DNA of 64,000 nt, from NCBI GenBank assembly GCA_012517475.1, contig JAAYUV010000077.1, forward strand, positions 3,800 to 67,799. Reading direction: 5' to 3'. Below the pieces are notes generated by a model, which ran no database searches, had not been told where the DNA came from, and was given only the letters and a program-made list of their open reading frames with translations. How positions within the stretch are numbered: the stretch's first letter is position 1; each line of letters opens with the position of its first letter. This stretch comes from Peptococcaceae bacterium (lineage in GTDB: Bacteria > Bacillota > Desulfitobacteriia > Desulfitobacteriales > Syntrophobotulaceae). The translations under genes and the position numbers were made by a program. This document shows, piece after piece, positions 1 through 64,000 of the stretch.

Positions 1-92
1 GTTACTTCTTCACCCATGAGATAGGGGATTTATTCTACTTTTCTTTTTTTGCTTTTTTTGGATTTTACTTTATAGGAAAGCTGTCACTTGAG

Positions 93-296
93 ATGCCTGA
101 TGAGCGGTATAAGGCAAATGCCCAAAAAGCAATATCGAAGGCCGCATTTATTCCGGCGATTGCCTTATTTATTATCGGCTTCAGCGGTACGTTTCCTTTT
201 GGAACAAAAGAATTGATGGTAACCCTCAGTGCGCTTGGCTGGGCCGCGTTTCTCATCACCTATGCCATCCTTTTTTATTATTATGAAAAACTTTGA
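93..296 (+). CDS. small hypothetical membrane protein, upstream partner of the XRE regulator
   Basis: 67-aa ORF with two hydrophobic helices (FIPAIALFIIGFSG; LGWAAFLITYAILFYYY). It ends 12 nt before the HTH gene. Confidence 0.4.
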   Translation: MPDERYKANAQKAISKAAFIPAIALFIIGFSGTFPFGTKELMVTLSALGWAAFLITYAILFYYYEKL

Positions 297-308
297 CGAT
301 CATAGGAG

Positions 309-518
309 ATGGATATGGGCGAATTTATATCGAATCTGAGAAAATACCGCCAGCTTGCTGAACTGACACAGGAAGAGTTGGCTGAAAGGGTTGGTGTCCG
401 CCGCGAAACCATTGTGCGGCTGGAAGCAGAGAAATACAACCCGTCATTGAAGTTGGCCATTGATATTTCCAGAGCGGTAAAGGCTCCGATTGAAGATATT
501 TTTGAATTTCCTGATTAA
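309..518 (+). CDS. XRE-family helix-turn-helix transcriptional regulator
   Basis: 69 aa with a canonical HTH_3 pattern: LTQEELAERVGVRRETIVRLEAEKYNPSLKLAIDISRA. Confidence 0.85.
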   Translation: MDMGEFISNLRKYRQLAELTQEELAERVGVRRETIVRLEAEKYNPSLKLAIDISRAVKAPIEDIFEFPD

Positions 519-573
519 TTTTGGAGTAAATTAACTCGCGAGTTGGTCTGCGTGCCATAATTCCGCTTTCGTC

Positions 574-593
574 TGTTGCGCCATCCGTGGCGC
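574..593. terminator. hairpin between convergent genes (possible bidirectional terminator)
   Basis: TTGCGCCA-tccg-TGGCGCAA, a perfect 8-bp stem followed by TTTG on the + strand. Confidence 0.35.
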
Positions 594-612
594 AATTTGA
601 AAAACATTCGTT

Positions 613-2268
613 CTACTTTAACAGTTGCTCTAAATTCACAAAAACGTCTTGGGAGACTGCCCCCAGTCCGCCTAAAGTGACTATTTTCTTTGAGGATAGT
701 GTACTTAAATATTGCGTGTTTACTTCAGCCGGAATGCTGTTGGAACGAACTAAAATGATTGGAGATGAAGTCGATCCTGCAAAGATTGAACCGGCAAGAG
801 CATCCGGGAAATTGACGCCTGTCGCGACAAACAGGTTGTCGCTGGAATCACCGAAGATTTCTTTTGCTATTTTTCAGCCAGTTCATTTTCAATATTGCCG
901 CTAATTACGCCTTCTCCGCCCACAATCGTAATTTTAGTCGGTTCCAGATCTTTCAAATATTCAAGCGTCGTATCGGGGATATCGGTTTGTTTAACCAGAA
1001 CCATGGGTATGCTCTCTGCAGCCGCATAGGGAGAAATAGAAAGTGAATCGGGGAAGTTTTTTCCCGTGGCGATGATAACCTCGCCGCCATGCTGGGGTTG
1101 AACTTTTTTGGCTATTTCCGCGGCTGTGGAATATCTGTCTTCTCCGGCTAACCGTTTTACGGAATAAGCGCCCTGAAGATTCTTCAGGACAGTTTCAAAA
1201 TTCGCCGGAATGACGCCCGTGCCGCCTAAAATATAAATATTCCCCCCGGGTTTCAAAACCCTTTGTATTTCATCAAGCGTGGTTTTATTATCAGATTTAG
1301 GATCAACCAGTAATAGCGGAGCATTATTCAAAACACCCATGCTAGCCCCGGCGAAGGCGTCCGGGAAGTTATTGCTTGTGGCTAAAATAACGGAATCGGC
1401 GCTCTGTGCAAGCGGCAGCATCTTTTTGGATATGGCGACAGCGGTTTCAATCCGGTTATCTCCCGCTAGCCTGGTATCATCCGGGATTAAAGAGTCGACA
1501 ACGAGACCCGGTAATGATCTGTAATCTCCTGTTCCATCCCCAAGCATTCCGTTATTCAATCTTCTTCAAGTCGGTTAGACCTTCAACTTGTGTTGGAATG
1601 TTTTTATCGGTAGTCGTACCGTCCCCCAGCTGCCCGCAAATATTTTCTCCCCAAGCCCAGGCCGTTCCGTCGTTTTTTATAGCAGCAGAATAATACAGAC
1701 CGCCTGAAATATCCGAAACATCGGATAAAGAGGGAATAACAGTCGGCGTTGGGACACAATTGCCTCCGGTATCATATCCAAGCATTCCGGAAGAATTGGT
1801 TCCCCAGCTTAAAACAGTTCCATCATCTTTGATCGCCAGGACATGGCTTTGACCTGCTGAGAGGCTGGTAATTCCCGAGAGCCCCTCAATTTTAGCAGGA
1901 AGAAAACGATTATTCGTTGTTCCGTCACCCAGTTGCCCTTCGGAGTTATTGCCCCAGGTCCAGACATTGCCCTCCTGATCAATGGCAAAAGAAGACATCC
2001 CTCCTGCGGCAATTTGAGTAATAAACGGAAGGCCTTTGGCCATAACCCGATAAGGCCTGGTTTTTGTTGTTCCGTCTCCAATTTGTCCGTATTGATTGTA
2101 TCCCCAGCCCCAAACATTTCCGTCTGAGTCAAGCGCTAAAGTATTCTGACCGCCTCCTGCAACAACAATAAATTTGGTTTCATTCGCTAAGACAGGTGGT
2201 GAAAAAATAAGAAAACAAAGCATGATAAAAGATAATAATAAAGCTGTTGTTTTTTTCAATTTTTGCAC
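613..2268 (-). pseudogene. secreted RCC1-repeat protein with C-terminal CWB2 cell-wall-binding repeats, split over three reading frames
   Basis: 1552..2268 has a signal peptide (MQKLKKTTALLLSFIMLCFLIFSPPVLA) and RCC1-type WGxNxxGQLGDGTT repeats. 867..1559 has two CWB2 repeats (NFPDAFAGAS, NFPDSLSISP). I read a third CWB2 repeat (AKEIFGDSSDNLFVATGVNFPDALAGS...LEQLLK, stop at 613-615) in another frame at 613..866. Confidence 0.65.
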
Positions 2269-2394
2269 TCCTTAATATGTTGATAAAGGGGTTGACATTG
2301 GCCATGTTTTGGTTCCAACTCCAAATAGTTTTTCGGACGGAGGTTCTGAAAAGGACCCCGTCACGGAAAACTATTTTTTATCATTACTTATTTG

Positions 2395-2916
2395 TTATTC
2401 ATAAGTAACCTGAAGGGTACCCGGATCAATTATAACCAGTTCCAGATTCTTAGCCCTGGCCCGGTTCACGGTAGCCATCGTCCCTCCAAACTTGCCGTCA
2501 AAAACGGCGATCAACCTTTGAGACCTGTCAACAAGATAGCGGTTGCGTTCCAGATAACAATGCTTATGATAATTCCTGCTGACATAAGTTTCCAGGTCGT
2601 ACTTGGCAAGTAGCCCGAAGTACCTGTCCCGGTCTTCTTCCTGCCAGTGATCGGCCTGGGTCTCGCAAGCCAGGGCAGCTTCCAGGGTAATCTCCGGATA
2701 CCGTTTCCGTAAAGCGATCACCGCTTCCGCAAAATAAGTGTCCGATCCCAAAGCGAAGCCGCTGATAAAGTGGGTATACCCGTTCTTTATCGCGGCTTCT
2801 GTTTCTATGTAAATTAATACTTTCAAATGCACGCAGGCGAGACTTTTTTCGTCATTCTTGAAAGGGAGCTTGGAAGGGCGGTAGCCGGAGAAACCGCAGG
2901 TTTTGGTTATAGTCAT
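2395..2916 (-). CDS. SLOG-fold DUF1273 / YpsA-like protein
   Basis: 173 aa. CGFSGYRPSKLPF..., THFISGFALGSDTYFAE and RNRYLVDRSQRLIAVFDG resemble the YpsA/DUF1273 family. Confidence 0.6.
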   Translation of the reverse strand: MTITKTCGFSGYRPSKLPFKNDEKSLACVHLKVLIYIETEAAIKNGYTHFISGFALGSDTYFAEAVIALRKRYPEITLEAALACETQADHWQEEDRDRYFGLLAKYDLETYVSRNYHKHCYLERNRYLVDRSQRLIAVFDGKFGGTMATVNRARAKNLELVIIDPGTLQVTYE

Positions 2917-3095
2917 TTAAGCACCCCATTTGATATAACTCCTAAAGGAGATTAATTACTTCTGAGGTAATTATATCACTTCTATTACTCCTATGCTATA
3001 TTAATTTACTCTTATGGTTATATTAATTAAGGAATATATTATTTTATAACGCTTGTTGATACAATCAAGCCAAAAGACAATGGAGTGTGTTCCAT

Positions 3096-3311
3096 ATGGT
3101 TAGAATCAAGTTGTCCGAGTTGCTTGGAAAACATAAAATGAATCAAAAGACGTTATCGACGCTTACCGGAATCAGACCAGCAACGTTATCCAAGATGTAT
3201 TATGAAGAGACCAAGAGGATAGAAATAGATCAGATCAATAAAATATGTGCTGTGTTTAAATGCAAAATCGAGGATTTGATTGAGTACGTTCCAGATAATA
3301 ACGGGATATAA
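3096..3311 (+). CDS. XRE/Cro-type helix-turn-helix regulator
   Basis: MVRIKLSELLGKHKMNQKTLSTLTGIRPATLSKMY... HTH. GGAG lies 11 nt upstream of the ATG at 3096; the ORF track starts at a GTG at 3087. Confidence 0.8.
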   Translation: MVRIKLSELLGKHKMNQKTLSTLTGIRPATLSKMYYEETKRIEIDQINKICAVFKCKIEDLIEYVPDNNGI

Positions 3312-3501
3312 ATTTTTCAACCGCCATTTTATCATGAATGGCGGTTGATAGTTTTGAAGAGATTTTAATATAATCTGCCTGTTATGAGGTGACCTAACTC
3401 TCGTGATTGTTCGTATCTATTGCTATATATATATATATAAGAAATATTGCTAGAAAAATATGGATGAAATATAATAAATTTAGCTTACCGGATGGGGTGA
3501 T

Positions 3502-3729
3502 ATGATGAAATCGAAAATTGTTGCCTATATTGAAAAAGATAACGAATCCAGCATGTATGTTGCAATTGTCCCTGGAATTCCCGGAGCCCATACACAAGCA
3601 GAAACTTTGGATATATTACAGGAAAAATTAAAAGAAGTCGTGGAATTATGTTTGGAAGAGATGGATCCGGAAGAAAGAAAATCATTACCGGATTTTGTGG
3701 GGATACAACAAATTTTGGTGGCGGTATGA
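3502..3729 (+). CDS. hicB: HicB-family (UPF0150) type II antitoxin
   Basis: 75 aa. YIEKDNESSMYVAIVPGIPGAHTQAETLDILQEKLKEVVELCLE is typical of the HicB N-terminal domain. Confidence 0.7.
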   Translation: MMKSKIVAYIEKDNESSMYVAIVPGIPGAHTQAETLDILQEKLKEVVELCLEEMDPEERKSLPDFVGIQQILVAV

Positions 3730-3825
3730 CCACTGATCAGACAAATACTGAATGAAAATAACATATCGATTGAGGAGTATAAAAACTTGTTGAACGATTT
3801 ATATACCTTCAATGCAGAAAGATAA
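3730..3825 (+). pseudogene. possible C-terminal remnant of a HicA-type toxin
   Basis: The frame after the hicB stop reads PLIRQILNENNISIEEYKNLLNDLYTFNAER*. It resembles the GTLxxILKQAGISxEEFxxLL tail of HicA toxins. No start codon or N-terminal part is present. Confidence 0.35.
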
Positions 3826-3829
3826 ATCC

Positions 3830-3857
3830 AAACCGCAGAAAGGCGGTTTTATTTTTT
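3830..3857 (+). terminator. rho-independent terminator
   Basis: AAACCGC-agaaag-GCGGTTT hairpin followed by TATTTTTT. Confidence 0.6.
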
Positions 3858-4038
3858 GTCACATTTCTATTGTTTTTCTTTACCATCAGACAGGAACTAC
3901 AAAAAACAAAGAGAATAATAACAAAAATAGGGAATTTAAACAAATATTGAAGCAAAACTTAATTAATTTTTTAAATGATTAATTCGGATATGGATATGAG
4001 GAAACAAGACTAAAACAGATTGACTTTAGGTGAACATT

Positions 4039-5214
4039 ATGAACAAAAGTCAACGTCAAAAACAATTAGTCAAACTCATAGCTACCTCTCCTTGGGTATA
4101 TACCGTTGAAAGACTGGCCGGCAAACTGAACGCAAGTACTCAAAGTATCTATCGGGACCTCAACGAGCTGGAAGCTAACAGTTATCAATTTAAAAAGGAT
4201 GAAGCAGGCCGGATTTATCTTCTGGAAGCCGGTTGGGATACTCTTGGCCTTATAAAAGAATCCACAATCCGACAGGTTGAAATCCTGCGTTTTATTGCCG
4301 CTTCCAAAAACGGATTGCGTATTCGAGACATTGAAAAACACTTTCATTTACATAATGAGAGTAGTGAAAAGACCATTGAACGCGATTTAAAAGAACTTGG
4401 CCAAAAGCATCTCATCACCTGTCAAAATGGGGTTTACACCTTGCTGTCAAACCAGCTTTTACCTCCCGTTCACTTAGACGCGACTGAGAAAAACCTATTA
4501 ATTGAAGCCTTAGCTCTTCAGGGGGAGTTATCCCCCCGTAAGGACGAAGCAAAATCTATTTTAGCCAAATTGCAGGTTTCTTTAGAAACACCATCAACTC
4601 AAAACGAAACTGTTATTTTGCATGGCAGAAGACCTGTAGATAATTTGCGACGGAATAATTATTGTTTGTGCTTGGAGAAATACGCTCAAAGTAGGGAAAA
4701 AATATCGATTCTTTACCGCCGAGGAGTGGAACCGGCCTTGGAAATTTCGGTAAATCCTCTAGGACTTGTTTACTACTGGGCACTCGATAACTGGTATTTG
4801 GTTGCCCAGGATCAAAACTTCCTGCAAATCAAAACTTATTTGTTGGATCGAATTCTATTAATTGAGCCAAAAGGAGTAACCTTCTCCCTGCCGGAGGGAT
4901 TTCACATGAAAAAATGGTTTAAATTCTCTTGGGGAATCTTCCGCACCGGGGAACCGGTAAAAGTAGTAATCCGTTTTTATCCTTATTACTCCACAATCCA
5001 AAGAGTTAAGGAAGAATTAAAAAATCGGGAAACCTGCTTCTTTAGCGAAGAAAATGGTGACTTAATTGTTGAGGATCTGGTCGATGGATTAGATGAGATC
5101 GCCGTATGGCTTAGAGGTTTTGGACCAGGCGCTGAAGTCATTGCGCCTTTAGAACTTAGGGAAAAAGTTCAATTTGAGTTAGAAAAAATGCTTGAGATCT
5201 ATGGAGGACATTAA
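4039..5214 (+). CDS. WYL-domain transcriptional regulator (two N-terminal wHTH, WYL, C-terminal extension)
   Basis: HTH: TVERLAGKLNASTQSIYRDLNELE. WYL core: NPLGLVYYWALDNWYLVAQD. C-terminal WCX-like block: EIAVWLRGFGPGAEVIAPLELRE. AGGTGA SD lies before the ATG at 4039. Confidence 0.8.
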   Translation: MNKSQRQKQLVKLIATSPWVYTVERLAGKLNASTQSIYRDLNELEANSYQFKKDEAGRIYLLEAGWDTLGLIKESTIRQVEILRFIAASKNGLRIRDIEKHFHLHNESSEKTIERDLKELGQKHLITCQNGVYTLLSNQLLPPVHLDATEKNLLIEALALQGELSPRKDEAKSILAKLQVSLETPSTQNETVILHGRRPVDNLRRNNYCLCLEKYAQSREKISILYRRGVEPALEISVNPLGLVYYWALDNWYLVAQDQNFLQIKTYLLDRILLIEPKGVTFSLPEGFHMKKWFKFSWGIFRTGEPVKVVIRFYPYYSTIQRVKEELKNRETCFFSEENGDLIVEDLVDGLDEIAVWLRGFGPGAEVIAPLELREKVQFELEKMLEIYGGH

Positions 5215-5216
5215 GA

Positions 5217-6182
5217 ATGGATTCCTTAGCCAGAATGACACAGATTTTGGCCTTACTTGAAGCAAACCCTCAAGGTATAAGCGGTGAAAAACTTGCCCAG
5301 GCTTGTAATATTTCTTGGGCACAGTTGCAAAAAGATTTAGAAACGATGACGCTGGCTACGGAAAACCCCATACCCCTGTATACCGATACTGATGAATTGA
5401 GTAGTGATAGTGACCCGGAGCTTACTCCCCAGAGTAAATGGTTTTTAGAAACATCTTGCAAGAGAAATTGTCCGGTCTTTTTAACGGTTGGGGAAACACT
5501 ACAAATCTTAGACGGGTTGGATCTAATTCAACATTATCAAAAGAAAACGAATTCTTTAAGGCAAAAAATATCCGCTGGCCTTGATTTGAACCAGCAAGAA
5601 AGTTTTCGATACATCAAAGGAACTATGACCCCGGTTGAACGCATGGATGAGGAAATACTGCGAATTATTAGCCTAGCAATTCGCTGCAGGAAAAAAATAA
5701 GGTTTAATTTCAATTCCCGAGTTACCATTGCTGCACCATTAGGGGTAGTCTATTACTCCCGTTTGCGGCAATGGTATTTTGTTGCCCAAATTGATCAGAT
5801 GATAAAGACCTATAATTTTTCCAAAATTGAAAACATGCTGCAAACAACCGATTCTTTCACCTATCCTGAAAGCTTTTCCCTGCAGGAATGGCTGGCTCCC
5901 CGCTGGGGGATGGAATTTGGAGAGAGCATGCATGTGAAAGTGAGATTTCTGAACCGTTCCCAGACGTTTGCTAAAGTTCGTAAAGATGTCGCACACCGTC
6001 GATGTCATTTGACTGAAGGAGACGGGGGAAAAATATTAATCTTTGAAGACGACGTTATTGGAAAAAACGAATTTATCGCCTGGATTCTCGGTTTTGGTTC
6101 CGCGGCCGAAGTATTGGAACCCGTTAAGCTTCGCCAGGAGATTTTGGCAAGAATAAAGACTGCCTTGGCAAGATATAGTTAA
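5217..6182 (+). CDS. second WYL-domain regulator (PafC-like partner)
   Basis: It starts 2 nt after the previous stop. WYL core: APLGVVYYSRLRQWYFVAQ. C-terminal block: FIAWILGFGSAAEVLEPVKLRQ. Confidence 0.8.
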   Translation: MDSLARMTQILALLEANPQGISGEKLAQACNISWAQLQKDLETMTLATENPIPLYTDTDELSSDSDPELTPQSKWFLETSCKRNCPVFLTVGETLQILDGLDLIQHYQKKTNSLRQKISAGLDLNQQESFRYIKGTMTPVERMDEEILRIISLAIRCRKKIRFNFNSRVTIAAPLGVVYYSRLRQWYFVAQIDQMIKTYNFSKIENMLQTTDSFTYPESFSLQEWLAPRWGMEFGESMHVKVRFLNRSQTFAKVRKDVAHRRCHLTEGDGGKILIFEDDVIGKNEFIAWILGFGSAAEVLEPVKLRQEILARIKTALARYS

Positions 6183-6265
6183 GACTTCTCAACTTTTTGT
6201 CACTCCCTTTTGCTACACTAATTCTGTAAGCGGCGAAAATAGATGGATGAAAAGGAGAAAAGAGT

Positions 6266-8245
6266 ATGGTTATGCAAGCCAGATATCTTACAAAATCCCG
6301 TTTCAAGCAGGCAAGAGAATGTCCGACAAAACTTTATTATACAGGAAAATCTGAATACGCCAATCAGAACATTGAAGATTCCTTTCTCTTAGCCTTAGCT
6401 GACGGTGGATTTCAAGTCGGCGAACTGGCCAAATATTATTTTCCCGGTGGCTATGAGATCAAAACCTTGGATTACGAAGAAGCTTTATCCGCAACAAGTG
6501 AATTATTAAAAAAAGACCATGTTGTGATTTTTGAAGCAGCTATCCGCTGGCAGAACCTGTTTATCCGCGCCGATATTCTGATCAAAAACAAAGATCAGCT
6601 GGAATTGGTGGAAGTTAAAGCAAAATCATTTGCTGAAGCGTGCGAAAATATTTTTTGGACCAAAAAAGGTACACTTTCTTCAGAGTGGCAGTCCTATCTG
6701 GAGGACGTAGCTTTCCAAAAATATGTTCTTAACCAGGCTTATCCGGAATATTCCGTTTCAGCCTATTTGATGATGGCAGATAAAAGCGCTAGATGTCCGA
6801 CAAACGGACTGAACCAGAAATTCAAGCTTACCAAAGACCAAGATGGAAGAAGGAGTGTCATTGTATCTCGGAATTTATCCGCTGAGGATCTTTCACCTTG
6901 GATTCTTGGTAAAGTTAATATTGATAATTGCTGTAGGTTTATTTACACCAGTATTTATGAATTTGACAACAGGCAATTAACTTTCTCTGAACTTGTGAAT
7001 ATTTTTGCTGATTACTATAACCGGGACACAAAAATAATACCTATCCTGTCTCTGAATTGTTCTACTTGTGAATTTCGGGCAACAGAGCCTGAATTGGCGG
7101 CAGGACTAAAGAGCGGCTACCATGAATGTTGGCAGGAAACCTTGGGTTGGACAGACCGGGATTTTGCGGAACCAACAGTCTTTGATATATGGAATTGCCG
7201 GAAAAAACAAACGTTTCTAAGTGAAGGCCGCCTCAAACTGACTGAAATTACAGAGCAAGATATCTCTCCAAGAAGCGATGATAAACCAGGGCTTTCGACC
7301 TCTGAACGCCAGTGGCTGCAGATCAAAAAGACCCAAACTAACGATTTGACTTGTTGGCTTGATCGAGCAAATTTATCCGCCGAAATGCAAAAATGGGTTT
7401 ATCCGTTGCATTTTATTGACTTTGAAACCGCAATGGCCGCTATTCCATTTTATAAAGGCAGACACCCTTATGAAGGGATTGCTTTTCAGTTTTCCCACCA
7501 TGTGGTTTACGCTGATGGCAGGATTGAACACCATGGTCAATATTTAAATACCCAACCAGGGGTCTTTCCAAATTATGATTTTATCAGAACCCTAAAGAAA
7601 GAATTGGAGCTGGATCAAGGAAGTATTTTCCGTTACGCCGCCCATGAAAATACTTATCTAAATCTTATCTACCAGCAGCTAACGGAAGACCCAACTCCAA
7701 TTGTAGATAGGGAAGAACTCTGCGGATTTATCCGCACCGTCACGCAGGCAGTAAAAGGCAATAGCCTACAATGGACCGGTCACCGCAATATGATCGATAT
7801 GTTGGAGCTTGTCAAACGATTCTATTATGATCCGGTCACGAAAGGCTCTAACTCTATTAAACATGTATTACCAGCAATTCTTAATCGCTCAGGTTTCCTT
7901 CAGGAAAAATATTCCCAACCTATCTATGGCGCAGCAGGAGGCATCCCAAGCTTGAACTATCAGAATTGGACCTGGATCGCGTATGAAGACGGCAAGGTTA
8001 TTGACCCCTATAAGCTTTTGCCGGTGATGTTCCAGGATGTGTCCCAAAAGGATTTCACACTTTTAAGCGATAGCGATGAACTAAGAGACGGAGGGGCAGC
8101 CCTGACCGCCTACGCCCGGTTGCAATTCGAAGAAATGTCGGAATACGAGCGTTCAGAAATTGAAAAGGCCCTGCTGAAATATTGTGAACTGGATACCTTG
8201 GCCATGGTCATGATTTATGAAGGGTGGAAGGTTTTAATAGGATAA
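6266..8245 (+). CDS. DUF2779-family protein: Cas4/RecB-like PD-(D/E)xK nuclease fused to a DnaQ-like (FDFE-motif) domain
   Basis: N-terminus: LTKSRFKQARECPTKLYY. Nuclease core: IRADILIK...LELVEVKAKS. Cys cluster: C19, CSTC and HEC. HFIDFETAMAAIPF matches the conserved FDFE motif of DUF2779. Confidence 0.65.
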   Translation: MVMQARYLTKSRFKQARECPTKLYYTGKSEYANQNIEDSFLLALADGGFQVGELAKYYFPGGYEIKTLDYEEALSATSELLKKDHVVIFEAAIRWQNLFIRADILIKNKDQLELVEVKAKSFAEACENIFWTKKGTLSSEWQSYLEDVAFQKYVLNQAYPEYSVSAYLMMADKSARCPTNGLNQKFKLTKDQDGRRSVIVSRNLSAEDLSPWILGKVNIDNCCRFIYTSIYEFDNRQLTFSELVNIFADYYNRDTKIIPILSLNCSTCEFRATEPELAAGLKSGYHECWQETLGWTDRDFAEPTVFDIWNCRKKQTFLSEGRLKLTEITEQDISPRSDDKPGLSTSERQWLQIKKTQTNDLTCWLDRANLSAEMQKWVYPLHFIDFETAMAAIPFYKGRHPYEGIAFQFSHHVVYADGRIEHHGQYLNTQPGVFPNYDFIRTLKKELELDQGSIFRYAAHENTYLNLIYQQLTEDPTPIVDREELCGFIRTVTQAVKGNSLQWTGHRNMIDMLELVKRFYYDPVTKGSNSIKHVLPAILNRSGFLQEKYSQPIYGAAGGIPSLNYQNWTWIAYEDGKVIDPYKLLPVMFQDVSQKDFTLLSDSDELRDGGAALTAYARLQFEEMSEYERSEIEKALLKYCELDTLAMVMIYEGWKVLIG

Positions 8246-8345
8246 TCATAAATGTCTATTTTAATAGATTGAGCCAATTGATAAAGCGTAAATTTACAAT
8301 AAAATTAGTTTAATTACGTTTATTATTATAGGAGAAGGAATAACA

Positions 8346-9656
8346 ATGGAAAATCTGACTAATCTTATTGAACAATTCCAACAAATATATAACAAGGATC
8401 AGTCCCAAAAAGCGCTGGAAGAACACCGTCAATTTCTTAACAAGTTCCCCTTGGAAAAACTAAAAACCATGACCGTAGAGGAATATGCCTTAGGCAAAAG
8501 CAAAACCGGTTCCTTCAGCTGGTGGTTGGAATACACGCTGACTCCCGGCAGCATCAAAGGGGGGAGTGCGGCCAAACATATTATCTACTACAGTAAAAAA
8601 GACGCCGCCTGGAAATATCCCAAAGAGTATAACTCGGTGGAGGATGCCTGGGAAAAACTGCGTTCTGACATTTTGGAATTAATCGCTTCCTATGACCAAC
8701 AACCGTTTAGCGGAATATCACCTAACAGTCTTCTTTACTCGGCCAATATGCTGAAAGGGAAAATCCTCTACCTTTATCATCCGGATAAATTCCTGCCAAT
8801 TTACAATCTGGAACATATCCATAAATTCTTACAAGCCTTGGATGTACCCAAAGAAAAATGGCAGGGCAAAGATAATGTGGAGTGTAACCAAGTATTAAAA
8901 AGCGCAGTTGCTTATATAGAAAGGCTTAAAGAATGGGATCCGGAATTAACTACCCGATTTCTTTATCATACTTTTAAACCGGACTATAAGTATTATAAAA
9001 TTGCTCCAGGCCAGGATGGTGTGTACTGGGAAGAGTGTCAAACCGGTGGCTACATATCCATCGGCTGGAATGAAGTCGGCGACTTGCGTCAATATCCCGA
9101 CTATGATGAGTTTAAAAATGCTTTCCTCCAATATAATTTTCAAAAAACAACAGCGAAAAACACGGAAAAAGCCAATGAATTATGGCTCTTCTATAATTTA
9201 AAACCCGGAGACAAAATCCTGGCGAACAAAGGGTCTTCCCTTATTCTGGGAATCGGTACCGTTTCCGACCAGGGCTATGACTACAGGGATGACTTGAGCA
9301 CGCAGAAACACGTGGTATATGTTACGTGGGAAAAAGTCTTTAATCCTCCTTTGGAAATTCCCAAGCAGGACTATTGGCCCTTCAAAACTATCTTAGAGAT
9401 CAGCGTCAAAGAATACCTGGTTTGGACAGACCCGGTAATGAATAGAACTAGCAAATCCATAATTACGACATATAGCAGTGAGGAAGAACGGTTCTTTTCT
9501 CGCCTAGAAACGGCCTTGGAACACAAGGGCCAGTGTATTCTCTATGGCCCCCCGGGAACCGGCAAAACCTTTTTAGCCCGCAGGTTTGTCCAGTGGAAAA
9601 ACGAGAAAGAAAACATTCTAGGCCAGACAGAAAAAAAGCCCTGCGTTTATGGCTGA
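8346..9656 (+). CDS. mcrB: McrB-family AAA+ GTPase, 5' part (N-terminal DNA-reader domains plus Walker A); the frame ends just after an A7 tract
   Basis: YYKIAPGQDGVYWEECQTGGYISIGWNEVGDL module. P-loop: ILYGPPGTGKTFLARRF. The stop comes 8 codons after the A AAA AAG tract at 9632-9638. Confidence 0.75.
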   Translation: MENLTNLIEQFQQIYNKDQSQKALEEHRQFLNKFPLEKLKTMTVEEYALGKSKTGSFSWWLEYTLTPGSIKGGSAAKHIIYYSKKDAAWKYPKEYNSVEDAWEKLRSDILELIASYDQQPFSGISPNSLLYSANMLKGKILYLYHPDKFLPIYNLEHIHKFLQALDVPKEKWQGKDNVECNQVLKSAVAYIERLKEWDPELTTRFLYHTFKPDYKYYKIAPGQDGVYWEECQTGGYISIGWNEVGDLRQYPDYDEFKNAFLQYNFQKTTAKNTEKANELWLFYNLKPGDKILANKGSSLILGIGTVSDQGYDYRDDLSTQKHVVYVTWEKVFNPPLEIPKQDYWPFKTILEISVKEYLVWTDPVMNRTSKSIITTYSSEEERFFSRLETALEHKGQCILYGPPGTGKTFLARRFVQWKNEKENILGQTEKKPCVYG

Positions 9657-10822
9657 TGGTGGCCTCCGTACAGCAGTTTAAATGGGAAAGCATTTTGAAC
9701 AGAGGCGAATATGTAGACTTCGATCTCAAAAGCCTAAAGCAAAATTTTCTTGCCGCTCAAGCAGGGGACAAGGTCATTTGCTACAAAGGCGGGGACAATG
9801 ACCGTGGAATTGTCGGCATTGCCGAAATCGCCCAGCCATATGACGGAAATCACCTTCGAGTTAAAGGCCTGCGCCAATTCAGCAGCACGATTCCTTTTGA
9901 TCATTTGAAGGAATCGGATGTCTATCAAAACAGCCAAGCCGGTCGCATGAATAACAGGGGAACTATGTTTACGGTGGATTATGAGTTTTCCCAGTGGTTG
10001 AAAGATTATTTGCTGGAAGCCGGTGATCAAGAAGCGGCCGGTTTAATTGATGATGTCACTGCCAGCAATAATTTGGAAATCTGTACTTTCCATCCTTCCT
10101 ATAACTATGAAGATTTCATAGAAGGCTATAAACCGATGCCTGGCCCTAACGGTCAGGTCACCTTTAAGTTGGAATCCGGCTTTTTTGCCAGAATCTGCGC
10201 CAAAGCGCAGGAACAAGAGGACAAAGGGGTTCCTTATTTCGTGATTATCGATGAAATTAACCGTGGCAATGTGCCCAAGATCTTTGGAGAAATTATCACT
10301 CTTCTAGAAAAAGACAAGCGGGGAATGGAAGTAATTTTGCCTCAGAGCAAACAGCCTTTCAGTATACCTCCCAACCTCTATTTAATTGGCACGATGAACA
10401 CGTCCGACCGCAGTATCAAAATGATGGATGCGGCCTTGAAAAGAAGGTTCGTTTTTATCGAATGCATGCCTCAAACGGTGCTGATAGATAAAAATATCGA
10501 CAGGATAGGGCTCAGCCCAGGGGCCATTCTCCGGCAGCTGAATGCCAAGCTTACTACCATGGTAGGCAGGGACAAGCAGATAGGCCATGCTTACTTTATG
10601 CGAAACGGGGCGCAAATTACCACGGCCGACGAGCTTAAAGAAATTTATGAACTGGAAATCATACCGCTCGTGCAGGAATATTGTTTTGACGATTACCAGC
10701 AGTTAGCCGAGATCATTGGACAAAATTTCGTGGATGTACAAAACATGACCATTCAGTGGGAAATTTTTACCGGACCTGAGGACATCTTTATCTCCGAAAT
10801 AACCAAACATTTTAATAGTTAA
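9632..10822 (+). CDS. mcrB: McrB-family AAA+ GTPase, 3' part in the -1 frame (EVE/PUA-like insert plus the rest of the AAA+ core)
   Basis: RLWLMVAS...AQAGDKVICYKGG..GIVGIAEIA (EVE-like), then CTFHPSYNYEDFIEGY, Walker B YFVIIDEINRGN, LIGTMNTSDRS and ALKRRF. There is no Walker A of its own. An ATG at 9656 overlaps the upstream TGA. Confidence 0.75.
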   Translation, partial: KKALRLWLMVASVQQFKWESILNRGEYVDFDLKSLKQNFLAAQAGDKVICYKGGDNDRGIVGIAEIAQPYDGNHLRVKGLRQFSSTIPFDHLKESDVYQNSQAGRMNNRGTMFTVDYEFSQWLKDYLLEAGDQEAAGLIDDVTASNNLEICTFHPSYNYEDFIEGYKPMPGPNGQVTFKLESGFFARICAKAQEQEDKGVPYFVIIDEINRGNVPKIFGEIITLLEKDKRGMEVILPQSKQPFSIPPNLYLIGTMNTSDRSIKMMDAALKRRFVFIECMPQTVLIDKNIDRIGLSPGAILRQLNAKLTTMVGRDKQIGHAYFMRNGAQITTADELKEIYELEIIPLVQEYCFDDYQQLAEIIGQNFVDVQNMTIQWEIFTGPEDIFISEITKHFNS

Positions 10823-10826
10823 CTTC

Positions 10827-12104
10827 ATGAAAAAAACCATTATCTTAAGCGAATATAATACGGAACTTATTGAAGGATACTGCTTAAAAAGCGAAGAAGA
10901 AAAAGATTATTTAAGCCGTATGGCTTATGAACAGACAAACAACAGGCGCGAGCAGCGTTTCTACTTCGATGAATTAACCACTGGCTTACGGATTCAGACC
11001 TTAAGCTGGGTAGGGGTTATTGAACTGAAAGAGATCCGGATTATTATCCAGCCCAAATTCAACAACGGCTTTCAGGACCTCATCGATGTTATTTGTTTTA
11101 TCAATGAAGTTCCTTTTTGCCGCTGGCATGATAGCCTGACGGAGCTGGCCAAATCGGATTTCATGGAATTATTCTGCCGACTTTTCCTGCAGGAACTGGA
11201 GAAACTCTGGCAGAAAGGCCTTTACAAAGAGTATATCAGCGAAGAAGATAACCTCAGGCAGTTGCGGGGCAGGCCGGACCTGGTCCATAACCTGCAGTAT
11301 AACCATACCAAGCCCACCCGGATCTATTGCCGCTATGATGAACTGGTGACGGATATTGTCGATAACCAAATTATTCGCTTGGCCCTGGAAATTGTCGCTC
11401 GTTTCCGACTCAGCCCCGAGACCGAAAGAAAACTAAGCCGCTATCGTACGGAATTTGCATTGGTATGCGATAGCTACCTGGGAGAGGATTGGCCTCAGTT
11501 TTTCTATCACCGTCTTAACGCCCATTATGAACTGGCTCATAAACTCAGCTATTACCTGGTCAAGCAAAGATCCCACAAGAATATTTACTGTTTCCAGGAC
11601 CAGGCGTTCGCTTCCTTCTTATTCGATATGAATGATATCTTTGAAAGCTTTGTGGCCACCTTGCTGAAACGGTATCTGCCGTCATGGTACCGGGTTGAAA
11701 GCCAGAAACGTGTCACCACGGCAATTTGCCAAGATGGAGCCAGTTACCGGCATATCATTCCCGACTTGATCGTTACTGATAAAAAGAGTGGCCATCAGCT
11801 TGTGCTGGATACCAAATACAAAAACTATAACCGCAAACCCGTAGCGACCGAGGATATTTTTCAGCTTGCTTTCTACGCCCAATGCTTTTCCCAGCCGGAG
11901 GAAGGTTATCATCAATCTGTTCTGCTTTATCCACGTTATTGGGGCGAAGTACCCGGAAATGCAAGGATAGATTTATTGCCGGGAAATCTTCATGGCGGAT
12001 ATCTTCGCTTGCGGGATATATCGGTTGAAGAGACGCTGGATTTGATAAGAGGTGGTAATAAAGATAGGCTAAAAGAGACAGCCTTTCATTTGGTTTGTAC
12101 ATAA
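10827..12104 (+). CDS. mcrC: McrC nuclease subunit of McrBC
   Basis: 425 aa, 4 nt after mcrB. C-terminal PD-(D/E)xK: IIPDLIV...QLVLDTKYKNY. Confidence 0.8.
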   Translation: MKKTIILSEYNTELIEGYCLKSEEEKDYLSRMAYEQTNNRREQRFYFDELTTGLRIQTLSWVGVIELKEIRIIIQPKFNNGFQDLIDVICFINEVPFCRWHDSLTELAKSDFMELFCRLFLQELEKLWQKGLYKEYISEEDNLRQLRGRPDLVHNLQYNHTKPTRIYCRYDELVTDIVDNQIIRLALEIVARFRLSPETERKLSRYRTEFALVCDSYLGEDWPQFFYHRLNAHYELAHKLSYYLVKQRSHKNIYCFQDQAFASFLFDMNDIFESFVATLLKRYLPSWYRVESQKRVTTAICQDGASYRHIIPDLIVTDKKSGHQLVLDTKYKNYNRKPVATEDIFQLAFYAQCFSQPEEGYHQSVLLYPRYWGEVPGNARIDLLPGNLHGGYLRLRDISVEETLDLIRGGNKDRLKETAFHLVCT

Positions 12105-12146
12105 TAAATCCTTCTCGATATTAATTAGAGGAGAGCGCTATATTAG

Positions 12147-13670
12147 TATAGAAGTATTTATGGAGGTAATTCCCAGAAACTATGTACGTTTCGAAAGGGG
12201 GGACCAAAAATATTTAGCGAAGCCAGAGAAGCCTCAAACCCAGAAAGACTGGTAACCGCAGCAGAAATAAGCAAAAAATTTAAAGCCAATATTCGGGCAA
12301 AAGAAAAAATATTTATATGCCCCGACTGTTGTGAATATGTCAGTTTTGTCTACAGTACAGCTATAAGTTCTCACTTTCGGCACGAAAATTCAGATGGGTC
12401 AAGAATTTGCGAGATCTATCAGCGTAAAACAACCGGCAATCAGCCTTATTCTCCTTATGAAAGGGCAGGCTTACCTCTTTATTTATTAAGAAGGGGAGAT
12501 TGCTTTAGTCTGAATATTGGCTTTTTTCCCATAGAACAGCAGGCTTTGACGGATGCCGCCGTTGTCGGATTAAGGTTTTCCTTATTTACACAAGACAATA
12601 TTAAACTGACGACAAAGTATATTAACGCAGAATCATTTTCCAGCCAGACAACGGTTCTTTTACAATTGACTAATATAAGTAAGGAATACCGCCTGCAATT
12701 TAGCCACCAGGCAATTCCAAGGGAAATAGATGAAAAATGGAACAATCCCATAGAGGGTTTTGACGAGGCAGGGGCTTTTTTTCAATTTCATGAGCAGGGC
12801 GGAGTTAAAATAAAAAATGGCGGATCAATTGAGGTGAATAATGATTATTATTTGCTTTCACAAGATGATCCCCGGCAGTCTTTGGATGACAGTCTGGTAG
12901 AAAAAGTTGGAGAAATTATTTTTACTACGGATTATTGGACTAAGTTTGTTTTCAATGTTTACCGGATAAAGATTAACAGTATCACTAAACTCAACCAAAA
13001 ATTTTGTTTGGAACGGAGAGTATTGCTGGTCTCAGGCTCTTCCAAAATCAATCCTCTGTGGCCGCCTTGCAATAAACAAGAGCAATTCTATATTTATGAT
13101 CAAAAGAGAGAGCATAAGCAAACCGTCTTTTTCCTTTTAAAAGCACCTGTAACAACTGGGTCAGAACATCACGTTCTTACTTATCCTAACCGAAATATCA
13201 GAATAATGTATGAAAAACGCCGCAAATCTTTAGGCAATAAACGAAATGACATTCCTGTCCAATATATTGCGGAAATCACCAAAATCTATGGCGATTTTAC
13301 GGAAAATGAAATCAGTAAGATCTTCCGCAATGAGGAGTTCGGCTACGCCAAAATCGTTGTAGAGCGACCAATGGTCGATGAGAATGGTCAGCCTGTTCTG
13401 AAGAAAGGTCAGGTCCAGCCGGACAGCAACCTGAGGGATACCGAGAATGTGCCACTGACAGAAGATATCGACAGTTACTTTGCCCGCGAAGTATTGCCTT
13501 TTGCTCCGGATGCCTGGATTGATAAGAGTAAGACGAAGATCGGCTATGAAATTCCGCTTACCCGCTATTTTTACAAATATATACCTCCGCAACCTGCCAG
13601 AGATATTATGGCGGAGATTCTGGAAATTGAGAAGGAGCTTGATGGGGCTTTAAAGGCGGTGTTTGAGTGA
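12147..13670 (+). pseudogene. chimeric ORF: foreign Zn-finger (CoiA-like CPxC...HFRH) N-terminal fragment fused to the last ~150 codons of hsdM
   Basis: The open frame starts at 12147 with no in-frame ATG/GTG/TTG before 12546. N-part: FICPDCCEYVSFVYSTAISSHFRHENSDGSRICE. From ~13220, KSLGNKRNDI..ITKIYGDF..FGYAKIVVERP..KIGYEIPLTRYFYKYIPP is the HsdM C-terminus. No SAM-binding or NPPF motif is present. Confidence 0.6.
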
Positions 13671-14815
13671 TGGCCAGAAAAATGAAGAACAGCGGGATTG
13701 AGTGGATAAAACAAGTTCCAATAGAATGGAAAACCTTAAGAGGCAAAAATATATTAAATTTAATGAATAGACCTTTTTCTGCTGGAGACGGTGTTATTAC
13801 ATGTTTTCGGGATGGAGAGGTTACCTTGCGAAGCAACCGAAGAGAAGATGGTTATACCTTTTCCGATAAAGAAATTGGTTATCAGGGTATAAAATATGGT
13901 GATTTGGTCATTCATGGTATGGATGGTTTTGCAGGTGCTATCGGTATTTCCGACTCTGATGGGAAAGGTTCTCCGGTCTTAATTGTTTGTACACCAAAAG
14001 GAAATATATACTTGAAATACATAATGTATTATCTAAGAATGTTATCTTCTCAAAATGTTTTTACTGCATTGGCAACAGGAATTAGGGAACGTTCTTGTGA
14101 TCTGAGATGGAATAAAATTGCAAACTTGCTTTTCCCTGTTCCTTCAACACAAGAACAACTAGCTATAGTTGATTACCTCGACCGAAAATGCAGCCAAATT
14201 GATGACAACATAGAAAAACAAAAAACAGTTATTGAAAAACTACTACTCTATAAACAATCCGTAATCACTGAAACTGTAACAATGGGAATTGATAAAAAAA
14301 TTGATAATAATTGGCGGGAAGAGAAATTAGGGAAGATAGCGTTATATAAAAAAGGTCCTTTTGGTAGTGATATAACTATTTCAATGTTTGTTCCAAAATC
14401 GCAAGGATCTATTAAGGTGTACGAGCAAAAAAATGCTATTTACAAAGATGCTACGTTAGGCGAATCTTATATTAACATGGAAACATTTCATAGATTGAAG
14501 TCGTTTGAGGTTTTCCCAGGTGATATAATTGTAAGCTGTGCTGGTACAATTGGAGAATGTTTTATTTTGCCTGACAATATGGAAAAAGGAATAATTAACC
14601 AGGCTTTAATGAAGATTAGCTTAAATACTGATATGAATAAGTCGTTCTTTTTATATTTATTTGATGTAATTTTAAAAGAATTATCTGCAAGGTATAGCAA
14701 TGGGAGTGCTATGAAAAATATTCCTTCTTTCGAAATTCTTAAAAAGCATAAAATACGAGTGCCAAATATTAAGAGACAAGATGAAATAGTGGAATATCTT
14801 AATAATAAAAGATAA
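13667..14815 (+). CDS. hsdS: type I restriction-modification specificity subunit HsdS (3' end frameshifted)
   Basis: Two target-recognition domains flank the central helix LFPVPSTQEQLAIVDYLDRKCSQIDDNIEKQK. The distal conserved helix (KLIEKLEEYK, then VTGKREVM*) lies after the stop in two other frames up to 14913. Confidence 0.75.
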   Translation: MMARKMKNSGIEWIKQVPIEWKTLRGKNILNLMNRPFSAGDGVITCFRDGEVTLRSNRREDGYTFSDKEIGYQGIKYGDLVIHGMDGFAGAIGISDSDGKGSPVLIVCTPKGNIYLKYIMYYLRMLSSQNVFTALATGIRERSCDLRWNKIANLLFPVPSTQEQLAIVDYLDRKCSQIDDNIEKQKTVIEKLLLYKQSVITETVTMGIDKKIDNNWREEKLGKIALYKKGPFGSDITISMFVPKSQGSIKVYEQKNAIYKDATLGESYINMETFHRLKSFEVFPGDIIVSCAGTIGECFILPDNMEKGIINQALMKISLNTDMNKSFFLYLFDVILKELSARYSNGSAMKNIPSFEILKKHKIRVPNIKRQDEIVEYLNNKR

Positions 14816-14913
14816 AAGTTTTAAAATTAATAGTGTTATTAATGGCAAACTAAAACTCATTGAAAAGCTTGAAGAATATAAAATGCGTTACCGGTAAAAG
14901 GGAGGTCATGTAA

Positions 14914-17507
14914 ATGCCTGATTTTGACTACAAAGAAAAAAAGCTGGAAGAAGCGATAGAATATTACCTTACAACCGAAGGTGGCTATGTCAAGGGCAGA
15001 GAGGATTATTACAATAAAGAACTTGCCTTAAGTATTGATAATCTTCTGACCTTCATTAAAAATACCCAGCCCAAGGAATGGGAGCGTTATGAGACCATAT
15101 ATCGGTACAACAGCGGGCAGGCTTTTGTGGAACGCTTTTGCAAAGAGGTACGTCAGGTTGGTATCATTCAAGTCTTACGGAAAGGGATTACGGGAGGACA
15201 ATTATTCCATAGCTTATCTCTGGGAAAATGTCTTACATAAAGATTCCCTGATGGAAATTTTGCAAAAGTTTGTCCATCTGGAGAAGAAAACTACTAAGGA
15301 TATAACGGGCAAGAAAAATGTAAAGAAAAACATCATCTTTCCCCGTTATCACCAGTTGGATGTTGTCCGTGAACTGTTGGCCGACGTCAAAGCTAACGGT
15401 GCGGGCCGTAATTATCTGGTCCAACACAGTGCCGGGAGCAGCAAATCCAACTCCATCGCCTGGCTGGCCCATCGACTTTCCGGTCTTCATAATCACCGGG
15501 ATGAAAAGATCTTCAAATCCGTAATCGTAGTTACCGACCGCAAGGTCCTGGACAACCAGCTGCAAGACACCATTTATCAGTTTGATCATAAGCTCGGCGT
15601 AGTGGAGAAAATCGATAAGGACTCCGCCCAGTTAAAAGACGCCATCAATTCCGGCAAAGCCATTATTATCACCACCTTGCAAAAATTCCCCGTTATTTAT
15701 CAAGAAATTAGCAGCGGGCACAACAATTTTGCCATTATCGTGGACGAGGCCCATTCTTCCCAAACCGGTGAAGCTGCTAAAAAGCTAAAGAAAGCTCTGG
15801 CTGATACCGATTGCATCCTGGAGGAATACGCCCGGATGGAAAACAAGGAAGAGGCGGAAAGAAAAGATGACGAGGATAAACTGCTGAATGAACTGGCCAC
15901 TCAGGGCCAGCATAAAAACCTGTCCTTCTTTGCTTTCACAGCGACCCCTAAGGAAAAAACGCTGCAGATGTTCGGAGAGAAGCAGCCTGACGGCAAATTC
16001 AAGGCTTTTCATATTTACTCCATGCAGCAGGCCATTGAAGAGGGCTTTATTCTTGATGTCCTTAAATACTATACTACCTATAACCACTATTTTGAGATCA
16101 TCAAAAAAGTGGAGGATGACCCAGAACTGGATAGTTCCCGGGGAACCAGCGCCATCCGTAGATTTGAATCTCTTCACCCTCATAATCTTGCCCAGAAAAC
16201 CGTGATCATGGTGGAACATTTCCGTTCCATTACCAAGCACAAAATCGGGGGCAATGCTAAGGCCATGGTAGTTACCGCCTCCCGCTTGCATGCCGTAAGA
16301 TACTTGCAGGAATTCAAACGCTATATCCAGGAGAAAAAATACGATGACCTCGATGTCCTGGTGGCCTTCTCCGGCACAGTTCAGGATGAGGGAATGGAAT
16401 ACACGGAAGAAAAACTGAATAAAAATTCCGAAGGCAAGACCATTAAAGAAAAACAGCTGCCCGAGTATTTCAAATCAGACGAATTCAACATGCTGATCGT
16501 GGCGGAAAAATACCAAACCGGATTTGATGAGCCGCTGCTGCACACCATGTTTGTGGATAAAAAATTATCTGGGGTAAAAGCGGTCCAGACCCTTTCCCGT
16601 TTGAATCGGACGATGCCGGGTAAGGAAAACACCTTTGTCTTAGATTTCGTTAATTCAGCGGACGAGATCAAAGCGGCTTTCGAACCATATTATCAAGCAA
16701 CCATATTATCAAGCAACCATTTTATCAGAAGAAGCCAGTCCCAACATTATTTACGACATTAAAAACACCTTGGACCAGTATCATCTATGGCAGCAATCGG
16801 AGATTGAACTGTTTGCCCAAATTTATTATCAGTCTAAGCAGGATATGCCTGATCTCGGCAGACTGGCCTCCTCCTTGCAGCCGGCGCTGGATCGGTTTGC
16901 TGCGAAAGAACCTAGAGAACAGGATGAAATCAAAACTGGACTGGCTCGGTTTATCCGGCTCTATGCCTTTATTACCCAAGTCTGCAGGATGTTTGATCGG
17001 GACATTCATAAATTCAGCGTGTATGCCAAGCTTCTGCTGAAGCTGATACCCAAGGGTAAATTTGAGAAGATCAATGTTGATAACAAGGTCTTACTTGCTA
17101 AATATAAATTAGAGAAGGACTTCGAAGGAATTATTAGGGTTGCGGAGAGTCCGGAATTAGGTCCGATCAAAGGAACAGTCGGCGGTAAGGAAAAGAAAAA
17201 AGAGCATTTATCTGTAATTATTGACCGGATCAACGAACGCTTCGGGACAAACTTTACGGAAATGGACAAGGTTTTGGCGCAAATTACAGAAGATTTTATG
17301 GCCGACGAACTCATGGTCGATATAGCAAAAAATAATCCGCAGGCTACTTTTGAGAGGATTTTCGAACAGCAGTTCAAAGATTTCGCAGCTATCCGCTATG
17401 AACAAAATGAAGAATTTTTCATCCGTATGTTTAAAGATGAGGAGTTTATGAGCGAGGTTATTAAACTTATGCTGCCCGAGGTCTATCGCAGGCTGCGCAA
17501 AAAGTAG
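14914..17507 (+). pseudogene. hsdR: type I restriction enzyme R subunit HsdR, broken into three ORFs (14914..15240, 15089..16762, 16770..17507)
   Basis: Helicase motifs: QHSAGSSKSNS, IIVDEAHSSQ, FTATP and QTGFDEP. The nuclease-domain region between LRKGI and YSIAYLWENVL is missing (~15190-15200). A 16-bp tandem duplication at 16685-16716 shifts the frame. Confidence 0.85.
16685..16716 (+). repeat. perfect 16-bp tandem duplication (CCATATTATCAAGCAA x2) inside hsdR
   Basis: Read directly. Removing one copy restores FEPYYQATILSEEASPNIIYDIKNTLDQYHLWQQ in one frame. Confidence 0.95.
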
Positions 17508-17551
17508 CCATGCTATTTTTGCAATAGGGTTGTTGTTGGGGGATTATAATC

Positions 17552-17600
17552 TTGCTAAAAATGTTCTATTGGTATAAAATGTTAATAGAACATATGTTTG
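17552..17600 (+). promoter_or_regulatory. sigmaA-type promoter with a Cheo-type LexA (SOS) box
   Basis: TTGCTA (-35) and GGTATAAAAT (-10 region), then AGAACATATGTTTG at 17587-17600 (GAAC-N4-GTTT, one mismatch). There is also a 10-bp inverted repeat, ATGTTCTATT/AATAGAACAT. Confidence 0.5.
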
Positions 17601-17662
17601 CACAAACCAAGTTAAGCTGATGTATTACTGAGAAAAATGTGAGTTTGAACGGAGGTCTTCCA

Positions 17663-18735
17663 ATGGCTGGTAAGTTTAAATGGCACAAGTTTTCTGACGT
17701 AAATTTAAGTGACGCTTTCTTTGATTCACTCAAAGAAGATTATGAAGAATTCCCAGTTTGGTTTAACAAAAAAAGCGTAGAGGGAGAATATGCCCTTGTC
17801 TTTCATGATGAAGAAGGGATAGGCGCTTTTATCTATCTGAAAAAAGAAAATGAACCAATTGCGTTATCTGACAAGACGTTACCGGCTGTCCCGCGTGTAA
17901 AGATCGGTACTTTCCGGTTAGCTGAACGGTATAGGGGTTTACGGCTTGGAGAAGGAGCTTTAGGTGTTTCTTTGTGGAAATGGCGTGATGACAAAGATGA
18001 GGAGATCTATGTCACAGTATTTGAAAAACATCACGAACTGGTCAGTCTTTTTCAGAGATTCGGGTTTATCTGTGTTGGAGTCAATCGTCGTGGCGAATGT
18101 GTCTATTTAAGAAGCCGTACAAAGATTGATTTTCGTGACCCTTATAAATCTTTCCCCTTTATCCGTCCTAATTTTAGGAAAGCAGGATTGCTTCCGATCT
18201 TGAAAGGTTTCATGATCGGCTATTTCCATACTCTGAGCTAAAAATCAAAAAGCGCGAAATAGAAGAGGAAACAGCTGGCAACGGAATTACTAAGGTTTAC
18301 ATAGCTACTCCTTATACAGCTATGCATTACGAGACCGGTGAACCCGTTGGAATTTATCGCATATATGAGGGGGAAACAGGGAAAACCTACAGGTCGGTTG
18401 TAACATCTTACTGTACGATAACCAAGATCGAGGTCATAAAAAACAATGGTAAAGTTGCAATGAGCTTCGCTGATTTTATAAGAAACGCCGGAAATAAAAC
18501 AGTATTTAATTCCGATGAACTATCGGCGATATATACACAAGACAATGTTGTCATGCTTGAATTAGTATATAACGGTTTTTTTGGCAAGGGGCACAATGTA
18601 ATTCACAAGGACTTAAAAGAGCAGGGACTGTTTACTTCACATCCTTATAAGTTGGATTTCACGATGGATCAGTTTATAAGAATACTGGAAATGGGTGGCG
18701 TAGATGTGCAAAATGTTATTATCAATCAATCCTGA
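17663..18735 (+). pseudogene. GNAT-like N-acetyltransferase-family protein split by a frameshift near 18200 (ORFs 17639..18241 and 18322..18735)
   Basis: Frame A ends ...KAGLLPILKGFMIGYFHTLS*. Frame B, open from 18178, reads ERFHDRLFPYSELKIKKREIEEETAGNGITKVYIATPYTAMHYETGEPVG and runs into the second ORF. The GNAT-like core is RLAERYRGLRLGEGAL..FQRFGF. Confidence 0.5.
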
Positions 18736-19072
18736 GCATGTGGAAAATATATTAAATGGAAATAAGCAATTTGAGTTCCGGAAAATACAGTGCAAGTCTG
18801 ACGTGGACAAAATTGTTATTTATTCAACTTCACCTGTAATGCGGGTAGTAGGAGAAGCTGAAGTATTAGATGTGCTTGTCGACACACCTGATAAAGTTTG
18901 GCAAATGACTGCCGAACTTGCTGGAATTACAAAAGATTTTTTTGATAAGTACTTTGAGAATAAAAAAAAAGCTGTGGCTTATAGGTTGGGGAAGGTGCAA
19001 AAGTATCAAAAACCCTTGGAACTTTCGGATTTCGGTATCAACTTTGCACCGCAGTCGTTTGTGTATATTTGA
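18704..19072 (+). CDS. ASCH-domain protein
   Basis: MLLSINPEHVENILNGNKQFEFRK...IVIYSTSPVMRVVGEAEV is the typical ASCH N-terminus. It overlaps the end of the upstream gene and contains an in-frame A9 tract at 18962-18970. Confidence 0.75.
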   Translation: MCKMLLSINPEHVENILNGNKQFEFRKIQCKSDVDKIVIYSTSPVMRVVGEAEVLDVLVDTPDKVWQMTAELAGITKDFFDKYFENKKKAVAYRLGKVQKYQKPLELSDFGINFAPQSFVYI

Positions 19073-19190
19073 TTCTGAATAATTTATTGAGGAAGTTAAA
19101 ATGTTAGATATCCAAAATGATCCTCAAAAGCCAGAGAATTCTTTGAGAGTATATCTGAAGAAAACAGGAGAAGCTTTTCTACTCTTCTGC

Positions 19191-19239
19191 AAAAAAATCC
19201 GGATGAGCATAATTAACTTGTACTCATCCGGATTTTTTT
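19191..19239. terminator. strong bidirectional rho-independent terminator
   Basis: AAAAAAA-TCCGGATGAG-(15-nt loop)-CTCATCCGGA-TTTTTTT. Confidence 0.75.
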
Positions 19240-19316
19240 ATATAGTGTCATTCTCAATTTTTTGTCCCAGCCATTTGCTACAATAAAATTATAAACAAGG
19301 GTAAGGAGGAATCCTT

Positions 19317-20399
19317 TTGGGAAAAGATAAATTTCTTATAATTGTTCATTTTCTAGCAACCGGAATTGTCCGCTGGCACAAAAATTATATAAACTCTGGT
19401 AAGACTTATCCCTATCCAGATGATGTGCAGTTTGGCTTGGATAAGCTGGCCTGTTATAGCCTAACAAAAAACCTGGAATTTCCCCGGAATATTCCGGAAG
19501 CGGTTCAATGGTTTCACCAGCCTCTTCAAACATGGCCGCAGGTTTTAGAAAATTTACTGCCTTTTGCTACGGAAGAAGCATTAATGATAGATAACATGCC
19601 GACGGATCTCTGTTATGAATTGGCTCTGGAAGGTGATGTTGAGCAGGAACTGATGGAAGGATTATTGGTTCAGGTTTTGAATCTCTGCCAAGAACAAGGA
19701 AAAAATGAAGATTACGTCCGCTTCCGCCGTTTTATTATTGAAAATCCAATTTTGGATCGCGCTAAGCTAATCCGTTGGAGCAACAACCTGCAAAACGGCG
19801 TGGCTGCCCGGCTCCTCCAAGATGCCTATGAAGACCTGCCCGCCGGTGCTCTGGGGCCGGAAGGGAAGTATTATCAGTGCCCTCATTGCGGTTGGATTTT
19901 AGAATGGAAGAACGAAAGTGAAGGCCGGTGTATTCATCAACAATGTACGGAAAAGACCAATAATTTTAAGAAACGGAAAGTCCTTGCGGGAACCGGTCTG
20001 GTACGTTTGAAACGCGGTATTATGCGCTTTATCGCCTGGCCGGGCCGCTGGGAATTAAAACTGGAAAGTGATCTCTTAAAACTGCACCACGGTTTAAAAG
20101 TAGATTTATGGCCCGGTTTTGACAGTTATGACCTGCGGCTTACTTTTCCCACCGGTGAAGTGTGGGGGATTGATGTTAAAGATTGGAGAAATCCCTATCT
20201 ATTGGCGAAAAAAGCAGGTGTCTTCCCGCCGTATCCTGTTTGGGACAAGGCATTCTGGATTATCCCGGATTATCAATGGCGGCGTTACAGCCATTATGGA
20301 CAAGAATTCGGGAGATTCCATAAACTTGGCAGCAATGAATTTATCGAATCCCTTGGCGGCTTCCGCCGGAGGGTTCAACGTTTGCTGGAGGTGGAATAA
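19317..20399 (+). CDS. Zn-ribbon plus PD-(D/E)xK restriction-endonuclease-fold protein (candidate pPIWI-RE-associated REase)
   Basis: AAGGAGG SD 7 nt before the TTG start. Zn ribbon: CPHCGW...CIHQQC. Nuclease-like core: SYDLRLTFPTGEVWGIDVKDW. It ends 2 nt before the next gene. Confidence 0.5.
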   Translation: MGKDKFLIIVHFLATGIVRWHKNYINSGKTYPYPDDVQFGLDKLACYSLTKNLEFPRNIPEAVQWFHQPLQTWPQVLENLLPFATEEALMIDNMPTDLCYELALEGDVEQELMEGLLVQVLNLCQEQGKNEDYVRFRRFIIENPILDRAKLIRWSNNLQNGVAARLLQDAYEDLPAGALGPEGKYYQCPHCGWILEWKNESEGRCIHQQCTEKTNNFKKRKVLAGTGLVRLKRGIMRFIAWPGRWELKLESDLLKLHHGLKVDLWPGFDSYDLRLTFPTGEVWGIDVKDWRNPYLLAKKAGVFPPYPVWDKAFWIIPDYQWRRYSHYGQEFGRFHKLGSNEFIESLGGFRRRVQRLLEVE

Positions 20400-20401
20400 C
20401 G

Positions 20402-23400
20402 ATGCGGGATGTAACTGGTTGGAAAAAAAGCTTTGTAAAAGAAATTAAAAAAGCGCTACCGGAAGATACTGGATTAAAAGCGGGAAATTTCTGCGATATC
20501 GAACTCGGGTTGTTTTTATGGTTTAAAATTGCACCGGATGAAGATTGCCACAATTTTTGGACTCTGCTTGCCGGCTGGCCCTTCGCAAACGTATGGCTGA
20601 CTTTAAGCGCTGAAAATAAACAAGCGATTGCTTTCATCCGCTATTATCTGCGTTTCTATAAATCCAACCGTTTCTGGAAAAAGTGCCTGGAAAATTACCG
20701 AGAGATAGGGGAGACCATAAGGCTATTCAATATTGATGAAAATGGTTTGCTTAAGAAAAGAGAACTCTCGATTTGTCCGGAAAGAGTGGATCTGTATACC
20801 CAGGTTCTGCAAACAATGCCTGAAAGTTCTCCAAGTGAGCTAAAATGGGCTGATGAGGGAATTGTTTACTTCCGGACTCCTGAAGACAGTATTGACTCAG
20901 TTGAAATTCCTCCAGAATGGGAAGCTTCTTCTTCAACAAGCAAGTTGCAGCTTAAAGGGAAATCTCAACGCCAGAATTTAATTGTACCTTGGCTGGAATT
21001 AGAAGAGACTGCTTCCTGGATGGATGAGCAATTAAAGAACTCTTTTTACGGGGAACAAATCCGAAAACTTCGTCTGGAATCGCTCGCCAGGGAATGGAAT
21101 TCGGAGCATGGAATTCCATTAAACGGACTGGCTCATATCGTCGGAATGCCGAGTTCCGGTAAATCAACGCTAATGAAGATCTTAGCAGTTTGGGCTGGGC
21201 AAAAGGGTCTCCACACCACCCTGATCGTCGACAATATCGCTTCCGTCTTGGAGCTCACCGCTTTGCTGGGAAAATTCAACTTAGAGGCGGTTCCTATCTT
21301 AGGTGCCTATAACCGCCAGGCCCACTTGGAAAAGACTCATGCTTTAATTCAAGAAAATGGACTGAATCTCGGAAGCATACCACAGCTAACATGGTTAAGC
21401 ACGGTTTGTCCTTTAAACGGCTTACGGGAAGACACATCGGTTCACCAACCGTTTTTACCGGGAAGAGAGCCCTGTACAGCTTTATATAAAGAACATCCTT
21501 GGCAGGCTAAATCGAAGAAGCCCCAGCGTTATCTCTGTCCACTCTTTGAACGCTGCCCGGTTCAAGAGGCAATGTGCCGTTTACTCAAAGCCAATATTTG
21601 GGTTGCTACTCCGGCCAGTTTGATTCATACCTGGCTTCCTGTCCAGTTAACCGGACAAAAGATGCGTATCTGGGAAGCCGTTTACCGGCATAGTGATCTC
21701 CTAATCATGGATGAGGTAGACCGGATCCAGGTTATTTTTGATCAATTCTTTGCTCCCACCCAGGTGCTTGCCGACCATACAGGAAATTCCTGGCTGAATA
21801 AGCTGGGTGAAAACGTTAGCTCTTCCTATTATGGAGGAGGCCGGAGACAATTAGCGGATGCCAATCTGGTCGATTGGCACCGGGCTTATGATAATGTCCA
21901 ATCGTCCATCAATTTGCTTTACACTACGTTATTAAAAAATATCGAGCTTCGTAAATGGCTGGGGCGCAATTATTTTACCACCTGGGGCCTAATGGACCGT
22001 TTGGTGCATGAATGGGAAGCGACTGGTCTTCCTATTTCCACTGCAGAAATGATGAACAAGATGGAAGCTTATATCAAAAATCCTTTTGGCCAGGATACAG
22101 TTCAGGAACTGGCCCAGGCAGCTACTCTGTTTCTGATTGCCCCTGAATCTGAGCTCGGTCGCTCCTTGATTCGTCCCTGGCTCAAATCGCAGGGCATTAA
22201 TCTTATAGATGAGTTTACCGTGGATAAACTGGCTTTGATCGTTGTGTTGGCCATTCTCGAATATTCGCTCTTCACCATGGTGGAGGAATGGGAAGAAGCA
22301 GCCCGGGAATTTAATCTGGATGACGAGGGCTTGGATTTTTTCCGCCACCGGCTGGGAGATTATCAGCCGGTTTTACCGGAAGCTCCTATGGGTAATTTAC
22401 TGGGTTTTCAGTATGTGCAAAGTGATAATAACCGCAATCCGGGTATTATTCGTGTCTTCCGTTTTATGGGCGTTGGACGCTGGCTGTTGGCCAACTTTCC
22501 CGAATTGCTCGCAGACGGAGAAGGAATTACCGGCCCTCACACCTTGCTGTTATCCGGAACCAGTTGGGCTCCGGGGTCGCCTGCTTACCATCTTGCTGTT
22601 CCACCCGCCGCTATCCTGAAAGCTCCGGAAAGCGAGCTGGCCGGCATTGAGGGGAGTGAGATAGATTTTTCACCTGTTTATGACGAACTTGGCAAACCTC
22701 TACGGGTATCCGGGACCAAAGGCCAAGAACGGTTCACGAATCTTCAGCAACTATTAAAAGGGTTGACCGATCCCGGTCGGCAGGGAATGAGCCGTTTAAA
22801 ACGGGAGCTTACCTTGCTTGAACCGCAAAGGCAACGCCTCCTGCTCTTGGTAGGAAGTTACGAGGAAGCCAGAATAACCAAAAACTTTTTTAAGAACCAC
22901 CGGGATTGGGCAGAAAGTGATGTCTGCTGTTTAATCCGGGATAATGAGGACGAGCAAGATGATACCACCGTTCCTCGAGGAATGGTAGAGCAAGTTGCCA
23001 CCCGACAGGCTAAGATTCTCATCGCACCGATGCTGGCGATTGAGCGAGGCCATAACATCTTGAATGAAGACAATGTCGCTGCTTTTGGAAGTGCTTACTT
23101 TTTGGTACGCCCCATGCCTGTTCCCAATGATATGAACAACTACACCCAATATATTAACTGTTGGGCAATGCGTAAATATCAAGACGGGGAATGGCTGAGC
23201 AAAAAATGTTCGGAAGCAAAGATGGGACAAATCGGAACCCAATTCCGCTCTGACGCAAATACGTGCTGGCAATTCCGGGTAAAAAACGAGCACAAAAACC
23301 GTAGCCTTCATAACTGGCCACTCGAAGAAAAACGCGAATTATTCTGGACTCAGTTGGTGCTTATCTGGCAGATTATCGGAAGACTCATCCGAGGAGGCTG

Positions 23401-23632
23401 TAAAGCCCGCGTTCATTTTTGCGATGCTGCCTTTCATTTGGAAACTACCTCCTCGGGAATAAAAGTAAGCGAAGCATCCAGCATGCTCCTGGGAATGAAA
23501 CAGGTTCTTGAACTGTATTTCAAGCCAGAGACTGAAGTAGGATACGACTCCATTTCGGAGGAAGATCGTCGACTGGCTCAAGCTTTATATAAACCGCTTT
23601 ATGAAATGTTAAAAAAGATGAAGGAGATTTAG
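20402..23632 (+). CDS. large SF2 helicase with an Fe-S-type Cys cluster (DinG/XPD-like; candidate pPIWI-RE-associated helicase)
   Basis: P-loop: GMPSSGKST. Cys cluster between motifs I and II: VCPLNG, EPCTALY, YLCPLFERCPVQEAMC. Also ANIWVATPASLI, LLIMDEVDR and LLLSGTSW. Confidence 0.55.
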   Translation: MRDVTGWKKSFVKEIKKALPEDTGLKAGNFCDIELGLFLWFKIAPDEDCHNFWTLLAGWPFANVWLTLSAENKQAIAFIRYYLRFYKSNRFWKKCLENYREIGETIRLFNIDENGLLKKRELSICPERVDLYTQVLQTMPESSPSELKWADEGIVYFRTPEDSIDSVEIPPEWEASSSTSKLQLKGKSQRQNLIVPWLELEETASWMDEQLKNSFYGEQIRKLRLESLAREWNSEHGIPLNGLAHIVGMPSSGKSTLMKILAVWAGQKGLHTTLIVDNIASVLELTALLGKFNLEAVPILGAYNRQAHLEKTHALIQENGLNLGSIPQLTWLSTVCPLNGLREDTSVHQPFLPGREPCTALYKEHPWQAKSKKPQRYLCPLFERCPVQEAMCRLLKANIWVATPASLIHTWLPVQLTGQKMRIWEAVYRHSDLLIMDEVDRIQVIFDQFFAPTQVLADHTGNSWLNKLGENVSSSYYGGGRRQLADANLVDWHRAYDNVQSSINLLYTTLLKNIELRKWLGRNYFTTWGLMDRLVHEWEATGLPISTAEMMNKMEAYIKNPFGQDTVQELAQAATLFLIAPESELGRSLIRPWLKSQGINLIDEFTVDKLALIVVLAILEYSLFTMVEEWEEAAREFNLDDEGLDFFRHRLGDYQPVLPEAPMGNLLGFQYVQSDNNRNPGIIRVFRFMGVGRWLLANFPELLADGEGITGPHTLLLSGTSWAPGSPAYHLAVPPAAILKAPESELAGIEGSEIDFSPVYDELGKPLRVSGTKGQERFTNLQQLLKGLTDPGRQGMSRLKRELTLLEPQRQRLLLLVGSYEEARITKNFFKNHRDWAESDVCCLIRDNEDEQDDTTVPRGMVEQVATRQAKILIAPMLAIERGHNILNEDNVAAFGSAYFLVRPMPVPNDMNNYTQYINCWAMRKYQDGEWLSKKCSEAKMGQIGTQFRSDANTCWQFRVKNEHKNRSLHNWPLEEKRELFWTQLVLIWQIIGRLIRGGCKARVHFCDAAFHLETTSSGIKVSEASSMLLGMKQVLELYFKPETEVGYDSISEEDRRLAQALYKPLYEMLKKMKEI

Positions 23633-23634
23633 AG

Positions 23635-26220
23635 ATGAGCAATAACAAAAAATCGTCCGGCTACCGGTTACAGCCCATGAGTTTTCAGCTCAGGGCCAAT
23701 ATTCAAGTCCAACACCCCATATATTTCTTAACAATTCCAAAAACTTTCCGCGAAGCACTCTCCCGACTAACACAACATTTTTACAGTCAGACAGCAACAA
23801 AAGCAGCAACTCAGGAGTCCCGCTTCAATGTACCTATCGCAAGCTTGAACACTGCTTTACTGGCCTTATTCCCGGAAATAATCACGATTATGAAGTATAC
23901 GTTCATTGAAGGAAACCAGTGGCTCGAAGCGGAACGACCACTGAATTTGGAACACTTTCAAGATGTCCTAAGGTCCTGGCTGTCTACGGAGTTTCAAAAG
24001 GTACAAGGCTCAGCAATCTTTCAGGAAACCTTCGAACTAGTCGAAACAGTAAGTTGGACTTGGGAGAAAAAAGTGGTGGATTTTAGCAATACCGATATTT
24101 GTGAGAACAGGACAGCGTATGCTGAAAATGCCTATTTTTCAGCGTTACCGGACTATATTTGTCAAAGATTAAGCCAGGAGGGTGTACATTTCTCTTTTGG
24201 CAGCGAAGAAAGAGCTTTGTACCGCAGTGAGGAAAATGAAGTGACTTCCTGGCCCCCCTTCGAATACTACAGTAAAAATGGCCGCAAATACTATTACTCG
24301 ATTTCCTTGATTTTTTCCGTTGAAACCATCCCCCAATTCACCAAGCCGATAATCACGATGAATGTTCGCACAAAGCGTTATACCAGCAATTCATTAATCC
24401 TGGAAAATGGTTTTATCATCCTTCCTCCGGATAAAACATCGGTTCTGATGAATATTCCTCCTTACTGGCAATCCTCCGGTAATATGCCAACTCTTTGCCG
24501 AGCCAAGATAGAAGCAGATTGGAATACCCGTACCGTGATATGGACCGATAAACTCGGTGAAATTTTAAACAGACTCAGTTGGCCTTCCCAATTGCCCTCC
24601 GCGCAACAATTAGCTTTAAAACCCCAAGACTATCTTACGAGTGAAAAAGGGATGGCGTTAAGCATTGTTTATCATAACACTATGAGTACGCATGGAGTTA
24701 GACACCCTGTGGGCACCGGCAGTGGCCTGCTAGACAAGAATGACCTTCTCCGCCAGGTAGCGGCAGCGATCCCGGTACTGGAACCGGTCTCAAGCTTGCA
24801 ACGGGTCAGCAAAAATATCCGAAAAAATCTTTTGGTTCAACCTTGGGAAAAAATCTCCGACAGGCAACGACGGCAAAGCCTTGGGGAAATAACCGGCGGA
24901 GAAGTTTCCATAGAGATTCTTTATGATTCTGAAACCACATTAAAAGCTTTAAGAGAAAACGTGTTAAAAATAATCGGTTTTGAAAACATTGCGCCGGAAG
25001 GAAACATTTATAAATCTCCGCAACTTACGCTCTTTTTAACAGAAATACCCATCGGGGAGCTAGGTAATGAACTAAACATCGATACCAGCAAAGGTAAGGT
25101 AAAGATAAAAGATGCAGTCAATGAAAGGATTGCCCTGGTTGAGCAGCGTTTCAGTACAACATTCCGGGTTACAGGAACTTTTGTCGAACTGGCCGCCAAG
25201 ACTGATTTTGATGAACGGGTCGACCCTAAACGGGCCTTAAGAAAAGGCCTGGCTAAAACCGGCCGTGTCAGTCAATTTATTGAAAAAGAAGCAACTTCTG
25301 ATAGCCTAAAAAAGATTAAACAAGAGTCTGCCTTAGAAAAAAGAGCGGAGAATGCCGTACTTGATCTTTTACGTCAATTGGGGTATCTGCCCGAAAGATT
25401 TACTATCCAGATTGTCGGGCAAGAGACCGACACCAGTCCTCTGGACATTTATGCCTTTTGGTTGATCCGGACTAATTCTGCCCAACAGCGCAAACAAAAC
25501 TTACTCCCGCTTGTACTTCACATGCAAAGCGGAAGCAGCGAAATTTTAGCTCGTTACCCTCAAAGCCAGGGATGGCAACCTTATTCTAAAATGTTATTAA
25601 GTTTGGGCCAAATTGCTTCCGGGCAGGAATCGAAACTTCCCGATTCAGAAGTAGCCGGATTCATTCAGAAGATATTGCAGGAGGATATCGTCCCGTCCCA
25701 GAATGCTCTTGTCTTAGTTGACGGTTATAATCTGCGGGCCAAGTGGTACTGGCTTACCGATAAGTGTATCGATCCTTCCCGCCTTTGGGTATCAGAAAAA
25801 AGGCAGGGTTGGGATGTTAAGGATATCCCAGGTATCAGACTGGTACGAATCCGCACGAATGAGGAAGTCCCAGCCGGCTACGGGATTAAAGATGATGGAG
25901 AGTTAGGCTTAACGAGCGGCGTCTTCGCTGCTATGGGAAATGTTTTTTATGGGGTAGCCCCGAAACCCAATACCATGAAAAATTATGGAACTTCGAAAGC
26001 AAAAACCAGAAGGACCAATCAGCCAAATCTTGACCATAAACAGCCTGGATGTGTGGAAATCTATCCTGTTCTAATGCCCGCCGATGACGATCCGGCTGCG
26101 TGGGCGTCATTAGTCCAAAAGATGCGCCAGATGTTACCTTCTTATGATGATTACGCTATTCATCCGTTGCCCATACATTTGTTAAAGAAGGCGGAAGAAT
26201 ATCTTAGTGCCTTAGAGTAA
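23635..26220 (+). CDS. candidate pPIWI-RE (PIWI-RE family, Argonaute-like) protein
   Basis: 861 aa. MID-like basic patch: KRALRKGLAKTGRVSQFI. C-terminal RNase H/PIWI-like blocks: ALVLVDGYNLR, IRLVRIRTNEEVP, VEIYPV. Terminal HPLPIHLLKKAEEY. The operon context matches the published prediction. Confidence 0.5.
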   Translation: MSNNKKSSGYRLQPMSFQLRANIQVQHPIYFLTIPKTFREALSRLTQHFYSQTATKAATQESRFNVPIASLNTALLALFPEIITIMKYTFIEGNQWLEAERPLNLEHFQDVLRSWLSTEFQKVQGSAIFQETFELVETVSWTWEKKVVDFSNTDICENRTAYAENAYFSALPDYICQRLSQEGVHFSFGSEERALYRSEENEVTSWPPFEYYSKNGRKYYYSISLIFSVETIPQFTKPIITMNVRTKRYTSNSLILENGFIILPPDKTSVLMNIPPYWQSSGNMPTLCRAKIEADWNTRTVIWTDKLGEILNRLSWPSQLPSAQQLALKPQDYLTSEKGMALSIVYHNTMSTHGVRHPVGTGSGLLDKNDLLRQVAAAIPVLEPVSSLQRVSKNIRKNLLVQPWEKISDRQRRQSLGEITGGEVSIEILYDSETTLKALRENVLKIIGFENIAPEGNIYKSPQLTLFLTEIPIGELGNELNIDTSKGKVKIKDAVNERIALVEQRFSTTFRVTGTFVELAAKTDFDERVDPKRALRKGLAKTGRVSQFIEKEATSDSLKKIKQESALEKRAENAVLDLLRQLGYLPERFTIQIVGQETDTSPLDIYAFWLIRTNSAQQRKQNLLPLVLHMQSGSSEILARYPQSQGWQPYSKMLLSLGQIASGQESKLPDSEVAGFIQKILQEDIVPSQNALVLVDGYNLRAKWYWLTDKCIDPSRLWVSEKRQGWDVKDIPGIRLVRIRTNEEVPAGYGIKDDGELGLTSGVFAAMGNVFYGVAPKPNTMKNYGTSKAKTRRTNQPNLDHKQPGCVEIYPVLMPADDDPAAWASLVQKMRQMLPSYDDYAIHPLPIHLLKKAEEYLSALE

Positions 26221-26259
26221 AAGACCTGATAACGAATTTGATTTTTGGAGGTTAGAACA

Positions 26260-26470
26260 ATGGAATTTAATAATACCATTAGTTATGATGTGGATAATAG
26301 CGCTGAACGCATGGATGAGATCCTTAATGCCGGAAATGACAATTTTTCCGACAAGGACTCTGTGCCTTTACGAAGTACCCTTACCTATACAAATGGCTTT
26401 TATCTTAATGTAACTTCTGTTTTGTCGATATCGTGGGATCTTCAGATATGACAGACCAACATAAAAATAA
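26260..26470 (+). pseudogene. N-terminal remnant of a class III nucleotidyl cyclase (frameshifted and truncated)
   Basis: MEFNNTISYD...SVPLRSTLTYTNGFYLNVTSVL, then after a 1-nt shift, VDIVGSSDMTDQHKNK*. This matches the (F)xDIxGS(S/T) metal-binding motif of class III cyclases. The rest of the gene is absent. Confidence 0.4.
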
Positions 26471-26497
26471 GTGAACGGTATGAAGGAGCCTAACCTA

Positions 26498-27688
26498 ATG
26501 AAACTTATGCACATCGCCGACCTGCATATCGGCAAACGCGTCAACGAATTCAGCATGCTGGAGGACCAAAAGTTCATATTAAACGAAATCTTGCGCCTGG
26601 TAGACGAGGTCAGACCTTCTGCCATCCTGATGGCCGGGGACATCTATGATAAAAGCGTTCCGGCGGGGGAGGCGGTGGAAGTCCTGGATGAGTTCCTGAC
26701 CGAGCTTGTGGCCCGCGAGGTGCAGATATTTATCGTCAGCGGCAACCATGACTCGCCGGAGCGCTTAAACTTCGGCAGCCGTATAATGGAGAAAAACGGG
26801 GTGCATATCGCCGGAACTTTTGACGGGTTGCTTAAGCAAATCACACTGACGGATGAGTTCGGACCGGTGAATATTTTTCTTTTGCCCTTTATTAAGCCTG
26901 CGATGGTGCAGCCTTATTTTGCCGATCAAGAGCTTGGGTCCTATGAGGATGCCGTACGTGTGGTCATTAACGCTTCCCGGGTTAATACGGAGGAACGGAA
27001 CATCCTGGTGGCCCACCAGTTTATTACCAGCAACGGCAAAGAGCCCGAACGTTCCGAATCCGAAACCGTTGCCGTTGGCGGCTTGGATAATATCGACGCA
27101 TCTGTCTTCAAGCCTTTTGATTATGTGGCGCTCGGACACCTGCACGGACCGCAGTCCATCGGCAGGGAAACCGTTCGTTATGCCGGTTCGCCACTCAAAT
27201 ATTCCTTTTCCGAGGTCCGCCAGCATAAATCCGTAACCATTCTGGAATTTGCCCAAAAAGGCACATTGGATATCCAGTTCCTTTCCCTAACGCCCCGGCG
27301 CGATATGCGGGAGATCAAGGGGCCACTGGCGGAGCTGGTGCGGGCGGGACTTTCCACAGGCGATTCTGCCGGAATTCCTGCGGCGGTTTCATCTGAGAGC
27401 CTTTGCCAGGATTATATCCGGGCGGTCTTAACCGATGAGGATGAGGTTTATGATGCGATCGGACAGCTGCGCCAAGTATACCCCAGCGTCATGCGCATTG
27501 ATTTTGAAAACAGCCGCAGCAGGCAGGGTGGGGACTCCAAGTCGGCAGCCTCGGGGGATGTAGCCCGGAAAAGCCCTATGGAATTGTTTGAAGAATTTTA
27601 TATCAAGCAGAATAACACGGAGATGACGGAAGAGCAGCGGCAAATCATGCAGGAAGTACTGGAGCAGGCGGGGGGTGCGGACAGATGA
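26498..27688 (+). CDS. sbcD: exonuclease SbcCD, nuclease subunit D (Mre11-like)
   Basis: MKLMHIADLHIGK, GDIYD, GNHDS and HQF phosphoesterase motifs. GAAGGAG lies 9 nt upstream of the ATG at 26498; the ORF track starts at a GTG at 26471. Confidence 0.9.
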   Translation: MKLMHIADLHIGKRVNEFSMLEDQKFILNEILRLVDEVRPSAILMAGDIYDKSVPAGEAVEVLDEFLTELVAREVQIFIVSGNHDSPERLNFGSRIMEKNGVHIAGTFDGLLKQITLTDEFGPVNIFLLPFIKPAMVQPYFADQELGSYEDAVRVVINASRVNTEERNILVAHQFITSNGKEPERSESETVAVGGLDNIDASVFKPFDYVALGHLHGPQSIGRETVRYAGSPLKYSFSEVRQHKSVTILEFAQKGTLDIQFLSLTPRRDMREIKGPLAELVRAGLSTGDSAGIPAAVSSESLCQDYIRAVLTDEDEVYDAIGQLRQVYPSVMRIDFENSRSRQGGDSKSAASGDVARKSPMELFEEFYIKQNNTEMTEEQRQIMQEVLEQAGGADR

Positions 27689-30600
27689 AACCTCTTCAAA
27701 TTGTGATGAGCGCCTTTGGTCCTTACGCCGGCCGGGTGGAACTTCCCCTAAAGCAAATCGGCAGCGAGGGATTATTTCTGATCACCGGGGATACGGGAGC
27801 AGGGAAGACGACCATCTTCGATGCCATTGCCTTTGCTCTTTTTGACGGGGCCAGCGGCTCGGTCAGGACAGTGGATACCCTGCGCAGCGATTTTGCCGCA
27901 CCGGATGCCAAGACCTATGTCGAACTGGAATTTACCCATAGGGGACAAACCTATAAAGTGACCCGTAATCCCAAATACGAGCGCCCCAAAAAAAGCGGGA
28001 CGGGCTTAACCCAGGAAAATGCGGATGCCGCGCTTGTTTTGCCCGGTGATGAGGTCATTACGGGAAACAATAAGGTGACCGACAAGATCGTCGAGCTATT
28101 AGGGATCGATTTTAAGCAGTTTAAGCAGATTGCCATGATTGCCCAGGGGGAGTTTCTGAAGCTGCTCCTGGCTGAAAGCAGCGAGCGTGCCGGGATTTTC
28201 CGCAAGGTTTTTAACACCGATATTTATATGACCATCCAGGATGCGCTGAAGCGCAGGGAGAAATACTTAAGGGATCAGTGCGAGGAAAGCAGCCGCAGCA
28301 TTTTACAGTACATGGACGGCATTCAATACGCTGAAAATCATAAGGACTACCCCCAGCTTGCCGAACTGCTGTCCAGACGCAGCATTCACGCAACGGAGCA
28401 GGTCATCGCTTTGCTCCAAGCTTTGATCGTAGACGATCAGGCCGTTCAGGATCAGGACAAGCAACAAGCCGGAAAACTGGAGAGTTCAATCTTATCCAAG
28501 GCTTCCGAACTGAAAGAAGCCGAGTATGTCAACAAATCCTTTGCCGCTCTGGAAGAGGCCCAGAAGTCACTGGACGAGCTGCTGCTGAAGGCCGAGGAAA
28601 TCAAACAAAACGAAAGAGCCGCCCTGGCTGCCGAAAAAGCGCTGCATGGGGTCAAGCCGCTTGAAGATATTTATCTGCGGGAAAAAAGAGGTCGCGATGA
28701 ACTCATAAGAAGCAGGCAAAACTTAAAAGAAACCATTGCCAGGCAGACGCCCAGGGTGGAAGAACTTCAGACCGCCTGGCTTATGGAGCAGCAAAAAGAA
28801 CCCATCCGGGAGAAACTGGCCGGTGAGATAGTCAAACTGAACGAGGCTTTGCCCCAATACGGCAGGGTGGAGGCTCTCCGGCAGGAAAAGAACAAAGGGG
28901 AAAAAGCCCTGCAAACCCTGGAAGATTCCCTGGCTTCCCTGAAAAGGCACAAGGAAGAGCTTACCGGCAAAAAAGACAGGCTGAAGCAGGAAGGCGAAAG
29001 CCTAAGCGATGCGGAAACGCATCTCCTGAAAAGCCAAACTTTGCTGCAGCAACTGGCAGACCGGGAAATCGATCTGAAGAGCCTTACTGCCGGGATCTCA
29101 TCCATGCAGAAGCTGCAGGCGGAATATGCCGGGCTGCAAAAGGCCTTTCTTGCAGCGGAGAAAACCTATAACACCGCCAATGATGAGTACATGCGCAAAG
29201 AAAGCGCCTTCTTCCGGGAGCAGGCTGGCATTTTGGCTCAAAGCCTGGAAGACGGGCTTCCTTGTCCGGTCTGCGGTTCCACTGTGCACCCGCAGAAGGC
29301 TAAACCCACGGTTGACGCTCCCAGCGAAGCGGAGATTCAAAGGCTGAAAGCGGAGAGAGAACGGACCCAGCAGCTCTTGCAGCAGGCCAGCGAAAAGGCC
29401 GCCGGCAAGAAAACACAAATGGAGACCTCCGAAGCCCATTGGCTTGAAACCGCTCAAAAGGTGTTCTGGCCGGATATTCCGGAGACCCTATCCGGACTAG
29501 AATCCCTTGTGCAAAGCGAATTGGAGAAAACCTTAAGCAACAAGCAGGAACAAACGGCAGCCAAAGTTAACCTGGAAGCCCGGTATGCCCGGAGAAAAGA
29601 ATGTTTGGAGCTTTTGGAGCAGACCGAAAAGGACCTGAAGCAGGCCAACGAGGGTCTTACCCGGCAAACGGAACAAAAAGGAGCACTCGAGGTGTCACTC
29701 AGTGCTGTGAACAGTCAGATGGAAACATTGCAAGCGGGTTTGGAATACCCGTCCATCGACAAGGCCAAGGAAGCTATCCAAGACCTGACGCAAAAGCTGG
29801 AAGAACTAAAGATTGCTCTACAGAATGCGGAAAAGTCTTATCAGGAAAACAAGCGGGCGCTGGACGGCAATATCACGCTTTTCAATGATCAGGAGCAGAG
29901 AATGGAAGCTGCCGAGTCATGCATGGAACAGGCTCTGGCCGAGTATACTGCAAAATACATGGAAGCGGGCTTTAGCAACGAGGATGCCTATCACGCCGCC
30001 TTGCTATCCGAGCCGGAGCTGGCGGAACTCAAAGACCGGATCATTGCTTATCATGATGCCTGCAAAACGGCCAATGCCGATATTATGAGACTTACGGAAG
30101 AAACTAAAGATAAACAGCCGAAGGATACCGTCAAAATCCTGGAGGAACAGAATGCCTTGCAGAAGGAGAAAGAAAAGCTGGACCAACAAATCCAGCAGGT
30201 TGCAGCAAGACTTCAGAACAACGAAAGAATTGTTAAAGAGGTAACCAAGGCAGACAAAGAGCGCCGGCAGCTGGAGAAAGACTACCTGGTGGTATTAAGC
30301 TTATCCAAAACCGCCAACGGGGAACTTGCCGGCAAGCAAAAGCTGGCCTTTGAACAATTCGTCCAGGCCTCTTACTTTAACCAGATTATTGCTGAAGCCA
30401 ATAAAAGGCTCTCGGCCATAACCAATAGCCGTTATGAACTGCTGCGCAAGGAGAATGCCGCGGACAACCGGTCCCAATCAGGACTCGATCTGGATGTCCT
30501 AGACAATTACACCGGAAAAGTCCGCTCCGTTAAATCCCTGTCGGGTGGGGAGTCATTTAAGGCCTCCCTGGCTCTGGCCCTGGGTCTATCCGATGTCATC

Positions 30601-30828
30601 CAAAGCTACGCCGGTGGAGTGGAAATCGACACCATGTTTATCGACGAGGGCTTTGGTGCTTTGGATTCTGAATCCCTGGAACAAGCCATCATCACGCTTC
30701 ATAGTTTAACGGCGGGGAACAGGCTTGTCGGCATCATTTCTCATGTCGGCGAATTAAAAGACCGGATCGATAAAAAGATCGTCGTCAAGAAAGACATCTC
30801 CGGAAGTACCATTCAATTAGTCAAGTAA
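27685..30828 (+). CDS. sbcC: exonuclease SbcCD, ATPase subunit C (Rad50-like)
   Basis: P-loop: GDTGAGKTT. Long coiled coil with a CPVCGS zinc hook. LSGGESF signature and FIDEGFG Walker B. It overlaps the sbcD stop by 4 nt. Confidence 0.9.
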   Translation: MKPLQIVMSAFGPYAGRVELPLKQIGSEGLFLITGDTGAGKTTIFDAIAFALFDGASGSVRTVDTLRSDFAAPDAKTYVELEFTHRGQTYKVTRNPKYERPKKSGTGLTQENADAALVLPGDEVITGNNKVTDKIVELLGIDFKQFKQIAMIAQGEFLKLLLAESSERAGIFRKVFNTDIYMTIQDALKRREKYLRDQCEESSRSILQYMDGIQYAENHKDYPQLAELLSRRSIHATEQVIALLQALIVDDQAVQDQDKQQAGKLESSILSKASELKEAEYVNKSFAALEEAQKSLDELLLKAEEIKQNERAALAAEKALHGVKPLEDIYLREKRGRDELIRSRQNLKETIARQTPRVEELQTAWLMEQQKEPIREKLAGEIVKLNEALPQYGRVEALRQEKNKGEKALQTLEDSLASLKRHKEELTGKKDRLKQEGESLSDAETHLLKSQTLLQQLADREIDLKSLTAGISSMQKLQAEYAGLQKAFLAAEKTYNTANDEYMRKESAFFREQAGILAQSLEDGLPCPVCGSTVHPQKAKPTVDAPSEAEIQRLKAERERTQQLLQQASEKAAGKKTQMETSEAHWLETAQKVFWPDIPETLSGLESLVQSELEKTLSNKQEQTAAKVNLEARYARRKECLELLEQTEKDLKQANEGLTRQTEQKGALEVSLSAVNSQMETLQAGLEYPSIDKAKEAIQDLTQKLEELKIALQNAEKSYQENKRALDGNITLFNDQEQRMEAAESCMEQALAEYTAKYMEAGFSNEDAYHAALLSEPELAELKDRIIAYHDACKTANADIMRLTEETKDKQPKDTVKILEEQNALQKEKEKLDQQIQQVAARLQNNERIVKEVTKADKERRQLEKDYLVVLSLSKTANGELAGKQKLAFEQFVQASYFNQIIAEANKRLSAITNSRYELLRKENAADNRSQSGLDLDVLDNYTGKVRSVKSLSGGESFKASLALALGLSDVIQSYAGGVEIDTMFIDEGFGALDSESLEQAIITLHSLTAGNRLVGIISHVGELKDRIDKKIVVKKDISGSTIQLVK

Positions 30829-30990
30829 TTACTTAATGAAAAAGGTTGCTATTATACTTACTCCATTAGCAATAATGTAATGTAAACATATGTATAAAGA
30901 AATTTTTATAGAAGTATAGGTTACCCAAGAAAAAGATATGATATACTAATTAGTAAGGAATAAACGGAATATAAGGAACGGGGTGAAACT

Positions 30991-31266
30991 ATGGACCTTG
31001 CCAGAATAACATCAAAAGGACAAATTACCGTACCAATTGGAATACGTAAAAAGCTTAATCTCAAAGAAGGGGATAAAGTAATCTTCATAGAAGAAGGGGA
31101 TAAAATCGTATTTGCAAATTCGTCTATGATTGCCTTGAAAGAAATACAGGAAGGCATGCAAGGTGTCGCTGAAACGCAAGGGATTTATACTGAGGGAGAT
31201 GTAGATAGCTTAGTAAGAGATGTGAGAAAAGAACTCTGGGAGAAGAAATATGAGAATAATGATTGA
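30991..31266 (+). CDS. AbrB/MazE/SpoVT-family antitoxin-like DNA-binding protein
   Basis: ITSKGQITVPIGIRKKLNLKEGDKVIF is a swapped-hairpin barrel motif. Confidence 0.7.
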   Translation: MDLARITSKGQITVPIGIRKKLNLKEGDKVIFIEEGDKIVFANSSMIALKEIQEGMQGVAETQGIYTEGDVDSLVRDVRKELWEKKYENND

Positions 31267-31349
31267 GATTAGTTTATATCACCTCGAGAATATTTAGAAA
31301 GATACTTATAGCAGTTCTATAATGCCGGAGGCTCGATCAAACTTATATT

Positions 31350-31581
31350 AATCTAATGTACAAGTTGAATGCTTGAATTAGTCTATTTCACTAAGGATCA
31401 ATTAATAAAAATACTAGAAATGGGTCGCATTAATGTGCAAAATATTATTATCGATCAATCCTGAACACGTGGAAAACATATTCAATGGCAATAAGCAGTA
31501 TGAGTTTCCGAAAATTAAATGTAAATCCGACGTGGACAAAATTGTTATTTATTCCACCTTACCTGTGATGAAGTAGAAGTA
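31350..31581 (+). pseudogene. truncated second copy of the GNAT-like 3' end / ASCH 5' end cassette
   Basis: It reads ...FTKDQLIKILEMGRINVQNIIIDQS* and MCKILLSINPEHVENIFNGNKQYEFPKIKCKSDVDKIVIYSTLPVMK*. By eye it is about 80% identical at the DNA level to 18650-18850. It is cut off at the stop of the convergent helicase gene. Confidence 0.65.
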
Positions 31582-34431
31582 TTAATCTTCCTTCCACCTA
31601 ATCGATTCCATATATCCGCAGCCTTTTTTATTTTTGTCGTAATTCGTACAGCCATAGAAGTAATCATCATTTTTCATGCTTCGCCTGACAATCATATAAC
31701 CATCAATACACTTCGGACATTTGAATATATCTTTTAAGACAGTCCTGTTATTGGTCATAAAATCGCAGATTTCCGGTTCATTGGTACAAATATAGAGGTT
31801 AATGCCGTAATTCTTATTATTCTCGTATTTCAAAGGAGCGCCGCAGATCGGGCATTTAAGCCGGTATCTTTCGGCTATTTGCATATTTAGTTCTTTGTCA
31901 TGCGGGATGCTATAATCTTTGATCAGTTCGATGACGAACCTGGAAGGACAGCTGCGCGGGGCAACGATATACACCCGGTTCTTGGTACGGGTAAGGGCAA
32001 CATAAAAAAGCCTGCGTTCTTCGGCGTAATCAATGGTGTTATCTTCATAAGTCACAAGTTTCATGATCGGATCGTCTTCCAGCTGGGAAGGGAAGCCAAA
32101 CCTGGCTTCCTGCATATTCACGATAATGACATTGTCATAGCCCAAGCCTTTGGAACTATGGGCAGTGAGAAAAGTGATATCCGTCATCGGATATTTTTTG
32201 CATTTCAGCTTCTCTCTGGATACGATTTCGAAAAGCCCGGAATAGGCAATCCGCTCCATATCAAAATTATATCTGCCGATCATCAGGATGGATGACTTGG
32301 GACCAAACTCGTCGACAATGTCTCCAACCGTATCCTCTAAAGCTTTATACCAGTTCCTGCGGATAGAATTCGGCGTATCGTCATAGGATTTGACAATAAC
32401 CGGGTTCTCCAGATTTTTAGGGGAGATCAGCCTTTTTTTGATTTGGGAAGGATTCTTTTGGATAAAACTCCCGGCAATATCAATGAGCTGCTGGGAATTA
32501 CGATAAGTATGGGTAATCTGCATTTCCTTGCCGTCTCCCATAAGCTCCAAAAACTTCTGGAACAGGGTGATATCCGAACCGGCAAAGGCATAAATCGACT
32601 GCCAATCATCGCCTACGGCAACAACCCTGGCCCCGGTAACATCGACCAGGGATTTGGTCAGGTTGAACCGCTGGCGTGCAATATCCTGGAATTCGTCAAT
32701 GATGATGTATTTGTAGGAAGGCTTATAATTGGCTTCTCGCATCTCGCGCAGAATTTTTTCGGCGTCATTAATCATATCGGCATAGTCAATTTGGTTCTTT
32801 TTCCTGAGTTGTTCCTGATAATAAGTGTATACTTCCTCCGCAATATCCAGGAACAGCCTGTTCCTGACATTGTCGGTCTTTTTTCTTAATACCTGAAAGC
32901 CTGCCTCGTCATAGCCACAGGTCTTATACTTTTCAATAAACTCTATAAGGAACATAATCAATTTATAGACATATTTATCTTTACCGGTATCGGCCAGCTT
33001 GCGGTAGATTTCTTCATTATCCCTGGGCTTTAAGATAAAGCCTTCGCTTTTTAAAGCTTCTTCCAAATGCTCCAGCAGGGGGCGTTTATCATTATAACTG
33101 CTCCAGGTTTGAATCAGGCCGGTGCCGTGATGCTTATGTATTCTCCGCTTATCTGTTATATGCCGGACGTACGTATCGAGCTGGTTCTTGGAATAAAGTT
33201 GGCTCTGGTAGTTCTCGGAGATCCCAAAATGCTCAATATAGCATTCATTTTCCCCTTGGGAAATGTAAAAATCGGGGGTATAGATTTTGGAAGCCCCCGG
33301 GACCGGGTATTTGTACGGTTTCTCATATTCGTAATCAATGCTGTTTAAATACAGGAAATTGGCGATTTGCACTTCCTGAACGGAACGCAGGAATTCTCCG
33401 GTGATGGTTCTGGTTCTTTTGGTGAGTTTGGAGATTACTTCACGGATGTATTCGCCGATCCGGCTTTTGATGGTCTCATAATCCTGGTTTGCTTTATAAT
33501 CGCAGTAGTGATTGAGCGATTCAAATTGAAAGATATCATCGGGCATATCAAAATAGTAGCCGAGAAATTGAACGAGATTATTTAAAGGGCGTTTGTTCTC
33601 GTACACTTTATATTGGATAAATTCAAAAACTATATTGTAGGAACTAAAATTAACAGAGGGCGGTGTTTCATTTCCCTGACGGAGTATCTCGTAGCCAAAA
33701 GAGTGGAAGGTACAGATCTTAACGGGTATTTTGAGTTTTTTGTTGATGCGGTCTTTTAATTCTTCAATAGCTTTATTGGTATAGGAAATCACGATAATAT
33801 CTTCCGGCTTGACTTTTTGGCAGTCTACCAGAAACTTGACCTTGGCGGCCATGGTTGTCGTCTTGCCGGCTCCCGCACCGGCGATCAGCAGGCAATAATC
33901 TTCGTCGGCGAGTACTGCTCTTCTTTGCTCGTCGTCAAGTCTGACATTCGGGTCTACGGGCTTCAGGATATTATCAAAATAAGTTTTGTATTCAGTAAGT
34001 TTTTTATCCAAATAATTCTCATTTACCTTGTCAACTTTTTCGAACAGGTTGTCCATGAGATTCGTAAATCGATTGATCTGGTCCAGATTAATACCCAGAG
34101 AATGGGACATGTTGGTCATATACTGTTTTACGATAGGGTCCTTAAGCATTTTAACGTAGTAAGAATAATTATTGTAAAAAGTTTTGGCAGCAGAAGATGA
34201 AATATAGCGATCTGCACTGAAAAGTTGAGCGTAATCCTGATCAAAGGAAATGAGCATGTTGCGGAAAGTTTTATAATCGGTTTCCAGTGATTTCTTTACG
34301 TCAACTGTAACGACTGATTTTTGTGATCCGTTTTGGGGCGCAAAGTACCTCTGAGGCAACCCGCAATGCGGACATGCTTCAGCCTTGTCGGATATTTGCT
34401 TTTTGCATTCCGGGCAATAGATTAAGGCCAT
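31582..34431 (-). CDS. UvrD/helicase IV-like SF1 helicase with N-terminal Zn ribbon, internal Vsr/PD-(D/E)xK-like nuclease module and C-terminal topoisomerase-type Zn fingers
   Basis: Zn ribbon: YCPECKKQ..CPHCG. P-loop: AGAGAGKTTT. Nuclease-like insert: IANFLYLNSIDYEYE..YTPDFYI..YIEHFG. Also IIIDEFQD. C-terminus: CPICG, CPKC and YGCTNY..KGCGY. Confidence 0.8.
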   Translation of the reverse strand: MALIYCPECKKQISDKAEACPHCGLPQRYFAPQNGSQKSVVTVDVKKSLETDYKTFRNMLISFDQDYAQLFSADRYISSSAAKTFYNNYSYYVKMLKDPIVKQYMTNMSHSLGINLDQINRFTNLMDNLFEKVDKVNENYLDKKLTEYKTYFDNILKPVDPNVRLDDEQRRAVLADEDYCLLIAGAGAGKTTTMAAKVKFLVDCQKVKPEDIIVISYTNKAIEELKDRINKKLKIPVKICTFHSFGYEILRQGNETPPSVNFSSYNIVFEFIQYKVYENKRPLNNLVQFLGYYFDMPDDIFQFESLNHYCDYKANQDYETIKSRIGEYIREVISKLTKRTRTITGEFLRSVQEVQIANFLYLNSIDYEYEKPYKYPVPGASKIYTPDFYISQGENECYIEHFGISENYQSQLYSKNQLDTYVRHITDKRRIHKHHGTGLIQTWSSYNDKRPLLEHLEEALKSEGFILKPRDNEEIYRKLADTGKDKYVYKLIMFLIEFIEKYKTCGYDEAGFQVLRKKTDNVRNRLFLDIAEEVYTYYQEQLRKKNQIDYADMINDAEKILREMREANYKPSYKYIIIDEFQDIARQRFNLTKSLVDVTGARVVAVGDDWQSIYAFAGSDITLFQKFLELMGDGKEMQITHTYRNSQQLIDIAGSFIQKNPSQIKKRLISPKNLENPVIVKSYDDTPNSIRRNWYKALEDTVGDIVDEFGPKSSILMIGRYNFDMERIAYSGLFEIVSREKLKCKKYPMTDITFLTAHSSKGLGYDNVIIVNMQEARFGFPSQLEDDPIMKLVTYEDNTIDYAEERRLFYVALTRTKNRVYIVAPRSCPSRFVIELIKDYSIPHDKELNMQIAERYRLKCPICGAPLKYENNKNYGINLYICTNEPEICDFMTNNRTVLKDIFKCPKCIDGYMIVRRSMKNDDYFYGCTNYDKNKKGCGYMESIRWKED

Positions 34432-34504
34432 AAGGTAACTCCTTAAATATATCTACCGGTATTTTAGCAAATATTGCCGGAATTAAACAGGTACCCTCAA
34501 ATTC

Positions 34505-34553
34505 TTGTAATTTATCCTTTTATGGTATAAAATACCAATAGAACATATGTTCC
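34505..34553 (+). promoter_or_regulatory. sigmaA-type promoter with a perfect Cheo-type LexA (SOS) box
   Basis: TTGTAA (-35) and GGTATAAAAT (-10 region), then AGAACATATGTTCC at 34540-34553 (GAAC-ATAT-GTTC). It shares the block GGTATAAAAT-N4-ATAGAACATATGTT with 17571-17598. Confidence 0.55.
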
Positions 34554-34634
34554 GAGGAGCAAGAAAGTCCGTTAAAAGCAGCAGATAATATCTTAACGCA
34601 TACGAACTAGACGAATGGAAAAAAGGTGAAAATT

Positions 34635-34789
34635 GTGGCAGTTAAAAGGAAAATCGAATGGACCGAAAACACTTGGAATCCGGTCACGGGTTGTACGAAA
34701 ATATCCGATGGCTGTAAGAATTGCTATGCCTATTGACGGTATTACTTGGACAAACTTGGGATGAGATGCCGGAGGTTCTGTTCAAGTAA
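34635..34789 (+). pseudogene. gutted DUF5131 (phage Gp37/Gp68-family) gene: about 33 N-terminal and 15 C-terminal codons only
   Basis: [33 protein letters not shown] is the conserved DUF5131 N-terminus. It is followed by ...LLGQTWDEMPEVLFK* at 34737-34789. Confidence 0.55.
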
Positions 34790-34807
34790 TTTTTGGAGGA
34801 ATAATCA

Positions 34808-35320
34808 ATGGATAAATCGAGTCTATTAGTCCCGATCATAAGAATGATTTCAGAATATCAAAGCCCCGGCAAAAAAGCGCTGCAAAAGCTTGTTGATTTG
34901 ATAGAGCAAAAGGGTCTGGATCTTAGATTTAATTACTCGATTCATTATTACGGTCCTTACAGCTCTGAGCTGGATTATGCTGTTCATAGCTTGGAAATGC
35001 AGGGATTGATAGATATAAGAGCGGAAGGTATGAGCCATAAAATTTATCTGACAGGGTTGGAAGAAGAGAGTATTACCTTATTACCCGAAGATGAAAAAAT
35101 CATCCATGAAGTCTTAAAGATATTTGCTTCCATGCCTGCCCACGAGCTTGAACTGATTACGACCACCGATTTTGTGGCCAGGGAGCTTTGCCGGTGCGGG
35201 AAACCATGTACGGATCAGGAGCTTGTTGAAGGGGTTAAAGTAATAAAAGGAGAGAAGTTTTCTTCTGAGAAAATATTCGAGGCAATATCTCTTTTAAGGG
35301 GAAATGGCTACAGGTGGTGA
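34808..35320 (+). CDS. YwgA-like / DUF4065 (Panacea)-like small protein
   Basis: 170 aa. GKKALQKLVDLIEQKGLDL..YSIHYYGPYSSELDYAVHSLEMQGLI resembles YwgA-type proteins. The family name is tentative. Confidence 0.45.
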   Translation: MDKSSLLVPIIRMISEYQSPGKKALQKLVDLIEQKGLDLRFNYSIHYYGPYSSELDYAVHSLEMQGLIDIRAEGMSHKIYLTGLEEESITLLPEDEKIIHEVLKIFASMPAHELELITTTDFVARELCRCGKPCTDQELVEGVKVIKGEKFSSEKIFEAISLLRGNGYRW

Positions 35321-35641
35321 AATGTATGCCATTGCTTTAGCCGGACCCAGGGCTATGTAAGGGTAGATCCGCTGGAATTTGCGCCGCATTTGTTTGTGTA
35401 TCTTTGATTTTGGAATAGTCTCCATTCGCCTTAACCTCTCCGATGTCTTCGCTATAAATTGATTGGTCTGTATTAAATAAAGCTTGAAAGCCTTCGGATC
35501 CGATACGGCCATTTCGTTGATCGCGATAAACAGATCGTCGAATCCTTGTTCGACAATATTAGTTAAAAAATCTTGCAGGAAATGGATCAAATTTTAAGAA
35601 ATAACTAATTATAGAAAATAATTTTGAAAGAGAGGATAAAT

Positions 35642-35812
35642 TATGAATTACGGTAACATTGCTAAGTTAGTCCATGAAGCAATTAAAGACCCACAAACGC
35701 TATTATCAGAGGAAACAAACCTTTTACCGAAAAAAGTAAGCTATAACGAGTATTCCATTATCAAAAATACCTTATTAAAAAATCAAGCATCGGGAGATGT
35801 TATGGCTATTTG
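35642..35812 (+). CDS. hypothetical 56-aa protein
   Basis: ATG preceded by AGAGAGGA. MNYGNIAKLVHEAIKDPQTLL... It is below the ORF-track size cut-off, and I recognise no family. Confidence 0.25.
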
Positions 35813-35887
35813 AGTCATCCCAGAAGGTTTATGGGCCTAAAAAGTGATTAGGGATTCAATTGATATAGCAATTTTAGGAGGGATTGG

Positions 35888-36118
35888 TTGAACTGGTTTT
35901 TGGGATTAGCAATTATTATAGCGCCTGCATCAAGCCGAGATTTGTTTTTAGCTAGGAATTTAGAGTATATTACTTTATCTGCAGCACCCATATTATTGCT
36001 TTACTTCTTTACAATATTTCCGGTTAAGAACAAAAATCAAATAAGTAGATATTGTTTATCGGAGGTTGGGCAGGAAGTATTTAAGGAGGACGGAACCTGT
36101 TCGTCGCTTGTGGGTTAA
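35888..36118 (+). CDS. hypothetical small membrane protein
   Basis: 76-aa ORF with two hydrophobic segments and a TTG start after GGAGGGA. Confidence 0.25.
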   Translation: MNWFLGLAIIIAPASSRDLFLARNLEYITLSAAPILLLYFFTIFPVKNKNQISRYCLSEVGQEVFKEDGTCSSLVG

Positions 36119-36155
36119 ATCGAAGTAGCTTGAACGAAAGTGAAAGCCAGCGTCT

Positions 36156-37103
36156 TTAGGCGCTGGACGGTATTAATATATTGTTCTGATTATTGATAGC
36201 CTCCACCCAATTTGACCGTTTTAACGGACATATTTGTCCTGGTAGCGGGCGGCCACTGTTAACCATGCCCTCGGCCAGCTGGCTCGCTGCCAGCCTGTTT
36301 TTTTCCTTGACCTCCGGATCTGTTCTGGCCAATGCCGTGAGCGTTGTCAGCAGCGCATTGAATTCGTTGGTCATATTCTTGCGGTGAAGGCTGCATTGTG
36401 CTTCGTACTTCATGATGGTCGCATTGGTTTCCGCAGCTTTGAGGTTATTTTCCTGCTCGCCGGTTTTCGCGGCGGACGGGATTTCTTCTTTGGCCTCCTC
36501 CGGCTCTCTTTGCTTTGACGTTACTTTATCCTGCTCGGCCTGGAATTTCTGCTTGTAGTCTTCCGCTTGTTGTTCCAGGCCTTGGACCTGGGTGGTTAAG
36601 CCGGCGATGGCGCTGTTTTTATGGTCCAGCTCTTTTTTGAGTCCTTCATTCTCCCGAAGAGCCTGATCCTTTTCCCCAAGGGCCCGGTCTCTGTCCGCAA
36701 TGGCCTGACGCAGCTCCCGGGTACTCATGCTCCCGACATCGTTATCCGTGATAAATTCCTCCCGTTCCTCTGCCGGAAGCCCCAGGAGGATGAGTGCCTG
36801 GGAGTAGGTCAAATTTTGCAACGTTGCAAAATTTGAGCTGCCATCCCCGTCGGTTGAGGCCTGTAGTTTAGGCCCGTACTCTTCGAAAATCTGCATCAGC
36901 CTGGCGGCTGTACTCTGAGAGAAACTGACCGATTCCTCCAGCCATTTGCCCCATTCCCCATGAGGGAGCAGAGCCTTGGCTTCCTTCAGGCGCCGGCCGA
37001 TTTCGATGGCGTTGGTAAGCAGGATTTTTCCGGTCTGGTAATTAATCATATTAATTTCAGCCGCAATAACGAGCGGCGTGCGTTCGGTGATTGGATCATT
37101 CAT
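36156..37103 (-). CDS. DUF3102-domain protein (phage/plasmid-associated) with a coiled-coil C-terminal half
   Basis: IEIGRRLKEAKALLPHGEWGKWLEESVSFSQSTAARLMQIF is the hallmark DUF3102 N-terminal block. Confidence 0.65.
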   Translation of the reverse strand: MNDPITERTPLVIAAEINMINYQTGKILLTNAIEIGRRLKEAKALLPHGEWGKWLEESVSFSQSTAARLMQIFEEYGPKLQASTDGDGSSNFATLQNLTYSQALILLGLPAEEREEFITDNDVGSMSTRELRQAIADRDRALGEKDQALRENEGLKKELDHKNSAIAGLTTQVQGLEQQAEDYKQKFQAEQDKVTSKQREPEEAKEEIPSAAKTGEQENNLKAAETNATIMKYEAQCSLHRKNMTNEFNALLTTLTALARTDPEVKEKNRLAASQLAEGMVNSGRPLPGQICPLKRSNWVEAINNQNNILIPSSA

Positions 37104-37840
37104 TTTGGTTGCCCGTCCTTTTTTGCGAACTATATTTTCAGAATATGAGGACAGGCTTTCGAAGGTGAAGGCTTGTTCTTAAAAATTTGTCCCGGGCGTT
37201 TGGTATGAGTGATCTTGATTTCGATGGGCCAATATTTTCACCGGCGATGTCCAAAAACGGAACAAGGTTTATCTATATGCGCGGTCCCTTCAATTAAAAG
37301 ATAAAACTGCTGGAAGATAAGTAATTGATTCACTCTGCAGGAAACAGCCTGGCGTGCGGCGGATGGACAGGGCAGGGTACAGGAAAAACCCGCCGTATGG
37401 CAGGCAGGTTTCCGGGAAAAAGAACCGGATGAAAAGTAGGCGTCTAACCACAACCGATACAGCCTTTCTTGAATTTCTTGCCGCTGCCGCAGGGACAAGG
37501 GTCGTTTCTGCCAACCTTTGGGCTGAATTGGGGCTGGACGGCGGATTGCCCCTTGATCAGGAATTATTATCGCCCGGCGATGACGATATTGCCAGAATCC
37601 TCGGCAGTGTCATCAATTATATTGCCAATTTTGGCAGGCCGAAAAAAATCGTGGTCCGGGATGAAGAAATGGCGCATCTTCTCTCAGACCTATGCCGGAG
37701 AGTGGATATTAAAATAAAGATTCAAGGCCACCTTGAGGTTATCGACGCCTTCGCCGAAGAACTTGCGAATTTTTCTTGAATTATCGGCAAGACTTCATTC
37801 GATTTCCATATTGTGGTATAATCAATTTGGAGGTGCTCAT

Positions 37841-38164
37841 ATGGAAAAACGAATCCAAGACGAGTTGAACGTCCTTACGAAGATCATATTAGACACCGTT
37901 CCCGTTAAACAAATATTCCTGTTCGGATCATATGCCGGCGGTATTGTTCATGCCGAATCTGATCTGGATATTTATGTGGTAATCCCCGATAATGCAGAGA
38001 TTAGAGAAATTGATGCCATGAGATTGATTCGAAAGGCCATCCGGGATAAAAAAACAATCCCGGTTGATGTTATCGTCAGTAAAGAAAAGAAGTTTAACCT
38101 GCGTAAATTCTCTCCTACCATTGAGCGTCATGTTGTGCAAGAGGGAAGGGTGCTTTATGGATAA
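37841..38164 (+). CDS. nucleotidyltransferase-domain (MNT-type) antitoxin
   Basis: GGAGGTG SD. LFGSYAGG...SDLDIYVV is the GS-x(n)-DxD motif. An extended -10 (TGGTATAAT) sits at 37814-37822. Confidence 0.8.
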   Translation: MEKRIQDELNVLTKIILDTVPVKQIFLFGSYAGGIVHAESDLDIYVVIPDNAEIREIDAMRLIRKAIRDKKTIPVDVIVSKEKKFNLRKFSPTIERHVVQEGRVLYG

Positions 38165-38549
38165 CCGGGACCGTTCCCTGGAATGGCAAAGACTTGCCGA
38201 AATGGATTTAAGCAGTGCGGAGTATCTTCTGAATATGAACCCGTTGCCGGTAGAAATTATTTGTTTTCACTGTCAGCAATCTGCCGAAAAATATCTGAAA
38301 AGTTATCTTGTTTTACACAATGTTAACCCGCCAAAGATCCATGATTTAGATGAATTATGTAAACTATGCATGGAATTGTCTGCTGCCTTTAAAGATATTG
38401 CTGACCCGTGTTCCGATCTTACAGCTTTCGGTGTCCAACCGAGATATCCCATGGACTTGATGTTGGAAGAAAGGGATATGCATGAGGCTTTGACAAGTGC
38501 CAGGGTAATCCGGGAATTCATATTAAGTCTTCTTGGGTCAGTAAACTAA
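38157..38549 (+). CDS. HEPN-domain toxin partner of the MNT protein
   Basis: The ATG overlaps the MNT stop by 8 nt. WQRLAEMDLSSAEYLL...CQQSAEKYLKSYL...HDLDELC...PRYP is a HEPN-type helical pattern. Confidence 0.75.
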   Translation: MDNRDRSLEWQRLAEMDLSSAEYLLNMNPLPVEIICFHCQQSAEKYLKSYLVLHNVNPPKIHDLDELCKLCMELSAAFKDIADPCSDLTAFGVQPRYPMDLMLEERDMHEALTSARVIREFILSLLGSVN

Positions 38550-38972
38550 GTAAGGAATAGTGTAAATGGAATATAATGGTATTAACGAAATGAAATTACT
38601 TGTTTGATATTCGGATAGGTGTTCTCAAAATACTATCCGGAGTTCTATTTTATCCAATATCAATTTATTGTCCAGCTTGCCGGTTAGCATAAAATTTGTT
38701 GCGGGAAATAGGCGGCAGCTTGCTGATGATGAAGTGGAATTCGTCAAGCCTTCAGATGTGAATCTTCCATACGGGAAAATTTCTGAATTTGAAGCATTTG
38801 CAAGCGCATGCAAATGCTTCGGTTATTGAAGGAAACAGCCTCGGGTGCTGCAGTTAAAAGCTGTGGTACTGAGCGCAAGGGAAAAGGCTGTACAAAACAG
38901 TCAAGTATCTTTGATTTTGTTTCAGCACGTGAGAAGAACTCAGACGCCTGAGATTTGCTGATAAGAAAAGAG

Positions 38973-39019
38973 ACAGCACAAGGGCGGCCGCCGGCCGCCC
39001 TTGTGTGAATCTATCTTAT
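38973..39019. terminator. GC-rich palindromic terminator element, copy 1
   Basis: ACAGCACAAGGGCGGCC-GCC-GGCCGCCCTTGTGTG followed by AATCTATCTTA. It lies 58 nt downstream of the minus-strand DUF2922 gene. Confidence 0.55.
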
Positions 39020-39076
39020 CCATTTATTTTAACGCAATCTTTTAAACCGTACCCCCTCCTTCGTTTCCCTTAATAA

Positions 39077-39316
39077 CTAGGCGACGGGCGGATCGTACAG
39101 ATCGTCCGTCGTTGTTTCTATTATCTTGATATCTCTTTTTCGGATCAGATCGCCGGCAGAAGTCGTAAACATATTTTTGGCGATGATCATATCCATCACC
39201 GCTTCAACTTCAGCAGCGGTCAGATTTTCCCTGGGTTCGGGGATCGAGATGCTGAACGCGGTTCCTCCTCCTGTTGCGAAAACCATTCGAAGAATCTTAT
39301 TAGTGGAAGTGGCCAT
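39077..39316 (-). CDS. DUF2922-family small protein
   Basis: 79 aa. ILRMVFATGGGTAFSISIPEPRENLTAAEVEAVMDMII is typical of DUF2922, which is paired with DUF1659 in Firmicutes. Confidence 0.65.
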   Translation of the reverse strand: MATSTNKILRMVFATGGGTAFSISIPEPRENLTAAEVEAVMDMIIAKNMFTTSAGDLIRKRDIKIIETTTDDLYDPPVA

Positions 39317-39354
39317 ACTTTTACCTCCTTGTTCTCCTTCATTTTCGAAGCCGG

Positions 39355-39579
39355 TTATTCATTAATCAGCTCAAAATTGTTTTCCCGGTGCATTTCCACC
39401 AGCGGGTATTGCCCCAGGCCGGATAAAGCCGCTGCCACTTCGTAGACGTCCTGATCTGTGGCAGTTTGTTTAATTCCGGTCAGGCTTTTCTGCCGGAGAA
39501 TAGGGGATCCGCCCGTCGTTACTCCGGTCTGATAGCGGATAACTAAAACGGATTCCAACGGTGTTGCCGTTACCGGCAT
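39355..39579 (-). CDS. DUF1659-family small protein
   Basis: 74 aa from the internal ATG with an AAAGGAGA SD (the ORF track extends to 39762). LVIRYQTGVTTGGSPILRQKSLTGIK...AAALSGL. Confidence 0.65.
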   Translation of the reverse strand: MPVTATPLESVLVIRYQTGVTTGGSPILRQKSLTGIKQTATDQDVYEVAAALSGLGQYPLVEMHRENNFELINE

Positions 39580-39835
39580 AGGTTTATCTCCTTTCATAAT
39601 CTGACCTGTTATTATTTGGGAGGAGCTTGTCCCCTCATTATTATATGAAAATTGAGGTAAGGGGGATAATTGCCGAAAATAAAAAAGAGGCCCTTGTAGA
39701 GCCAAGAGAGGAATTGGAAAACTCCTCTTGAAATATAACTTCGAACAGAAAGGGAATACCAATGCGGATGGTTATCCCATAATAGATTTTAGAAATGCCT
39801 GTTAAGGTTAAACAAGAATTGTGAGGGAACATCAC

Positions 39836-40252
39836 ATGAAACATTATCGTAAAGAACTTTGGTTTGAAACAAAAAGACGGCGGGAATTCATCAATATTAC
39901 GCCTCTGGTCAAAAAATGTCTGGAGGAAAGCGGCATCCGGGAAGGACTGCTGCTCTGCAACACCATGCATATCACAGCCAGTGTCTTCATTAATGATGAT
40001 GAAGGCGGACTGCATCAGGACTTCGAAACCTGGCTGGAAGGACTTGCTCCCGAGAAGCCATATGATCGCTACAGGCACAATGGGTATGAGGATAATGCCG
40101 ATGCCCATCTGAAACGGTCCGTGATGGGCAGGGAAGTAGTCGTGGCGATTACAGAAGGCAAACTGGACTTTGGCCCTTGGGAGCAAATTTTTTACGGAGA
40201 ATTTGACGGTGGCCGCCGTAAACGGGTATTGGTAAAGATTATTGGGGAATGA
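39836..40252 (+). CDS. YjbQ/UPF0047-family protein (secondary thiamine-phosphate synthase-like)
   Basis: EFINITPLV...[26 protein letters not shown]...[13 protein letters not shown]...[16 protein letters not shown]. Confidence 0.85.
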
Positions 40253-40312
40253 TCACGGTGTTTTTTTGATTAAAACTAATTTAGTAAGCGATATGAATGT
40301 GGAATTTTTTGG

Positions 40313-40342
40313 TTGATTTTAGAACATATGTTCTTTTATAAT
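40313..40342 (+). promoter_or_regulatory. promoter with a palindromic LexA (SOS) box between -35 and -10
   Basis: TTGATT-TT-AGAACATATGTTCT-TT-TATAAT. The box (40321-40334) is a perfect GAAC-ATAT-GTTC. Confidence 0.55.
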
Positions 40343-40374
40343 TGGATATAGATATATTGTAGTGGGGGTGTAAT

Positions 40375-41382
40375 ATGAATTCTGATAATGATTATTCAGA
40401 TATTTTGATATATCAAACAGAAGATGGGAAAACAAAGATAGAGGTTAAGATGGAGGATGATACTGTTTGGCTTAATCAAGCTCAAATGTCGGAGTTGTTT
40501 CAGACTACAAAGCAAAATGTCAGTTTACATATTAACAATTGTTTTAACGAAGGTGAACTTGATAAGAATGCAGTTGTCAAGGAATACTTGACAACTGCAT
40601 CGGATGGAAAATCATATAGAACAAACTATTATAACCTTGATGTAATAATTTCCGTTGGTTACCGGGTTAAATCGCACCGGGGCACACAGTTTAGAATCTG
40701 GGCCACGCAACGCCTCAAAGAATACCTGATCAAAGGTTTTACTATGAATGACGACCTGCTCAAACGTTCGGGCGGGGGCAATTATTTTCAAGAACTCTTG
40801 GAACGGATCCGTGATATCCGTTCCAGCGAAAAAGTATTTTACAGGCAAATATTGGATATCTATGCAACCAGTATTGATTATCATCCTGAAGCTGAAATAA
40901 CCCAGCAGTTTTTTAAGACAGTTCAAAATAAAATGCATTTTGCTGCTCATGGACATACCGCTGCAGAACTTATTTATTTAAGGGCAAACTCTGAAGAATC
41001 TTTTATGGGCATGACCGCATTTGAAGGGGTAAAGCCCAAAAAATCAGATACCACTGTCGCTAAGAATTATTTGAGAGAAGACGAAATAAAGATTCTAAAC
41101 AGGCTTGTTTCCGCCTATCTCGAATTTGCGGAGCTGCAGGCAATTCGACAAAGACCAATGTACATGAAGGACTGGATCATCAAGTTAGACGATTTTATCA
41201 GAATGAGCGGCAGTGAACTTTTGCAAAATGCAGGTAAAATAAGTCATGAAGAAGCCAAGATAAAAGCGGAGCTTGAATATGAAAAATACAGAGAAAAAAC
41301 TAAGGATGAGTTATCCAAAGTCGAGAAGGATTTTTTAGAAAGTATTAAAGGGACACAGAAAAAACTGGAAGGAAAAAGTTGA
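40375..41382 (+). CDS. RhuM-family protein
   Basis: ILIYQTEDGKTKIEVKMEDDTVWLNQAQMSELFQ and YYNLDVIISVGYRVKSHRGTQFRIWATQ are typical RhuM blocks. Confidence 0.75.
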   Translation: MNSDNDYSDILIYQTEDGKTKIEVKMEDDTVWLNQAQMSELFQTTKQNVSLHINNCFNEGELDKNAVVKEYLTTASDGKSYRTNYYNLDVIISVGYRVKSHRGTQFRIWATQRLKEYLIKGFTMNDDLLKRSGGGNYFQELLERIRDIRSSEKVFYRQILDIYATSIDYHPEAEITQQFFKTVQNKMHFAAHGHTAAELIYLRANSEESFMGMTAFEGVKPKKSDTTVAKNYLREDEIKILNRLVSAYLEFAELQAIRQRPMYMKDWIIKLDDFIRMSGSELLQNAGKISHEEAKIKAELEYEKYREKTKDELSKVEKDFLESIKGTQKKLEGKS

Positions 41383-41440
41383 ACGAAATATTTGTGATAA
41401 GGGGATGATTTAACATTTATCGTCAAGTAGGGGATAAGGT

Positions 41441-41490
41441 ACAGCATAAGGGCGGCCATCTGGCCGCCCTTATGCTGTAATCTATCTTAA
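41441..41490. terminator. GC-rich palindromic terminator element, copy 2
   Basis: ACAGCATAAGGGCGGCCA-TC-TGGCCGCCCTTATGCTGT followed by AATCTATCTTA. It lies between convergent genes. Confidence 0.6.
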
Positions 41491-41494
41491 AAGA

Positions 41495-42115
41495 CTATAG
41501 GTCAGAACCGGCGGCGGAAGAAGCGGCAAGTAATTGATTCATTTCCTGCAGGATGCTGTTCATCTGGTTAAGCAGGTCATAGCGGTCAGTCTGTATGGAA
41601 GCTATTTCAGCAAAGGCCGTGTCCATGGCGGCATAATCCTGTTGCTTGATCAAGTCTTTGTATTCCTCTTTAATAGCTTTGATCCGGCCTTTTGTCTCTT
41701 TTAAGGAGTTCGCGAGTTGAGCGATCTGCTCATTGTACGCTTTTAACTGGGCAGTGGTTTCTTCGGGGAGGGATGCGCCGCTGTCCTTCAATGCTTTTAA
41801 TTTTTGGGCCAAACTTAAGCGCAGTTGCGTATTTTGCTCGGTAACGCTGATGTTATTTTCACGATTTCCAAGCACATCCAGCCTGTGTTCCGCCAAATCC
41901 AGTTTGAACCCTTCGAATTCCTCTTTCTTGGTAGTCAGCTTGGACTGTTTCTCCTGGTTGTGGGCTTTGATTTCTTCAATCTTCTGCTGTCTTTCCTGCA
42001 ATTTTGCAATCCGGTTGTCTAATTTGCTCCCATCTCCCGTAGTGGCGGCAAATACCGAAGTGCTCATAACAAGGGTTAAAATTCCGGCGATGACGGGTAC
42101 CATCATTTTTTTCAT
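41495..42115 (-). CDS. secreted coiled-coil protein (hypothetical)
   Basis: Internal ATG with an AAAGAGG SD. Signal peptide: MKKMMVPVIAGILTLVMSTSVFA. The rest is heptad-rich. Confidence 0.55.
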   Translation of the reverse strand: MKKMMVPVIAGILTLVMSTSVFAATTGDGSKLDNRIAKLQERQQKIEEIKAHNQEKQSKLTTKKEEFEGFKLDLAEHRLDVLGNRENNISVTEQNTQLRLSLAQKLKALKDSGASLPEETTAQLKAYNEQIAQLANSLKETKGRIKAIKEEYKDLIKQQDYAAMDTAFAEIASIQTDRYDLLNQMNSILQEMNQLLAASSAAGSDL

Positions 42116-42298
42116 TTGCAAAACCTCTTTCCTATCATAGTTTTTCATGAATAAACCTTTATGGATTAGGGGGTCACCTCCTGGCTCTATCTTAACGCAG
42201 TCCGTTTGTGCAAAACAAAGGTCAAACTGTGGCAAAACTGCGGCAATTCTTTTTATCTGAAAAGAAATCGGCTACAATAGGGTCAAGGATGTGATGCG

Positions 42299-42778
42299 AT
42301 GCAAAAATCAATTTACATTGCCGACGATGATCAAAATATCCGTGATTTGATTTTTATGTATTTGACCAATGAAGGCTTTGAGGTAAAATCTTTTGGGAGT
42401 GGGGATGACCTCCTGACGGCGTTTTTACAGAAGCCTGCGGACTTGGTTATTCTCGACATCATGATGCCGGGGACCGACGGGCTGACGGTATGCACCCAGA
42501 TTCGCAACCGCAGTAATACGCTGATTATTATTGTGTCCGCAAGGGACAGTGAAATCGACCGGATCACGGGGATTACCCTGGGCTCGGATGATTACATCAC
42601 GAAACCTTTTTCACCCATGGAACTGGTGGCCCGGGTCAAAGCATTGTTCCGCAGGCTGGAACTGGATACGGACGATGTGGTCAAACGCCTGCGCAAAAAG
42701 CTTGCCGCCTCTGATGCGAGTATCAGGATTGAGTCCGTATGGGGATTCGGATTCAAGCTGGGTGAAGGGGGAGAATAA
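42299..42778 (+). CDS. OmpR-family response regulator with most of the winged-helix output domain deleted in frame
   Basis: The receiver domain is intact (ADDDQ, LVILDIMMPG, SARD, KPF). Only DVVKRLRKKL...IRIESVWGFGFKL of the wHTH remains. It is 159 aa versus about 225-235 aa for the family. Confidence 0.7.
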   Translation: MQKSIYIADDDQNIRDLIFMYLTNEGFEVKSFGSGDDLLTAFLQKPADLVILDIMMPGTDGLTVCTQIRNRSNTLIIIVSARDSEIDRITGITLGSDDYITKPFSPMELVARVKALFRRLELDTDDVVKRLRKKLAASDASIRIESVWGFGFKLGEGGE

Positions 42779-42781
42779 GCT

Positions 42782-44182
42782 GTGAAACCGATCAACCGTA
42801 TCATTGTGACGCCCTTTATCATCCTGATCATGGTATTTCCACTCATCACCCTGTTGTTCTTCAATCTCTCGGTTGACTATTATTTAGATAAAAATGCCAA
42901 GACTGAACTTAAAGGGGTAGTGAAGACCATGGAGAGCGTCGTGAAAAAAGAACTGCCCGGCAATCTCCGCAACACGACTGCTGCAAACTTAGCGGCTCCT
43001 TTTGCCAATCTGTACAGAGCCTTGCAAACATCTAAACTTGCAGTGAATACCGAGATGCTTTTCTACACCAGAAATAAGGAACTGCTCAATATACGCGGGG
43101 ATAAGGACAGTTTTATCAATAACCAATTAATAACGCGAATGACTGAGATGCTTCCTTCGATGCAGGACAACAAGGTATATACCATCCGCATCGGTACAGA
43201 TAAATATTTCGTACTATCCTATCCGCTCACTGATGCCGGGGGACCGGCTGTCGTTTTTGTATCTTCTGCGGATAAGGAGATCGCTTTAGTCCATTTTATC
43301 AATCTCATCTTAACCGGCATTATGCTCCTGGGGGCCCTGCTGGCGATATGGCTGGCCCGCCGCTTATCTGTCAGGATTACCCGCCCTGTCAGCGAGCTCT
43401 GCAGGCTGACCCGGGACATCGGTTCGGGTGAGTTCCGGGTTCCGCTTCGGGGAACCGGCGATGATATTCTTGAACTGCACCGGTTGAACCAAAGTATTGG
43501 TGAAATGTCCGCTAAGCTCGAAGCCTATGATAAATCGCAAAAAGCATTCCTGCAGAAGGCTTCTCATGAGCTGAAAACTCCGCTGATGTCTATCCAGGGA
43601 TATGCGGAAGGGGTGATGAACGGGGTGCTTCCCGATGTAAAACATGCCGCCCAAGTCATTCACAGCGAAAGCAAACGACTGGGTACATTGGTTGAAGAAC
43701 TGCTGACTTTGTCACGTATTGAAAGCCAGACCTACAGCAAGGAACTCGCCCCGGTTGACCTGGAAAACATTCTAAAGGAATATATCCAGCGTCTCGGCGG
43801 CCTTGCCGCAAAACATGAGCGCAAACTTTTACTCACCCTCTCGGATAAACCGGTGTTCGTACTGGCGGATGATGCGCTTTTATCCCAGGCAGTGACCAAT
43901 ATCGTATCGAATTGCCTGCGTTACGCCAAAACCACGGTGAGCATCACTTTACTGGAAGAGGGAAATTCCGCAGTGATTCGCGTAGCGGATGATGGGGAAG
44001 GCATACCGAAACCGGACCTGCCCCATATTTTTGAAAGGTTTTATAAGGGTAAAGGAGGAAATTTCGGCCTCGGGTTAGCCATTGCCAAATCTGCTGTTGA
44101 ATTTATGGGCGGGAGCATACGGGCCGATAACGGTCAGGCAGGAGCCGTATTTATAATTACTTTGCCGAAGTATTCGGGATAA
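42782..44182 (+). CDS. sensor histidine kinase (two TM, HAMP, HisKA, HATPase_c)
   Basis: H-box: SHELKTPLMSIQGYAEG. N-box: NIVSNCLRYA. G-boxes: DDGEGI and GLGLAIAK. Confidence 0.85.
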   Translation: MKPINRIIVTPFIILIMVFPLITLLFFNLSVDYYLDKNAKTELKGVVKTMESVVKKELPGNLRNTTAANLAAPFANLYRALQTSKLAVNTEMLFYTRNKELLNIRGDKDSFINNQLITRMTEMLPSMQDNKVYTIRIGTDKYFVLSYPLTDAGGPAVVFVSSADKEIALVHFINLILTGIMLLGALLAIWLARRLSVRITRPVSELCRLTRDIGSGEFRVPLRGTGDDILELHRLNQSIGEMSAKLEAYDKSQKAFLQKASHELKTPLMSIQGYAEGVMNGVLPDVKHAAQVIHSESKRLGTLVEELLTLSRIESQTYSKELAPVDLENILKEYIQRLGGLAAKHERKLLLTLSDKPVFVLADDALLSQAVTNIVSNCLRYAKTTVSITLLEEGNSAVIRVADDGEGIPKPDLPHIFERFYKGKGGNFGLGLAIAKSAVEFMGGSIRADNGQAGAVFIITLPKYSG

Positions 44183-44301
44183 GTGATATGAGCGATTGTG
44201 GTTATCGTATCAAACAGCATGCTTGTGGAAATTTATCGAATATAATAAAATTAACTCGTTTCAAGAATATAGAAATTTAATGAAAACAACCGGAGAAAAA
44301 A

Positions 44302-45195
44302 ATGAACACGATTAACCTGCTGTCAGGTCCTGTCATTGGATCTTTAATTGGCTATGCAACAAATTATTTGGCCGTAAAAATGCTGTTTCGTCCATTACAT
44401 CCGATAAAAATCGGGAGTTTCAGACTGCCGTTTACGCCGGGTATTTTTCCGAAAAGAAAAGAACAATTGGCGAAAGCTTTGGGGAAAGCGGTTAGCAATA
44501 ACCTTCTGACCGGTGAAGATATCGGAAAACTGTTTCTGTCGGAAGCGATGAAAGGTAAAGTTGTGACCGAAATAACGGATTTATTATTCGCCGGTGAAGA
44601 ACATACCTTAAAAACACTACTGGCTGATCACTGCCGGAAAGAGGATTATCTTCGCGGCAAAGCACAGTTAGAAGAAGTCCTGTGTGAAAAAATCGTCTCC
44701 GGGATTGCCGGGTTGGATCTGGGGGAACTGATAGCCAGGGAAAGCAACCGGATTATTAAGGAAAAAACTGCGGGAACGATGCTTGCTCTCATGGCAAACG
44801 ATAAATTGATTGCTTCCGTAACGGTTCCAATGGCAGAAAAGCTGGAAGCTTATTTCAATGAGAATGGAATCGACATTGTAAGACCCGTCGTTAAAAATGA
44901 GATAGAAAAACTGGAAAACCGGCCGATCGGTGAACTCGTTCAGGATATCGGCCTGGATAAAGAACGGCTGTCAGGGCTGGTGGACAAGATTTATACCGGA
45001 TTCATCCGGTATAAAGTCGCGGGGTATATTATGCAGTTCGATATCGCGGGTATCGTCGAACAAAAAGTGAACGCCATGGATGTTCTGGAAATTGAAAATC
45101 TGGTACTATCCGTGATGAAAAGAGAATTAAATGCTATTGTTAACTTAGGCGCATTAATCGGCCTGTTGATCGGAGCGTTAAATATCTTTGTTTAA
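44302..45195 (+). CDS. DUF445-family membrane protein
   Basis: GSLIGYATNYLAVKMLFRPLHP N-terminal motif and a C-terminal TM helix. Confidence 0.7.
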   Translation: MNTINLLSGPVIGSLIGYATNYLAVKMLFRPLHPIKIGSFRLPFTPGIFPKRKEQLAKALGKAVSNNLLTGEDIGKLFLSEAMKGKVVTEITDLLFAGEEHTLKTLLADHCRKEDYLRGKAQLEEVLCEKIVSGIAGLDLGELIARESNRIIKEKTAGTMLALMANDKLIASVTVPMAEKLEAYFNENGIDIVRPVVKNEIEKLENRPIGELVQDIGLDKERLSGLVDKIYTGFIRYKVAGYIMQFDIAGIVEQKVNAMDVLEIENLVLSVMKRELNAIVNLGALIGLLIGALNIFV

Positions 45196-46154
45196 TCAGG
45201 CTTTGCTCAATCTTTTTTGCTTGGCAAAGAGGAGGGCGATTAAAACCAGTACGACGGCAAATCCGAGCTGGATCAGCATACTGTACAGAACCGGCAAGGT
45301 AGTGGCGGCATCAAATACGATACTGTTGCGGATGTCAATGACCGCTTTGCAGTACCAGTAGGACGGGGTAAATCTGGAGAAGCCAGGACGGTTTTACCCA
45401 ATAATTCCTGGGGAACAAATATACCGCCGATGAATTTTTTAAAAACCGAGCTGATGACCGCGCCATAGGATACCCCGACAATACTGCCGCACAGGCAGAC
45501 AAGGAGGACATAAAGAATTTGGCTGCCAAAATCTACTTGGAGGACGAGGTGTAAATATCCGATCAAGAGAAGCAGTGACAAGAACTGCAGGGTGACCGAC
45601 GCGCTGAGCGAATACATAAGGGTTTTTAATTTGGGCTGAGGGCTTAAATTCAAGCGGGCTCCCTGCGGGGACAGGTCCGCCTGGATATCCGAGATTTCTT
45701 TGCGCCCCCAAAATCCGCCGAACAAGGAGGCCATAGCGATCAGGGCATAAAAGGGGATTACCATTTGATTGGGCGCAGCCCGCCCGGGAGAATATTCCTG
45801 CAGGTAGGTTTTGCCGACGGGTATCGTCATAGGCGCAGGATTGGGTCCGCTTTGCCGAAGATTTTGCGCGATTAAGGTATAGGCCGAACTCGTTTGCAGG
45901 AAGCTGTCCATAAATTCTTTGAGTATGGTTTGTTCAATGCCGGAATCTCTGACCACGACTTTCGCCCCGGGATCGAAGAGGATATAGCCTTTGACTTCGT
46001 TATTTTGCAGAAGGTTTTCTGCTTTGTCCAGGCCGGCAACGGTCACATGGAACAACCTGGACCCGCCGGGTGACGCCGGTACAGCCTTAGCGGAGGGCAG
46101 ATCCGATACCGAGGCCAGCGCGGTCGCCCTTCTTCCCGAAGAAGAAAAGATCAT
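45196..46154 (-). pseudogene. ABC-2-type transporter permease, N-terminally truncated and frameshifted
   Basis: ORF 45273..46154 lacks the N-terminal TM and start. The true C-terminus (WYCKAVIDIRNSIVFDAATTLPVLYSMLIQLGFAVVLVLIALLFAKQKRLSKA*, stop at 45196-45198) is in another frame. Confidence 0.55.
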
Positions 46155-46365
46155 TGATCATATTTTCGGATCTTTATCAGCCCACCAACTTGAACTCATT
46201 ACCACAACGGATTTTGTGGCCAGGGACCTTTGCCAAAGGGGAACTCTATGTGCGGATCAAGATATTGTCGATGGTGTTAAGGTTTTAAAAGGGGAGAAAT
46301 TTTCACCGGAAAAAATATGCGAGGCGATTACTTTGTTAAAAGAAAATGGCTATCGTTGGGATTAA
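46131..46365 (+). pseudogene. C-terminal remnant of a second YwgA-like gene (paralogue of 35085..35320)
   Basis: LPEEEKIIDHIFGSLSAHQLELITTTDFVARDLC...LLKENGYRWD aligns with LPEDEKIIHEVLKIFASMPAHELELITTTDFVARELC...LLRGNGYRW. The 5' part of ORF 45991..46365 is antisense to the ABC permease. Confidence 0.6.
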
Positions 46366-46613
46366 ATAATAACCCGAAATGCCGGAGGTTTAATCCAAAC
46401 ATATGTTAATCCAATGAACCAAAAAACTCTTGGACCAATTAAAGATGAAACCGCAGCAAGATACGGACGAACAGCCGTTGTTTTCTTGACATGCCAATCT
46501 GATTATCGTAAAAAATCCACCTTGACTTTCCTCCGCGCCGGATGGTTTATACTCCAGATGAGGAGGCAGGTCATGTCTAAGATTATCATTCCGGTACGGC
46601 AGGAGGTTTAGCT

Positions 46614-47282
46614 ATGGCGGATATCTACGATTATAAAAAAGAATATAAGGACCTTTACCAACCAAAACAAAAGCCAGTTTTGGTTGATGTTCCGGCTATG
46701 AATTTTATCATGGTGGACGGGGCGGGGGACCCCAATACGTCGGCGGAATATCAGGAGGCCGTAGAGCTTCTCTACGGGCTGAGTTACGCCATTAAAATGA
46801 GCAAGAAGAGCGACCGCCCCCCGGCAGGATATTTTGATTATGTCGTCCTCCCGCTGGAAGGACTGTGGTGGTTCAAAGACGGGGATTTTGACGGGATGCG
46901 ACAGATGGATAAATCCAAATTCTTCTGGACAGCGATGATCCGCCAGCCGGAATTTGTCAGCGAAGATGTTTTTGCCTGGGCCGCCGCCGAGCTGAAGAAG
47001 AAAAAGCCCGGACTTTCCGTGGAAAAAGCCCGTCTGGAACCCCTGACGGAAGGACTGTGCGTCCAAATGATGCATACAGGCCCGTTTGACACTGAGCCCG
47101 CAACGATTGCGCAAATGGAACAATTCATTGTGTCTCACGGATATGAAAACGCCATCTCCGATCCACTGTCTTCCGGCCAGATCCGGAGGCACCATGAGAT
47201 CTATCTGAACGATCTGCGCAAGACTGCGCCTGAAAAACTAAAAACGGTCATTAGGCACCCGGTGAAAAAGTCAGGCGCCTGA
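46614..47282 (+). CDS. GyrI-like small-molecule-binding domain protein
   Basis: YDYKKEYKDLYQPKQKPVLVDVPAMNFIMVDGAGDPN...LPLEGLWW...RRHHEIYLNDLRK is the typical family pattern. Confidence 0.75.
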   Translation: MADIYDYKKEYKDLYQPKQKPVLVDVPAMNFIMVDGAGDPNTSAEYQEAVELLYGLSYAIKMSKKSDRPPAGYFDYVVLPLEGLWWFKDGDFDGMRQMDKSKFFWTAMIRQPEFVSEDVFAWAAAELKKKKPGLSVEKARLEPLTEGLCVQMMHTGPFDTEPATIAQMEQFIVSHGYENAISDPLSSGQIRRHHEIYLNDLRKTAPEKLKTVIRHPVKKSGA

Positions 47283-47299
47283 CGGCTTACCTTGACATT

Positions 47300-47546
47300 T
47301 TATCGTTTATTCCCTAATGCCTGAACAATGGAGCCGGCAGCTTCCGCCCGGGTAACGCTTTTGCCCGGTTCAAAATTTTGACCATCTGTCTTCATGATTC
47401 CAAGACCGGTGGCGAGCGCAATAAAACCTTGGGATTGCGGGGTATCCTTAAAGGTGGGGACATAGATATCTTTTAGTTCGGCAATTTTTTCATAACCCAG
47501 ATAGCGCACAATAATTTTAGCGAACAGTTCTCTGGATACGGGTTGG
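47300..47546 (-). pseudogene. C-terminal SLH-domain fragment of a cell-surface protein
   Basis: ...PVSRELFAKIIVRYLGYEK...FKDTPQSQGFIALATGLGIMKTDG..VTRAEAAGSIVQAL. No N-terminal part or start is present. Confidence 0.5.
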
Positions 47547-48098
47547 GTGGATAGGACTGATTATGAAAACAGCGGCGCTCAGGCCGTAGAAAATATTAAT
47601 ATCCGGACTGCAGTCTGGAAAGTCGTGGGTTTTTGGATCCGGTTCTGGGCTTTTATCCTTGATTTGGCCGTCATTGCCATGAGCAGTCTGGTATTTTTCC
47701 GGATTGTCTGGCCGGCGGGCCTGGAGACCACGACCGTCAAATCATTTATCCTCATCAATGCCTTCTTTCCGGGCATCTGGGGAAGCATTTATTTTGTTTT
47801 GATGACCATATTCTGGGGACAAACGATCGGAAAAATGATCATGGGAATTAAAGTGATCAGGAAGGACGGCCTTCCTCTGAACTGGGGTACCGTCGTCATG
47901 CGGGAAGTGGCCGGCAGGACCCTGTCTCAGTTGCTCGGCACCTACCTGGGTTATTTGATCTGCGCCTTTCATCCCAGGAAGCAATCTTTGTCCGACCTGC
48001 TAAGCGACACGTATGTTGTTTATGCCGATAATAAAAAGAACGGCAGATGGGTTGAGATCCCGGAAAAGAGCGCTGCCGTGGTTTGTTTATCGGATTGA
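47547..48098 (+). CDS. RDD-family membrane protein
   Basis: FWIRFWAFILDLAVIAM..., three TM segments, and GQTIGKMIMGIKVIRKDG is a typical RDD core. Confidence 0.7.
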   Translation: MDRTDYENSGAQAVENINIRTAVWKVVGFWIRFWAFILDLAVIAMSSLVFFRIVWPAGLETTTVKSFILINAFFPGIWGSIYFVLMTIFWGQTIGKMIMGIKVIRKDGLPLNWGTVVMREVAGRTLSQLLGTYLGYLICAFHPRKQSLSDLLSDTYVVYADNKKNGRWVEIPEKSAAVVCLSD

Positions 48099-48261
48099 AA
48101 GGTTTGCCGGCGAACGGAAGGCGGTCTATAGGATATGGTCGTTGATTGTCAAATATGATATAATCATAGGGGACAATACAATGAACTTATGGAAGAGCGG
48201 CAAACGAATTTAAAGAAAAAAATCACACTATGTATATTATGATTGTGTAATTGGAAGCCGG

Positions 48262-49944
48262 GTGTTGTCGACGGCTTTCTTTATTGCCCGGACGACTGTG
48301 TTGTCCAATAATCTAAATGGGGTGAATCGATTGGCTAAAACGAGAACGAAACGGTTTTTGATCATTATTGCCTTGGTGCTCGCAGGTATTCTTGCGGGGA
48401 CGGCGGCATTTGCCCTCTTTTTTGGCTTAGGCGGCGTGAATATGAATAACCGGGTCAGCTTTCTTTTGATCGGGGCGGATAAAAGGCCGGGGGGAGGTTC
48501 CTATAATGCGGACTCGATCATCGTGGCCAGCTTCGACCCCCAGACGAAACTCGTTTCCCTGCTGTCTATTCCGCGAGATACCCGGGTGACCCTGTCCGGA
48601 TCTAAAAACTATTATAAAATCAATGCCGTTCCGGCCTTAAAAGGAATCCCGGAGCTGGAAAAACAGGTGACGGCGCTGACCGGCATCAAGCTGAACGGCT
48701 ATGTCCTGACCAATTTCGAAGGGTTCAAAGACATTATTGATACGTTGGGCGGGATCACCATCGACGTGGAAAAAAATATGTACTATGAGACCGGGGACAA
48801 AGAGGACGGCTATATCAACCTGAAAGCCGGGGTCCAGAAATTAAACGGTACGAAGGCCCTTCAGTATGCCCGTTTCCGCCATGACGCCACCGCCGACATC
48901 GGGAGGACCGCCAGGCAGCAGAAGGTGCTGACTGCGGTAGCTAAGAAAATGCTTGAACCCCTCACCATCCTGAAACTGCCCGCGCTTGTGCCGCAATTAA
49001 TGAAAGCGGTGGAAACGGACCTGTCTCTGAAAGACCTCACGACACTCGCCGGGGGCGCGAAATCATTCAGCGACGCCAAGATCGTCAGCCAAACCCTGCC
49101 CGGGAATGCGATTAATCTGGACGGGTTAAGCTATTGGGAAGTCAACCGTACGAAAGCCAAAGAAGTCGCCCAAAATCTCCTCCAGGGCAAAACGACCGGT
49201 GATGTTTGGGACAGCTCGGTCATGGCCAACCTGGATGCCGATGTGAAAGCGCACCTTGCCTCACCGGCAACGGAAACGGCTATCGATATGCCCGAAATAC
49301 CCGGAATAACCGTACCCAAAGAGGGAGCGGCACCCGTGAAAACCATCCAAACAGAGCAGTATTCGGGGACAATCACCTGGTCGCCTGACGATAATACCTT
49401 TTTTGCCGGCCAGAGTTATAAGGCAACCATTACCCTTGTTCCCAAAGAAGGATATACCTTAAAAGGCGTTGGGGCGAACTTCTTTACCGTACCAGGGGCA
49501 ACTGCCACAAATGCCGCGGGATCGGGAGTCATTACGGCCTTATTCCCGGCGGCGCAGACTGCGCCGACAGAAACAACACCACCAGGAAAAACACCCACGG
49601 GAACAACTCCAACCGGAACAACACCAACCGGAACAACGCCTACGGAAAAAGCGACTATAATCAGTATTGCGCAAATTGCCGGAGTTACACCGCCTAAACC
49701 CGGAGCAGCGCCTGTAACAACGGTCACCGCCACGGAGCAGTATACCGGGACGGTAATTTGGGCACCGGCCGACAACCCCTTCGGGCAAGGCCGGCAATAC
49801 ACAGCAACGATTACGCTGGTTCCCAAAAAAGGATATACCTTGGAAGGCATCCGCGAAAATTATTTCACCGTACCGGGCGCTACAGCAACCAATGCGGCCG
49901 GATCAGGGATTATCAAGGCGGTCTTTCCGATCTCCGATCAATAA
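48262..49944 (+). CDS. LCP (LytR-CpsA-Psr) family cell-wall glycopolymer transferase with two C-terminal ~85-aa repeats
   Basis: TM anchor. SFLLIGADKR, NADSIIVASFDP and LLSIPRDT. The C-terminal duplicated module (..EQY(S/T)GT(I/V).W.P.DN.F..G..Y.ATITLVPK.GYTL.G...N.FTVPGATATNAAGSG) is separated by a TPTGTTPTGTTPTGTTPT linker. The start may be a TTG at 48331. Confidence 0.8.
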   Translation: MLSTAFFIARTTVLSNNLNGVNRLAKTRTKRFLIIIALVLAGILAGTAAFALFFGLGGVNMNNRVSFLLIGADKRPGGGSYNADSIIVASFDPQTKLVSLLSIPRDTRVTLSGSKNYYKINAVPALKGIPELEKQVTALTGIKLNGYVLTNFEGFKDIIDTLGGITIDVEKNMYYETGDKEDGYINLKAGVQKLNGTKALQYARFRHDATADIGRTARQQKVLTAVAKKMLEPLTILKLPALVPQLMKAVETDLSLKDLTTLAGGAKSFSDAKIVSQTLPGNAINLDGLSYWEVNRTKAKEVAQNLLQGKTTGDVWDSSVMANLDADVKAHLASPATETAIDMPEIPGITVPKEGAAPVKTIQTEQYSGTITWSPDDNTFFAGQSYKATITLVPKEGYTLKGVGANFFTVPGATATNAAGSGVITALFPAAQTAPTETTPPGKTPTGTTPTGTTPTGTTPTEKATIISIAQIAGVTPPKPGAAPVTTVTATEQYTGTVIWAPADNPFGQGRQYTATITLVPKKGYTLEGIRENYFTVPGATATNAAGSGIIKAVFPISDQ

Positions 49945-50015
49945 TAACTGCTATGAGAAGAAGTACGGCGGCCGTTTGGCCGCCATAATCATAATTGTCT
50001 CTTTTTTGGTGGAAT

Positions 50016-50468
50016 CTAAGTTAGCTTCTCGTTAAATTTATTAAGTACAATCCCTAAGATAATTCCCCATAAGATGATCGCCAGCAGGTTGGATATGCCC
50101 CCCGGGAAAGGCTGCATACCGGACAAGACCGGAACCTTGTATAAATTCACAATTACTTTGAAGATAAACCAGAGAAGTACACCATAGAACGTTGATTTAT
50201 AAACAACGCCTTGCGAAGTAATGGGAACAATCAGATGGGCAAAAATGATTCCCAGGAAGCCATCCCATACAATGATTTGAATGATTAGCCCTAAAACAGT
50301 AACAAAAACGTTTTCAGGTTTGGCCAGTGTCAATAAAACAATGGCCCAATCGAGAAATCGAATTTGTGAAATATGGAGAACATAATAGTCAAACAGGTTC
50401 CAGATATTCATCACAATCCCGCCACTGATTCCGGCTAAATAACCGCAAGTCGTTCTGTCCATGATCAA
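50016..50468 (-). CDS. hypothetical integral membrane protein (4 TM)
   Basis: 150-aa hydrophobic ORF. I recognise no family. Confidence 0.45.
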   Translation of the reverse strand: MIMDRTTCGYLAGISGGIVMNIWNLFDYYVLHISQIRFLDWAIVLLTLAKPENVFVTVLGLIIQIIVWDGFLGIIFAHLIVPITSQGVVYKSTFYGVLLWFIFKVIVNLYKVPVLSGMQPFPGGISNLLAIILWGIILGIVLNKFNEKLT

Positions 50469-50588
50469 CCTCCTATTTTATAGGGATATACATAGTTTTG
50501 GCTGATCTTGGTTATTTATTCTTTCTATTGCTATACTTTTGGAAAAGATTATTATTTAAAAGGTGTTAGTAAAAAGGAGGCCTTGAAA

Positions 50589-51119
50589 ATGATTAGCGAA
50601 AGAATGGAAAAACTGTTGAACGAGCAAGTTCAAAAAGAATTTTATTCCGCCTATCTGTACTTATCTTTTGAAGCCTACTTTGCGGGCCGTAACCTGGACG
50701 GGTTTGCCCATTGGTTCCGGGTTCAGGCCATGGAAGAAAGAGATCATGCCCTCATATTCTTTAATTACATCAATCAAGTAGGGGGACGTGTAAAACTTCA
50801 AGCCTTGGCTGCACCCGATTGGGATTTTCATTCAATTGAAGAGATTATAACGAAACAATTGGAGCATGAACGGTTGGTGACTGCTTCCATATACAACATT
50901 GCCGATCATGCTATTGAAGAACGTGATCACAAAACAAATTCATTTATTAAGTGGTTTGTGGACGAACAGGCCGAAGAAGAAGCCAACGCGGAACAGATTC
51001 TAAGCAAGATCAGACTCGTCGGTGAAAATGACGGAAGAGGAATTCTGATGCTGGATGCTGAAATGGCGACCAGGGTTTATGTTGTTCCGGCGCCGCTGGC
51101 TGCCAATAACCAAGCGTAA
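50589..51119 (+). CDS. ftn: ferritin
   Basis: AAAAAGGAGG SD before the ATG at 50589. LNEQVQKEFYSAYLYLSFEAYF..., QAMEERDHAL and WFVDEQAEEE are diiron ligand blocks. Confidence 0.9.
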   Translation: MISERMEKLLNEQVQKEFYSAYLYLSFEAYFAGRNLDGFAHWFRVQAMEERDHALIFFNYINQVGGRVKLQALAAPDWDFHSIEEIITKQLEHERLVTASIYNIADHAIEERDHKTNSFIKWFVDEQAEEEANAEQILSKIRLVGENDGRGILMLDAEMATRVYVVPAPLAANNQA

Positions 51120-51170
51120 TCAAACGGGATGAATAGATTTTAAACAGAGATCAAAAGCGGAAATGGAATA

Positions 51171-51206
51171 AAAAACGGTTGTATCACTCAAGTGCAGCCG
51201 TTTTTT
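51171..51206. terminator. bidirectional rho-independent terminator
   Basis: AAAAACGGTTG-(13-nt loop)-CAGCCGTTTTTT between the convergent ferritin and yitT-like genes. Confidence 0.6.
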
Positions 51207-51216
51207 GTATTATTAA

Positions 51217-52077
51217 TTACTTATACGACTTATCCATGGTAAAGCCGCGTCCCTTGACCTCATTGACCCGGTTAATAATCATAAACGCATTCGGGTCGAT
51301 GGAAAGGGCCAGTTCGTTGAGCTTATGCAGTTCCCGGTTGGAGACAACGGTCAGTACAACCGGATTATTGTTGTGACAGTAGCCTGTTTCAGCCTGAATT
51401 AAGGTGGAGCCTCTGTCCAGGTGTTGGATGATCATGCGGTTAATTTCCTCATATTTTTTGCTGATGATTTTTACCTGGGTGCGGGATTGTCCGAGTATCA
51501 GCACTTTGTCCAATACGACTGTGTATATCAGCACAAGCAAAATCCCGTAAAGCACCTGTTCTTTATTGGCAAAAAGCATTTGGGAGAGCAGGATCGTGAA
51601 GTCGAAGGCATACAGAACCATTGAAACCGGAAAGCCGAATTTTTTGTTCAGCACCAGCGGAGGGATATCCATGCCGCCGGTGGATGCGCCGGCTTTAATG
51701 ACCAGTCCAAGGCTGAAGCCGATCATGATCCCGGCATAGATCGCGGAAAGCAGGTGATCGGATGTCATATTCTGCAAGGATGGGACTTTCAGAAGGATAC
51801 CGAGGACAAAAGGGTAGTAGAAGGTGCTGATCAGCGTCGTCATGGCAAAAGCTCTCCCGAGAACCAAGGCGCCCAAAATAAACATGGCAATATTGAAAAC
51901 GGAAACAAACAGGGTAATGGGGATACCGAACTGGTGATAAAATAACAGTGCCAAACCGGTTGTTCCGCCTGTAATGAGTCCGCTGGGAAGAATAAAAGCG
52001 GCAACCGCCAAGGCATAGATCGTATTGCCCAGTAAAATCAATCCTATATTTTTATAAATCGCGGACCCTTTAAACAT
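51217..52077 (-). CDS. YitT-family membrane protein (DUF2179 C-terminal domain)
   Basis: GGTTGLALLFYHQFGIPITL..., multiple TM segments, and C-terminal VVLTVVSNRELHKLNELALSIDPNAFMII. AAGGAGA SD lies before the internal ATG at 52077. Confidence 0.8.
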   Translation of the reverse strand: MFKGSAIYKNIGLILLGNTIYALAVAAFILPSGLITGGTTGLALLFYHQFGIPITLFVSVFNIAMFILGALVLGRAFAMTTLISTFYYPFVLGILLKVPSLQNMTSDHLLSAIYAGIMIGFSLGLVIKAGASTGGMDIPPLVLNKKFGFPVSMVLYAFDFTILLSQMLFANKEQVLYGILLVLIYTVVLDKVLILGQSRTQVKIISKKYEEINRMIIQHLDRGSTLIQAETGYCHNNNPVVLTVVSNRELHKLNELALSIDPNAFMIINRVNEVKGRGFTMDKSYK

Positions 52078-52466
52078 GTGACTCGTCTCCTTAGCCGAAC
52101 TCATTTTTTAATGTAGTTGTATTTATTTTGAAATTCGGAACAGTAAAAAAATAACCCATCAAAATTTTAAGTGCAAAATGAACATTTAGCAATCATATTC
52201 AGGCGCAAATTGATAACTTACTTTGCCTGATAGATTCCTCAATTCACCAAGAATTAAGTTTTCTCCCCCGTATATTTTTAATAAAACATGGACTATGAGA
52301 ATTCCCTTCTCAATTTGAAATATTATTAGGATATATCTGACCTTCCAATCTTATAAAGTTAAGAGTTCGTATTTTGAGATATTGTAACGAAAAAAGAAAT
52401 AATAAGGCGAACAATCATAATACCCAAATATTTTAATTAATGGTAAAATTTATAAAACAATAAAAT

Positions 52467-52545
52467 CGGATATATAATTACCAGCTTGGAGTGTAAATAT
52501 TTTTTTGTTTTATTGCATTAATTTAACCAGCATGGAATTTGAAAC
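52467..52545 (+). repeat. two degenerate CRISPR-repeat-like sequences (psi-repeats) in the cas6 5' leader
   Basis: 52515-52545, GCATTAATTTAACCAGCATGGAATTTGAAAC, shares 13-nt and 6-nt identical blocks with the array repeat. 52467-52498 ends in ACCAGCTTGGAGTGTAAAT, versus ACCAAGTGGAATGTAAAG in the repeat. The two are 16 nt apart. Confidence 0.55.
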
Positions 52546-52566
52546 CATAAGCGAGGAGGTGAAACA

Positions 52567-53298
52567 ATGAGGATAAAAGTTGAATTTGAAACGAAGCAGG
52601 AGACTCTTCCCCTGGAATACCGGCGTAAGTTTATTTCCTATCTGAAAAGCGCTTTAGAGGACTACAATGAAGACCTGTATGCCGCATTATACGAAAGCGG
52701 GCATACCCCGAAATCTTTTTGTTTCAGCATTTATTTCCTGCCTGAGGCAACAGTCGCCAAGGAGGGGGTAACGCTTCACAGCAAGCGTTTTATCGCTTGT
52801 TTTATAACTCCGGACGTTCTCATGGGTGTCCATCTGATTAACGCGCTGCTGGGGCGCGGCAAAAGGTGGGTTCCGCTGGCCGATTGTCAGAACCAATTGA
52901 AGATTTTATCCGTCACCAAAGTTCAGGAGTATCCCATTACCGGCAATACCGTCGCCTTTAAGATTCTTTCTCCGGTCGTGGTCCGGGACCATGGCAAAAA
53001 GGAGGGAAGAGACTGGTATCTGACTTTCGAAGACGAAGAATTCGAATCCGTCTGGAAACGCAACTTAAAATCCGAGCTTCAGCATACGTTTGGCCGGGAT
53101 GTGCGCAGTGATGTTGACGCTCTGCAACTCAAACCCATTCACCTTAAAAAGACAGTAGTTCTTAATTACGGAATTTATATCCCTTCAACATTGGGTAACT
53201 TTGTTCTGGAAGGCGAAAAATATCTGCTTGATTATCTCTATAAGGCGGGAATCGGCTCCAAACGTGCACTCGGCTTTGGTTGTCTGGATATCTTGTAG
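52567..53298 (+). CDS. cas6: CRISPR-associated endoribonuclease Cas6
   Basis: First gene of the cas operon. The C-terminal glycine-rich loop GIGSKRALGFGCLD is typical of Cas6. Confidence 0.85.
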   Translation: MRIKVEFETKQETLPLEYRRKFISYLKSALEDYNEDLYAALYESGHTPKSFCFSIYFLPEATVAKEGVTLHSKRFIACFITPDVLMGVHLINALLGRGKRWVPLADCQNQLKILSVTKVQEYPITGNTVAFKILSPVVVRDHGKKEGRDWYLTFEDEEFESVWKRNLKSELQHTFGRDVRSDVDALQLKPIHLKKTVVLNYGIYIPSTLGNFVLEGEKYLLDYLYKAGIGSKRALGFGCLDIL

Positions 53299-53315
53299 AA
53301 AGGAGGAGGTGAAAA

Positions 53316-55051
53316 ATGAAAAATAACACCCATTTAAAACTTGTATTGGGCGACTGGCAGTGGAATGCTTCTATCTACGGATTTATTAATATCGTCGGCA
53401 AAGAAAACGTCGACCTTATTGAGGATACCGTAACTTTTTCCACAGACCTTTTAGAAGGGTTTGCTGAAAAATATTTCGGCTATTTCATCCGTACTTACGA
53501 AAAAACCTTGTCTTGGTATAAAATCGTTTCTTTTGCTGAGAAAATGGAAGCTTATGAAGATGACGCGTTTGCAGGGTTTAATCTGGAAGCGCTGAAAAGC
53601 TTTAATATCTACCTCAAAGATGTTAAGCGTTTTCTTAAGAGCAACAGCTACAAAGCCGCTTATGAACTGATTACGCTGAACGTGGACATGCCCTCATTGG
53701 AAAAACAGTTGACAGCCATCAAAGAGCCCAAAGATCAACAACAGTTTGAGGCGGGAAAATCGGGTATTATTACCGAAGTGCAGAACAATTTTATTGTCTT
53801 GCGGCCAATTATTGCCTATTGTAACAGCCCGGAAGGGAAAAAATATATCCGGGCTAAAAATGTCATCTATACGATTATCAATAATGCCTGGGATGGCGTA
53901 AGTTTTCTTGATCGCCAACCCAAAGAAAAGGATGTTTACACCTCTTATAAAAAGTACTTTGTCGATGGGGCTGTGGAATATCTTCAGCAAAATAAGAGCC
54001 ATCACAAGTACAATTGTTTTATCTGTGACGCACCGATCAAAGATCTGAACCATACATTAAGCTTTCTCAATGAAACCGGCTTTGACGTAGGCAAAAAATC
54101 ATCCCATGTCTGGGATTTCCAAAATGATATCGCCCTCTGCCCGTTATGCAAACTGATTTATTCTTGTTTGCCGGCCGGCCTGGCTTATGGTTACAACCAC
54201 GGGCTCTATATTAATGCCAATCAGGATGTAGAAACAGTCTTTAAGATTAATCATGTCCTCAAAACGGAAATCTTGGGAGTAAAAGAAGGGAATATCCGGA
54301 CGATCTACCCCATTTTGGTAAATGCTTTGCACCAAAAGGAACATGATACGGCTAAATATGAATTAGCCGATATCCAAGTCGTGCGTTATGAAAACGACAG
54401 TTACCGTTTCAATATACTATCCCGCAAAATGCTGGAAATCATCGTTGAAAGCAAAGACGAACTGGATGGTCTGCTTAAAGCTGTTTTTATGGAAAACGGG
54501 ATGACTGTCCGCGTTTATGACGAGGTGATTGTCCGGATTTTCAACAACCAGAACCTGTTTACCCTGATTCACCGGATGATCTACCATAAGCTTGCCAATC
54601 CGGCCAGGTGTTATTTTAATGGGGCCCATATAATGTATTTATTAAAAATTAACCAAAAAATCTATACCCGTTTAGGAGGGATGGAAGTGGAAAGAGGAGA
54701 GGAAACCAGGCAAAACCAGTTTTTAATTGGGAATGCCAAAGAGGCAGGGCAGAATTTAAGAAAGAGATACTATGGCAAAGACGCCCAGCATAAGCTGCCG
54801 GGAATTTGCTACCGCTTGCTCAATGCCCTGAAAACAGCCAATAAAGACATGTTTATGGATGTAACCCTAAACTGCTATCTCTATGTCAGGGCGCAAGTAC
54901 CCGAAGTAATCACCAGGGCCTTGAGCAATGAAAAAGATTTTTCCACCATGGGCTATGCCTTTGTGGCCGCGCTGATTGACGAACCCGAAGGAAAAAGCCT
55001 ACCGGGAGAAAAGGAGAATACGGCACCCGAAGCCGGTGAGGAGGAATTGGT

Positions 55052-55055
<4 letters not shown>
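53316..55055 (+). CDS. cas8b: type I-B large subunit Cas8b (Cst1-like)
   Basis: 579 aa between cas6 and cas7. Cys-rich CFICDAPI...CPLCKLIYSC zinc-finger region. Confidence 0.75.
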
Positions 55056-56660
<1,605 letters not shown>

Positions 56661-56671
56661 GGAGAATGGTG

Positions 56672-59038
56672 ATGGAAATGGATAAAAATGCCCTGGCCAA
56701 ATCCTATCCGGAAGAGGATATTCAAACCCATACCGATTGTTTGCTGAAAAATCTGGAACTGTTAAAAGAGTTATATCCCAATCTGTTTTCGGATTGGGAT
56801 TCCTTCTATGACCTGTTGCGGCTGGCCTGCATTTATCACGATTTCGGCAAGTTATACCCGCGCTTCCAATATTGCCTCAAAAACAGGATTCCTTATACGG
56901 ACGGCCTTCCGCATGGCCTTTTGAGCCTGGCCTTTATTGATTACAAGTGGTTAAAAAAAGAAAAGGGATTGAAAAAAGAAGAACTGAGGCTCTTATTTCA
57001 GGCGGTCGCTTATCACCATGATCGAAAGATGCCGTATGACAACAACGAGATAGACAAAGAATTGGTCAAACTTCAGGCGCCGAATAACCGTTTTGCCTAT
57101 GACAAGCAGCCAAGCAAATTTTTAGCTGAGGAAATCGAAGCGGCATATTTCAGCGTCGGCGAAAGATTCAACCAAAAAGACAAGAGCCTGTTTTTCCGCT
57201 TTATCATGCTGGAAGGATTGCTCAACCGTTTGGACTATGCGGCCAGCGCCCATATTCCGGTCGAACAGCCGCCCGGCTTTCTGCCGTCGGCACTGGAAGC
57301 GCTCATGAACCGCTGGCAGGCCAAACAGCCGGAAGCCCGTTGGAATGACCTGCAGAATTATATGCGCCAACACGCAACTAACAATGTGATCGCCATTGCC
57401 CAGACCGGCATGGGCAAAACCGAAGCCGGTTTGCTGTGGCTCGGCAAGAGCAAAGGATTTTTCACCCTGCCCTTAAAAAGCGCCATCAATGCCATTTACG
57501 AGCGCCTTACAAACGATATTATTTTGGAACATAAAGAAGAACAGGTCGGTCTGCTGCATTCGGACACCTACAGCAAATACCTCGAAAATGAGCAGGACCA
57601 GAAAAAAACAGAGGCTAACGATGCGTTTGAGAGTGAAGGGGTATCCTCCGATCTCTACTATACCAGGACCAGGCAGTTATCCCTGCCTTTAACCGTCTGT
57701 ACTTTGGACCAGCTTTTCGGCTTTGTTTTCCTGTACCGGGGCTTTGAGTACAAACTGGCGACCTTGGCCTACTCCAAAATCATTATCGATGAGGTGCAGA
57801 TGTATTCTCCCGACCTGATTGCTTATCTGGTTTTGGGGCTGCGTTATATCACCCGGATGGGAGGGCAGTTTGCCGTTCTGACCGCGACTCTGCCCGCTTT
57901 TTTCCTGGATTTGCTCCGGGAGCAGGAGATTCCTTTCGAATCCCCTCAAGTTTTTACCGATAACCGGATTCGTCATAGTCTCAAAGTCATCGACAGGGAA
58001 ATCAATGCCCGGGATATTGCTGATTTAATCCGGCAGTATGGCGGAAAGAAAATTCTGGTGATCTGCAACACCATCAAAAGCGTAATTAAGCTTTATCACC
58101 AGCTTGCCTGGGATAAGGAAAAGGGACAGGCGCAAGCGGTTGCGCCTTTGCCGCAGGGTGGGGAAACAACCGCTGAAAGCGCCGAGAAGCCGGGCGTCTA
58201 TCTGCTTCATGGTAATTTCACCAAAGAAGACAGGCGCAAAAAGGAAGAACACATTTTAAGGATGGGGCGGAAGGAGAGTGCGGAAAGCTGCATCTGGATT
58301 GCTACCCAGATTGTCGAAGCTTCTCTGGATATCGATTTTGATTTACTGTTTACCGAACTGTCGGACTTGAACGGGTTGTTTCAACGTATGGGCCGGTGCT
58401 TCAGAAAACGGATTCTGGGCGATCTTCTTTACAACTGTTTTGTCTTTACCGGCGGTAACAGACTGTGCAGCGGTGTCGGACTATTTATTGACAAAGAAAT
58501 CCACCGCCTCTCCAAAGAAGCCTTGTCGGGAGTGGACGGCATTATAGACGAAGCACAAAAAGTGGCCATGGTGCAAGACCTTTACACCAGGGAAAAGCTG
58601 CCGGCGTATTACGCAAAAATAAAAGATACCATTGATTATGTGGATTGCCGTTCACCCTATGAGATTAACAAAGCGGAAGCCGATAAGCGTTTCCGGGATA
58701 TCGACACGGTTAGCGTGATTCCGCGCACGGTTTTCGAAGCCCGCCAAGCGGAAATCAGACAGGCTGTGGCAGTTTTGCAGAAAGATTACGACGGGCTGGA
58801 CAGAACGCAGGTAAGGGAGTTAAGAACGAAGGCCCGGGAGACGATCATGAACCTGACGGTGGATATTTCTAAATATTTGTATAAGAACATAGAAACCGGA
58901 GAAAAGGACACGATCCGAATCAGTGATTATGAACAAATTAAAATCGTCGAATGTGATTATAACAGCCAGGAGGGAATTATTCGCCCCACAATGAAACCAA
59001 AAGCAGAAGTAACGGATTTCTTCTCGCATTCTTTCTAA
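56672..59038 (+). CDS. cas3: Cas3 HD nuclease / SF2 helicase
   Basis: HD motifs: ACIYHDFGK and VAYHHD. Helicase motifs: AQTGMGKTEA, IIIDEVQMY, LTATLP. The ORF is open from 56666; the ATG at 56672 has better SD spacing. Confidence 0.9.
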   Translation: MEMDKNALAKSYPEEDIQTHTDCLLKNLELLKELYPNLFSDWDSFYDLLRLACIYHDFGKLYPRFQYCLKNRIPYTDGLPHGLLSLAFIDYKWLKKEKGLKKEELRLLFQAVAYHHDRKMPYDNNEIDKELVKLQAPNNRFAYDKQPSKFLAEEIEAAYFSVGERFNQKDKSLFFRFIMLEGLLNRLDYAASAHIPVEQPPGFLPSALEALMNRWQAKQPEARWNDLQNYMRQHATNNVIAIAQTGMGKTEAGLLWLGKSKGFFTLPLKSAINAIYERLTNDIILEHKEEQVGLLHSDTYSKYLENEQDQKKTEANDAFESEGVSSDLYYTRTRQLSLPLTVCTLDQLFGFVFLYRGFEYKLATLAYSKIIIDEVQMYSPDLIAYLVLGLRYITRMGGQFAVLTATLPAFFLDLLREQEIPFESPQVFTDNRIRHSLKVIDREINARDIADLIRQYGGKKILVICNTIKSVIKLYHQLAWDKEKGQAQAVAPLPQGGETTAESAEKPGVYLLHGNFTKEDRRKKEEHILRMGRKESAESCIWIATQIVEASLDIDFDLLFTELSDLNGLFQRMGRCFRKRILGDLLYNCFVFTGGNRLCSGVGLFIDKEIHRLSKEALSGVDGIIDEAQKVAMVQDLYTREKLPAYYAKIKDTIDYVDCRSPYEINKAEADKRFRDIDTVSVIPRTVFEARQAEIRQAVAVLQKDYDGLDRTQVRELRTKARETIMNLTVDISKYLYKNIETGEKDTIRISDYEQIKIVECDYNSQEGIIRPTMKPKAEVTDFFSHSF

Positions 59039-59084
59039 AAGCGCTGGACTCCTTGCTGTAACCGGGGAGGTGAGGGTAAAAACC

Positions 59085-59573
59085 ATGCGTATTACGGGAA
59101 CAATGTTTTATTATTACTTCGTCTGCCGGAGAAAACTATGGTGTTTTTGTCAAAACATTGCCTTTGAAAACGAGAGTGAAAGCGTACTGCTGGGCAAGTT
59201 GCTTGACGAAACGGCCTACGGCAGGGAACACAAACACCTGATGATCGATGAAACGGTCAATGTGGACTTTATCAGGGATTGGAAAGTGCTGCACGAGGTT
59301 AAGAAAAGCAAAAGCATCGAAGAAGCTTCCATTTGGCAAGTAAAATACTATTTGTACTTCCTCCGGCAAAGAGGGATCAAAATCGAAAAAGGCATCTTGG
59401 ATTACCCGAAGATCAAAAAACGCCAGGAAATTTTCCTGCAGGAAGGGGATGCAGAAAAAATTGAAACCCTATTAGCCGATATCCAAGCGGTTATCGCCCA
59501 GGAAAAGATGCCGCCGCCCATCCATTGGAAAATATGTAAAAGCTGTGCTTATTACGAGTATTGTTATGTGTAA
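59085..59573 (+). CDS. cas4: Cas4 RecB-like exonuclease
   Basis: N-terminal Cys (YYYFVCRRKLW), EVKKSK nuclease core and C-terminal CKSCAYYEYC Fe-S cysteines. Confidence 0.85.
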   Translation: MRITGTMFYYYFVCRRKLWCFCQNIAFENESESVLLGKLLDETAYGREHKHLMIDETVNVDFIRDWKVLHEVKKSKSIEEASIWQVKYYLYFLRQRGIKIEKGILDYPKIKKRQEIFLQEGDAEKIETLLADIQAVIAQEKMPPPIHWKICKSCAYYEYCYV

Positions 59574-59585
59574 AGGAGTGTCAAT

Positions 59586-60578
59586 ATGGCGGAAAGTTTC
59601 TATTTGTTTTCCGACGGTGAGTTGCAGCGAAAAGACAATGTATTGCGGATGGTCGCACCGGATGGACGGTTCAAAGATATCAAAATAGAAATGACGCGGG
59701 ATATATTTTTATTCGGAGAAGTGAGCCTAAACACCAAATGTCTCAATTACGCCGGCCAGCTTTCCATCCCGATTCACTTTTTCAACTACTATGGCTTTTA
59801 CACGGGAAGCTTCTACCCCAAAGAAGAAAATGTCTCGGGCAAATTGCTGATTGAACAAGTCCGGCGCTATACGGAATCTGATAAGCGGTTGGAAATCGCC
59901 AAAGCCTTTATTGAGGCGGCAAGTTATAATATTTTAAGGAACCTGCGTTATTACAGCGAGCGTAACCGGGATTTGGAAGCCTGCTTGTCGGAAATCAAGG
60001 CTTTAAGACGGGGAATTGAGCAGGCTAAAGATGTGCATGAATTGATGGGCTTGGAAGGAAGTATTCGCCGGGCCTATTACAGCGGCTGGAACGAGATCGT
60101 CAAGCAGGAGATTGATTTTGAAAAGAGGGTAAAACGCCCTCCCGACAATATGATTAATGCCTTAATCTCCTTTGTAAACTCTCTCGTTTATGTAACCTGC
60201 CTCACAGAAATCTATAAAACCCAACTCCATCCCGCCGTAAGTTATTTGCATAGCGCCGGGGAACGGAGATTTTCTCTTTGTCTGGATATTTCGGAAGTGT
60301 TTAAACCCTTAATCGCCGATCGCTTAATCTTCTCCATGCTGAATAAGAATATGCTGACAGAAAAGGATTTTGAGCGGGAATCAAATTTTTGCTATATGAA
60401 AGAAGCAGGGCGCAAACGACTATTGGAGGAATATGACGAAGCCTTAAAACGTACCATCCGGCATAAGGATTTGAATAAGGAAGTCTCTTACCGGCATTTA
60501 ATCCGTTTGGAATGCTATAAACTGATCAAACATCTTATGGGTGAGAAAAAATACGAAGGGTTTACCATTTGGTGGTGA
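59586..60578 (+). CDS. cas1: Cas1 integrase
   Basis: 330 aa. LMGLEGSIRRAYY, NALISFVNSLVY and SYLHS...SLCLDISEVFKP are conserved Cas1 blocks. Confidence 0.9.
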   Translation: MAESFYLFSDGELQRKDNVLRMVAPDGRFKDIKIEMTRDIFLFGEVSLNTKCLNYAGQLSIPIHFFNYYGFYTGSFYPKEENVSGKLLIEQVRRYTESDKRLEIAKAFIEAASYNILRNLRYYSERNRDLEACLSEIKALRRGIEQAKDVHELMGLEGSIRRAYYSGWNEIVKQEIDFEKRVKRPPDNMINALISFVNSLVYVTCLTEIYKTQLHPAVSYLHSAGERRFSLCLDISEVFKPLIADRLIFSMLNKNMLTEKDFERESNFCYMKEAGRKRLLEEYDEALKRTIRHKDLNKEVSYRHLIRLECYKLIKHLMGEKKYEGFTIWW

Positions 60579-60584
60579 TGAGCG

Positions 60585-60863
60585 ATGTATATTATCCTGG
60601 TCTATGATATTGAAATGGATGAGGGAGGGCCTAAAGCCTCAAGAAGGATTTTCAAGACATGTAAGAAATATTTAACCCATGTGCAGAAATCGGTCTTTGA
60701 GGGTGATATCACCCCGGCCTTATTAAAAAAACTGCAGGTTGAATTAAGTCCCCATATTCGCGAAGACAGGGATTCGGTACTGATATTCAAAAGCAGAGAA
60801 GAACGCTGGTTGCAAAAAGAATTTTGGGGGAAAGTGGATGATAAAACATCAAACTTTTTTTAG
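60585..60863 (+). CDS. cas2: Cas2
   Basis: 92 aa. MYIILVYDI...QKSVFEGDI is the Cas2 ferredoxin-like pattern. Confidence 0.9.
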   Translation: MYIILVYDIEMDEGGPKASRRIFKTCKKYLTHVQKSVFEGDITPALLKKLQVELSPHIREDRDSVLIFKSREERWLQKEFWGKVDDKTSNFF

Positions 60864-61063
60864 CAGCCTGCCTTACCCATATTGACTGTCGATCGTCGAT
60901 ACTGTGTTTTTGCGCGGAGATCGACAAAAGCCTGAATTCCCTGTATATTTTGGGTAGAAGTATTTAAATTTTTTATAGATATCATAAAAATTATATAGCG
61001 AAATGTTCATTCGACAGAAAAGCTTTCAAATTACCCTATTTAAAGCGCACCTCCAGCGGCAGG
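60864..61063 (+). promoter_or_regulatory. CRISPR leader
   Basis: A 200-bp AT-rich non-coding stretch between the cas2 stop and the first repeat. Confidence 0.55.
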
Positions 61064-64000
61064 CGATTAATTTAACCAAGTGGAATGTAAAGACCGGATT
61101 AAAGCAATAACAGGCAAGGCTAACTGGCGATTAATTTAACCAAGTGGAATGTAAAGCAGTCCACAAATCTCAGGGTTCAGAATTCCCGCTGGCGATTAAT
61201 TTAACCAAGTGGAATGTAAAGTGCAAAGGGCTTTCCGGATTACTACCTGAGAAATCCGATTAATTTAACCAAGTGGAATGTAAAGTGAGAACATCGAAGA
61301 CTTGAAAGGGGCTTTGCTTGACGATTAATTTAACCAAGTGGAATGTAAAGGGGAATATTGGTTTATATAGCTTCTCCTTAGAGGGCGATTAATTTAACCA
61401 AGTGGAATGTAAAGATCTTTTCCTATGTTTCTTTCAGACGGCAGACCATTCGATTAATTTAACCAAGTGGAATGTAAAGTTCCCTGGGGGACATTGTAGA
61501 ATACCCATCGCAGCGCGATTAATTTAACCAAGTGGAATGTAAAGTTCTTTTCTGCCGGGATTGGCCGCCCGGCTTTCGGCCGATTAATTTAACCAAGTGG
61601 AATGTAAAGTTGGAAGATTGTTTTTTACTATGATGTTGTGGAACCGATTAATTTAACCAAGTGGAATGTAAAGATAATCCGGCCGCAAATCAAATAGTCT
61701 ATCTGGAACCGATTAATTTAACCAAGTGGAATGTAAAGCCCTCCTACCTCAGCATTCCATTTATATAAAGCAGCCGATTAATTTAACCAAGTGGAATGTA
61801 AAGAACTGCAGGAGCTTGAAATTAAGCGCATGAATGCCGCGATTAATTTAACCAAGTGGAATGTAAAGGTAGTTACCGGCGGCGTTATAGCGGATACGAA
61901 GTCCGATTAATTTAACCAAGTGGAATGTAAAGGGTGAAGACCTTGAACAAATCTTTACCGATATCGGCCGATTAATTTAACCAAGTGGAATGTAAAGGAA
62001 CAAAACGCTTTAATAATTCCCGGGATGGACGGTCGATTAATTTAACCAAGTGGAATGTAAAGACCGTTACAATTGTTCTAAGTTCTCCCTCTCCCTGCGA
62101 TTAATTTAACCAAGTGGAATGTAAAGTAATGATCTGCCGGCCGGTTTTTTGCCCATATTTGGCGATTAATTTAACCAAGTGGAATGTAAAGCTGAATATA
62201 GTTCATAACATCCCTGTGAGCCTCTTCGATTAATTTAACCAAGTGGAATGTAAAGAAGACACTACCGGCTCTGGATAACAGCGACAGTTGTACGATTAAT
62301 TTAACCAAGTGGAATGTAAAGTAGGAACACAAAGAAACAATAATACACAATCCTATGCGATTAATTTAACCAAGTGGAATGTAAAGCATCTACAGGTAAA
62401 ATCAATTCTCATCAATTGCACCCGATTAATTTAACCAAGTGGAATGTAAAGAATGGACCGAATGATCGAAGGTTCTGGGACCCCAAGCGATTAATTTAAC
62501 CAAGTGGAATGTAAAGTTGTAACCGGCTACGATCAACCGGTGACAAACCAAACGATTAATTTAACCAAGTGGAATGTAAAGAAGGGTAAACCTCGTACAT
62601 CCGCCAAATCAATGCTCGCGATTAATTTAACCAAGTGGAATGTAAAGTGCCTTATCTGCCTAATAGCCCCACTAACCCGGCAACGATTAATTTAACCAAG
62701 TGGAATGTAAAGGCTCCCAATTCGATATTCCTGGGCGCCTGTTTCAACGATTAATTTAACCAAGTGGAATGTAAAGAGATTAAGCTTTGCAGCTTTTTCA
62801 CGGATAGCAATTCTGCGATTAATTTAACCAAGTGGAATGTAAAGCTGACTGGGGAGAACAAACCGGCTGCTGGAGGTTCCCGATTAATTTAACCAAGTGG
62901 AATGTAAAGTCTGTAACAATTTGTTGCTTAGTGCTGCTGCCGTTAACGATTAATTTAACCAAGTGGAATGTAAAGCCGACTATGGCAAACTATATTAACC
63001 GGTCAGCCCAGCGATTAATTTAACCAAGTGGAATGTAAAGATTCATTACAACTACTGGGTAAAGTTCAAATCCGGCGATTAATTTAACCAAGTGGAATGT
63101 AAAGTTCTTTTAACTCCTGCTTGCATTTAGGATTATCAACGATTAATTTAACCAAGTGGAATGTAAAGGTAATTGAAGAATTTTTAGAAGCATGGAAACA
63201 AAAAGCGATTAATTTAACCAAGTGGAATGTAAAGGCCAAACTCAGCGACAATAAAATACTTGAGGACAGACGATTAATTTAACCAAGTGGAATGTAAAGG
63301 TGGAGTAAGCTCGCCTCACTTCCCCCGGTATATCCGATTAATTTAACCAAGTGGAATGTAAAGACCTACAAATTTGGACCAATCTGGAAAGAGTGGGAAC
63401 GATTAATTTAACCAAGTGGAATGTAAAGTTGGAAATGCAGCATTTATCAGACAAAGAAAATCTAACGATTAATTTAACCAAGTGGAATGTAAAGTGAGTA
63501 CTCTAATCCAAATGATGCTATCAAGGACACGATTAATTTAACCAAGTGGAATGTAAAGAGAATTGATAAAGTTCATAAGCAATTCCGGCTCACGATTAAT
63601 TTAACCAAGTGGAATGTAAAGGCTCCCAATTCGATATTCCTGGGCGCCTGTTTCAATCGATTAATTTAACCAAGTGGAATGTAAAGATCTATCCGGTACC
63701 CCGCTGCAGCCAGGGCTAACAAACGATTAATTTAACCAAGTGGAATGTAAAGGTTTTTACACATGTCCTCAGGAATGACGTCAATTACGATTAATTTAAC
63801 CAAGTGGAATGTAAAGAAAGCTCTCACACCCATTTTAAGTCGAGAGATAAACGATTAATTTAACCAAGTGGAATGTAAAGTAATAGATTTTTCCAGACTT
63901 GAGCTTTTAGCCTTACGATTAATTTAACCAAGTGGAATGTAAAGAAATCAAGGTGGTGAATATATATCGTGGATATAGCACCGATTAATTTAACCAAGTG
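61064..64000 (+). CRISPR. type I-B CRISPR array, 46 repeats (last cut by the window end), 45 complete spacers
   Basis: CGATTAATTTAACCAAGTGGAATGTAAAG (29 nt) is invariant in every copy I read. The first copy is at 61064. Spacers are 34-39 nt. The + orientation is inferred from the cas2-proximal leader and from resemblance to clostridial I-B repeats of the ...AAGTGGTATGTAAAT type, which I am recalling from memory. Confidence 0.97.

Follow-up and report, generated by a model that had tools for sequence, protein, structure and literature searches.

In the window analysed here (the whole stretch of 64,000 nucleotides from a Peptococcaceae bacterium), two adjacent genes, WYL-A and WYL-B, are reasonably likely, by analogy with PafBC, to encode a PafBC-like heterodimeric transcription activator. 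A PafBC-type promoter box, GTC-N12-TAnnnT without a -35 element, lies upstream of both a DUF2779 nuclease gene and a pPIWI-RE operon, and its presence there probably means that the pair switches on these two transcription units. The pair sits in a defence island acquired by horizontal transfer.

The WYL gene pair

3830..3849, + strand: terminator-like hairpin ending the preceding transcription unit
4039..5214, + strand: WYL-A, tandem wHTH, WYL and WCX (Pfam, PADLOC, AF2/Foldseek)
5217..6182, + strand: WYL-B, wHTH-WYL-WCX paralogue of WYL-A (Pfam, PADLOC)

WYL-A (391 aa) matches the Pfam families HTH_DeoR (7e-8), HTH_11, WYL (1.6e-8) and WCX (1.9e-14), and its AF2 model (pLDDT 81) shows winged helices at residues 3-63 and 74-135, followed by WYL and WCX. 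For WYL-B (321 aa), the Pfam WCX match is at 1e-12, the WYL (18.3 bits) and HTH_11 (21.9 bits) matches lie under the Pfam cut-offs, and PADLOC WYL models match at 1e-25. The two proteins are paralogues (37% identity across WYL-WCX) whose ORFs are both intact and separated by 2 nt. Pfam, PADLOC and the AF2 model thus confirm the sequence-only reading of two adjacent WYL proteins with HTH and WCX blocks; all four families expected from it (WYL, WCX, HTH_11 and DUF2779) were recovered, those for WYL and HTH_11 in WYL-B below the Pfam cut-off. The organisation it had likened to PafB/PafC, namely two adjacent paralogous wHTH-WYL-WCX genes, is also what we found, and WYL-B lies directly 3' of WYL-A in 30 of 31 Desulfitobacteriaceae loci. 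WYL-A has roughly 45 close homologues, and all named ones belong to the Desulfitobacteriaceae.

The likeness to PafBC holds for organisation and promoter box and does not extend to sequence, by which the pair is at least as close to DriD as to PafBC. PafB/PafC orthology was rejected, since profile matches to DriD are at 1e-15 and 2e-9 as against 5e-5 and 5e-8 to PafBC (6sj9); the Pfam HTH_PafC match, at 17.8 bits, stays below its cut-off of 32. In Foldseek, the WYL-A model matches DriD at 1e-16, PafBC (9fnd) at 4e-14 and BrxR/CapW at 1e-9, so that by fold it lies nearer to activators switched on by ssDNA (DriD, PafBC) than to repressors (BrxR, CapW). By analogy, we infer that WYL-A would be the PafB-like, DNA-reading subunit, and we propose WYL-B as a PafC-like subunit.

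Between the upstream hairpin and the WYL-A start, the DNA is AT-rich (32% GC). Across 29 loci, no conserved operator was found upstream of WYL-A, and the operator search returned AT-rich, low-complexity palindromes only. A BrxR/CapW-type single-gene homodimer with a palindromic operator of its own was rejected as a class for the pair, given that the genes are paired and no operator is conserved in these loci.

A PafBC-type box at two promoters of the island

6187..6219, + strand: PafBC-type promoter box 1, TCTCAACTTTTTGTCACTCCCTTTTGCTACACT (PWM, core confirmed)
6266..8245, + strand: DUF2779 protein, Cas4-like Fe-S PD-(D/E)xK and DEDDy 3'-5' exonuclease (Pfam, alignment, Foldseek)
19190..19240, + strand: terminator-like hairpin immediately 5' of box 2
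19252..19284, + strand: PafBC-type promoter box 2, TCTCAATTTTTTGTCCCAGCCATTTGCTACAAT (PWM, 19.5 bits)
19317..26220, + strand: pPIWI-RE operon comprising REase, DinG-like helicase and pPIWI-RE (Pfam)

In box 1, the GTC occupies 6199-6201 and the -10 element TACACT occupies 6214-6219, a -35 element is absent, and the DUF2779 start codon follows 47 nt downstream. Box 2 ends 32 nt before the start codon of the pPIWI-RE REase. This Argonaute-like operon lies 13 kb downstream of the DUF2779 promoter, and we propose it as a second target of the pair, beyond the region that the sequence-only reading had covered.

Specificity was assessed with a PWM built from relatives' sites only and then run over the 3.68-Mb genome. 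Box 1 is the top match of the genome (24.0 bits) and box 2 the third-best (19.5 bits). Seven matches reach at least 18 bits, as compared with none in a reversed-sequence control, and only boxes 1 and 2 among them are in promoter position; at 19.5 bits or more, the false-positive rate is about 1 per 2.7 Mb. The two boxes, both at operon starts in the same island, are identical at 25 of 32 positions, and the 15-mer TCTCAAnTTTTTGTC occurs in the 3.68 Mb only within them. The same genome-wide scan, with its two promoter-position sites, places no box at recA or the uvr genes. The PWM also matches rRNA-leader-like sequences in D. acididurans.

Among 22 aligned sites, the G-T-C, one T of the TG and the T-A of the -10 are invariant, the final T of the -10 almost so, and the GTC-N12-TA spacing is constant. 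The PafBC motif has been described as tGTCgg(N10)tA(N3)T or tTGTCRgtg-8nt-TannnT, and in PafBC promoters the -26 element takes the place of the -35 (PMC8635444, PMC5656591). By sequence comparison, our box agrees in both letters and spacing with the mycobacterial PafBC -26/-10 promoter: in silico, a GTC at -26 and a TAnnnT at -10 stand at fixed spacing with no -35. Because such a box lies directly upstream of DUF2779, the heterodimeric switch suggested earlier for one or both nuclease systems gains a concrete cis element for DUF2779; for McrBC the suggestion is not supported, as the genome-wide PWM scan finds no box before it.

The box also bears on whether the pair could instead be a BrxR/CapW-type repressor that gates the island, occupies the promoters at rest, is released by a ligand and uses the GTC box as its operator, which we regard as improbable. 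BrxR and CapW, which are likewise wHTH-WYL-WCX regulators heading defence islands, are single-gene homodimeric repressors that control their own operon by binding palindromic operators before their own gene, whereas here there are two paralogous genes, a conserved operator is missing upstream of WYL-A, and the box is non-palindromic and occupies the site of the missing -35 with PafBC spacing. That WYL regulators at the 5' edges of defence islands are typically repressors of such a kind, and that this island is rich in defence genes, speaks for repression; the fold search does recover BrxR and CapW, with weaker matches to WYL-A (about 1e-9) than those of the activators.

Distribution of the box and the pair in relatives

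In the Desulfitobacteriaceae, the WYL pair is a conserved unit, and the box there precedes a gene for a YhaM-like 3'-5' exonuclease, directly 3' of WYL-B in essentially all loci. Orthologues of the yhaM-like gene that lie away from the pair retain the box (L179, L198), and RmuC is a further box-bearing gene in two Desulfosporosinus species. An intact box is found at 20 of 21 loci in pair-bearing genomes versus 2 of 16 in genomes without the pair (Fisher p = 3e-7, which is optimistic because the species compared are phylogenetically related). In the pair-less genomes, the GTC has often decayed to GAC, GTT or GCC; before the distant YhaM-like genes of other Clostridia, the box is absent (0/35). 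From these loci, the predicted ancestral target of the pair is the YhaM-like exonuclease, not DUF2779.

A Desulfosporosinus MAG (L096) has the order pair, box, yhaM-like gene, second box (22.5 bits) and DUF2779, and its second box appears to be an independent recurrence upstream of DUF2779. There are also counter-examples: Desulfitobacterium CA_182 has the pair without the box (L191/L115); the reverse, an intact box with no pair detected, is seen in Desulfosporosinus SRJS8 and the UBA4726 MAG; the DUF2779 gene of the pair-bearing Desulfosporosinus L005 has a mutated box (GTT); and on contig ERZ22146367_265, where DUF2779 lies some 25 kb 3' of the pair, its gene has no box. Of the 29 genomes in the window's own family, one has WYL-A and two have DUF2779; the presence of the pair in this genome alone within its family implies that it arrived with the island.

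Box 1 may have another origin, as an inherited yhaM promoter kept after that gene was deleted. Taken further, the adjacency could be incidental: the pair would regulate only the yhaM-like gene in donor lineages, box 1 would be a relic, the pPIWI-RE site would be a chance match or an extended -10, and the pair might be functionless here. D. meridiei and D. hippei do keep the box as a relic after gene loss, the intergenic region of the window resembles the promoter of yhaM in L096, and DUF2779, which has no conserved neighbours, is elsewhere or absent in most pair-bearing genomes. We nevertheless regard this account as improbable, given the 25 of 32 positions and the otherwise absent 15-mer shared by two boxes at operon starts, the low false-positive rate of the PWM, the separate box upstream of DUF2779 in L096 and the intact ORFs of the pair. 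That the box is read by another factor (an alternative sigma or other regulator), with the pair sensing a different ligand and controlling something else, would fit the two genomes that retain the box with no pair detected and the PWM-like matches that precede rRNA leader-like sequences in D. acididurans, but is very unlikely, as the box directly follows WYL-B in essentially all loci, co-varies with the pair, agrees in spacing to the nucleotide with the motif of the only characterised heterodimeric WYL activator and is not known to resemble any alternative-sigma consensus of Firmicutes.

The DUF2779 dual nuclease

The DUF2779 protein matches PF11074 at 76.2 bits (cut-off 23.3) and has more than 6,900 homologues. 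In 22 of these, D103, E116, K118, C265, C268, C288, D385, E387 and D643 show no variation, C19 shows almost none, and Y639 of the YCELD motif is conserved. The N-terminal half is a predicted Cas4-like PD-(D/E)xK Fe-S nuclease, with the triad, four cysteines, one N-terminal and three C-terminal, and the fold all found; Foldseek recovers Cas4 (7mi4, probability 1.0), MGME1 and AddAB. The C-terminal half is a predicted DEDD 3'-5' exonuclease, with the Exo I D-x-E and Exo III Y-x3-D present, E461 or D511 as candidates for the Exo II acid, and weak Foldseek matches to RNase T and the DinG exonuclease. The Cas4-like and DnaQ-like modules read from the sequence, and the 84-nt gap before the gene, are therefore correct; the fold and dual-nuclease architecture have already been published (PMC3985635, PMC13621843).

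DUF2779 lacks a conserved partner, its 553 neighbours falling into 462 clusters, and is a standalone gene that does not belong to a fixed combination with WYL and McrBC. The neighbour check proposed in the earlier reading nevertheless shows an enrichment of both WYL regulators and defence genes near DUF2779, with a WYL-like regulator within 10 kb at 13 of 84 species loci.

MMSYN1_0389 of JCVI-syn3.0 (PF11074) shares the Cas4-like PD-(D/E)xK and DEDDy (MrfB-like) layout; the function of this family is uncharacterised (PMC13621843, PMC3985635). The window's protein has all four Fe-S cysteines as compared with two in the mycoplasma protein, and its gene, which carries a WYL-type promoter box, is accessory, whereas MMSYN1_0389 is quasi-essential.

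McrBC

8278..8305, + strand: sigma-70-like promoter TTGATA-16-TAAAAT, 5' of McrB
8346..9656, + strand: McrB 5' part, N-terminal domains and Walker A (Pfam)
9638..10822, + strand: McrB 3' part in the -1 frame, EVE insert and remaining AAA+ domain (Pfam)
10827..12104, + strand: McrC (PF10117, 3e-58)

McrB had been read as one gene preceded by a 100-nt gap. The gap is right; a 1-nt frameshift within an A7 run (9631-9637), which the heptamer A_AAA_AAG at 9632-9638 overlaps, divides the gene into two ORFs, and the 5' ORF stops six codons past the run. Single-ORF McrB homologues of 815-830 aa span the junction. McrC is intact, and the system as a whole lacks an intact McrB GTPase. On sequence, McrBC looks like an independent neighbour: no control by the pair is visible, and the system is presently frameshifted.

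Comparison with known WYL systems

PafBC of Mycobacterium and other Actinobacteria has the same two adjacent paralogous wHTH-WYL-WCX genes and the same non-palindromic box replacing the -35 at the same spacing; the targets in both cases are nucleic-acid-processing genes, and the fold matches to PafBC structures are at about 1e-13 to 1e-14. The differences are that the window's host belongs to the Clostridia and lacks a Pup-proteasome locus, that WYL-A has an extra second winged helix, that the targets include a defence operon, that the window's sub-clade adds a conserved TCTCAA block upstream of the GTC, and that the regulon is very small, with 1-2 local promoters per genome compared with about 150 genes including recA. 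Neither Pup-proteasome linkage nor a large recA-containing repair regulon was found among the neighbour genes and in the genome PWM scan.

DriD of Caulobacter crescentus, an ssDNA-activated WYL-WCX activator of an SOS-independent response, is the best match in sequence (HMM 1e-15) and fold (Foldseek 1e-16), but it is a single-gene homodimer and its box, unlike GTC-N12-TAnnnT, is palindromic. DdaA of the Moraxellaceae is a WYL activator that couples DNA-damage sensing to repair and anti-phage defence, namely restriction-modification and CRISPR (PMC12392091). DdaA is a single-protein global regulator that replaced SOS, whereas the pair in the window is a local regulator, accessory and carried on an island that still has LexA-type boxes.

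Proposed mechanism and implications

All of the evidence is computational: it shows in silico the domains, the conserved pair, the box with its spacing, the uniqueness of the box in the genome and its co-variation with the pair. In the PafBC-like activator that we favour, the heterodimer, activation rather than repression, the ssDNA ligand and the biological role of DUF2779 are what we infer. The pair would be made constitutively, as in PafBC, and ssDNA arising from DNA damage, phage replication or nuclease action would bind the WYL/WCX domains. The ssDNA-bound complex would dock on the -26 GTC element, and housekeeping RNA polymerase could then use -10-only promoters that lack a -35 ("sigma adaptation"), in this genome the two box promoters of the DUF2779 dual nuclease and the pPIWI-RE operon. 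The module would be native to the Desulfitobacteriaceae and would have come by horizontal transfer with the island, minus the yhaM-like gene.

We advance as a tentative possibility that the pair represents sigma adaptation by a heterodimeric WYL activator outside the Actinobacteria: an analogue of PafBC in Clostridia, whose heterodimer would have three winged helices and use the same -26 GTC/-10 grammar, acting as a portable, ssDNA-triggered switch on defence islands, with pPIWI-RE and DUF2779 as inducible immune or repair effectors. If this is true, WYL-type ssDNA sensors would recurrently have DUF2779 as an output gene, across phyla.

The WYL pair and its usual setting

The sequence-only reading had placed two tandem WYL regulators at the head of a DUF2779 nuclease gene and McrBC, as a damage- or ligand-sensing switch. 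The region in question holds five genes, all co-directional, and Pfam, PADLOC, invariant catalytic residues, and Foldseek confirm that the tandem WYL genes and the DUF2779 dual-nuclease gene are real:

4039-5214, + strand, WYL-A (Pfam HTH_DeoR/HTH_11; WYL, 1.6e-8; WCX, 1.9e-14)
5217-6182, + strand, WYL-B (Pfam WCX, 1e-12; PADLOC WYL models, 1e-25)
6266-8245, + strand, DUF2779 gene (PF11074/DUF2779, 76 bits)

For WYL-B, the Pfam WYL and HTH scores fall under the Pfam cut-offs. The two genes (hereafter, the pair) are separated by 2 nt and are paralogues, sharing 37% identity across WYL-WCX. The AlphaFold model of WYL-A (pLDDT 81) contains two tandem winged helices followed by WYL and then WCX, and Foldseek scores it closer to the activators DriD (1e-16) and PafBC (4e-14) than to the repressors BrxR and CapW (~1e-9). 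Orthology of the pair to PafBC is unsupported at the sequence level, as profiles place it no nearer to PafBC than to DriD. A search for a conserved operator 5' of WYL-A found none.

We found about 45 close homologues of WYL-A, the named ones belonging to Desulfosporosinus, Acididesulfobacillus, and Peptococcaceae. Of the 32 loci collected, 31 have downstream sequence, and WYL-B comes directly after WYL-A in all but one of these (30/31); in 21 loci the next gene after the pair encodes a YhaM-like OB+HD exonuclease (NF010007, 1e-40 to 1e-45, under the equivalog cut-off), itself followed by SRAP in A. acetoxydans and Peptococcaceae CEB3. These pair and yhaM-like loci are flanked by ordinary chromosomal genes. 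Within the window's own GTDB family, DUF2779 occurs in 2 of 29 genomes and the pair in this one alone (1/29), and therefore the pair here belongs to an acquired island. No relocated yhaM-like gene was found elsewhere in the window or genome, which holds just a 26%-identical YhaM paralogue on a different contig. Separately, Desulfosporosinus sp. BRH_c37 carries, besides a complete pair and yhaM-like locus (L197; L-numbers denote loci gathered from other genomes), an extra solo WYL-A without WYL-B, with a type I Cas3 290 nt after it (L107:10001-13967).

A PafBC-type promoter box

A conserved box sits downstream of WYL-B, ahead of the yhaM-like gene. In an alignment of 22 boxes, the GTC, one T of the TG, and the TA of the -10 never vary and the closing T of the -10 seldom does; the spacing GTC-N12-TA is constant in every instance, and a -35 element at 16-18 nt spacing is absent. 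The PafBC motif has been given as tGTCgg(N10)tA(N3)T or, alternatively, tTGTCRgtg-8nt-TannnT; PafB reads the GTC at -26, and the complex stands in for -35 recognition (PMC8635444, PMC5656591), the trigger being ssDNA bound at the WYL domains (PMC11804915). The pair's box agrees with this motif in both its letters and its GTC-N12-TA spacing. Two copies lie in the window:

6187-6219, + strand, box 1, ending about 46 nt short of the start codon of DUF2779
about 19252-19287, + strand, box 2, after a terminator hairpin and ending about 29-32 nt before the start codon of the pPIWI-RE REase

To locate such boxes in the whole 3.68-Mb genome, we used a PWM trained on relatives only. Box 1 is the top match genome-wide (24.0 bits) and box 2 the third (19.5 bits); seven matches reach at least 18 bits, versus none in a reversed-sequence control, and among these seven only boxes 1 and 2 are in promoter position. 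The two boxes agree at 25 of 32 positions and have in common the 15-mer TCTCAAnTTTTTGTC, which is found at no other site in the genome. On 1.35 Mb of unrelated loci, the PWM gave three matches of at least 18 bits, one of them from the Desulfosporosinus MAG of L096. The minimal core TGTC-N12-TAnnnT, used as a stand-alone test, shows no enrichment in the window (9 found versus 5.9 expected); specificity resides only in the extended box. We reject a global DNA-damage regulon here, as the further sites gained with relaxed patterns lie before one lipoprotein-like and one transporter-like gene or within ORFs.

A TCTCAA block is common to boxes 1 and 2 (6187-6193 and 19252-19258), about 12 nt before the GTC, and recurs in the nearest relatives (L089 and L096). 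The extra winged helix of WYL-A might bind there.

The box tracks the pair across genomes

In L096, the gene order is the pair, a box, the yhaM-like gene, a second box (22.5 bits), and DUF2779. Where yhaM-like orthologues are unlinked from the pair (L179 and L198), the box is kept at an unchanged distance, and before distant YhaM-like genes of other Clostridia no box was found (0/35). After 19 further genomes had been checked for the pair, an intact box was counted at 20/21 loci of genomes with the pair versus 2/16 loci of pair-less genomes, in which the GTC is often mutated; the association (Fisher p = 3e-7, or p = 5e-5 under a stricter count) carries optimistic p-values, since the species are related. 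The counter-examples are one genome with the pair and no box (L191), two genomes with a box and no detected pair (L185, from a small MAG, and L187), a pair-bearing Desulfosporosinus in which the box before DUF2779 is mutated (L005), and contig ERZ22146367_265, where DUF2779 lies ~25 kb downstream of the pair without a box. Moreover, the box is absent before DUF2779 outside the lineage and before other pPIWI-RE operons within the order.

In D. nitroreducens and D. lacus (L153, L160), an RmuC gene (PF02646, 9e-78) carries a box 35 nt before its start codon and is likely an additional regulon member. We also observed that in D. meridiei (L092:11156) and D. hippei (L099:12156) the box and yhaM leader remain after WYL-B while the yhaM-like gene is lost there, and that in HMP52 and UBA8487 this gene lies elsewhere in the genome with the box still attached. 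In D. acididurans (L141, L146, L152, L158, L162), four to five identical box-like matches precede an apparent rRNA-operon leader; they reflect either spurious matching by the model or a target that was not anticipated.

DUF2779 lacks a fixed partner gene

Over 22 DUF2779 homologues, D103, E116, K118, C265, C268, C288, D385, E387, and D643 are invariant and C19 is nearly so. In the structural model (pLDDT 82.6), the N-terminal half resembles Cas4, MGME1, and AddAB, and the C-terminal half matches RNase T and the DinG exonuclease, a dual-nuclease architecture already in print (PMC3985635; PMC13621843).

The family exceeds 6,900 homologues in many phyla. In 84 species-level loci, the 553 neighbouring proteins scatter over 462 clusters, and DUF2779 is thus without a fixed partner gene. 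Its immediate neighbours are housekeeping genes mixed with many defence genes, including dGTPase, SoFic, PbeA, BrxL, type III restriction-modification, ZorD, AbiEii, DpdE, and Drt3a. A profile search placed WYL-like regulators no more than 10 kb from DUF2779 in 13 of the 84 loci (single-sequence phmmer, 4/84), adjoining it in four and immediately upstream and co-directional in two. The expectation for the 1,232 genes called in these loci is about one WYL gene, given a baseline of 2-5 WYL proteins per genome (PMC6789036). WYL genes are therefore enriched around DUF2779, not obligate. A fixed WYL/DUF2779/McrBC operon is rejected, McrBC standing beside DUF2779 in just two of the 84 loci, both in other phyla: directly 3' in a Bdellovibrionaceae MAG (L079:12030-15818) and nearby in an Ignavibacteriales MAG (L051:4520-7709). 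No SOS (LexA) boxes were found 5' of DUF2779 in 80 loci. That WYL sensors and defence genes recur around DUF2779 suggests that it acts in DNA-end processing upon damage or invasion.

A LlaJI-type system lies near DUF2779 in L086-L088; in L086 (9379-14648) it is made up of RE_LlaJI, an AAA_5 gene, and a pair of Dcm genes, and its DUF2779 neighbour there is the 69%-identical homologue P0002.

McrBC and the rest of the island

The McrBC genes follow DUF2779, and the promoter search there gave a different result:

8278-8305, + strand, sigma-70-like promoter upstream of McrB

No box precedes McrB. McrC is intact, and McrB (8346-10822) is broken where its reading frame shifts by 1 nt within an A7 run, which forms an in-phase A_AAA_AAG heptamer (9631-9638). 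In Paenibacillus, Caldalkalibacillus, Natranaerobius, and Bacillus testis, homologues of 815-830 aa and 50-58% identity are each encoded by one ORF that crosses this junction, so the window's McrB is a frameshifted copy. Since intact homologues read straight through, a mutation, a phase-variable slip, or an assembly error is likelier than conserved recoding, and a programmed -1 frameshift is unlikely. McrBC is a frameshifted neighbour and no visible target of the pair. The EVE insert after the McrB Walker A helix and before the next AAA+ strand (9638-10080) is a family feature shared with many full-length homologues; the Bdellovibrionaceae McrB (L079) has a different insert, of ~150 aa, at this site.

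Besides McrBC, the island carries decayed type I restriction-modification, pPIWI-RE, SbcCD, a UvrD-like nuclease-helicase, HEPN, and RhuM. The type I genes (12147-17507) are fragmentary: of HsdM only a C-terminal piece is left, beside HsdS and an HsdR that is either truncated or split. A perfect Cheo (LexA) box, GAACATATGTTC, occurs twice in identical form (34541-34552 and 40322-40333), and a third LexA-type GAAC-N4-GTTC lies at 17364; the island thus seems to combine SOS-type with WYL-type control. Usable synteny for its borders was not found in same-genus genomes.

Interpretation

Judging from sequence, the favoured reading of the pair is a putative PafBC-type heterodimeric activator, probably PafBC-like in its way of working and not an orthologue. 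It is native to Desulfitobacteriaceae, where it would drive the YhaM-like exonuclease, and was carried into this genome on a defence island. Here its predicted box stands at the start of both the DUF2779 dual-nuclease gene and the pPIWI-RE operon. The central idea of a switch for nucleases survives, sharpened: it stands for DUF2779, gains pPIWI-RE, and does not visibly extend to McrBC.

To our knowledge, PafBC-type "sigma adaptation" has so far been described from Actinobacteria only. The same promoter grammar at a WYL pair of Clostridia would mean that this mechanism has a longer history, or passes between lineages more readily, than believed, and the pair offers a small, clean test system with one or two promoters. 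DUF2779 is still functionally uncharacterised, and the box provides a concrete regulatory handle on this very widespread family, whose thousands of homologues include a quasi-essential minimal-mycoplasma gene, as well as on pPIWI-RE Argonaute-like operons. The pair also fits reports, such as that of DdaA, of ssDNA-sensing WYL activators that join DNA-damage signals to anti-phage immunity.

Follow-up and report, generated by a model that had tools for sequence, protein, structure and literature searches.

A largely decayed, low-GC defence island in the genome of a Peptococcaceae bacterium holds three adjoining, unbroken genes, and the question that they raise is which system they form and how its proteins would act together. 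We analysed them within a window of 64,000 nucleotides (the whole stretch of DNA under study) and found that the locus is, with virtual certainty, an intact three-gene pPIWI-RE operon (the 'pAgo type III' or Ppr system of PADLOC), in the order REase, helicase, PIWI-RE. An earlier note on this DNA had proposed the same identity and had suggested a comparison with the pPIWI_RE profiles of Pfam; in that comparison, all six domains scored far above the curated gathering cut-offs, and the three PADLOC models matched as well. Its remark that guide type, target, and mechanism had not been established experimentally is dated, as a member of the family from Pseudomonas stutzeri was characterised in vitro in 2022 (PMC10991935), but it stands for the system as a whole, since the searchable literature yielded neither a mechanism for the entire system nor an experiment on any complete triad.

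Table 1. Features of the pPIWI-RE locus, in positions of the window
Feature	Position	Strand	Basis or remark
Intrinsic terminator hairpin	19191..19239	+	Inverted repeat I3, 22-nt arms; A-run and T-run on flanks
Candidate sigma-70-like promoter	19262..19289	+	TTGTCC, 16 nt, TAAAAT; between terminator and Shine-Dalgarno site
Shine-Dalgarno site AAGGAGG of REase gene	19303..19309	+	7 nt ahead of TTG start; direct reading
Gene 1, pPIWI-RE-associated restriction-endonuclease-fold protein, 360 aa	19317..20399	+	Pfam, PADLOC, motif residues
Gene 2, DinG/XPD-type SF2 helicase, 1076 aa	20402..23632	+	Pfam, PADLOC, AF2, Foldseek, motifs
Segment of gene 2 coding four invariant cysteines	21407..21556	+	Between helicase motifs I and II
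Gene 3, pPIWI-RE Argonaute-like protein, 861 aa	23635..26220	+	Pfam, PADLOC, AF2, Foldseek, column counts

The product sizes follow from an open reading frame reading with a TTG start for the first gene. The coordinates that the earlier note gave for three co-directional frames separated by 2-nt gaps proved exact: the REase and helicase genes meet at TAA-cg-ATG (20397–20404), the helicase and PIWI-RE genes meet at TAG-ag-ATG (23630–23637), and the two downstream genes have internal Shine-Dalgarno sites of their own (GGAGGTGG for the helicase and GAAGGAG for PIWI-RE). The strong Shine-Dalgarno site and the clean terminator that it had described upstream were likewise recovered. The terminator hairpin, with a predicted RNA folding energy of −25 kcal/mol (z = −8.2 against shuffles), marks the end of the ASCH gene that lies upstream, insulating the operon, and because an A-run and a T-run lie on either side of it, it is probably bidirectional. 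The candidate promoter scored 9/12 in a consensus scan, in a region where such sites are no commoner than the shuffled expectation. The gene lengths of 360/1076/861 aa agree with those of the closest relatives (362/1077/859 aa and 363/1088/834 aa; the closest within 2 aa), and therefore all three genes are full-length. Every motif that the earlier note had quoted was located in the sequence.

The linkage of the three proteins is obligate. The REase-helicase-PIWI order was retained around the helicase in 77 of 80 other genome loci, the remaining three being contig-truncated or partial, which bears out the co-occurrence that the earlier note had wished to see checked. The same order was found on plasmids of Nostoc, Calothrix, Streptomyces, and Azospirillum and in the two closest relatives from metagenomes, and one of these also has the 2-nt spacing. 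Every plasmid and metagenome relative examined has this order, and such sequences come from at least five phyla. In P. stutzeri, the piwi-re gene lies directly downstream of dinG with a 4-nt overlap, and clustering with a putative restriction enzyme has been reported (PMC10991935); the strict order and the closely spaced or overlapping termini of the family are both present in our locus. Among 185,579 species genomes, at least 535 helicase matches were confirmed, relatives of the helicase were found on 23 plasmids, and none was found among 50,697 phage records. One relative's triad adjoins a DNA methylase and GmrSD, and the second-closest relative has an SbcC-like gene next to its triad.

The first protein begins with a helical Y domain (aa 11–146; PF18156, pPIWI_RE_Y, 4.8e-22), continues with a Cys4 zinc ribbon, and ends in a PD-(D/E)xK REase domain (aa 243–354; PF18154, pPIWI_RE_REase, 2.9e-25), which is the domain order of the family's REase proteins, and it matches the PADLOC PprRE model at 1.2e-45. 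The ribbon and the PD-(D/E)xK-like core, both of which had been proposed from motifs, are also evident from conservation: the zinc-ribbon residues Cys188, Cys191, Cys205, and Cys210 are each retained in at least 76 of 77 homologues, the core residues Glu246, Asp272, and Asp286-Val-Lys288 in at least 75 of 77, and the conserved arginine of the Y domain, Arg137, in 76 of 77. By these residues, the REase active site is intact. Unlike some cyanobacterial pPIWI-RE copies, which are annotated as Fis or MerR fusions, this REase has no N-terminal HTH; nor did domain and alignment checks recognise a sequence-specificity module on it, or a methylase linked to it or to the operon.

The second protein carries an N-terminal Z domain (aa 25–174; PF18155, pPIWI_RE_Z, 2.5e-29) ahead of an SF2 core and matches the PADLOC PprDinG model at 5e-191. 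The P-loop, DEVD box, and SGT singled out by the earlier note belong to a set comprising Walker A (248–255, Gly248 to Lys254), DEVD (437–440), SGTS (718–721), ERGHN (881–885), and the QxxGRxxRG of motif VI (990–998), all of which are retained in at least 79 of 80 genome homologues. The AF2 model (pLDDT 85.5) displays a large helical Arch-like insertion at about 464–660, and the best 35 Foldseek matches are all DinG, XPD/Rad3, DdmD, or CasDinG structures (DinG 6fws, E 1.4e-11), so that the XPD/DinG fold and motifs I, II, III, and VI are all in place. Between Lys254 and Asp437, four cysteines (Cys336, Cys358, Cys379, and Cys385) are retained in 80/80 genome homologues and do not vary in alignments A2 and A4. 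A five-Cys cluster had been claimed here, of which these four stand, while the fifth (in EAMC) falls outside the invariant columns. The 4Fe-4S domain of XPD/DinG helicases sits between motifs I and II, and the four cysteines constitute a putative Fe-S site on this pattern of conservation. The gene has the Z domain, the Cys-rich region after strand 2, and the large helical insertion of the DinG-clade helicases of this system. As in E. coli DinG and XPD (Rad3), which are its best structural matches, the four-Cys site is accompanied by SF2 motifs and an Arch-like insertion; however, identity to them is only ∼11–12%, the Z domain adds ∼170 aa, and they serve general repair, whereas this one is a dedicated partner of PIWI-RE and REase in an operon. 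Neither the AF2 model nor Pfam reveals a C-terminal nuclease domain on the helicase.

The third protein comprises an X region (aa 21–413; PF13111, pPIWI_RE_X, 1.5e-48), a MID domain (464–587; PF18157, MID_pPIWI_RE, 1.3e-20), and a PIWI/RNase H domain (606–857; PF13032, RNaseH_pPIWI_RE, 1.5e-40), with a match to PADLOC PprPIWI at 2.5e-127. The AF2 model (pLDDT 89.5) has the bilobed N-PAZ-MID-PIWI fold of Argonautes, and its best 50 Foldseek matches are all full-length Argonaute/PIWI structures (E 6e-17 to 7e-13; TM 0.40–0.54, normalised on the target; ∼10% identity). In the MID pocket, Asp530 and Arg580 are found in 140/140 representatives, Lys532 in 132/140, and Gln547 in 127/140, and Arg536 is conserved as well, which substantiates the MID-like K/Q patch reported earlier. 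The 'RE' of the family, in the extension of the PIWI β-sheet, is represented by Arg735 (Arg in 137/140) and Glu808 (Glu in 135/140). With these residues, the locus shares with the system described by Burroughs, Iyer and Aravind (2013) all six domains, their order, the close termini, the Cys-rich DinG-type helicase, the zinc-ribbon REase, and the lack of a linked methylase.

The RNase H/PIWI-like C-terminal region claimed by the earlier note is real, with one correction. The slicer positions are Trp609, Asp696, and His848, such that the first catalytic aspartate is missing and the DEDX tetrad is incomplete. Trp609 was assigned to the first position by the strand topology of the model, by motif shape, and by spacing to Asp525/Asp610 of PsPIWI-RE, the P. 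stutzeri protein; a profile alignment to hAgo2 gave no result. In the AF2 model, Trp609 lies on β1 (604–612), in the motif A/G607-x-W609 (here A607-F-W609), and Asp696 lies on β4, in ...VD696-G, and the spacing between the first two positions is 85 aa in PsPIWI-RE (Asp525 to Asp610) versus 87 aa here. A tryptophan occupies the first position in 117 of 140 representatives, and an aspartate in none of these 140, nor in any of the 79 nearest genome copies. PsPIWI-RE, the only biochemically studied family member that we found, shares the conserved R and E with the protein examined here, but possesses both aspartates and cleaves: it is an RNA-guided DNA nuclease and a DNA-guided RNA nuclease in vitro, acting only on DNA/RNA heteroduplex combinations, and a D525A mutation at the first-Asp position abolished its cleavage (Huang et al. 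2022; PMC10991935). Because Trp609 replaces the first slicer aspartate, and no relative examined has an aspartate there, we consider it likely that the protein is a non-slicing sensor rather than a nuclease. Asp696, His848, Glu744, and Asp818 are conserved or present, and a non-canonical active site is therefore possible.

We thus favour, as the likely explanation overall, a pPIWI-RE operon with a mechanism resembling that of DdmDE, in which PIWI-RE would anchor a short guide strand in the conserved MID pocket and pair it with nucleic acid of an invader. The pairing would probably be a DNA-RNA heteroduplex, because PsPIWI-RE acts on no other pairing. With its incomplete slicer site, PIWI-RE would work as a sequence sensor and loader; once bound to its target, it would recruit or activate the helicase, which may translocate 5'→3' on the displaced strand and unwind the target, and the zinc-ribbon REase would do the DNA cutting.

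The hand-over from PIWI-RE to helicase and nuclease is the more tentative part of this proposal, falling a little short of an even chance, and is modelled on the anti-plasmid DdmDE system of Vibrio cholerae. There, DdmE, an inactive pAgo, recruits DdmD, in which a DinG/XPD-like helicase and a PD-(D/E)xK nuclease are fused (bioRxiv 10.1101/2024.05.10.593530); an inactive Argonaute-like sensor, an XPD/DinG-type 5'→3' helicase, and a PD-(D/E)xK nuclease are thus paralleled in our locus, and the search with our helicase model placed DdmD structures among its top matches. However, in our locus a gene of its own, upstream, encodes the nuclease, 360 aa long and equipped with Y and zinc-ribbon domains; the DdmD insertion domain lacks an Fe-S cluster (bioRxiv 10.1101/2024.05.10.593530), in contrast to the four invariant cysteines of our helicase; and DdmE belongs to a different pAgo clade, and the listed best 50 matches of the PIWI model include no DdmE entry. 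We therefore rejected membership of the locus in DdmDE, given the separate nuclease and the different pAgo clade, and regard the resemblance as functional. A second parallel is offered by type I Cascade-Cas3 and type IV CasDinG, where the module that recognises the target carries a guide and brings in an SF2 helicase, either alone or together with a nuclease, and CasDinG is a structural match of our helicase; the recognition module here is a PIWI protein, not Cascade. The operon itself contains no CRISPR array or cas genes, and the type I-B CRISPR locus of the window lies 26 kb off, independent of it.

The strongest competing explanation, which we regard as unlikely, is R-loop-directed restriction, as Burroughs, Iyer and Aravind originally proposed. 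It dispenses with a pre-loaded guide: PIWI-RE would directly sense DNA-RNA hybrids or R-loops that arise on invader DNA under active transcription or replication, the R-loop would be unwound or translocated by the DinG helicase, and the REase would cut the exposed duplex. DinG-family helicases do act on R-loops and DNA-RNA duplexes (PMC3702460), the helicase here is closest in structure to E. coli DinG, and the heteroduplex requirement of PsPIWI-RE suits this model equally; moreover, no methylase is linked, and therefore self/non-self discrimination needs something besides modification. Yet the strongly conserved 5'-end pocket of the MID domain favours a guide with an anchored 5' end over long hybrids, the structurally similar DdmD works with a guide-loaded pAgo, and host genes form R-loops too, which leaves specificity unexplained. 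The two models overlap, and their chief difference is the source of the pairing strand.

Even less probable is an abortive-infection trigger, whereby recognition by PIWI-RE would unleash the REase and helicase on any DNA, including the chromosome, and the cell would die or arrest, as with SPARDA or long-B pAgo-nuclease systems. This is the usual mode of characterised systems that combine an inactive pAgo with an effector nuclease (PMC11333966, PMC13618286), and it fits an REase that has neither a linked methylase nor a recognisable specificity module; a processive helicase partner, however, typifies invader-directed degradation, as in DdmDE and Cas3, and not collateral nucleases.

A housekeeping role, in which the triad would help to solve replication or topological problems of the chromosome without being an immune system, appears very unlikely. 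Deletion of piwi-re in P. stutzeri raises ciprofloxacin sensitivity, the family's only reported in vivo phenotype, and brings cell-division defects (PMC10991935); this phenotype does point to chromosome maintenance and away from defence, as do the sbcD and sbcC genes that adjoin the operon in the window and the SbcC-like gene near the relative's triad noted above, but the same ciprofloxacin phenotype is shown by classical defence pAgos (PMC11555693). Furthermore, the spread across species genomes is patchy, the system also resides on plasmids and in defence islands near R-M, McrBC, Pycsar, and GmrSD genes, and the closest PIWI is only 44% identical, a pattern that fits a horizontally moving accessory system.

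The neighbours in our window include WYL/WCX regulators, McrBC, type I R-M remnants, a PycC remnant, and a GajB-like helicase. That the neighbours are broken and the operon genes are not, as the earlier note had observed, was borne out by a truncated and frame-split HsdR, an HsdM of which only a C-terminal piece is left, and a 68-aa Pycsar cyclase stub after the operon. An operon intact in appearance only and decaying likewise, as its many truncated or frame-shifted neighbours and its source in a metagenome-assembled genome might suggest, is highly improbable, with ∼6.9 kb of uninterrupted reading frame, lengths within 2 aa of the closest relative, all examined family-invariant catalytic and binding residues kept, and Shine-Dalgarno sites and translational-coupling spacing preserved. 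As the island is full of dead genes, the operon could be a recent arrival and is not necessarily expressed.

Returning to the guide-loaded sensor, we think it quite probable that the operon defends its host against mobile DNA; the support for this role is contextual and consists of the surrounding defence island, the copies on plasmids, and the lack of any among the phage records. The locus is a complete copy of a system already catalogued in Pfam and PADLOC, not a new type of system, and what is new in it, judged by sequence identity, is a divergent lineage, with the closest PIWI relative 44% and the closest helicase relative 56–57% identical. Functionally, this system would amount to a split version of DdmDE, with its inactive pAgo and XPD-like helicase-nuclease, or of Cascade-Cas3.

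The domain content of the triad was resolved by Pfam profiles, which placed (i) pPIWI_RE_Y (aa 11-146, 4.8e-22) and pPIWI_RE_REase (aa 243-354, 2.9e-25) on the REase, (ii) pPIWI_RE_Z (aa 25-174, 2.5e-29) on the DinG-type helicase, and (iii) pPIWI_RE_X (aa 21-413, 1.5e-48), MID_pPIWI_RE (464-587, 1.3e-20), and RNaseH_pPIWI_RE (606-857, 1.5e-40) on the PIWI-RE protein, so that each predicted domain was located. PADLOC, a defence-system model library (2023) holding whole-protein models for exactly this REase/DinG/PIWI trio, matched them as PprRE (1.2e-45), PprDinG (5e-191), and PprPIWI (2.5e-127). NCBIfam gave no match for the triad proteins, and the NCBI entries read 'MAG: RNAseH domain-containing protein' and 'hypothetical protein GX434_12840' (Peptococcaceae bacterium). 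An AlphaFold2 model of PIWI-RE (alignment of 55 relatives; pLDDT 89.5, pTM 0.90) found only full-length Argonaute/PIWI structures among its best 50 PDB fold matches (E 6e-17 to 7e-13, ~10% identity), including KmAgo, human AGO1/2/4, RsAgo, MpAgo, Siwi, and MIWI. The best 35 matches of the helicase model (34 relatives; pLDDT 85.5, pTM 0.87) were all of the XPD/DinG family, with E. coli DinG (6fws) at 1.4e-11 and, among the others, Rad3/XPD in TFIIH, DdmD, CasDinG, and archaeal XPD. The 861-aa and 1076-aa models thus adopt the Argonaute and the XPD/DinG fold, respectively. Sequence searches of the PDB returned no relative of the PIWI protein (single sequence and 55-sequence profile) or of the helicase (single sequence), and we found no pPIWI-RE family member with a solved structure; the predicted models are tied to solved structures only through fold comparison. 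Taken with the co-occurrence described below, Pfam, PADLOC, and the fold matches bear out the REase + DinG-type helicase + PIWI-RE identity that an earlier note had assigned from sequence, and the window triad is a fairly divergent further copy of an already catalogued system type.

The ORFs, spacing, terminator, and Shine-Dalgarno site described in that note are likewise all present at 19191-26220, as judged by ORF calling, folding, and sequence reading. The genes meet at TAA-cg-ATG (REase/helicase) and TAG-ag-ATG (helicase/PIWI-RE), and the Shine-Dalgarno-like sites of these two junctions, GGAGGTGG and GAAGGAG, are situated within the preceding genes, the layout of translational coupling.

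Features of the triad and its surroundings (window coordinates)
Feature	Position	Strand	Description
Damaged defence genes	8346-17507	+	
Direct repeat, first copy	18553-18841	+	
Hairpin with A and T runs	19191-19239		upstream of triad; 22 bp, -25 kcal/mol, z = -8.2 (RNA fold)
Promoter-like site	19262-19289		weak; after hairpin, before REase gene
AAGGAGG			7 nt 5' of REase TTG start (read from sequence)
REase gene	19317-20399	+	360 aa, TTG start (ORF call)
Helicase gene	20402-23632	+	1076 aa (ORF call)
PIWI-RE gene	23635-26220	+	861 aa (ORF call)
PycC stub	26245-26451	+	68 aa, directly after PIWI-RE stop codon
sbcD + sbcC	26471-30828	+	downstream of triad
MazE/AbrB-like ORF	30991-31266		
Direct repeat, second copy	31369-31576	+	decayed duplicate; end of 137-aa ORF + start of ASCH gene
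UvrD/GajB-like helicase	31582-34431	-	949 aa, zinc ribbons at both termini; PADLOC GajB 4.7e-51
HEPN-domain ORF	38064-38549	+	adjoins RF01999 fragment
Group II intron D1-D4 fragment	38833-38906	+	Rfam RF01999 (53 bits), confined to model positions 43-118
Type I-B-like CRISPR-Cas	52567-60578	+	Cas6, Cas_CXXC_CXXC large subunit, Cas7/DevR, Cas5, Cas3 with HD domain, Cas4, Cas1
CRISPR array	61058 to window end		at least 45 repeats CGATTAATTTAACCAAGTGGAATGTAAAG, 64-66 nt period, runs past window edge

Relatives were obtained from an exhaustive HMMER search with the PIWI protein and from patterns of the helicase alignment, the PIWI alignment being too variable to yield search patterns and the helicase alignment more conserved. 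In word-index homologue searches neither the PIWI protein by itself nor the 55-sequence alignment retrieved anything but the query, and patterns from the single PIWI protein matched nothing in the genome collection. With a cut-off of E <= 1e-3, HMMER detected 564 PIWI-RE clusters among 1.84 billion representatives; the two closest to the window protein share 44% and 41% identity with it. Their contigs each encode the full triad (362/1077/859 aa in the closest relative, 363/1088/834 aa in the second), and the genes of the closest relative are again 2 nt apart. The triad occurs in the same order on Nostoc, Calothrix, Streptomyces, and Azospirillum plasmids, and Pfam verified its domains for the Nostoc, Calothrix, and Streptomyces copies. 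Scanning of 185,579 species genomes confirmed at least 535 helicase hits in Cyanobacteriota, Actinomycetota, Chloroflexota, Bacillota, Planctomycetota, Bacteroidota, and others, and HMMs of the three proteins found all three genes on one strand in the order REase-helicase-PIWI at 77 of the 80 best loci; the three exceptions are a partial helicase and two loci that start at the edge of a contig. The co-occurrence of the three genes therefore holds for genome loci as well as for plasmid and metagenome relatives, and the three intact proteins, each of a defined fold, are obligately linked. Helicase relatives were present in 23 plasmid records and in none of 50,697 phage records, and we reject phage carriage of the triad. 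Stand-alone PIWI-RE forms, already reported by Burroughs et al. (PMC3702460), also exist: in one example (L008, 846-4322; L009) an 1158-aa PIWI-RE with an N-terminal MarR-type HTH lacks an upstream helicase or REase, and its gene overlaps that of a Uma2-family nuclease downstream, a different architecture in the same PIWI family.

In the helicase, Walker A residues G248 and K254 are conserved in 80/80 genome homologues and G253 in 79/80; at least 79/80 also retain D437/E438/D440, S718/T720/S721, E881-N885, and Q990/G993/R994/R997. XPD/DinG helicases hold a 4Fe-4S cluster between motifs I and II, and it is there that C336, C358, C379, and C385 lie, all four invariant (80/80). The earlier note had counted five cysteines in this cluster; the fifth falls outside the invariant columns. 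The zinc-ribbon cysteines C188, C191, C205, and C210 of the REase and its PD-(D/E)xK residues E246, D272, D286, and K288 are present in at least 75/77 homologues. Judged by these alignments, the active-site residues of both enzymes are preserved.

The guide-anchoring pocket in the MID domain of PIWI-RE is preserved: among 140 representatives D530 and R580 are invariant, and R536 (138/140), K532 (132/140), and Q547 (127/140) are conserved, as are the family-signature residues R735 (137/140) and E808 (135/140). In Argonautes, the first catalytic Asp lies two residues past a small residue in β1 (GxD) and the second closes β4 (..RDG). The RNase H core of the PIWI-RE model runs in the order β1 (604-612, DIYAFWLIR), β2, β3, an extra helix, α1, and β4 (691-696, ALVLVD, then G), the extra helix being a family-specific element according to Burroughs et al. 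(PMC3702460). When the PIWI profile was compared with the PIWI domain of human AGO2 (AGO2 sequence 100% identical to 4OLA), hhalign gave a probability of 0.3 and an irrelevant alignment, and the mapping of catalytic residues therefore rests on topology and spacing, which predict W609 at the position of the first Asp and D696 at that of the second. These lie 87 residues apart, versus 85 for D525 and D610 of the Pseudomonas stutzeri member PsPIWI-RE, both experimentally essential (PMC10991935). Position 609 is Trp in 117/140 representatives and Asp in none of the 140, nor in any of 79 genome copies; across the family, catalytic residues are kept in only a subset of members (PMC3702460). Because W609 replaces the first Asp, because this position is never Asp among these 140 representatives and 79 genome copies, and because the spacing fits PsPIWI-RE, we predict that the window PIWI-RE binds without slicing, and it is here that the locus departs from the simplest reading. 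E744 (25864-25866), D818 (26086-26088), and H848 (26176-26178), the last being the retained histidine of the PxxxxH motif, are kept in 115-132/140 representatives and may act in the docking of partners, in metal binding, or as another active site.

The best-characterised analogue of the triad is DdmDE, the anti-plasmid system of Vibrio cholerae, in which DdmE, an inactive pAgo using 5'-phosphorylated DNA guides, brings in DdmD; this protein joins a DinG/XPD-like helicase and a PD-(D/E)xK nuclease in one chain and degrades plasmid DNA (bioRxiv 10.1101/2024.05.10.593530). DdmD structures are among the top fold matches of the window helicase; however, (i) in the triad the nuclease, which has Y and zinc-ribbon domains, is encoded by a gene of its own, (ii) the helicase retains four cysteines that DdmD lacks, and (iii) the PIWI protein belongs to another clade than DdmE. 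No paper in the searchable literature, which covers few subscription journals, names PIWI-RE and DdmE together.

We infer that PIWI-RE, loaded with a short guide, would recognise invader nucleic acid and then recruit or license the Fe-S DinG-type helicase, after which the REase would cut; helicases of the DinG-type family translocate 5'->3'. Tentatively, and with somewhat less than even confidence, we propose that the triad-linked PIWI-RE clade lost slicing (Trp at the first Asp) and became a guide-loaded sensor that passes targets on to two partners, a redox-sensitive Fe-S DinG helicase and a zinc-ribbon PD-(D/E)xK nuclease standing on its own. The triad would then be a split counterpart of DdmDE and Cascade-Cas3 that evolved independently, and the nearly invariant E744, D818, and H848 would serve partner docking or a non-canonical site, not classical slicing. 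The R-loop model of Burroughs et al. for the triad (PMC3702460) is a live variant: PsPIWI-RE is active only on DNA/RNA heteroduplex combinations (PMC10991935), a requirement compatible with R-loops and with the guided sensor. Near the operon, no Rfam family, tRNA, or local repeat array was found that could supply guides. At the far end of the window lie an apparently complete type I-B-like CRISPR-Cas locus and its array.

The stretch around the operon is low in GC (about 0.36-0.48), extends to the start of sbcD/sbcC (GC 0.50-0.53), and is a decaying defence island, with two WYL/WCX regulators, a DUF2779 gene, a GNAT gene, and an ASCH gene. Its run of damaged genes at 8346-17507 includes a chimeric ORF (PD-T4-1 N-half, PDC-S02 piece, and P-loop), which overlaps an EVE-AAA_5 McrB-like ORF in another frame, followed by an intact-looking McrC; a type I methylase reduced to its final ~97 aa, followed by HsdS; and an HsdR without its N-terminal part (profile positions 225-696 of 1029) that resumes in a different frame at 16770. 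The 68-aa ORF behind PIWI-RE is the remnant of a truncated Pycsar cyclase, matching only the first 46 positions of the PycC profile (PADLOC PDLC02368, 1.3e-11, positions 3-48 of 234). With PycC, HsdR, and the methylase truncated, the triad alone is unbroken, as had been remarked from sequence, which hints weakly at recent acquisition or continued selection. An SbcC-like AAA_23/SMC gene also lies just upstream of the second-closest relative's triad (L006, 1-2206) and is absent from the closest relative's contig and from the plasmid copies examined; we treat sbcCD as an unproven functional partner, and the adjacency may reflect chance or a shared insertion neighbourhood. Two copies of a direct repeat (~200-290 nt, 83% identity) bracket the triad, the PycC stub, sbcD, sbcC, and the MazE/AbrB-like ORF, and could mark a past insertion or recombination that brought in this 12.7-kb block. 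Farther downstream, the RF01999 match is probably an intron remnant.

The pPIWI-RE system was predicted in 2013 (PMC3702460) and is labelled 'pAgo type III' in PADLOC (PMC11333966). In 2022, PsPIWI-RE, which has an intact catalytic site, was shown to be a low-efficiency endonuclease that cuts DNA with RNA guides and RNA with DNA guides; its deletion sensitised P. stutzeri to ciprofloxacin (PMC10991935). A 2024 survey that sets out immune strategies by class covers long-A, long-B, short, and SiAgo-like Argonautes but omits PIWI-RE, and the family goes unmentioned in an Argonaute review of September 2026 (PMC13618286). We found no whole-triad study, structure, or defence assay in the searchable literature, where thin coverage of subscription journals means that absence is not proof. 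To this record our analysis adds the invariant four-Cys site, the quantified linkage, the slicer site predicted to be inactive, and the DdmDE parallel. The window triad is one among many (at least 535 helicase hits), with no feature distinguishing it from its relatives, and its value is therefore that of a candidate for experiments, not the discovery of a new kind of system. PIWI-RE is the one recognised prokaryotic Argonaute class for which the searchable literature gave no system-level mechanism, and the window locus offers a compact, fully intact, Firmicute-derived example and a testable prediction, namely that a PIWI sensor lacking slicer activity would act with an Fe-S helicase and a nuclease on its own polypeptide as a split DdmDE.

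Follow-up and report, generated by a model that had tools for sequence, protein, structure and literature searches.

A pair of decayed CRISPR repeats within the 5' leader of a type I-B cas operon very probably forms a CreR-type regulatory mini-array, the RNA of which would steer the organism's own I-B Cascade to the cas promoter. The element lies within the window (the whole 64,000-nt stretch of DNA analysed here) and consists of two repeat-like units, psiR1 and psiR2, around one spacer-like segment, psiS, located next to cas6 and 8.5 kb from the main CRISPR array (Table 1). The original prediction had named a CreA/CreR-type RNA that represses the cas promoter through Cascade as the leading one of several readings. 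Besides the anatomy of the leader, this reading is now backed by conservation in relatives, co-variation of guide and target, the PAM flank of the target, and a mismatch pattern centred on guide positions 6 and 12.

Table 1 Features of the cas6 leader and the type I-B locus in the window.
Feature	Position	Strand	Sequence or remark	Basis
cas operon, type I-B (cas6, cas8b, cas7, cas5, cas3, cas4, cas1, cas2)	52567..60863	+		ORFs, NCBIfam
CRISPR array	61064..64000	+	45 full repeats and one truncated by the window end; repeat CGATTAATTTAACCAAGTGGAATGTAAAG	
psiR1, upstream degenerate repeat	52467..52498	+	ends ACCAGCTTGGAGTGTAAAT	alignment to array repeat
last 8 nt of psiR1, candidate 5' handle	52491-52498	+	GTGTAAAT	
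psiS, spacer-like guide	52499..52514	+	16 nt, ATTTTTTTGTTTTATT	
psiR2, downstream degenerate repeat	52515..52545	+	GCATTAATTTAACCAGCATGGAATTTGAAAC	
cas6 ribosome-binding site	52553..52559	+	GAGGAGG, 7 nt past psiR2	GGAGG conserved in relatives
protospacer-like target of psiS	52451..52466	-	ATTTTATTGTTTTATA	14/16 positions identical to psiS
PAM	52467..52469	-	CCG (CGG on plus strand)	directly 5' of protospacer; candidate
candidate promoter P1	52441..52449	+	extended -10 TGgTAAAAT, TGGTAAAAT	sequence reading; predicted
alternative promoter P2	52449..52478	+	TTTATA, 18-nt gap, TATAAT (52473-78)	consensus scan, 10/12

The NCBIfam matches for the cas operon genes all exceed the cut-offs, and cas6, which starts with an ATG at 52567, would be the first of the genes under the proposed regulation. 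The downstream array would be the source of canonical crRNAs competing with the regulator for Cas proteins. Alignment of the leader to the array repeat, an exercise advised by the original prediction, gave gapped matches of 16/22 + 6/8 identities for psiR1 and 19/22 + 6/8 for psiR2; what is kept is the handle of psiR1 (6/8 in the window) and the 5' part of psiR2 (19/22), with the psiR2 tail ATTTGAAAC diverged from the handle sequence. This likeness exceeds chance. An exact ATTAATTTAACCA occurs only in the array and psiR2 across the 64-kb window, with ~0.29 matches expected per window at ≤1 mismatch, and psiR2 agrees with the family core AATCTAACCAnnnTGGAAT at 15/16 positions. Outside the array, TGGAATGTAAA at ≤1 mismatch has two occurrences, psiR1 and one further site, where 2.0 are expected; hence psiR1 alone is weak, and the case for it rests on its location and on conservation among relatives. 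The element is distinct from a canonical array, as its repeats are degenerate, psiS has 16 nt versus 35–40 nt for true spacers, and a search upstream of the mini-array for a leader homologous to that of the true array revealed no similarity. An Rfam search of 52000-52700 returned nothing relevant.

Comparison was made to 24 non-redundant relatives with Cas6 proteins 58–80% identical. The same cassette is present in 17/24, including the cultured Desulfitibacter alkalitolerans DSM 16504 (L026), Desulfotruncus arcticus DSM 17038 (L006) and Syntrophobotulus glycolicus DSM 8271 (L032), and thus the repeat pair is conserved among related loci. Its position, order and short spacer are unchanged down to 58% Cas6 identity. 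The psiS of the window is the shortest (16 nt), with 17–25 nt in relatives. Compared with the array repeat of the same locus, psiR1 shows 89% identity in its last 8 nt and 69% in its 5' part (11 loci), while the psiR2 core block is kept in 15/15 aligned loci; this selective conservation of the psiR1 handle and psiR2 core suggests selection on the repeats. The element is absent in seven relatives (L020 unassessed), and re-examination of L001, L003, L005, L017, L018 and L021 for hidden mini-arrays revealed fragments only, with no PAM-flanked targets. In one relative (L030/L031), the cassette position is occupied by four repeats and two normal-length spacers.

A search for PAM-flanked partial matches of psiS near the cas promoter identified the target at 52451-52466 with its CCG. 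Complementarity begins exactly at psiS position 1, and mismatches to the minus strand occur only at positions 6 and 16, so that position 6 is the sole seed mismatch. At this site, which begins 2 nt downstream of the -10 of P1, the strand paired by the crRNA-like RNA would be the plus (non-template) one. CCN+ATTTTNTTGTT has one exact match in the whole 64-kb window, and this is the target; PAM-flanked seed matches at ≤1 mismatch number 3 against 1.3 expected, with no second one beyond chance. Judged from the window only, a match as good or better (≥11/12) with a CCN flank arises for 27 of 2000 shuffled psiS sequences, which makes it just moderately unlikely because the sequences are A/T-rich. 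By itself the window match is suggestive but not decisive; it is the comparative data that we consider decisive.

To find targets in relatives, both strands were scanned up to 350 nt away with psiS nt 1–12. For the window as for 14 relatives, the best of all matches is a minus-strand site located upstream of psiR1 and flanked by CCA or CCG, the frequency of equally good shuffles ranging from 0 to 57 in 2000 per locus. A 16th target, flanked by CCA, lies ~270 nt upstream in L030, such that seed-proximal partial complementarity at a predicted cas promoter is found in the window and 15 relatives. Guide and target vary among loci, yet change together. The best upstream site bears the corresponding sequence for 10 of 11 distinct seeds (ATTTTTTTGT, TGTATTAGTT, AGCATTAATT, GTATTTATTA, ATGTTAAATT, GTTTAGTTAT, GTGTTCATGT, TAAATCATAT, AGTTTATTGT, ATTTTCAAAT and ATATATGTAG), counts that are not fully independent given that the loci are phylogenetically related. 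The eleventh seed is common to L013 and L014 and has a target in L014 only; L013 carries the mini-array, and the search for its target detected none.

The conservation and co-variation also bear on the suggestion that the repeats are the last trace of a lost array upstream of cas6, and hence a non-functional remnant. The degenerate repeats, the seven relatives lacking the element, and L030/L031, which shows that arrays can exist at this position, would all fit such decay. Against this, position, order and short spacer are constant in the 17 relatives, conservation is selective for the psiR1 handle and psiR2 core, and nothing is shared with the true array leader. Furthermore, neutral decay would not keep complementarity between the guide and a PAM-flanked target that co-varies with it. 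We thus regard a mere remnant as highly improbable.

All 16 targets are flanked by CCA or CCG: CCA in 13 relatives and in L030, and CCG in Desulfitibacter (L012), as in the window. The background frequency of GG in the intergenic region is 2.4%. The PAM was not derivable from this system's own spacers, since no protospacers were found: a BLAST search with the entire array, run on 50,697 phage records, returned only a C. difficile phage CRISPR array (repeat similarity), the 365 unique spacers of all fetched arrays had no credible protospacer in all fetched loci, and three leader-proximal spacers, with N at every sixth base, had 0 matches in IMG/VR. In repeat family, the array agrees with the I-B system of Clostridioides difficile, for which CCN (CCN/YCN) is a functional PAM (PMC8406132).

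The distribution of mismatches is uneven. Position 6 is mismatched in 11/15 loci and position 12 in 7/15, with each other position within 1–12 mismatched in ≤3/15; 18 of 23 seed mismatches fall at position 6 or 12 (binomial P = 1.4e-10). These are mostly true non-pairs (U-U, C-U, G-G, A-A) and not G-U wobbles. Off-register seed mismatches occur in L028 (positions 5 and 11) and L024 (position 2), and pairing in relatives fades past about nt 13–16. Type I Cascade leaves every sixth base unpaired (5+1 periodicity). As read from these loci, mismatch tolerance follows type I pairing rules, and the pattern is that of 5+1 periodicity combined with the partial complementarity typical of repressing guides.

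Two promoters are predicted in the leader of the window. P1 has no good -35 (TACCCA at 52421-26), while under P2 the target would lie between the -35 and -10. A TATAAT 3–16 nt past the PAM complement is also present in L006, L007 and L032. A canonical TTGACA-17-(-10) promoter directly upstream of the target is seen in L002, L007, L014, L015, L016 and L022, and near-canonical promoters (TTGACT, TTAACA) upstream of it in L008 and L019. Cascade bound at 52451-69 would overlap P1 or P2 alike. As the cas6 ribosome-binding site follows psiR2 by only 7 nt, any separate promoter would have to overlap the mini-array.

The same A/T-rich arms had been highlighted in the original prediction as a stem bracketing psiR1. 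They form an inverted repeat (52452-66, ATAAAACAATAAAAT, and 52499-513) in which 14/15 positions are complementary, and a cis-acting RNA hairpin built from them could affect translation, stability or Cas6 access with no Cascade-DNA targeting. Co-variation of guide and target would equally maintain a helix, and the target arm would be transcribed if the start lies at P1 or, in relatives, at their upstream TTGACA promoters. Under P2, the upstream arm would be untranscribed. Moreover, the stability predicted for the 52450-52570 fold does not exceed that of shuffled sequences (z = +0.37), and arm spacing ranges from 28 to 71 nt, reaching ~270 nt in L030. A hairpin also leaves unexplained the invariant CCA/CCG beside the arm in 16 loci (given the GG background), the start of pairing exactly one base past the 8-nt handle, and the pile-up of mismatches, mostly true non-pairs, at positions 6 and 12. 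On the evidence of folding energy, PAM and positions 6/12, we rejected the RNA hairpin, which we judge very unlikely; the A/T arms are better read as guide and target.

CreTA of haloarchaeal type I-B systems is a Cascade-repressed toxin-antitoxin. Given that CreA and CreR have identical architecture, the RNA could in principle be the antitoxin (CreA) of an addiction module, mainly repressing a small toxin gene and not cas; L030 indeed has a 54-aa ORF between target and mini-array. In the window, there is no room for a coding sequence in between, since the target directly adjoins psiR1 and the cas6 ribosome-binding site closely follows psiR2. A search for toxin ORFs in 52105-52566 yielded none that is credible, the ORFs having only 20–34 aa, TTG starts and no support, and no adjacent toxin gene with a targeted promoter was found there. 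A second PAM-flanked seed match beyond chance is likewise lacking in the 64 kb (3 vs 1.3 expected, ≤1 mismatch). An addiction module is the least probable of the alternatives considered. The leader shares with CreTA a degenerate mini-CRISPR RNA predicted to guide Cascade to a promoter by partial pairing, but in place of a toxin gene the repressed promoter would drive the cas operon itself.

In the proposed CreR-type circuit, an adjacent upstream promoter would transcribe psiR1-psiS-psiR2 along with cas6 and the following genes. Cas6 is predicted to cleave psiR1 between 52490 and 52491, leaving an 8-nt handle of the length general to type I-B, and psiR2 between 52536 and 52537. The predicted mature RNA of ~46 nt (52491-52536) would thus comprise the 8-nt handle (GUGUAAAU), the 16-nt guide and a 3' part made of the 5' 22 nt of psiR2. 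Cutting by Cas6 of its own mRNA leader, which had been listed as an alternative, follows from the CreR model since the cas6 5' leader contains the mini-array, and is hence no rival to it. Cas5, Cas7 and Cas8b would then assemble on the ~46-nt RNA; the 16-nt guide is far below the 35–40-nt spacers normal for Cascade, and a working complex on such an RNA is putative. The complex would read the CCG PAM at 52467-69, with guide nt 1–15 (position 6 unpaired) pairing to the plus strand at 52452-66. The resulting short R-loop may block RNA polymerase, while ~15 bp would be insufficient to license Cas3, so that the promoter would be repressed and not cut. Processing, Cascade loading and repression are in this respect predictions from sequence comparison, and sensing of crRNA is extrapolated from published CreR work: the level of free Cascade would limit the output of Cas proteins and regulator, with repression lifting when canonical crRNAs or anti-CRISPRs occupy the Cas proteins. 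A phage-borne mimic of the regulator was sought with a handle+seed pattern against IMG/VR (0 matches), and a BLAST search of phages with 52400-52570 returned nothing but A/T-rich chance matches.

CreR has been shown experimentally for types I-B, I-E and V-A, with the systems studied including type I-B Haloarcula CreA/CreR, Salmonella I-E CreR and a V-A CreR (Liu et al. 2023, bioRxiv 10.1101/2023.03.10.532045). The leader element resembles these in its psiR1-psiS-psiR2 architecture, in the 5'-handle nucleotides retained by psiR1, in the partial complementarity near the seed (~11–15 nt) with a cas-promoter site beside a PAM (a candidate PAM here), and in having no toxin partner. The expected outcome, predicted here from sequence comparison, would be the same, i.e. 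autorepression of Cas that responds to crRNA load and to anti-CRISPRs. It differs in that, in the window, the operon to be repressed carries the guide in its own 5' leader, such that the regulator would repress its own synthesis along with cas, and in that psiS has just 16 nt here. Furthermore, the target is upstream of psiR1 on the opposite strand, which places promoter, target and guide within ~75 nt.

Bacterial I-B loci, e.g. of Clostridium perfringens and Fusobacterium, are reported to carry mini-arrays ahead of cas6 with targets in the cas6 promoter region; ~19% of bacterial I-B loci have mini-arrays, and sixth-position mismatches were remarked there too (Shmakov et al. 2023, PMC10120712). 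The subtype, the position upstream of cas6 and the idea of a cas6 promoter-region target with an I-B PAM are shared with the element described here. In those cases, the target is located downstream, between mini-array and cas6, whereas it is upstream and inverted here, and spacers measure 20–60 bp as opposed to 16–25 nt. The predicted use of a natural guide with short complementarity as a repressor is also reminiscent of tracr-L and scaRNA, although these differ in relying on class 2 Cas9 and a tracrRNA-derived RNA architecture without Cas6 processing. With ~11–15 nt of complementarity, tracr-L (type II-A) and scaRNA (Francisella type II-B) make a CRISPR nuclease act as a repressor of transcription, and tracr-L represses its own operon.

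The concept itself, already published in 2023, is unchanged by these data, which add an anaerobic Firmicutes clade (Peptococcaceae, Desulfotomaculaceae and Desulfitobacteriaceae, with three cultured species) to the predicted mini-CRISPR cas autoregulators. The 16 co-varying guide-target pairs can be considered a natural mutagenesis experiment for bacterial type I-B Cascade, reading out the PAM (CCA, less often CCG), the selected pairing length (~11–16 nt) and the unpaired positions 6 and 12. This may be of use for CRISPR interference design with endogenous I-B systems in hard-to-engineer anaerobes.

A further-reaching proposal, which we consider rather unlikely, is that the clade has a minimal cis-wired CreR with a smaller, Cas3-refractory Cascade and seed masking by the nascent leader. 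Promoter, PAM-flanked target and 16–25-nt guide would form a module of ~75–130 nt (~75 in the window). If so, two features would be novel. The Cascade assembled on the shortened guide would lack two or three Cas7 subunits, and its structure would preclude Cas3 recruitment, an inherent safeguard on top of partial complementarity. The inverted guide and target on one transcript would furthermore allow the nascent leader to mask the guide seed until Cas6 separates them, thus imposing an RNA-level delay in the feedback loop.

The leader sequences quoted in the original prediction were all located as described, with the exception of a second copy of GAATTTGAAAC inside cas6; it is present, at 52582-52592 and not at 52585-52595. 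We rejected this repeat as a functional element: it equals the psiR2 tail only in the window and in 0/17 relatives, which makes it a coding coincidence, and within cas6 it encodes a conserved E-F-E-T.

A complete type I-B CRISPR-Cas locus was identified in the window. Its cas6 gene is preceded by an A/T-rich intergenic region with a divergently oriented membrane-protein gene beyond it. A protein search found the encoded Cas6 to be identical to an annotated protein of a Peptococcaceae bacterium MAG. The array repeat is CGATTAATTTAACCAAGTGGAATGTAAAG and the array spacers are 35-40 nt long. One spacer, GCTCCCAATTCGATATTCCTGGGCGCCTGTTTCAA, is present twice, which indicates internal duplication or repeated acquisition.

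Features of the cas6 region and other elements of the window (window positions)
Feature	Position	Strand	Basis or description
Intergenic region before cas6	52105-52566		462 nt, 27% G+C
psiR1	52467-52498		degenerate repeat
psiS	52499-52514		16-nt spacer-like segment
psiR2	52515-52545		degenerate repeat
Inverted repeat arms	52452-52466 / 52499-52513		14/15 complementary
Putative target of psiS	52451-52466	-	ATTTTATTGTTTTATA
Target-flanking CCG	52467-52469	-	three bases 5' of putative protospacer
Second promoter-like site	52449-52478		TTTATA-18-TATAAT
cas6	52567-53298	+	ORF and NCBIfam model above cut-off
cas8b, cas7, cas5, cas3, cas4, cas1, cas2	in this order after cas6, ending 60863	+	ORFs and NCBIfam models above cut-offs
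CRISPR leader	200 nt between cas genes and array	+	
CRISPR array	from 61064, past window end	+	45 full repeats and one cut by window end
Doubled spacer	62713-62748 and 63620-63655		GCTCCCAATTCGATATTCCTGGGCGCCTGTTTCAA
Tandem 22-nt units	2985-3028	-	upstream of ORF 2395-2916(-)
15/30-nt tandem repeat	49572-49650		within 560-aa ORF 48262-49944

All sequences that the original prediction quoted around the cas6 leader were found at the positions it gave, with one exception noted below, including the two degenerate repeats psiR1 and psiR2, for which gapped alignment to the CRISPR repeat gives 22/30 and 25/30 identities, respectively. The kinship of psiR2 to the repeat is beyond chance: apart from the array, the 13-mer ATTAATTTAACCA has a single exact copy, at 52517 (~0.3 expected with ≤1 mismatch). 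Taken alone, psiR1 shows a weaker kinship, its TGGAGTGTAAA being one of two non-array matches to TGGAATGTAAA (≤1 mismatch; 2.0 expected). A second GAATTTGAAAC does occur inside cas6, although at 52582-52592 and not at 52585-52595 as first reported. It was rejected as a functional element and put down to coincidence; it encodes a conserved E-F-E-T, and its match to the psiR2 tail is seen in the window only, with longest shared strings of 0-7 nt in 17 relatives.

The arms of the inverted repeat bracketing psiR1 had been read as an A/T stem. Despite their complementarity, an RNA hairpin is not supported by energy (minimum free energy -15.3 kcal/mol versus -16.4 ± 3.0 for shuffles, z = +0.37), and it leaves the PAM, the register and the pattern of mismatches at positions 6 and 12 described below unexplained; the repeats themselves are essentially unstructured. 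We re-read the arms as a guide-target match, taking psiS (ATTTTTTTGTTTTATT) as a crRNA spacer that starts directly after the 8-nt handle GTGTAAAT. The protospacer-like site matches psiS at 14/16 positions (mismatches at 6 and 16), and nowhere else in the 64 kb is there an exact CCN+ATTTTNTTGTT. With DNA this rich in A/T, the match in the window alone is suggestive but falls short of proof, as 27 of 2000 shuffled psiS sequences match as well with a CCN flank. No PAM could be derived from the system's own spacers. The array repeat and that of the Clostridioides difficile type I-B system, represented by GTATTATATTAACTAAGTGGTATGTAAAG from the array of a C. difficile phage, are members of one family; for the C. 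difficile system, PAM-library and conjugation assays gave a CCN (YCN) PAM (PMC8406132).

Relatives were collected by a Cas6 protein search (81 matches, mostly 57-80% identical), scans of genome and metagenome collections and exact-protein look-ups, yielding 24 non-redundant loci (numbered L001 onwards; L020 lacks upstream DNA and was not scored). The psiR1-psiS-psiR2 cassette lies directly before the cas6 RBS in 17/24 loci, the cultured carriers being Desulfitibacter alkalitolerans, Desulfotruncus arcticus and Syntrophobotulus glycolicus. It is absent from six, with fragments only in L001, L003 and L005 and nothing in L017, L018 and L021. Across the clade psiS is short, at 16-25 nt compared with 35-40 nt for true spacers. 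By our boundaries it measures 23-25 nt in 11/18 cassettes (window included) and 16-21 nt in 7/18; these groups, ~12 and ~18 nt below true 36-37-nt spacers, might reflect whole Cas7 steps, only a hint given psiR2 boundaries of ±2 nt. In two metagenomic relatives the cassette is intact beside an IS110-family transposase gene immediately upstream of the cas6 promoter and mini-array (L028, 854-1333; L029, 153-1211; locus coordinates).

Conservation within the cassette is selective. In psiR1 the 3'-terminal 8 nt, which would become the 5' handle, share 89% identity with the array repeat of the same locus, compared with 69% for the 5' part of psiR1, and the psiR2 core TTAATCTAACCAnnATGGAAT is kept in 15/15 aligned loci. 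The psiR2 tail, which in a real repeat would form the next handle, has diverged (GGAATTT... versus GGAATGTAAA). This pattern fits the published description of CreA/CreR repeats. Decay of the psiR2 tail may keep the cas6 mRNA itself from loading as a guide.

For each carrier, both strands of ~380 nt, comprising 350 nt upstream of cas6 and its first 30 nt, were scanned for the ungapped site most similar to psiS nt 1-12 (the seed). PAM-flanked partial matches, for which the original prediction had proposed a search, were recovered: in 14 carriers as well as the window, the top match is a minus-strand site upstream of psiR1, flanked by CCA in 13 loci and by CCG in the window and Desulfitibacter (shuffle frequencies 0 to 57 in 2000 per locus). 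The CC flank is not compositional, because the plus-strand GG background in the intergenic region is only 2.4%. A 16th target, with a CCA flank, lies ~270 nt upstream in L030; L013 has a mini-array without detectable target, and L004 is truncated by the end of its contig.

There are 11 seed families (ATTTTTTTGT, TGTATTAGTT, AGCATTAATT, GTATTTATTA, ATGTTAAATT, GTTTAGTTAT, GTGTTCATGT, TAAATCATAT, AGTTTATTGT, ATTTTCAAAT and ATATATGTAG). In 10/11 the best upstream site carries the matching sequence, so guide and putative target evolve together; the GTGTTCATGT family comprises L013 and L014, with a target in L014 only. Among the 15 pairs, position 1 is never mismatched (0/15), whereas position 6 is mismatched in 11/15 and position 12 in 7/15 (other positions of 1-12, ≤3/15 each). 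Positions 6 and 12 thus hold 18/23 mismatches (binomial P = 1.4e-10), mostly true non-pairs (U-U, C-U, G-G, A-A) and not wobbles, and complementarity falls off past ~nt 13-16. Unpaired sixth bases are an established signature of type I Cascade-target pairing, and partial seed-proximal pairing is a hallmark of natural repressing guides; both have been noted for mini-arrays (PMC10120712). The degenerate repeats had also been considered the last trace of a lost upstream array, but a decaying remnant accounts for neither the selective conservation nor the co-variation, and no homology to the true leader was found upstream of the mini-array.

Two groups of loci depart from this arrangement. L013, L033 and L034 retain the mini-array (~9880-10000 in locus coordinates; psiS GTGTTCATGTGTC...) with no PAM-flanked seed match either within a 350-nt range or in the rest of the 20-kb locus, while their sister locus L014 combines an identical seed with a good target; theirs may be a recently orphaned regulator. 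L030 (9500-10000; same in L031) has four repeats upstream of cas6, enclosing the usual short psiS (23 nt) and then two spacers of normal length, 40 and 36 nt. The insertions here are these two extra repeat-spacer units and a 54-aa ORF (9591-9755) between the PAM-flanked target (~9516-9534) and the mini-array, which may have acquired spacers or regulate a cargo gene.

In the window, the putative target begins 2 nt past the extended -10-like TGGTAAAAT and also lies between the hexamers of the second promoter-like site. A canonical TTGACA-17-(-10) promoter stands just 5' of the target in L002, L007, L014, L015, L016 and L022, and a near-canonical one in L008 (TTGACT) and L019 (TTAACA), with 1-20 nt from the -10 to the target start; in four loci (the window, L006, L007 and L032) there is also a TATAAT behind the PAM complement. 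Whichever predicted promoter is used, Cascade at the target would overlap the core promoter or start site. Since psiR2 ends 7 nt from the cas6 RBS and no terminator-like site was found between them, mini-array and cas6 are most simply read as a single transcript, and Cas6, in processing the regulator, would then also trim the cas mRNA leader.

Degenerate mini-CRISPRs (CreR) have been shown experimentally to autorepress type I-B, I-E and V-A effectors via partial complementarity to cas promoters, with the repression itself responding to crRNA load and anti-CRISPRs (Liu et al., bioRxiv 10.1101/2023.03.10.532045). Shmakov et al. found sequences resembling the repeat close to cas6 in 27% of I-B loci; in bacteria, ~19% of I-B loci carried mini-arrays. 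The targets they predicted fell in the promoter region of cas6, with a proper PAM, and sixth-position mismatches were noted (PMC10120712). The literature thus already describes this mechanism and places it before cas6 in I-B systems. Judged from sequence, the window element displays the features of this class, with CCG as a candidate PAM, and very probably belongs to it; the CreA/CreR-type regulator favoured by the original prediction is supported by strong comparative evidence, namely conservation, co-variation and the mismatch pattern. A CreTA-type toxin-antitoxin, whose RNA (CreA) shares such repeats, would need a toxin, for which the region upstream of cas6 offers neither space nor ORF. 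In the clostridial cases of Shmakov et al. the target lies downstream of the mini-array, whereas here it is upstream and inverted, so that the guide is carried in the leader of the transcript that it would itself repress. We regard these differences, the short psiS of the clade among them, as variations in wiring and not a new kind.

Two further repeats were seen elsewhere in the window. The tandem 22-nt units start, in reverse complement, with ATTAATATAACCA and ATTAATATAGCA and resemble the 5' half of the CRISPR repeat (12/13) without a handle-like part; with 0.29 such matches expected per window, they are probably chance or an operator. The 15/30-nt repeat (AACAACACCAACCGG-like, ~4 copies) presumably encodes a low-complexity protein segment.
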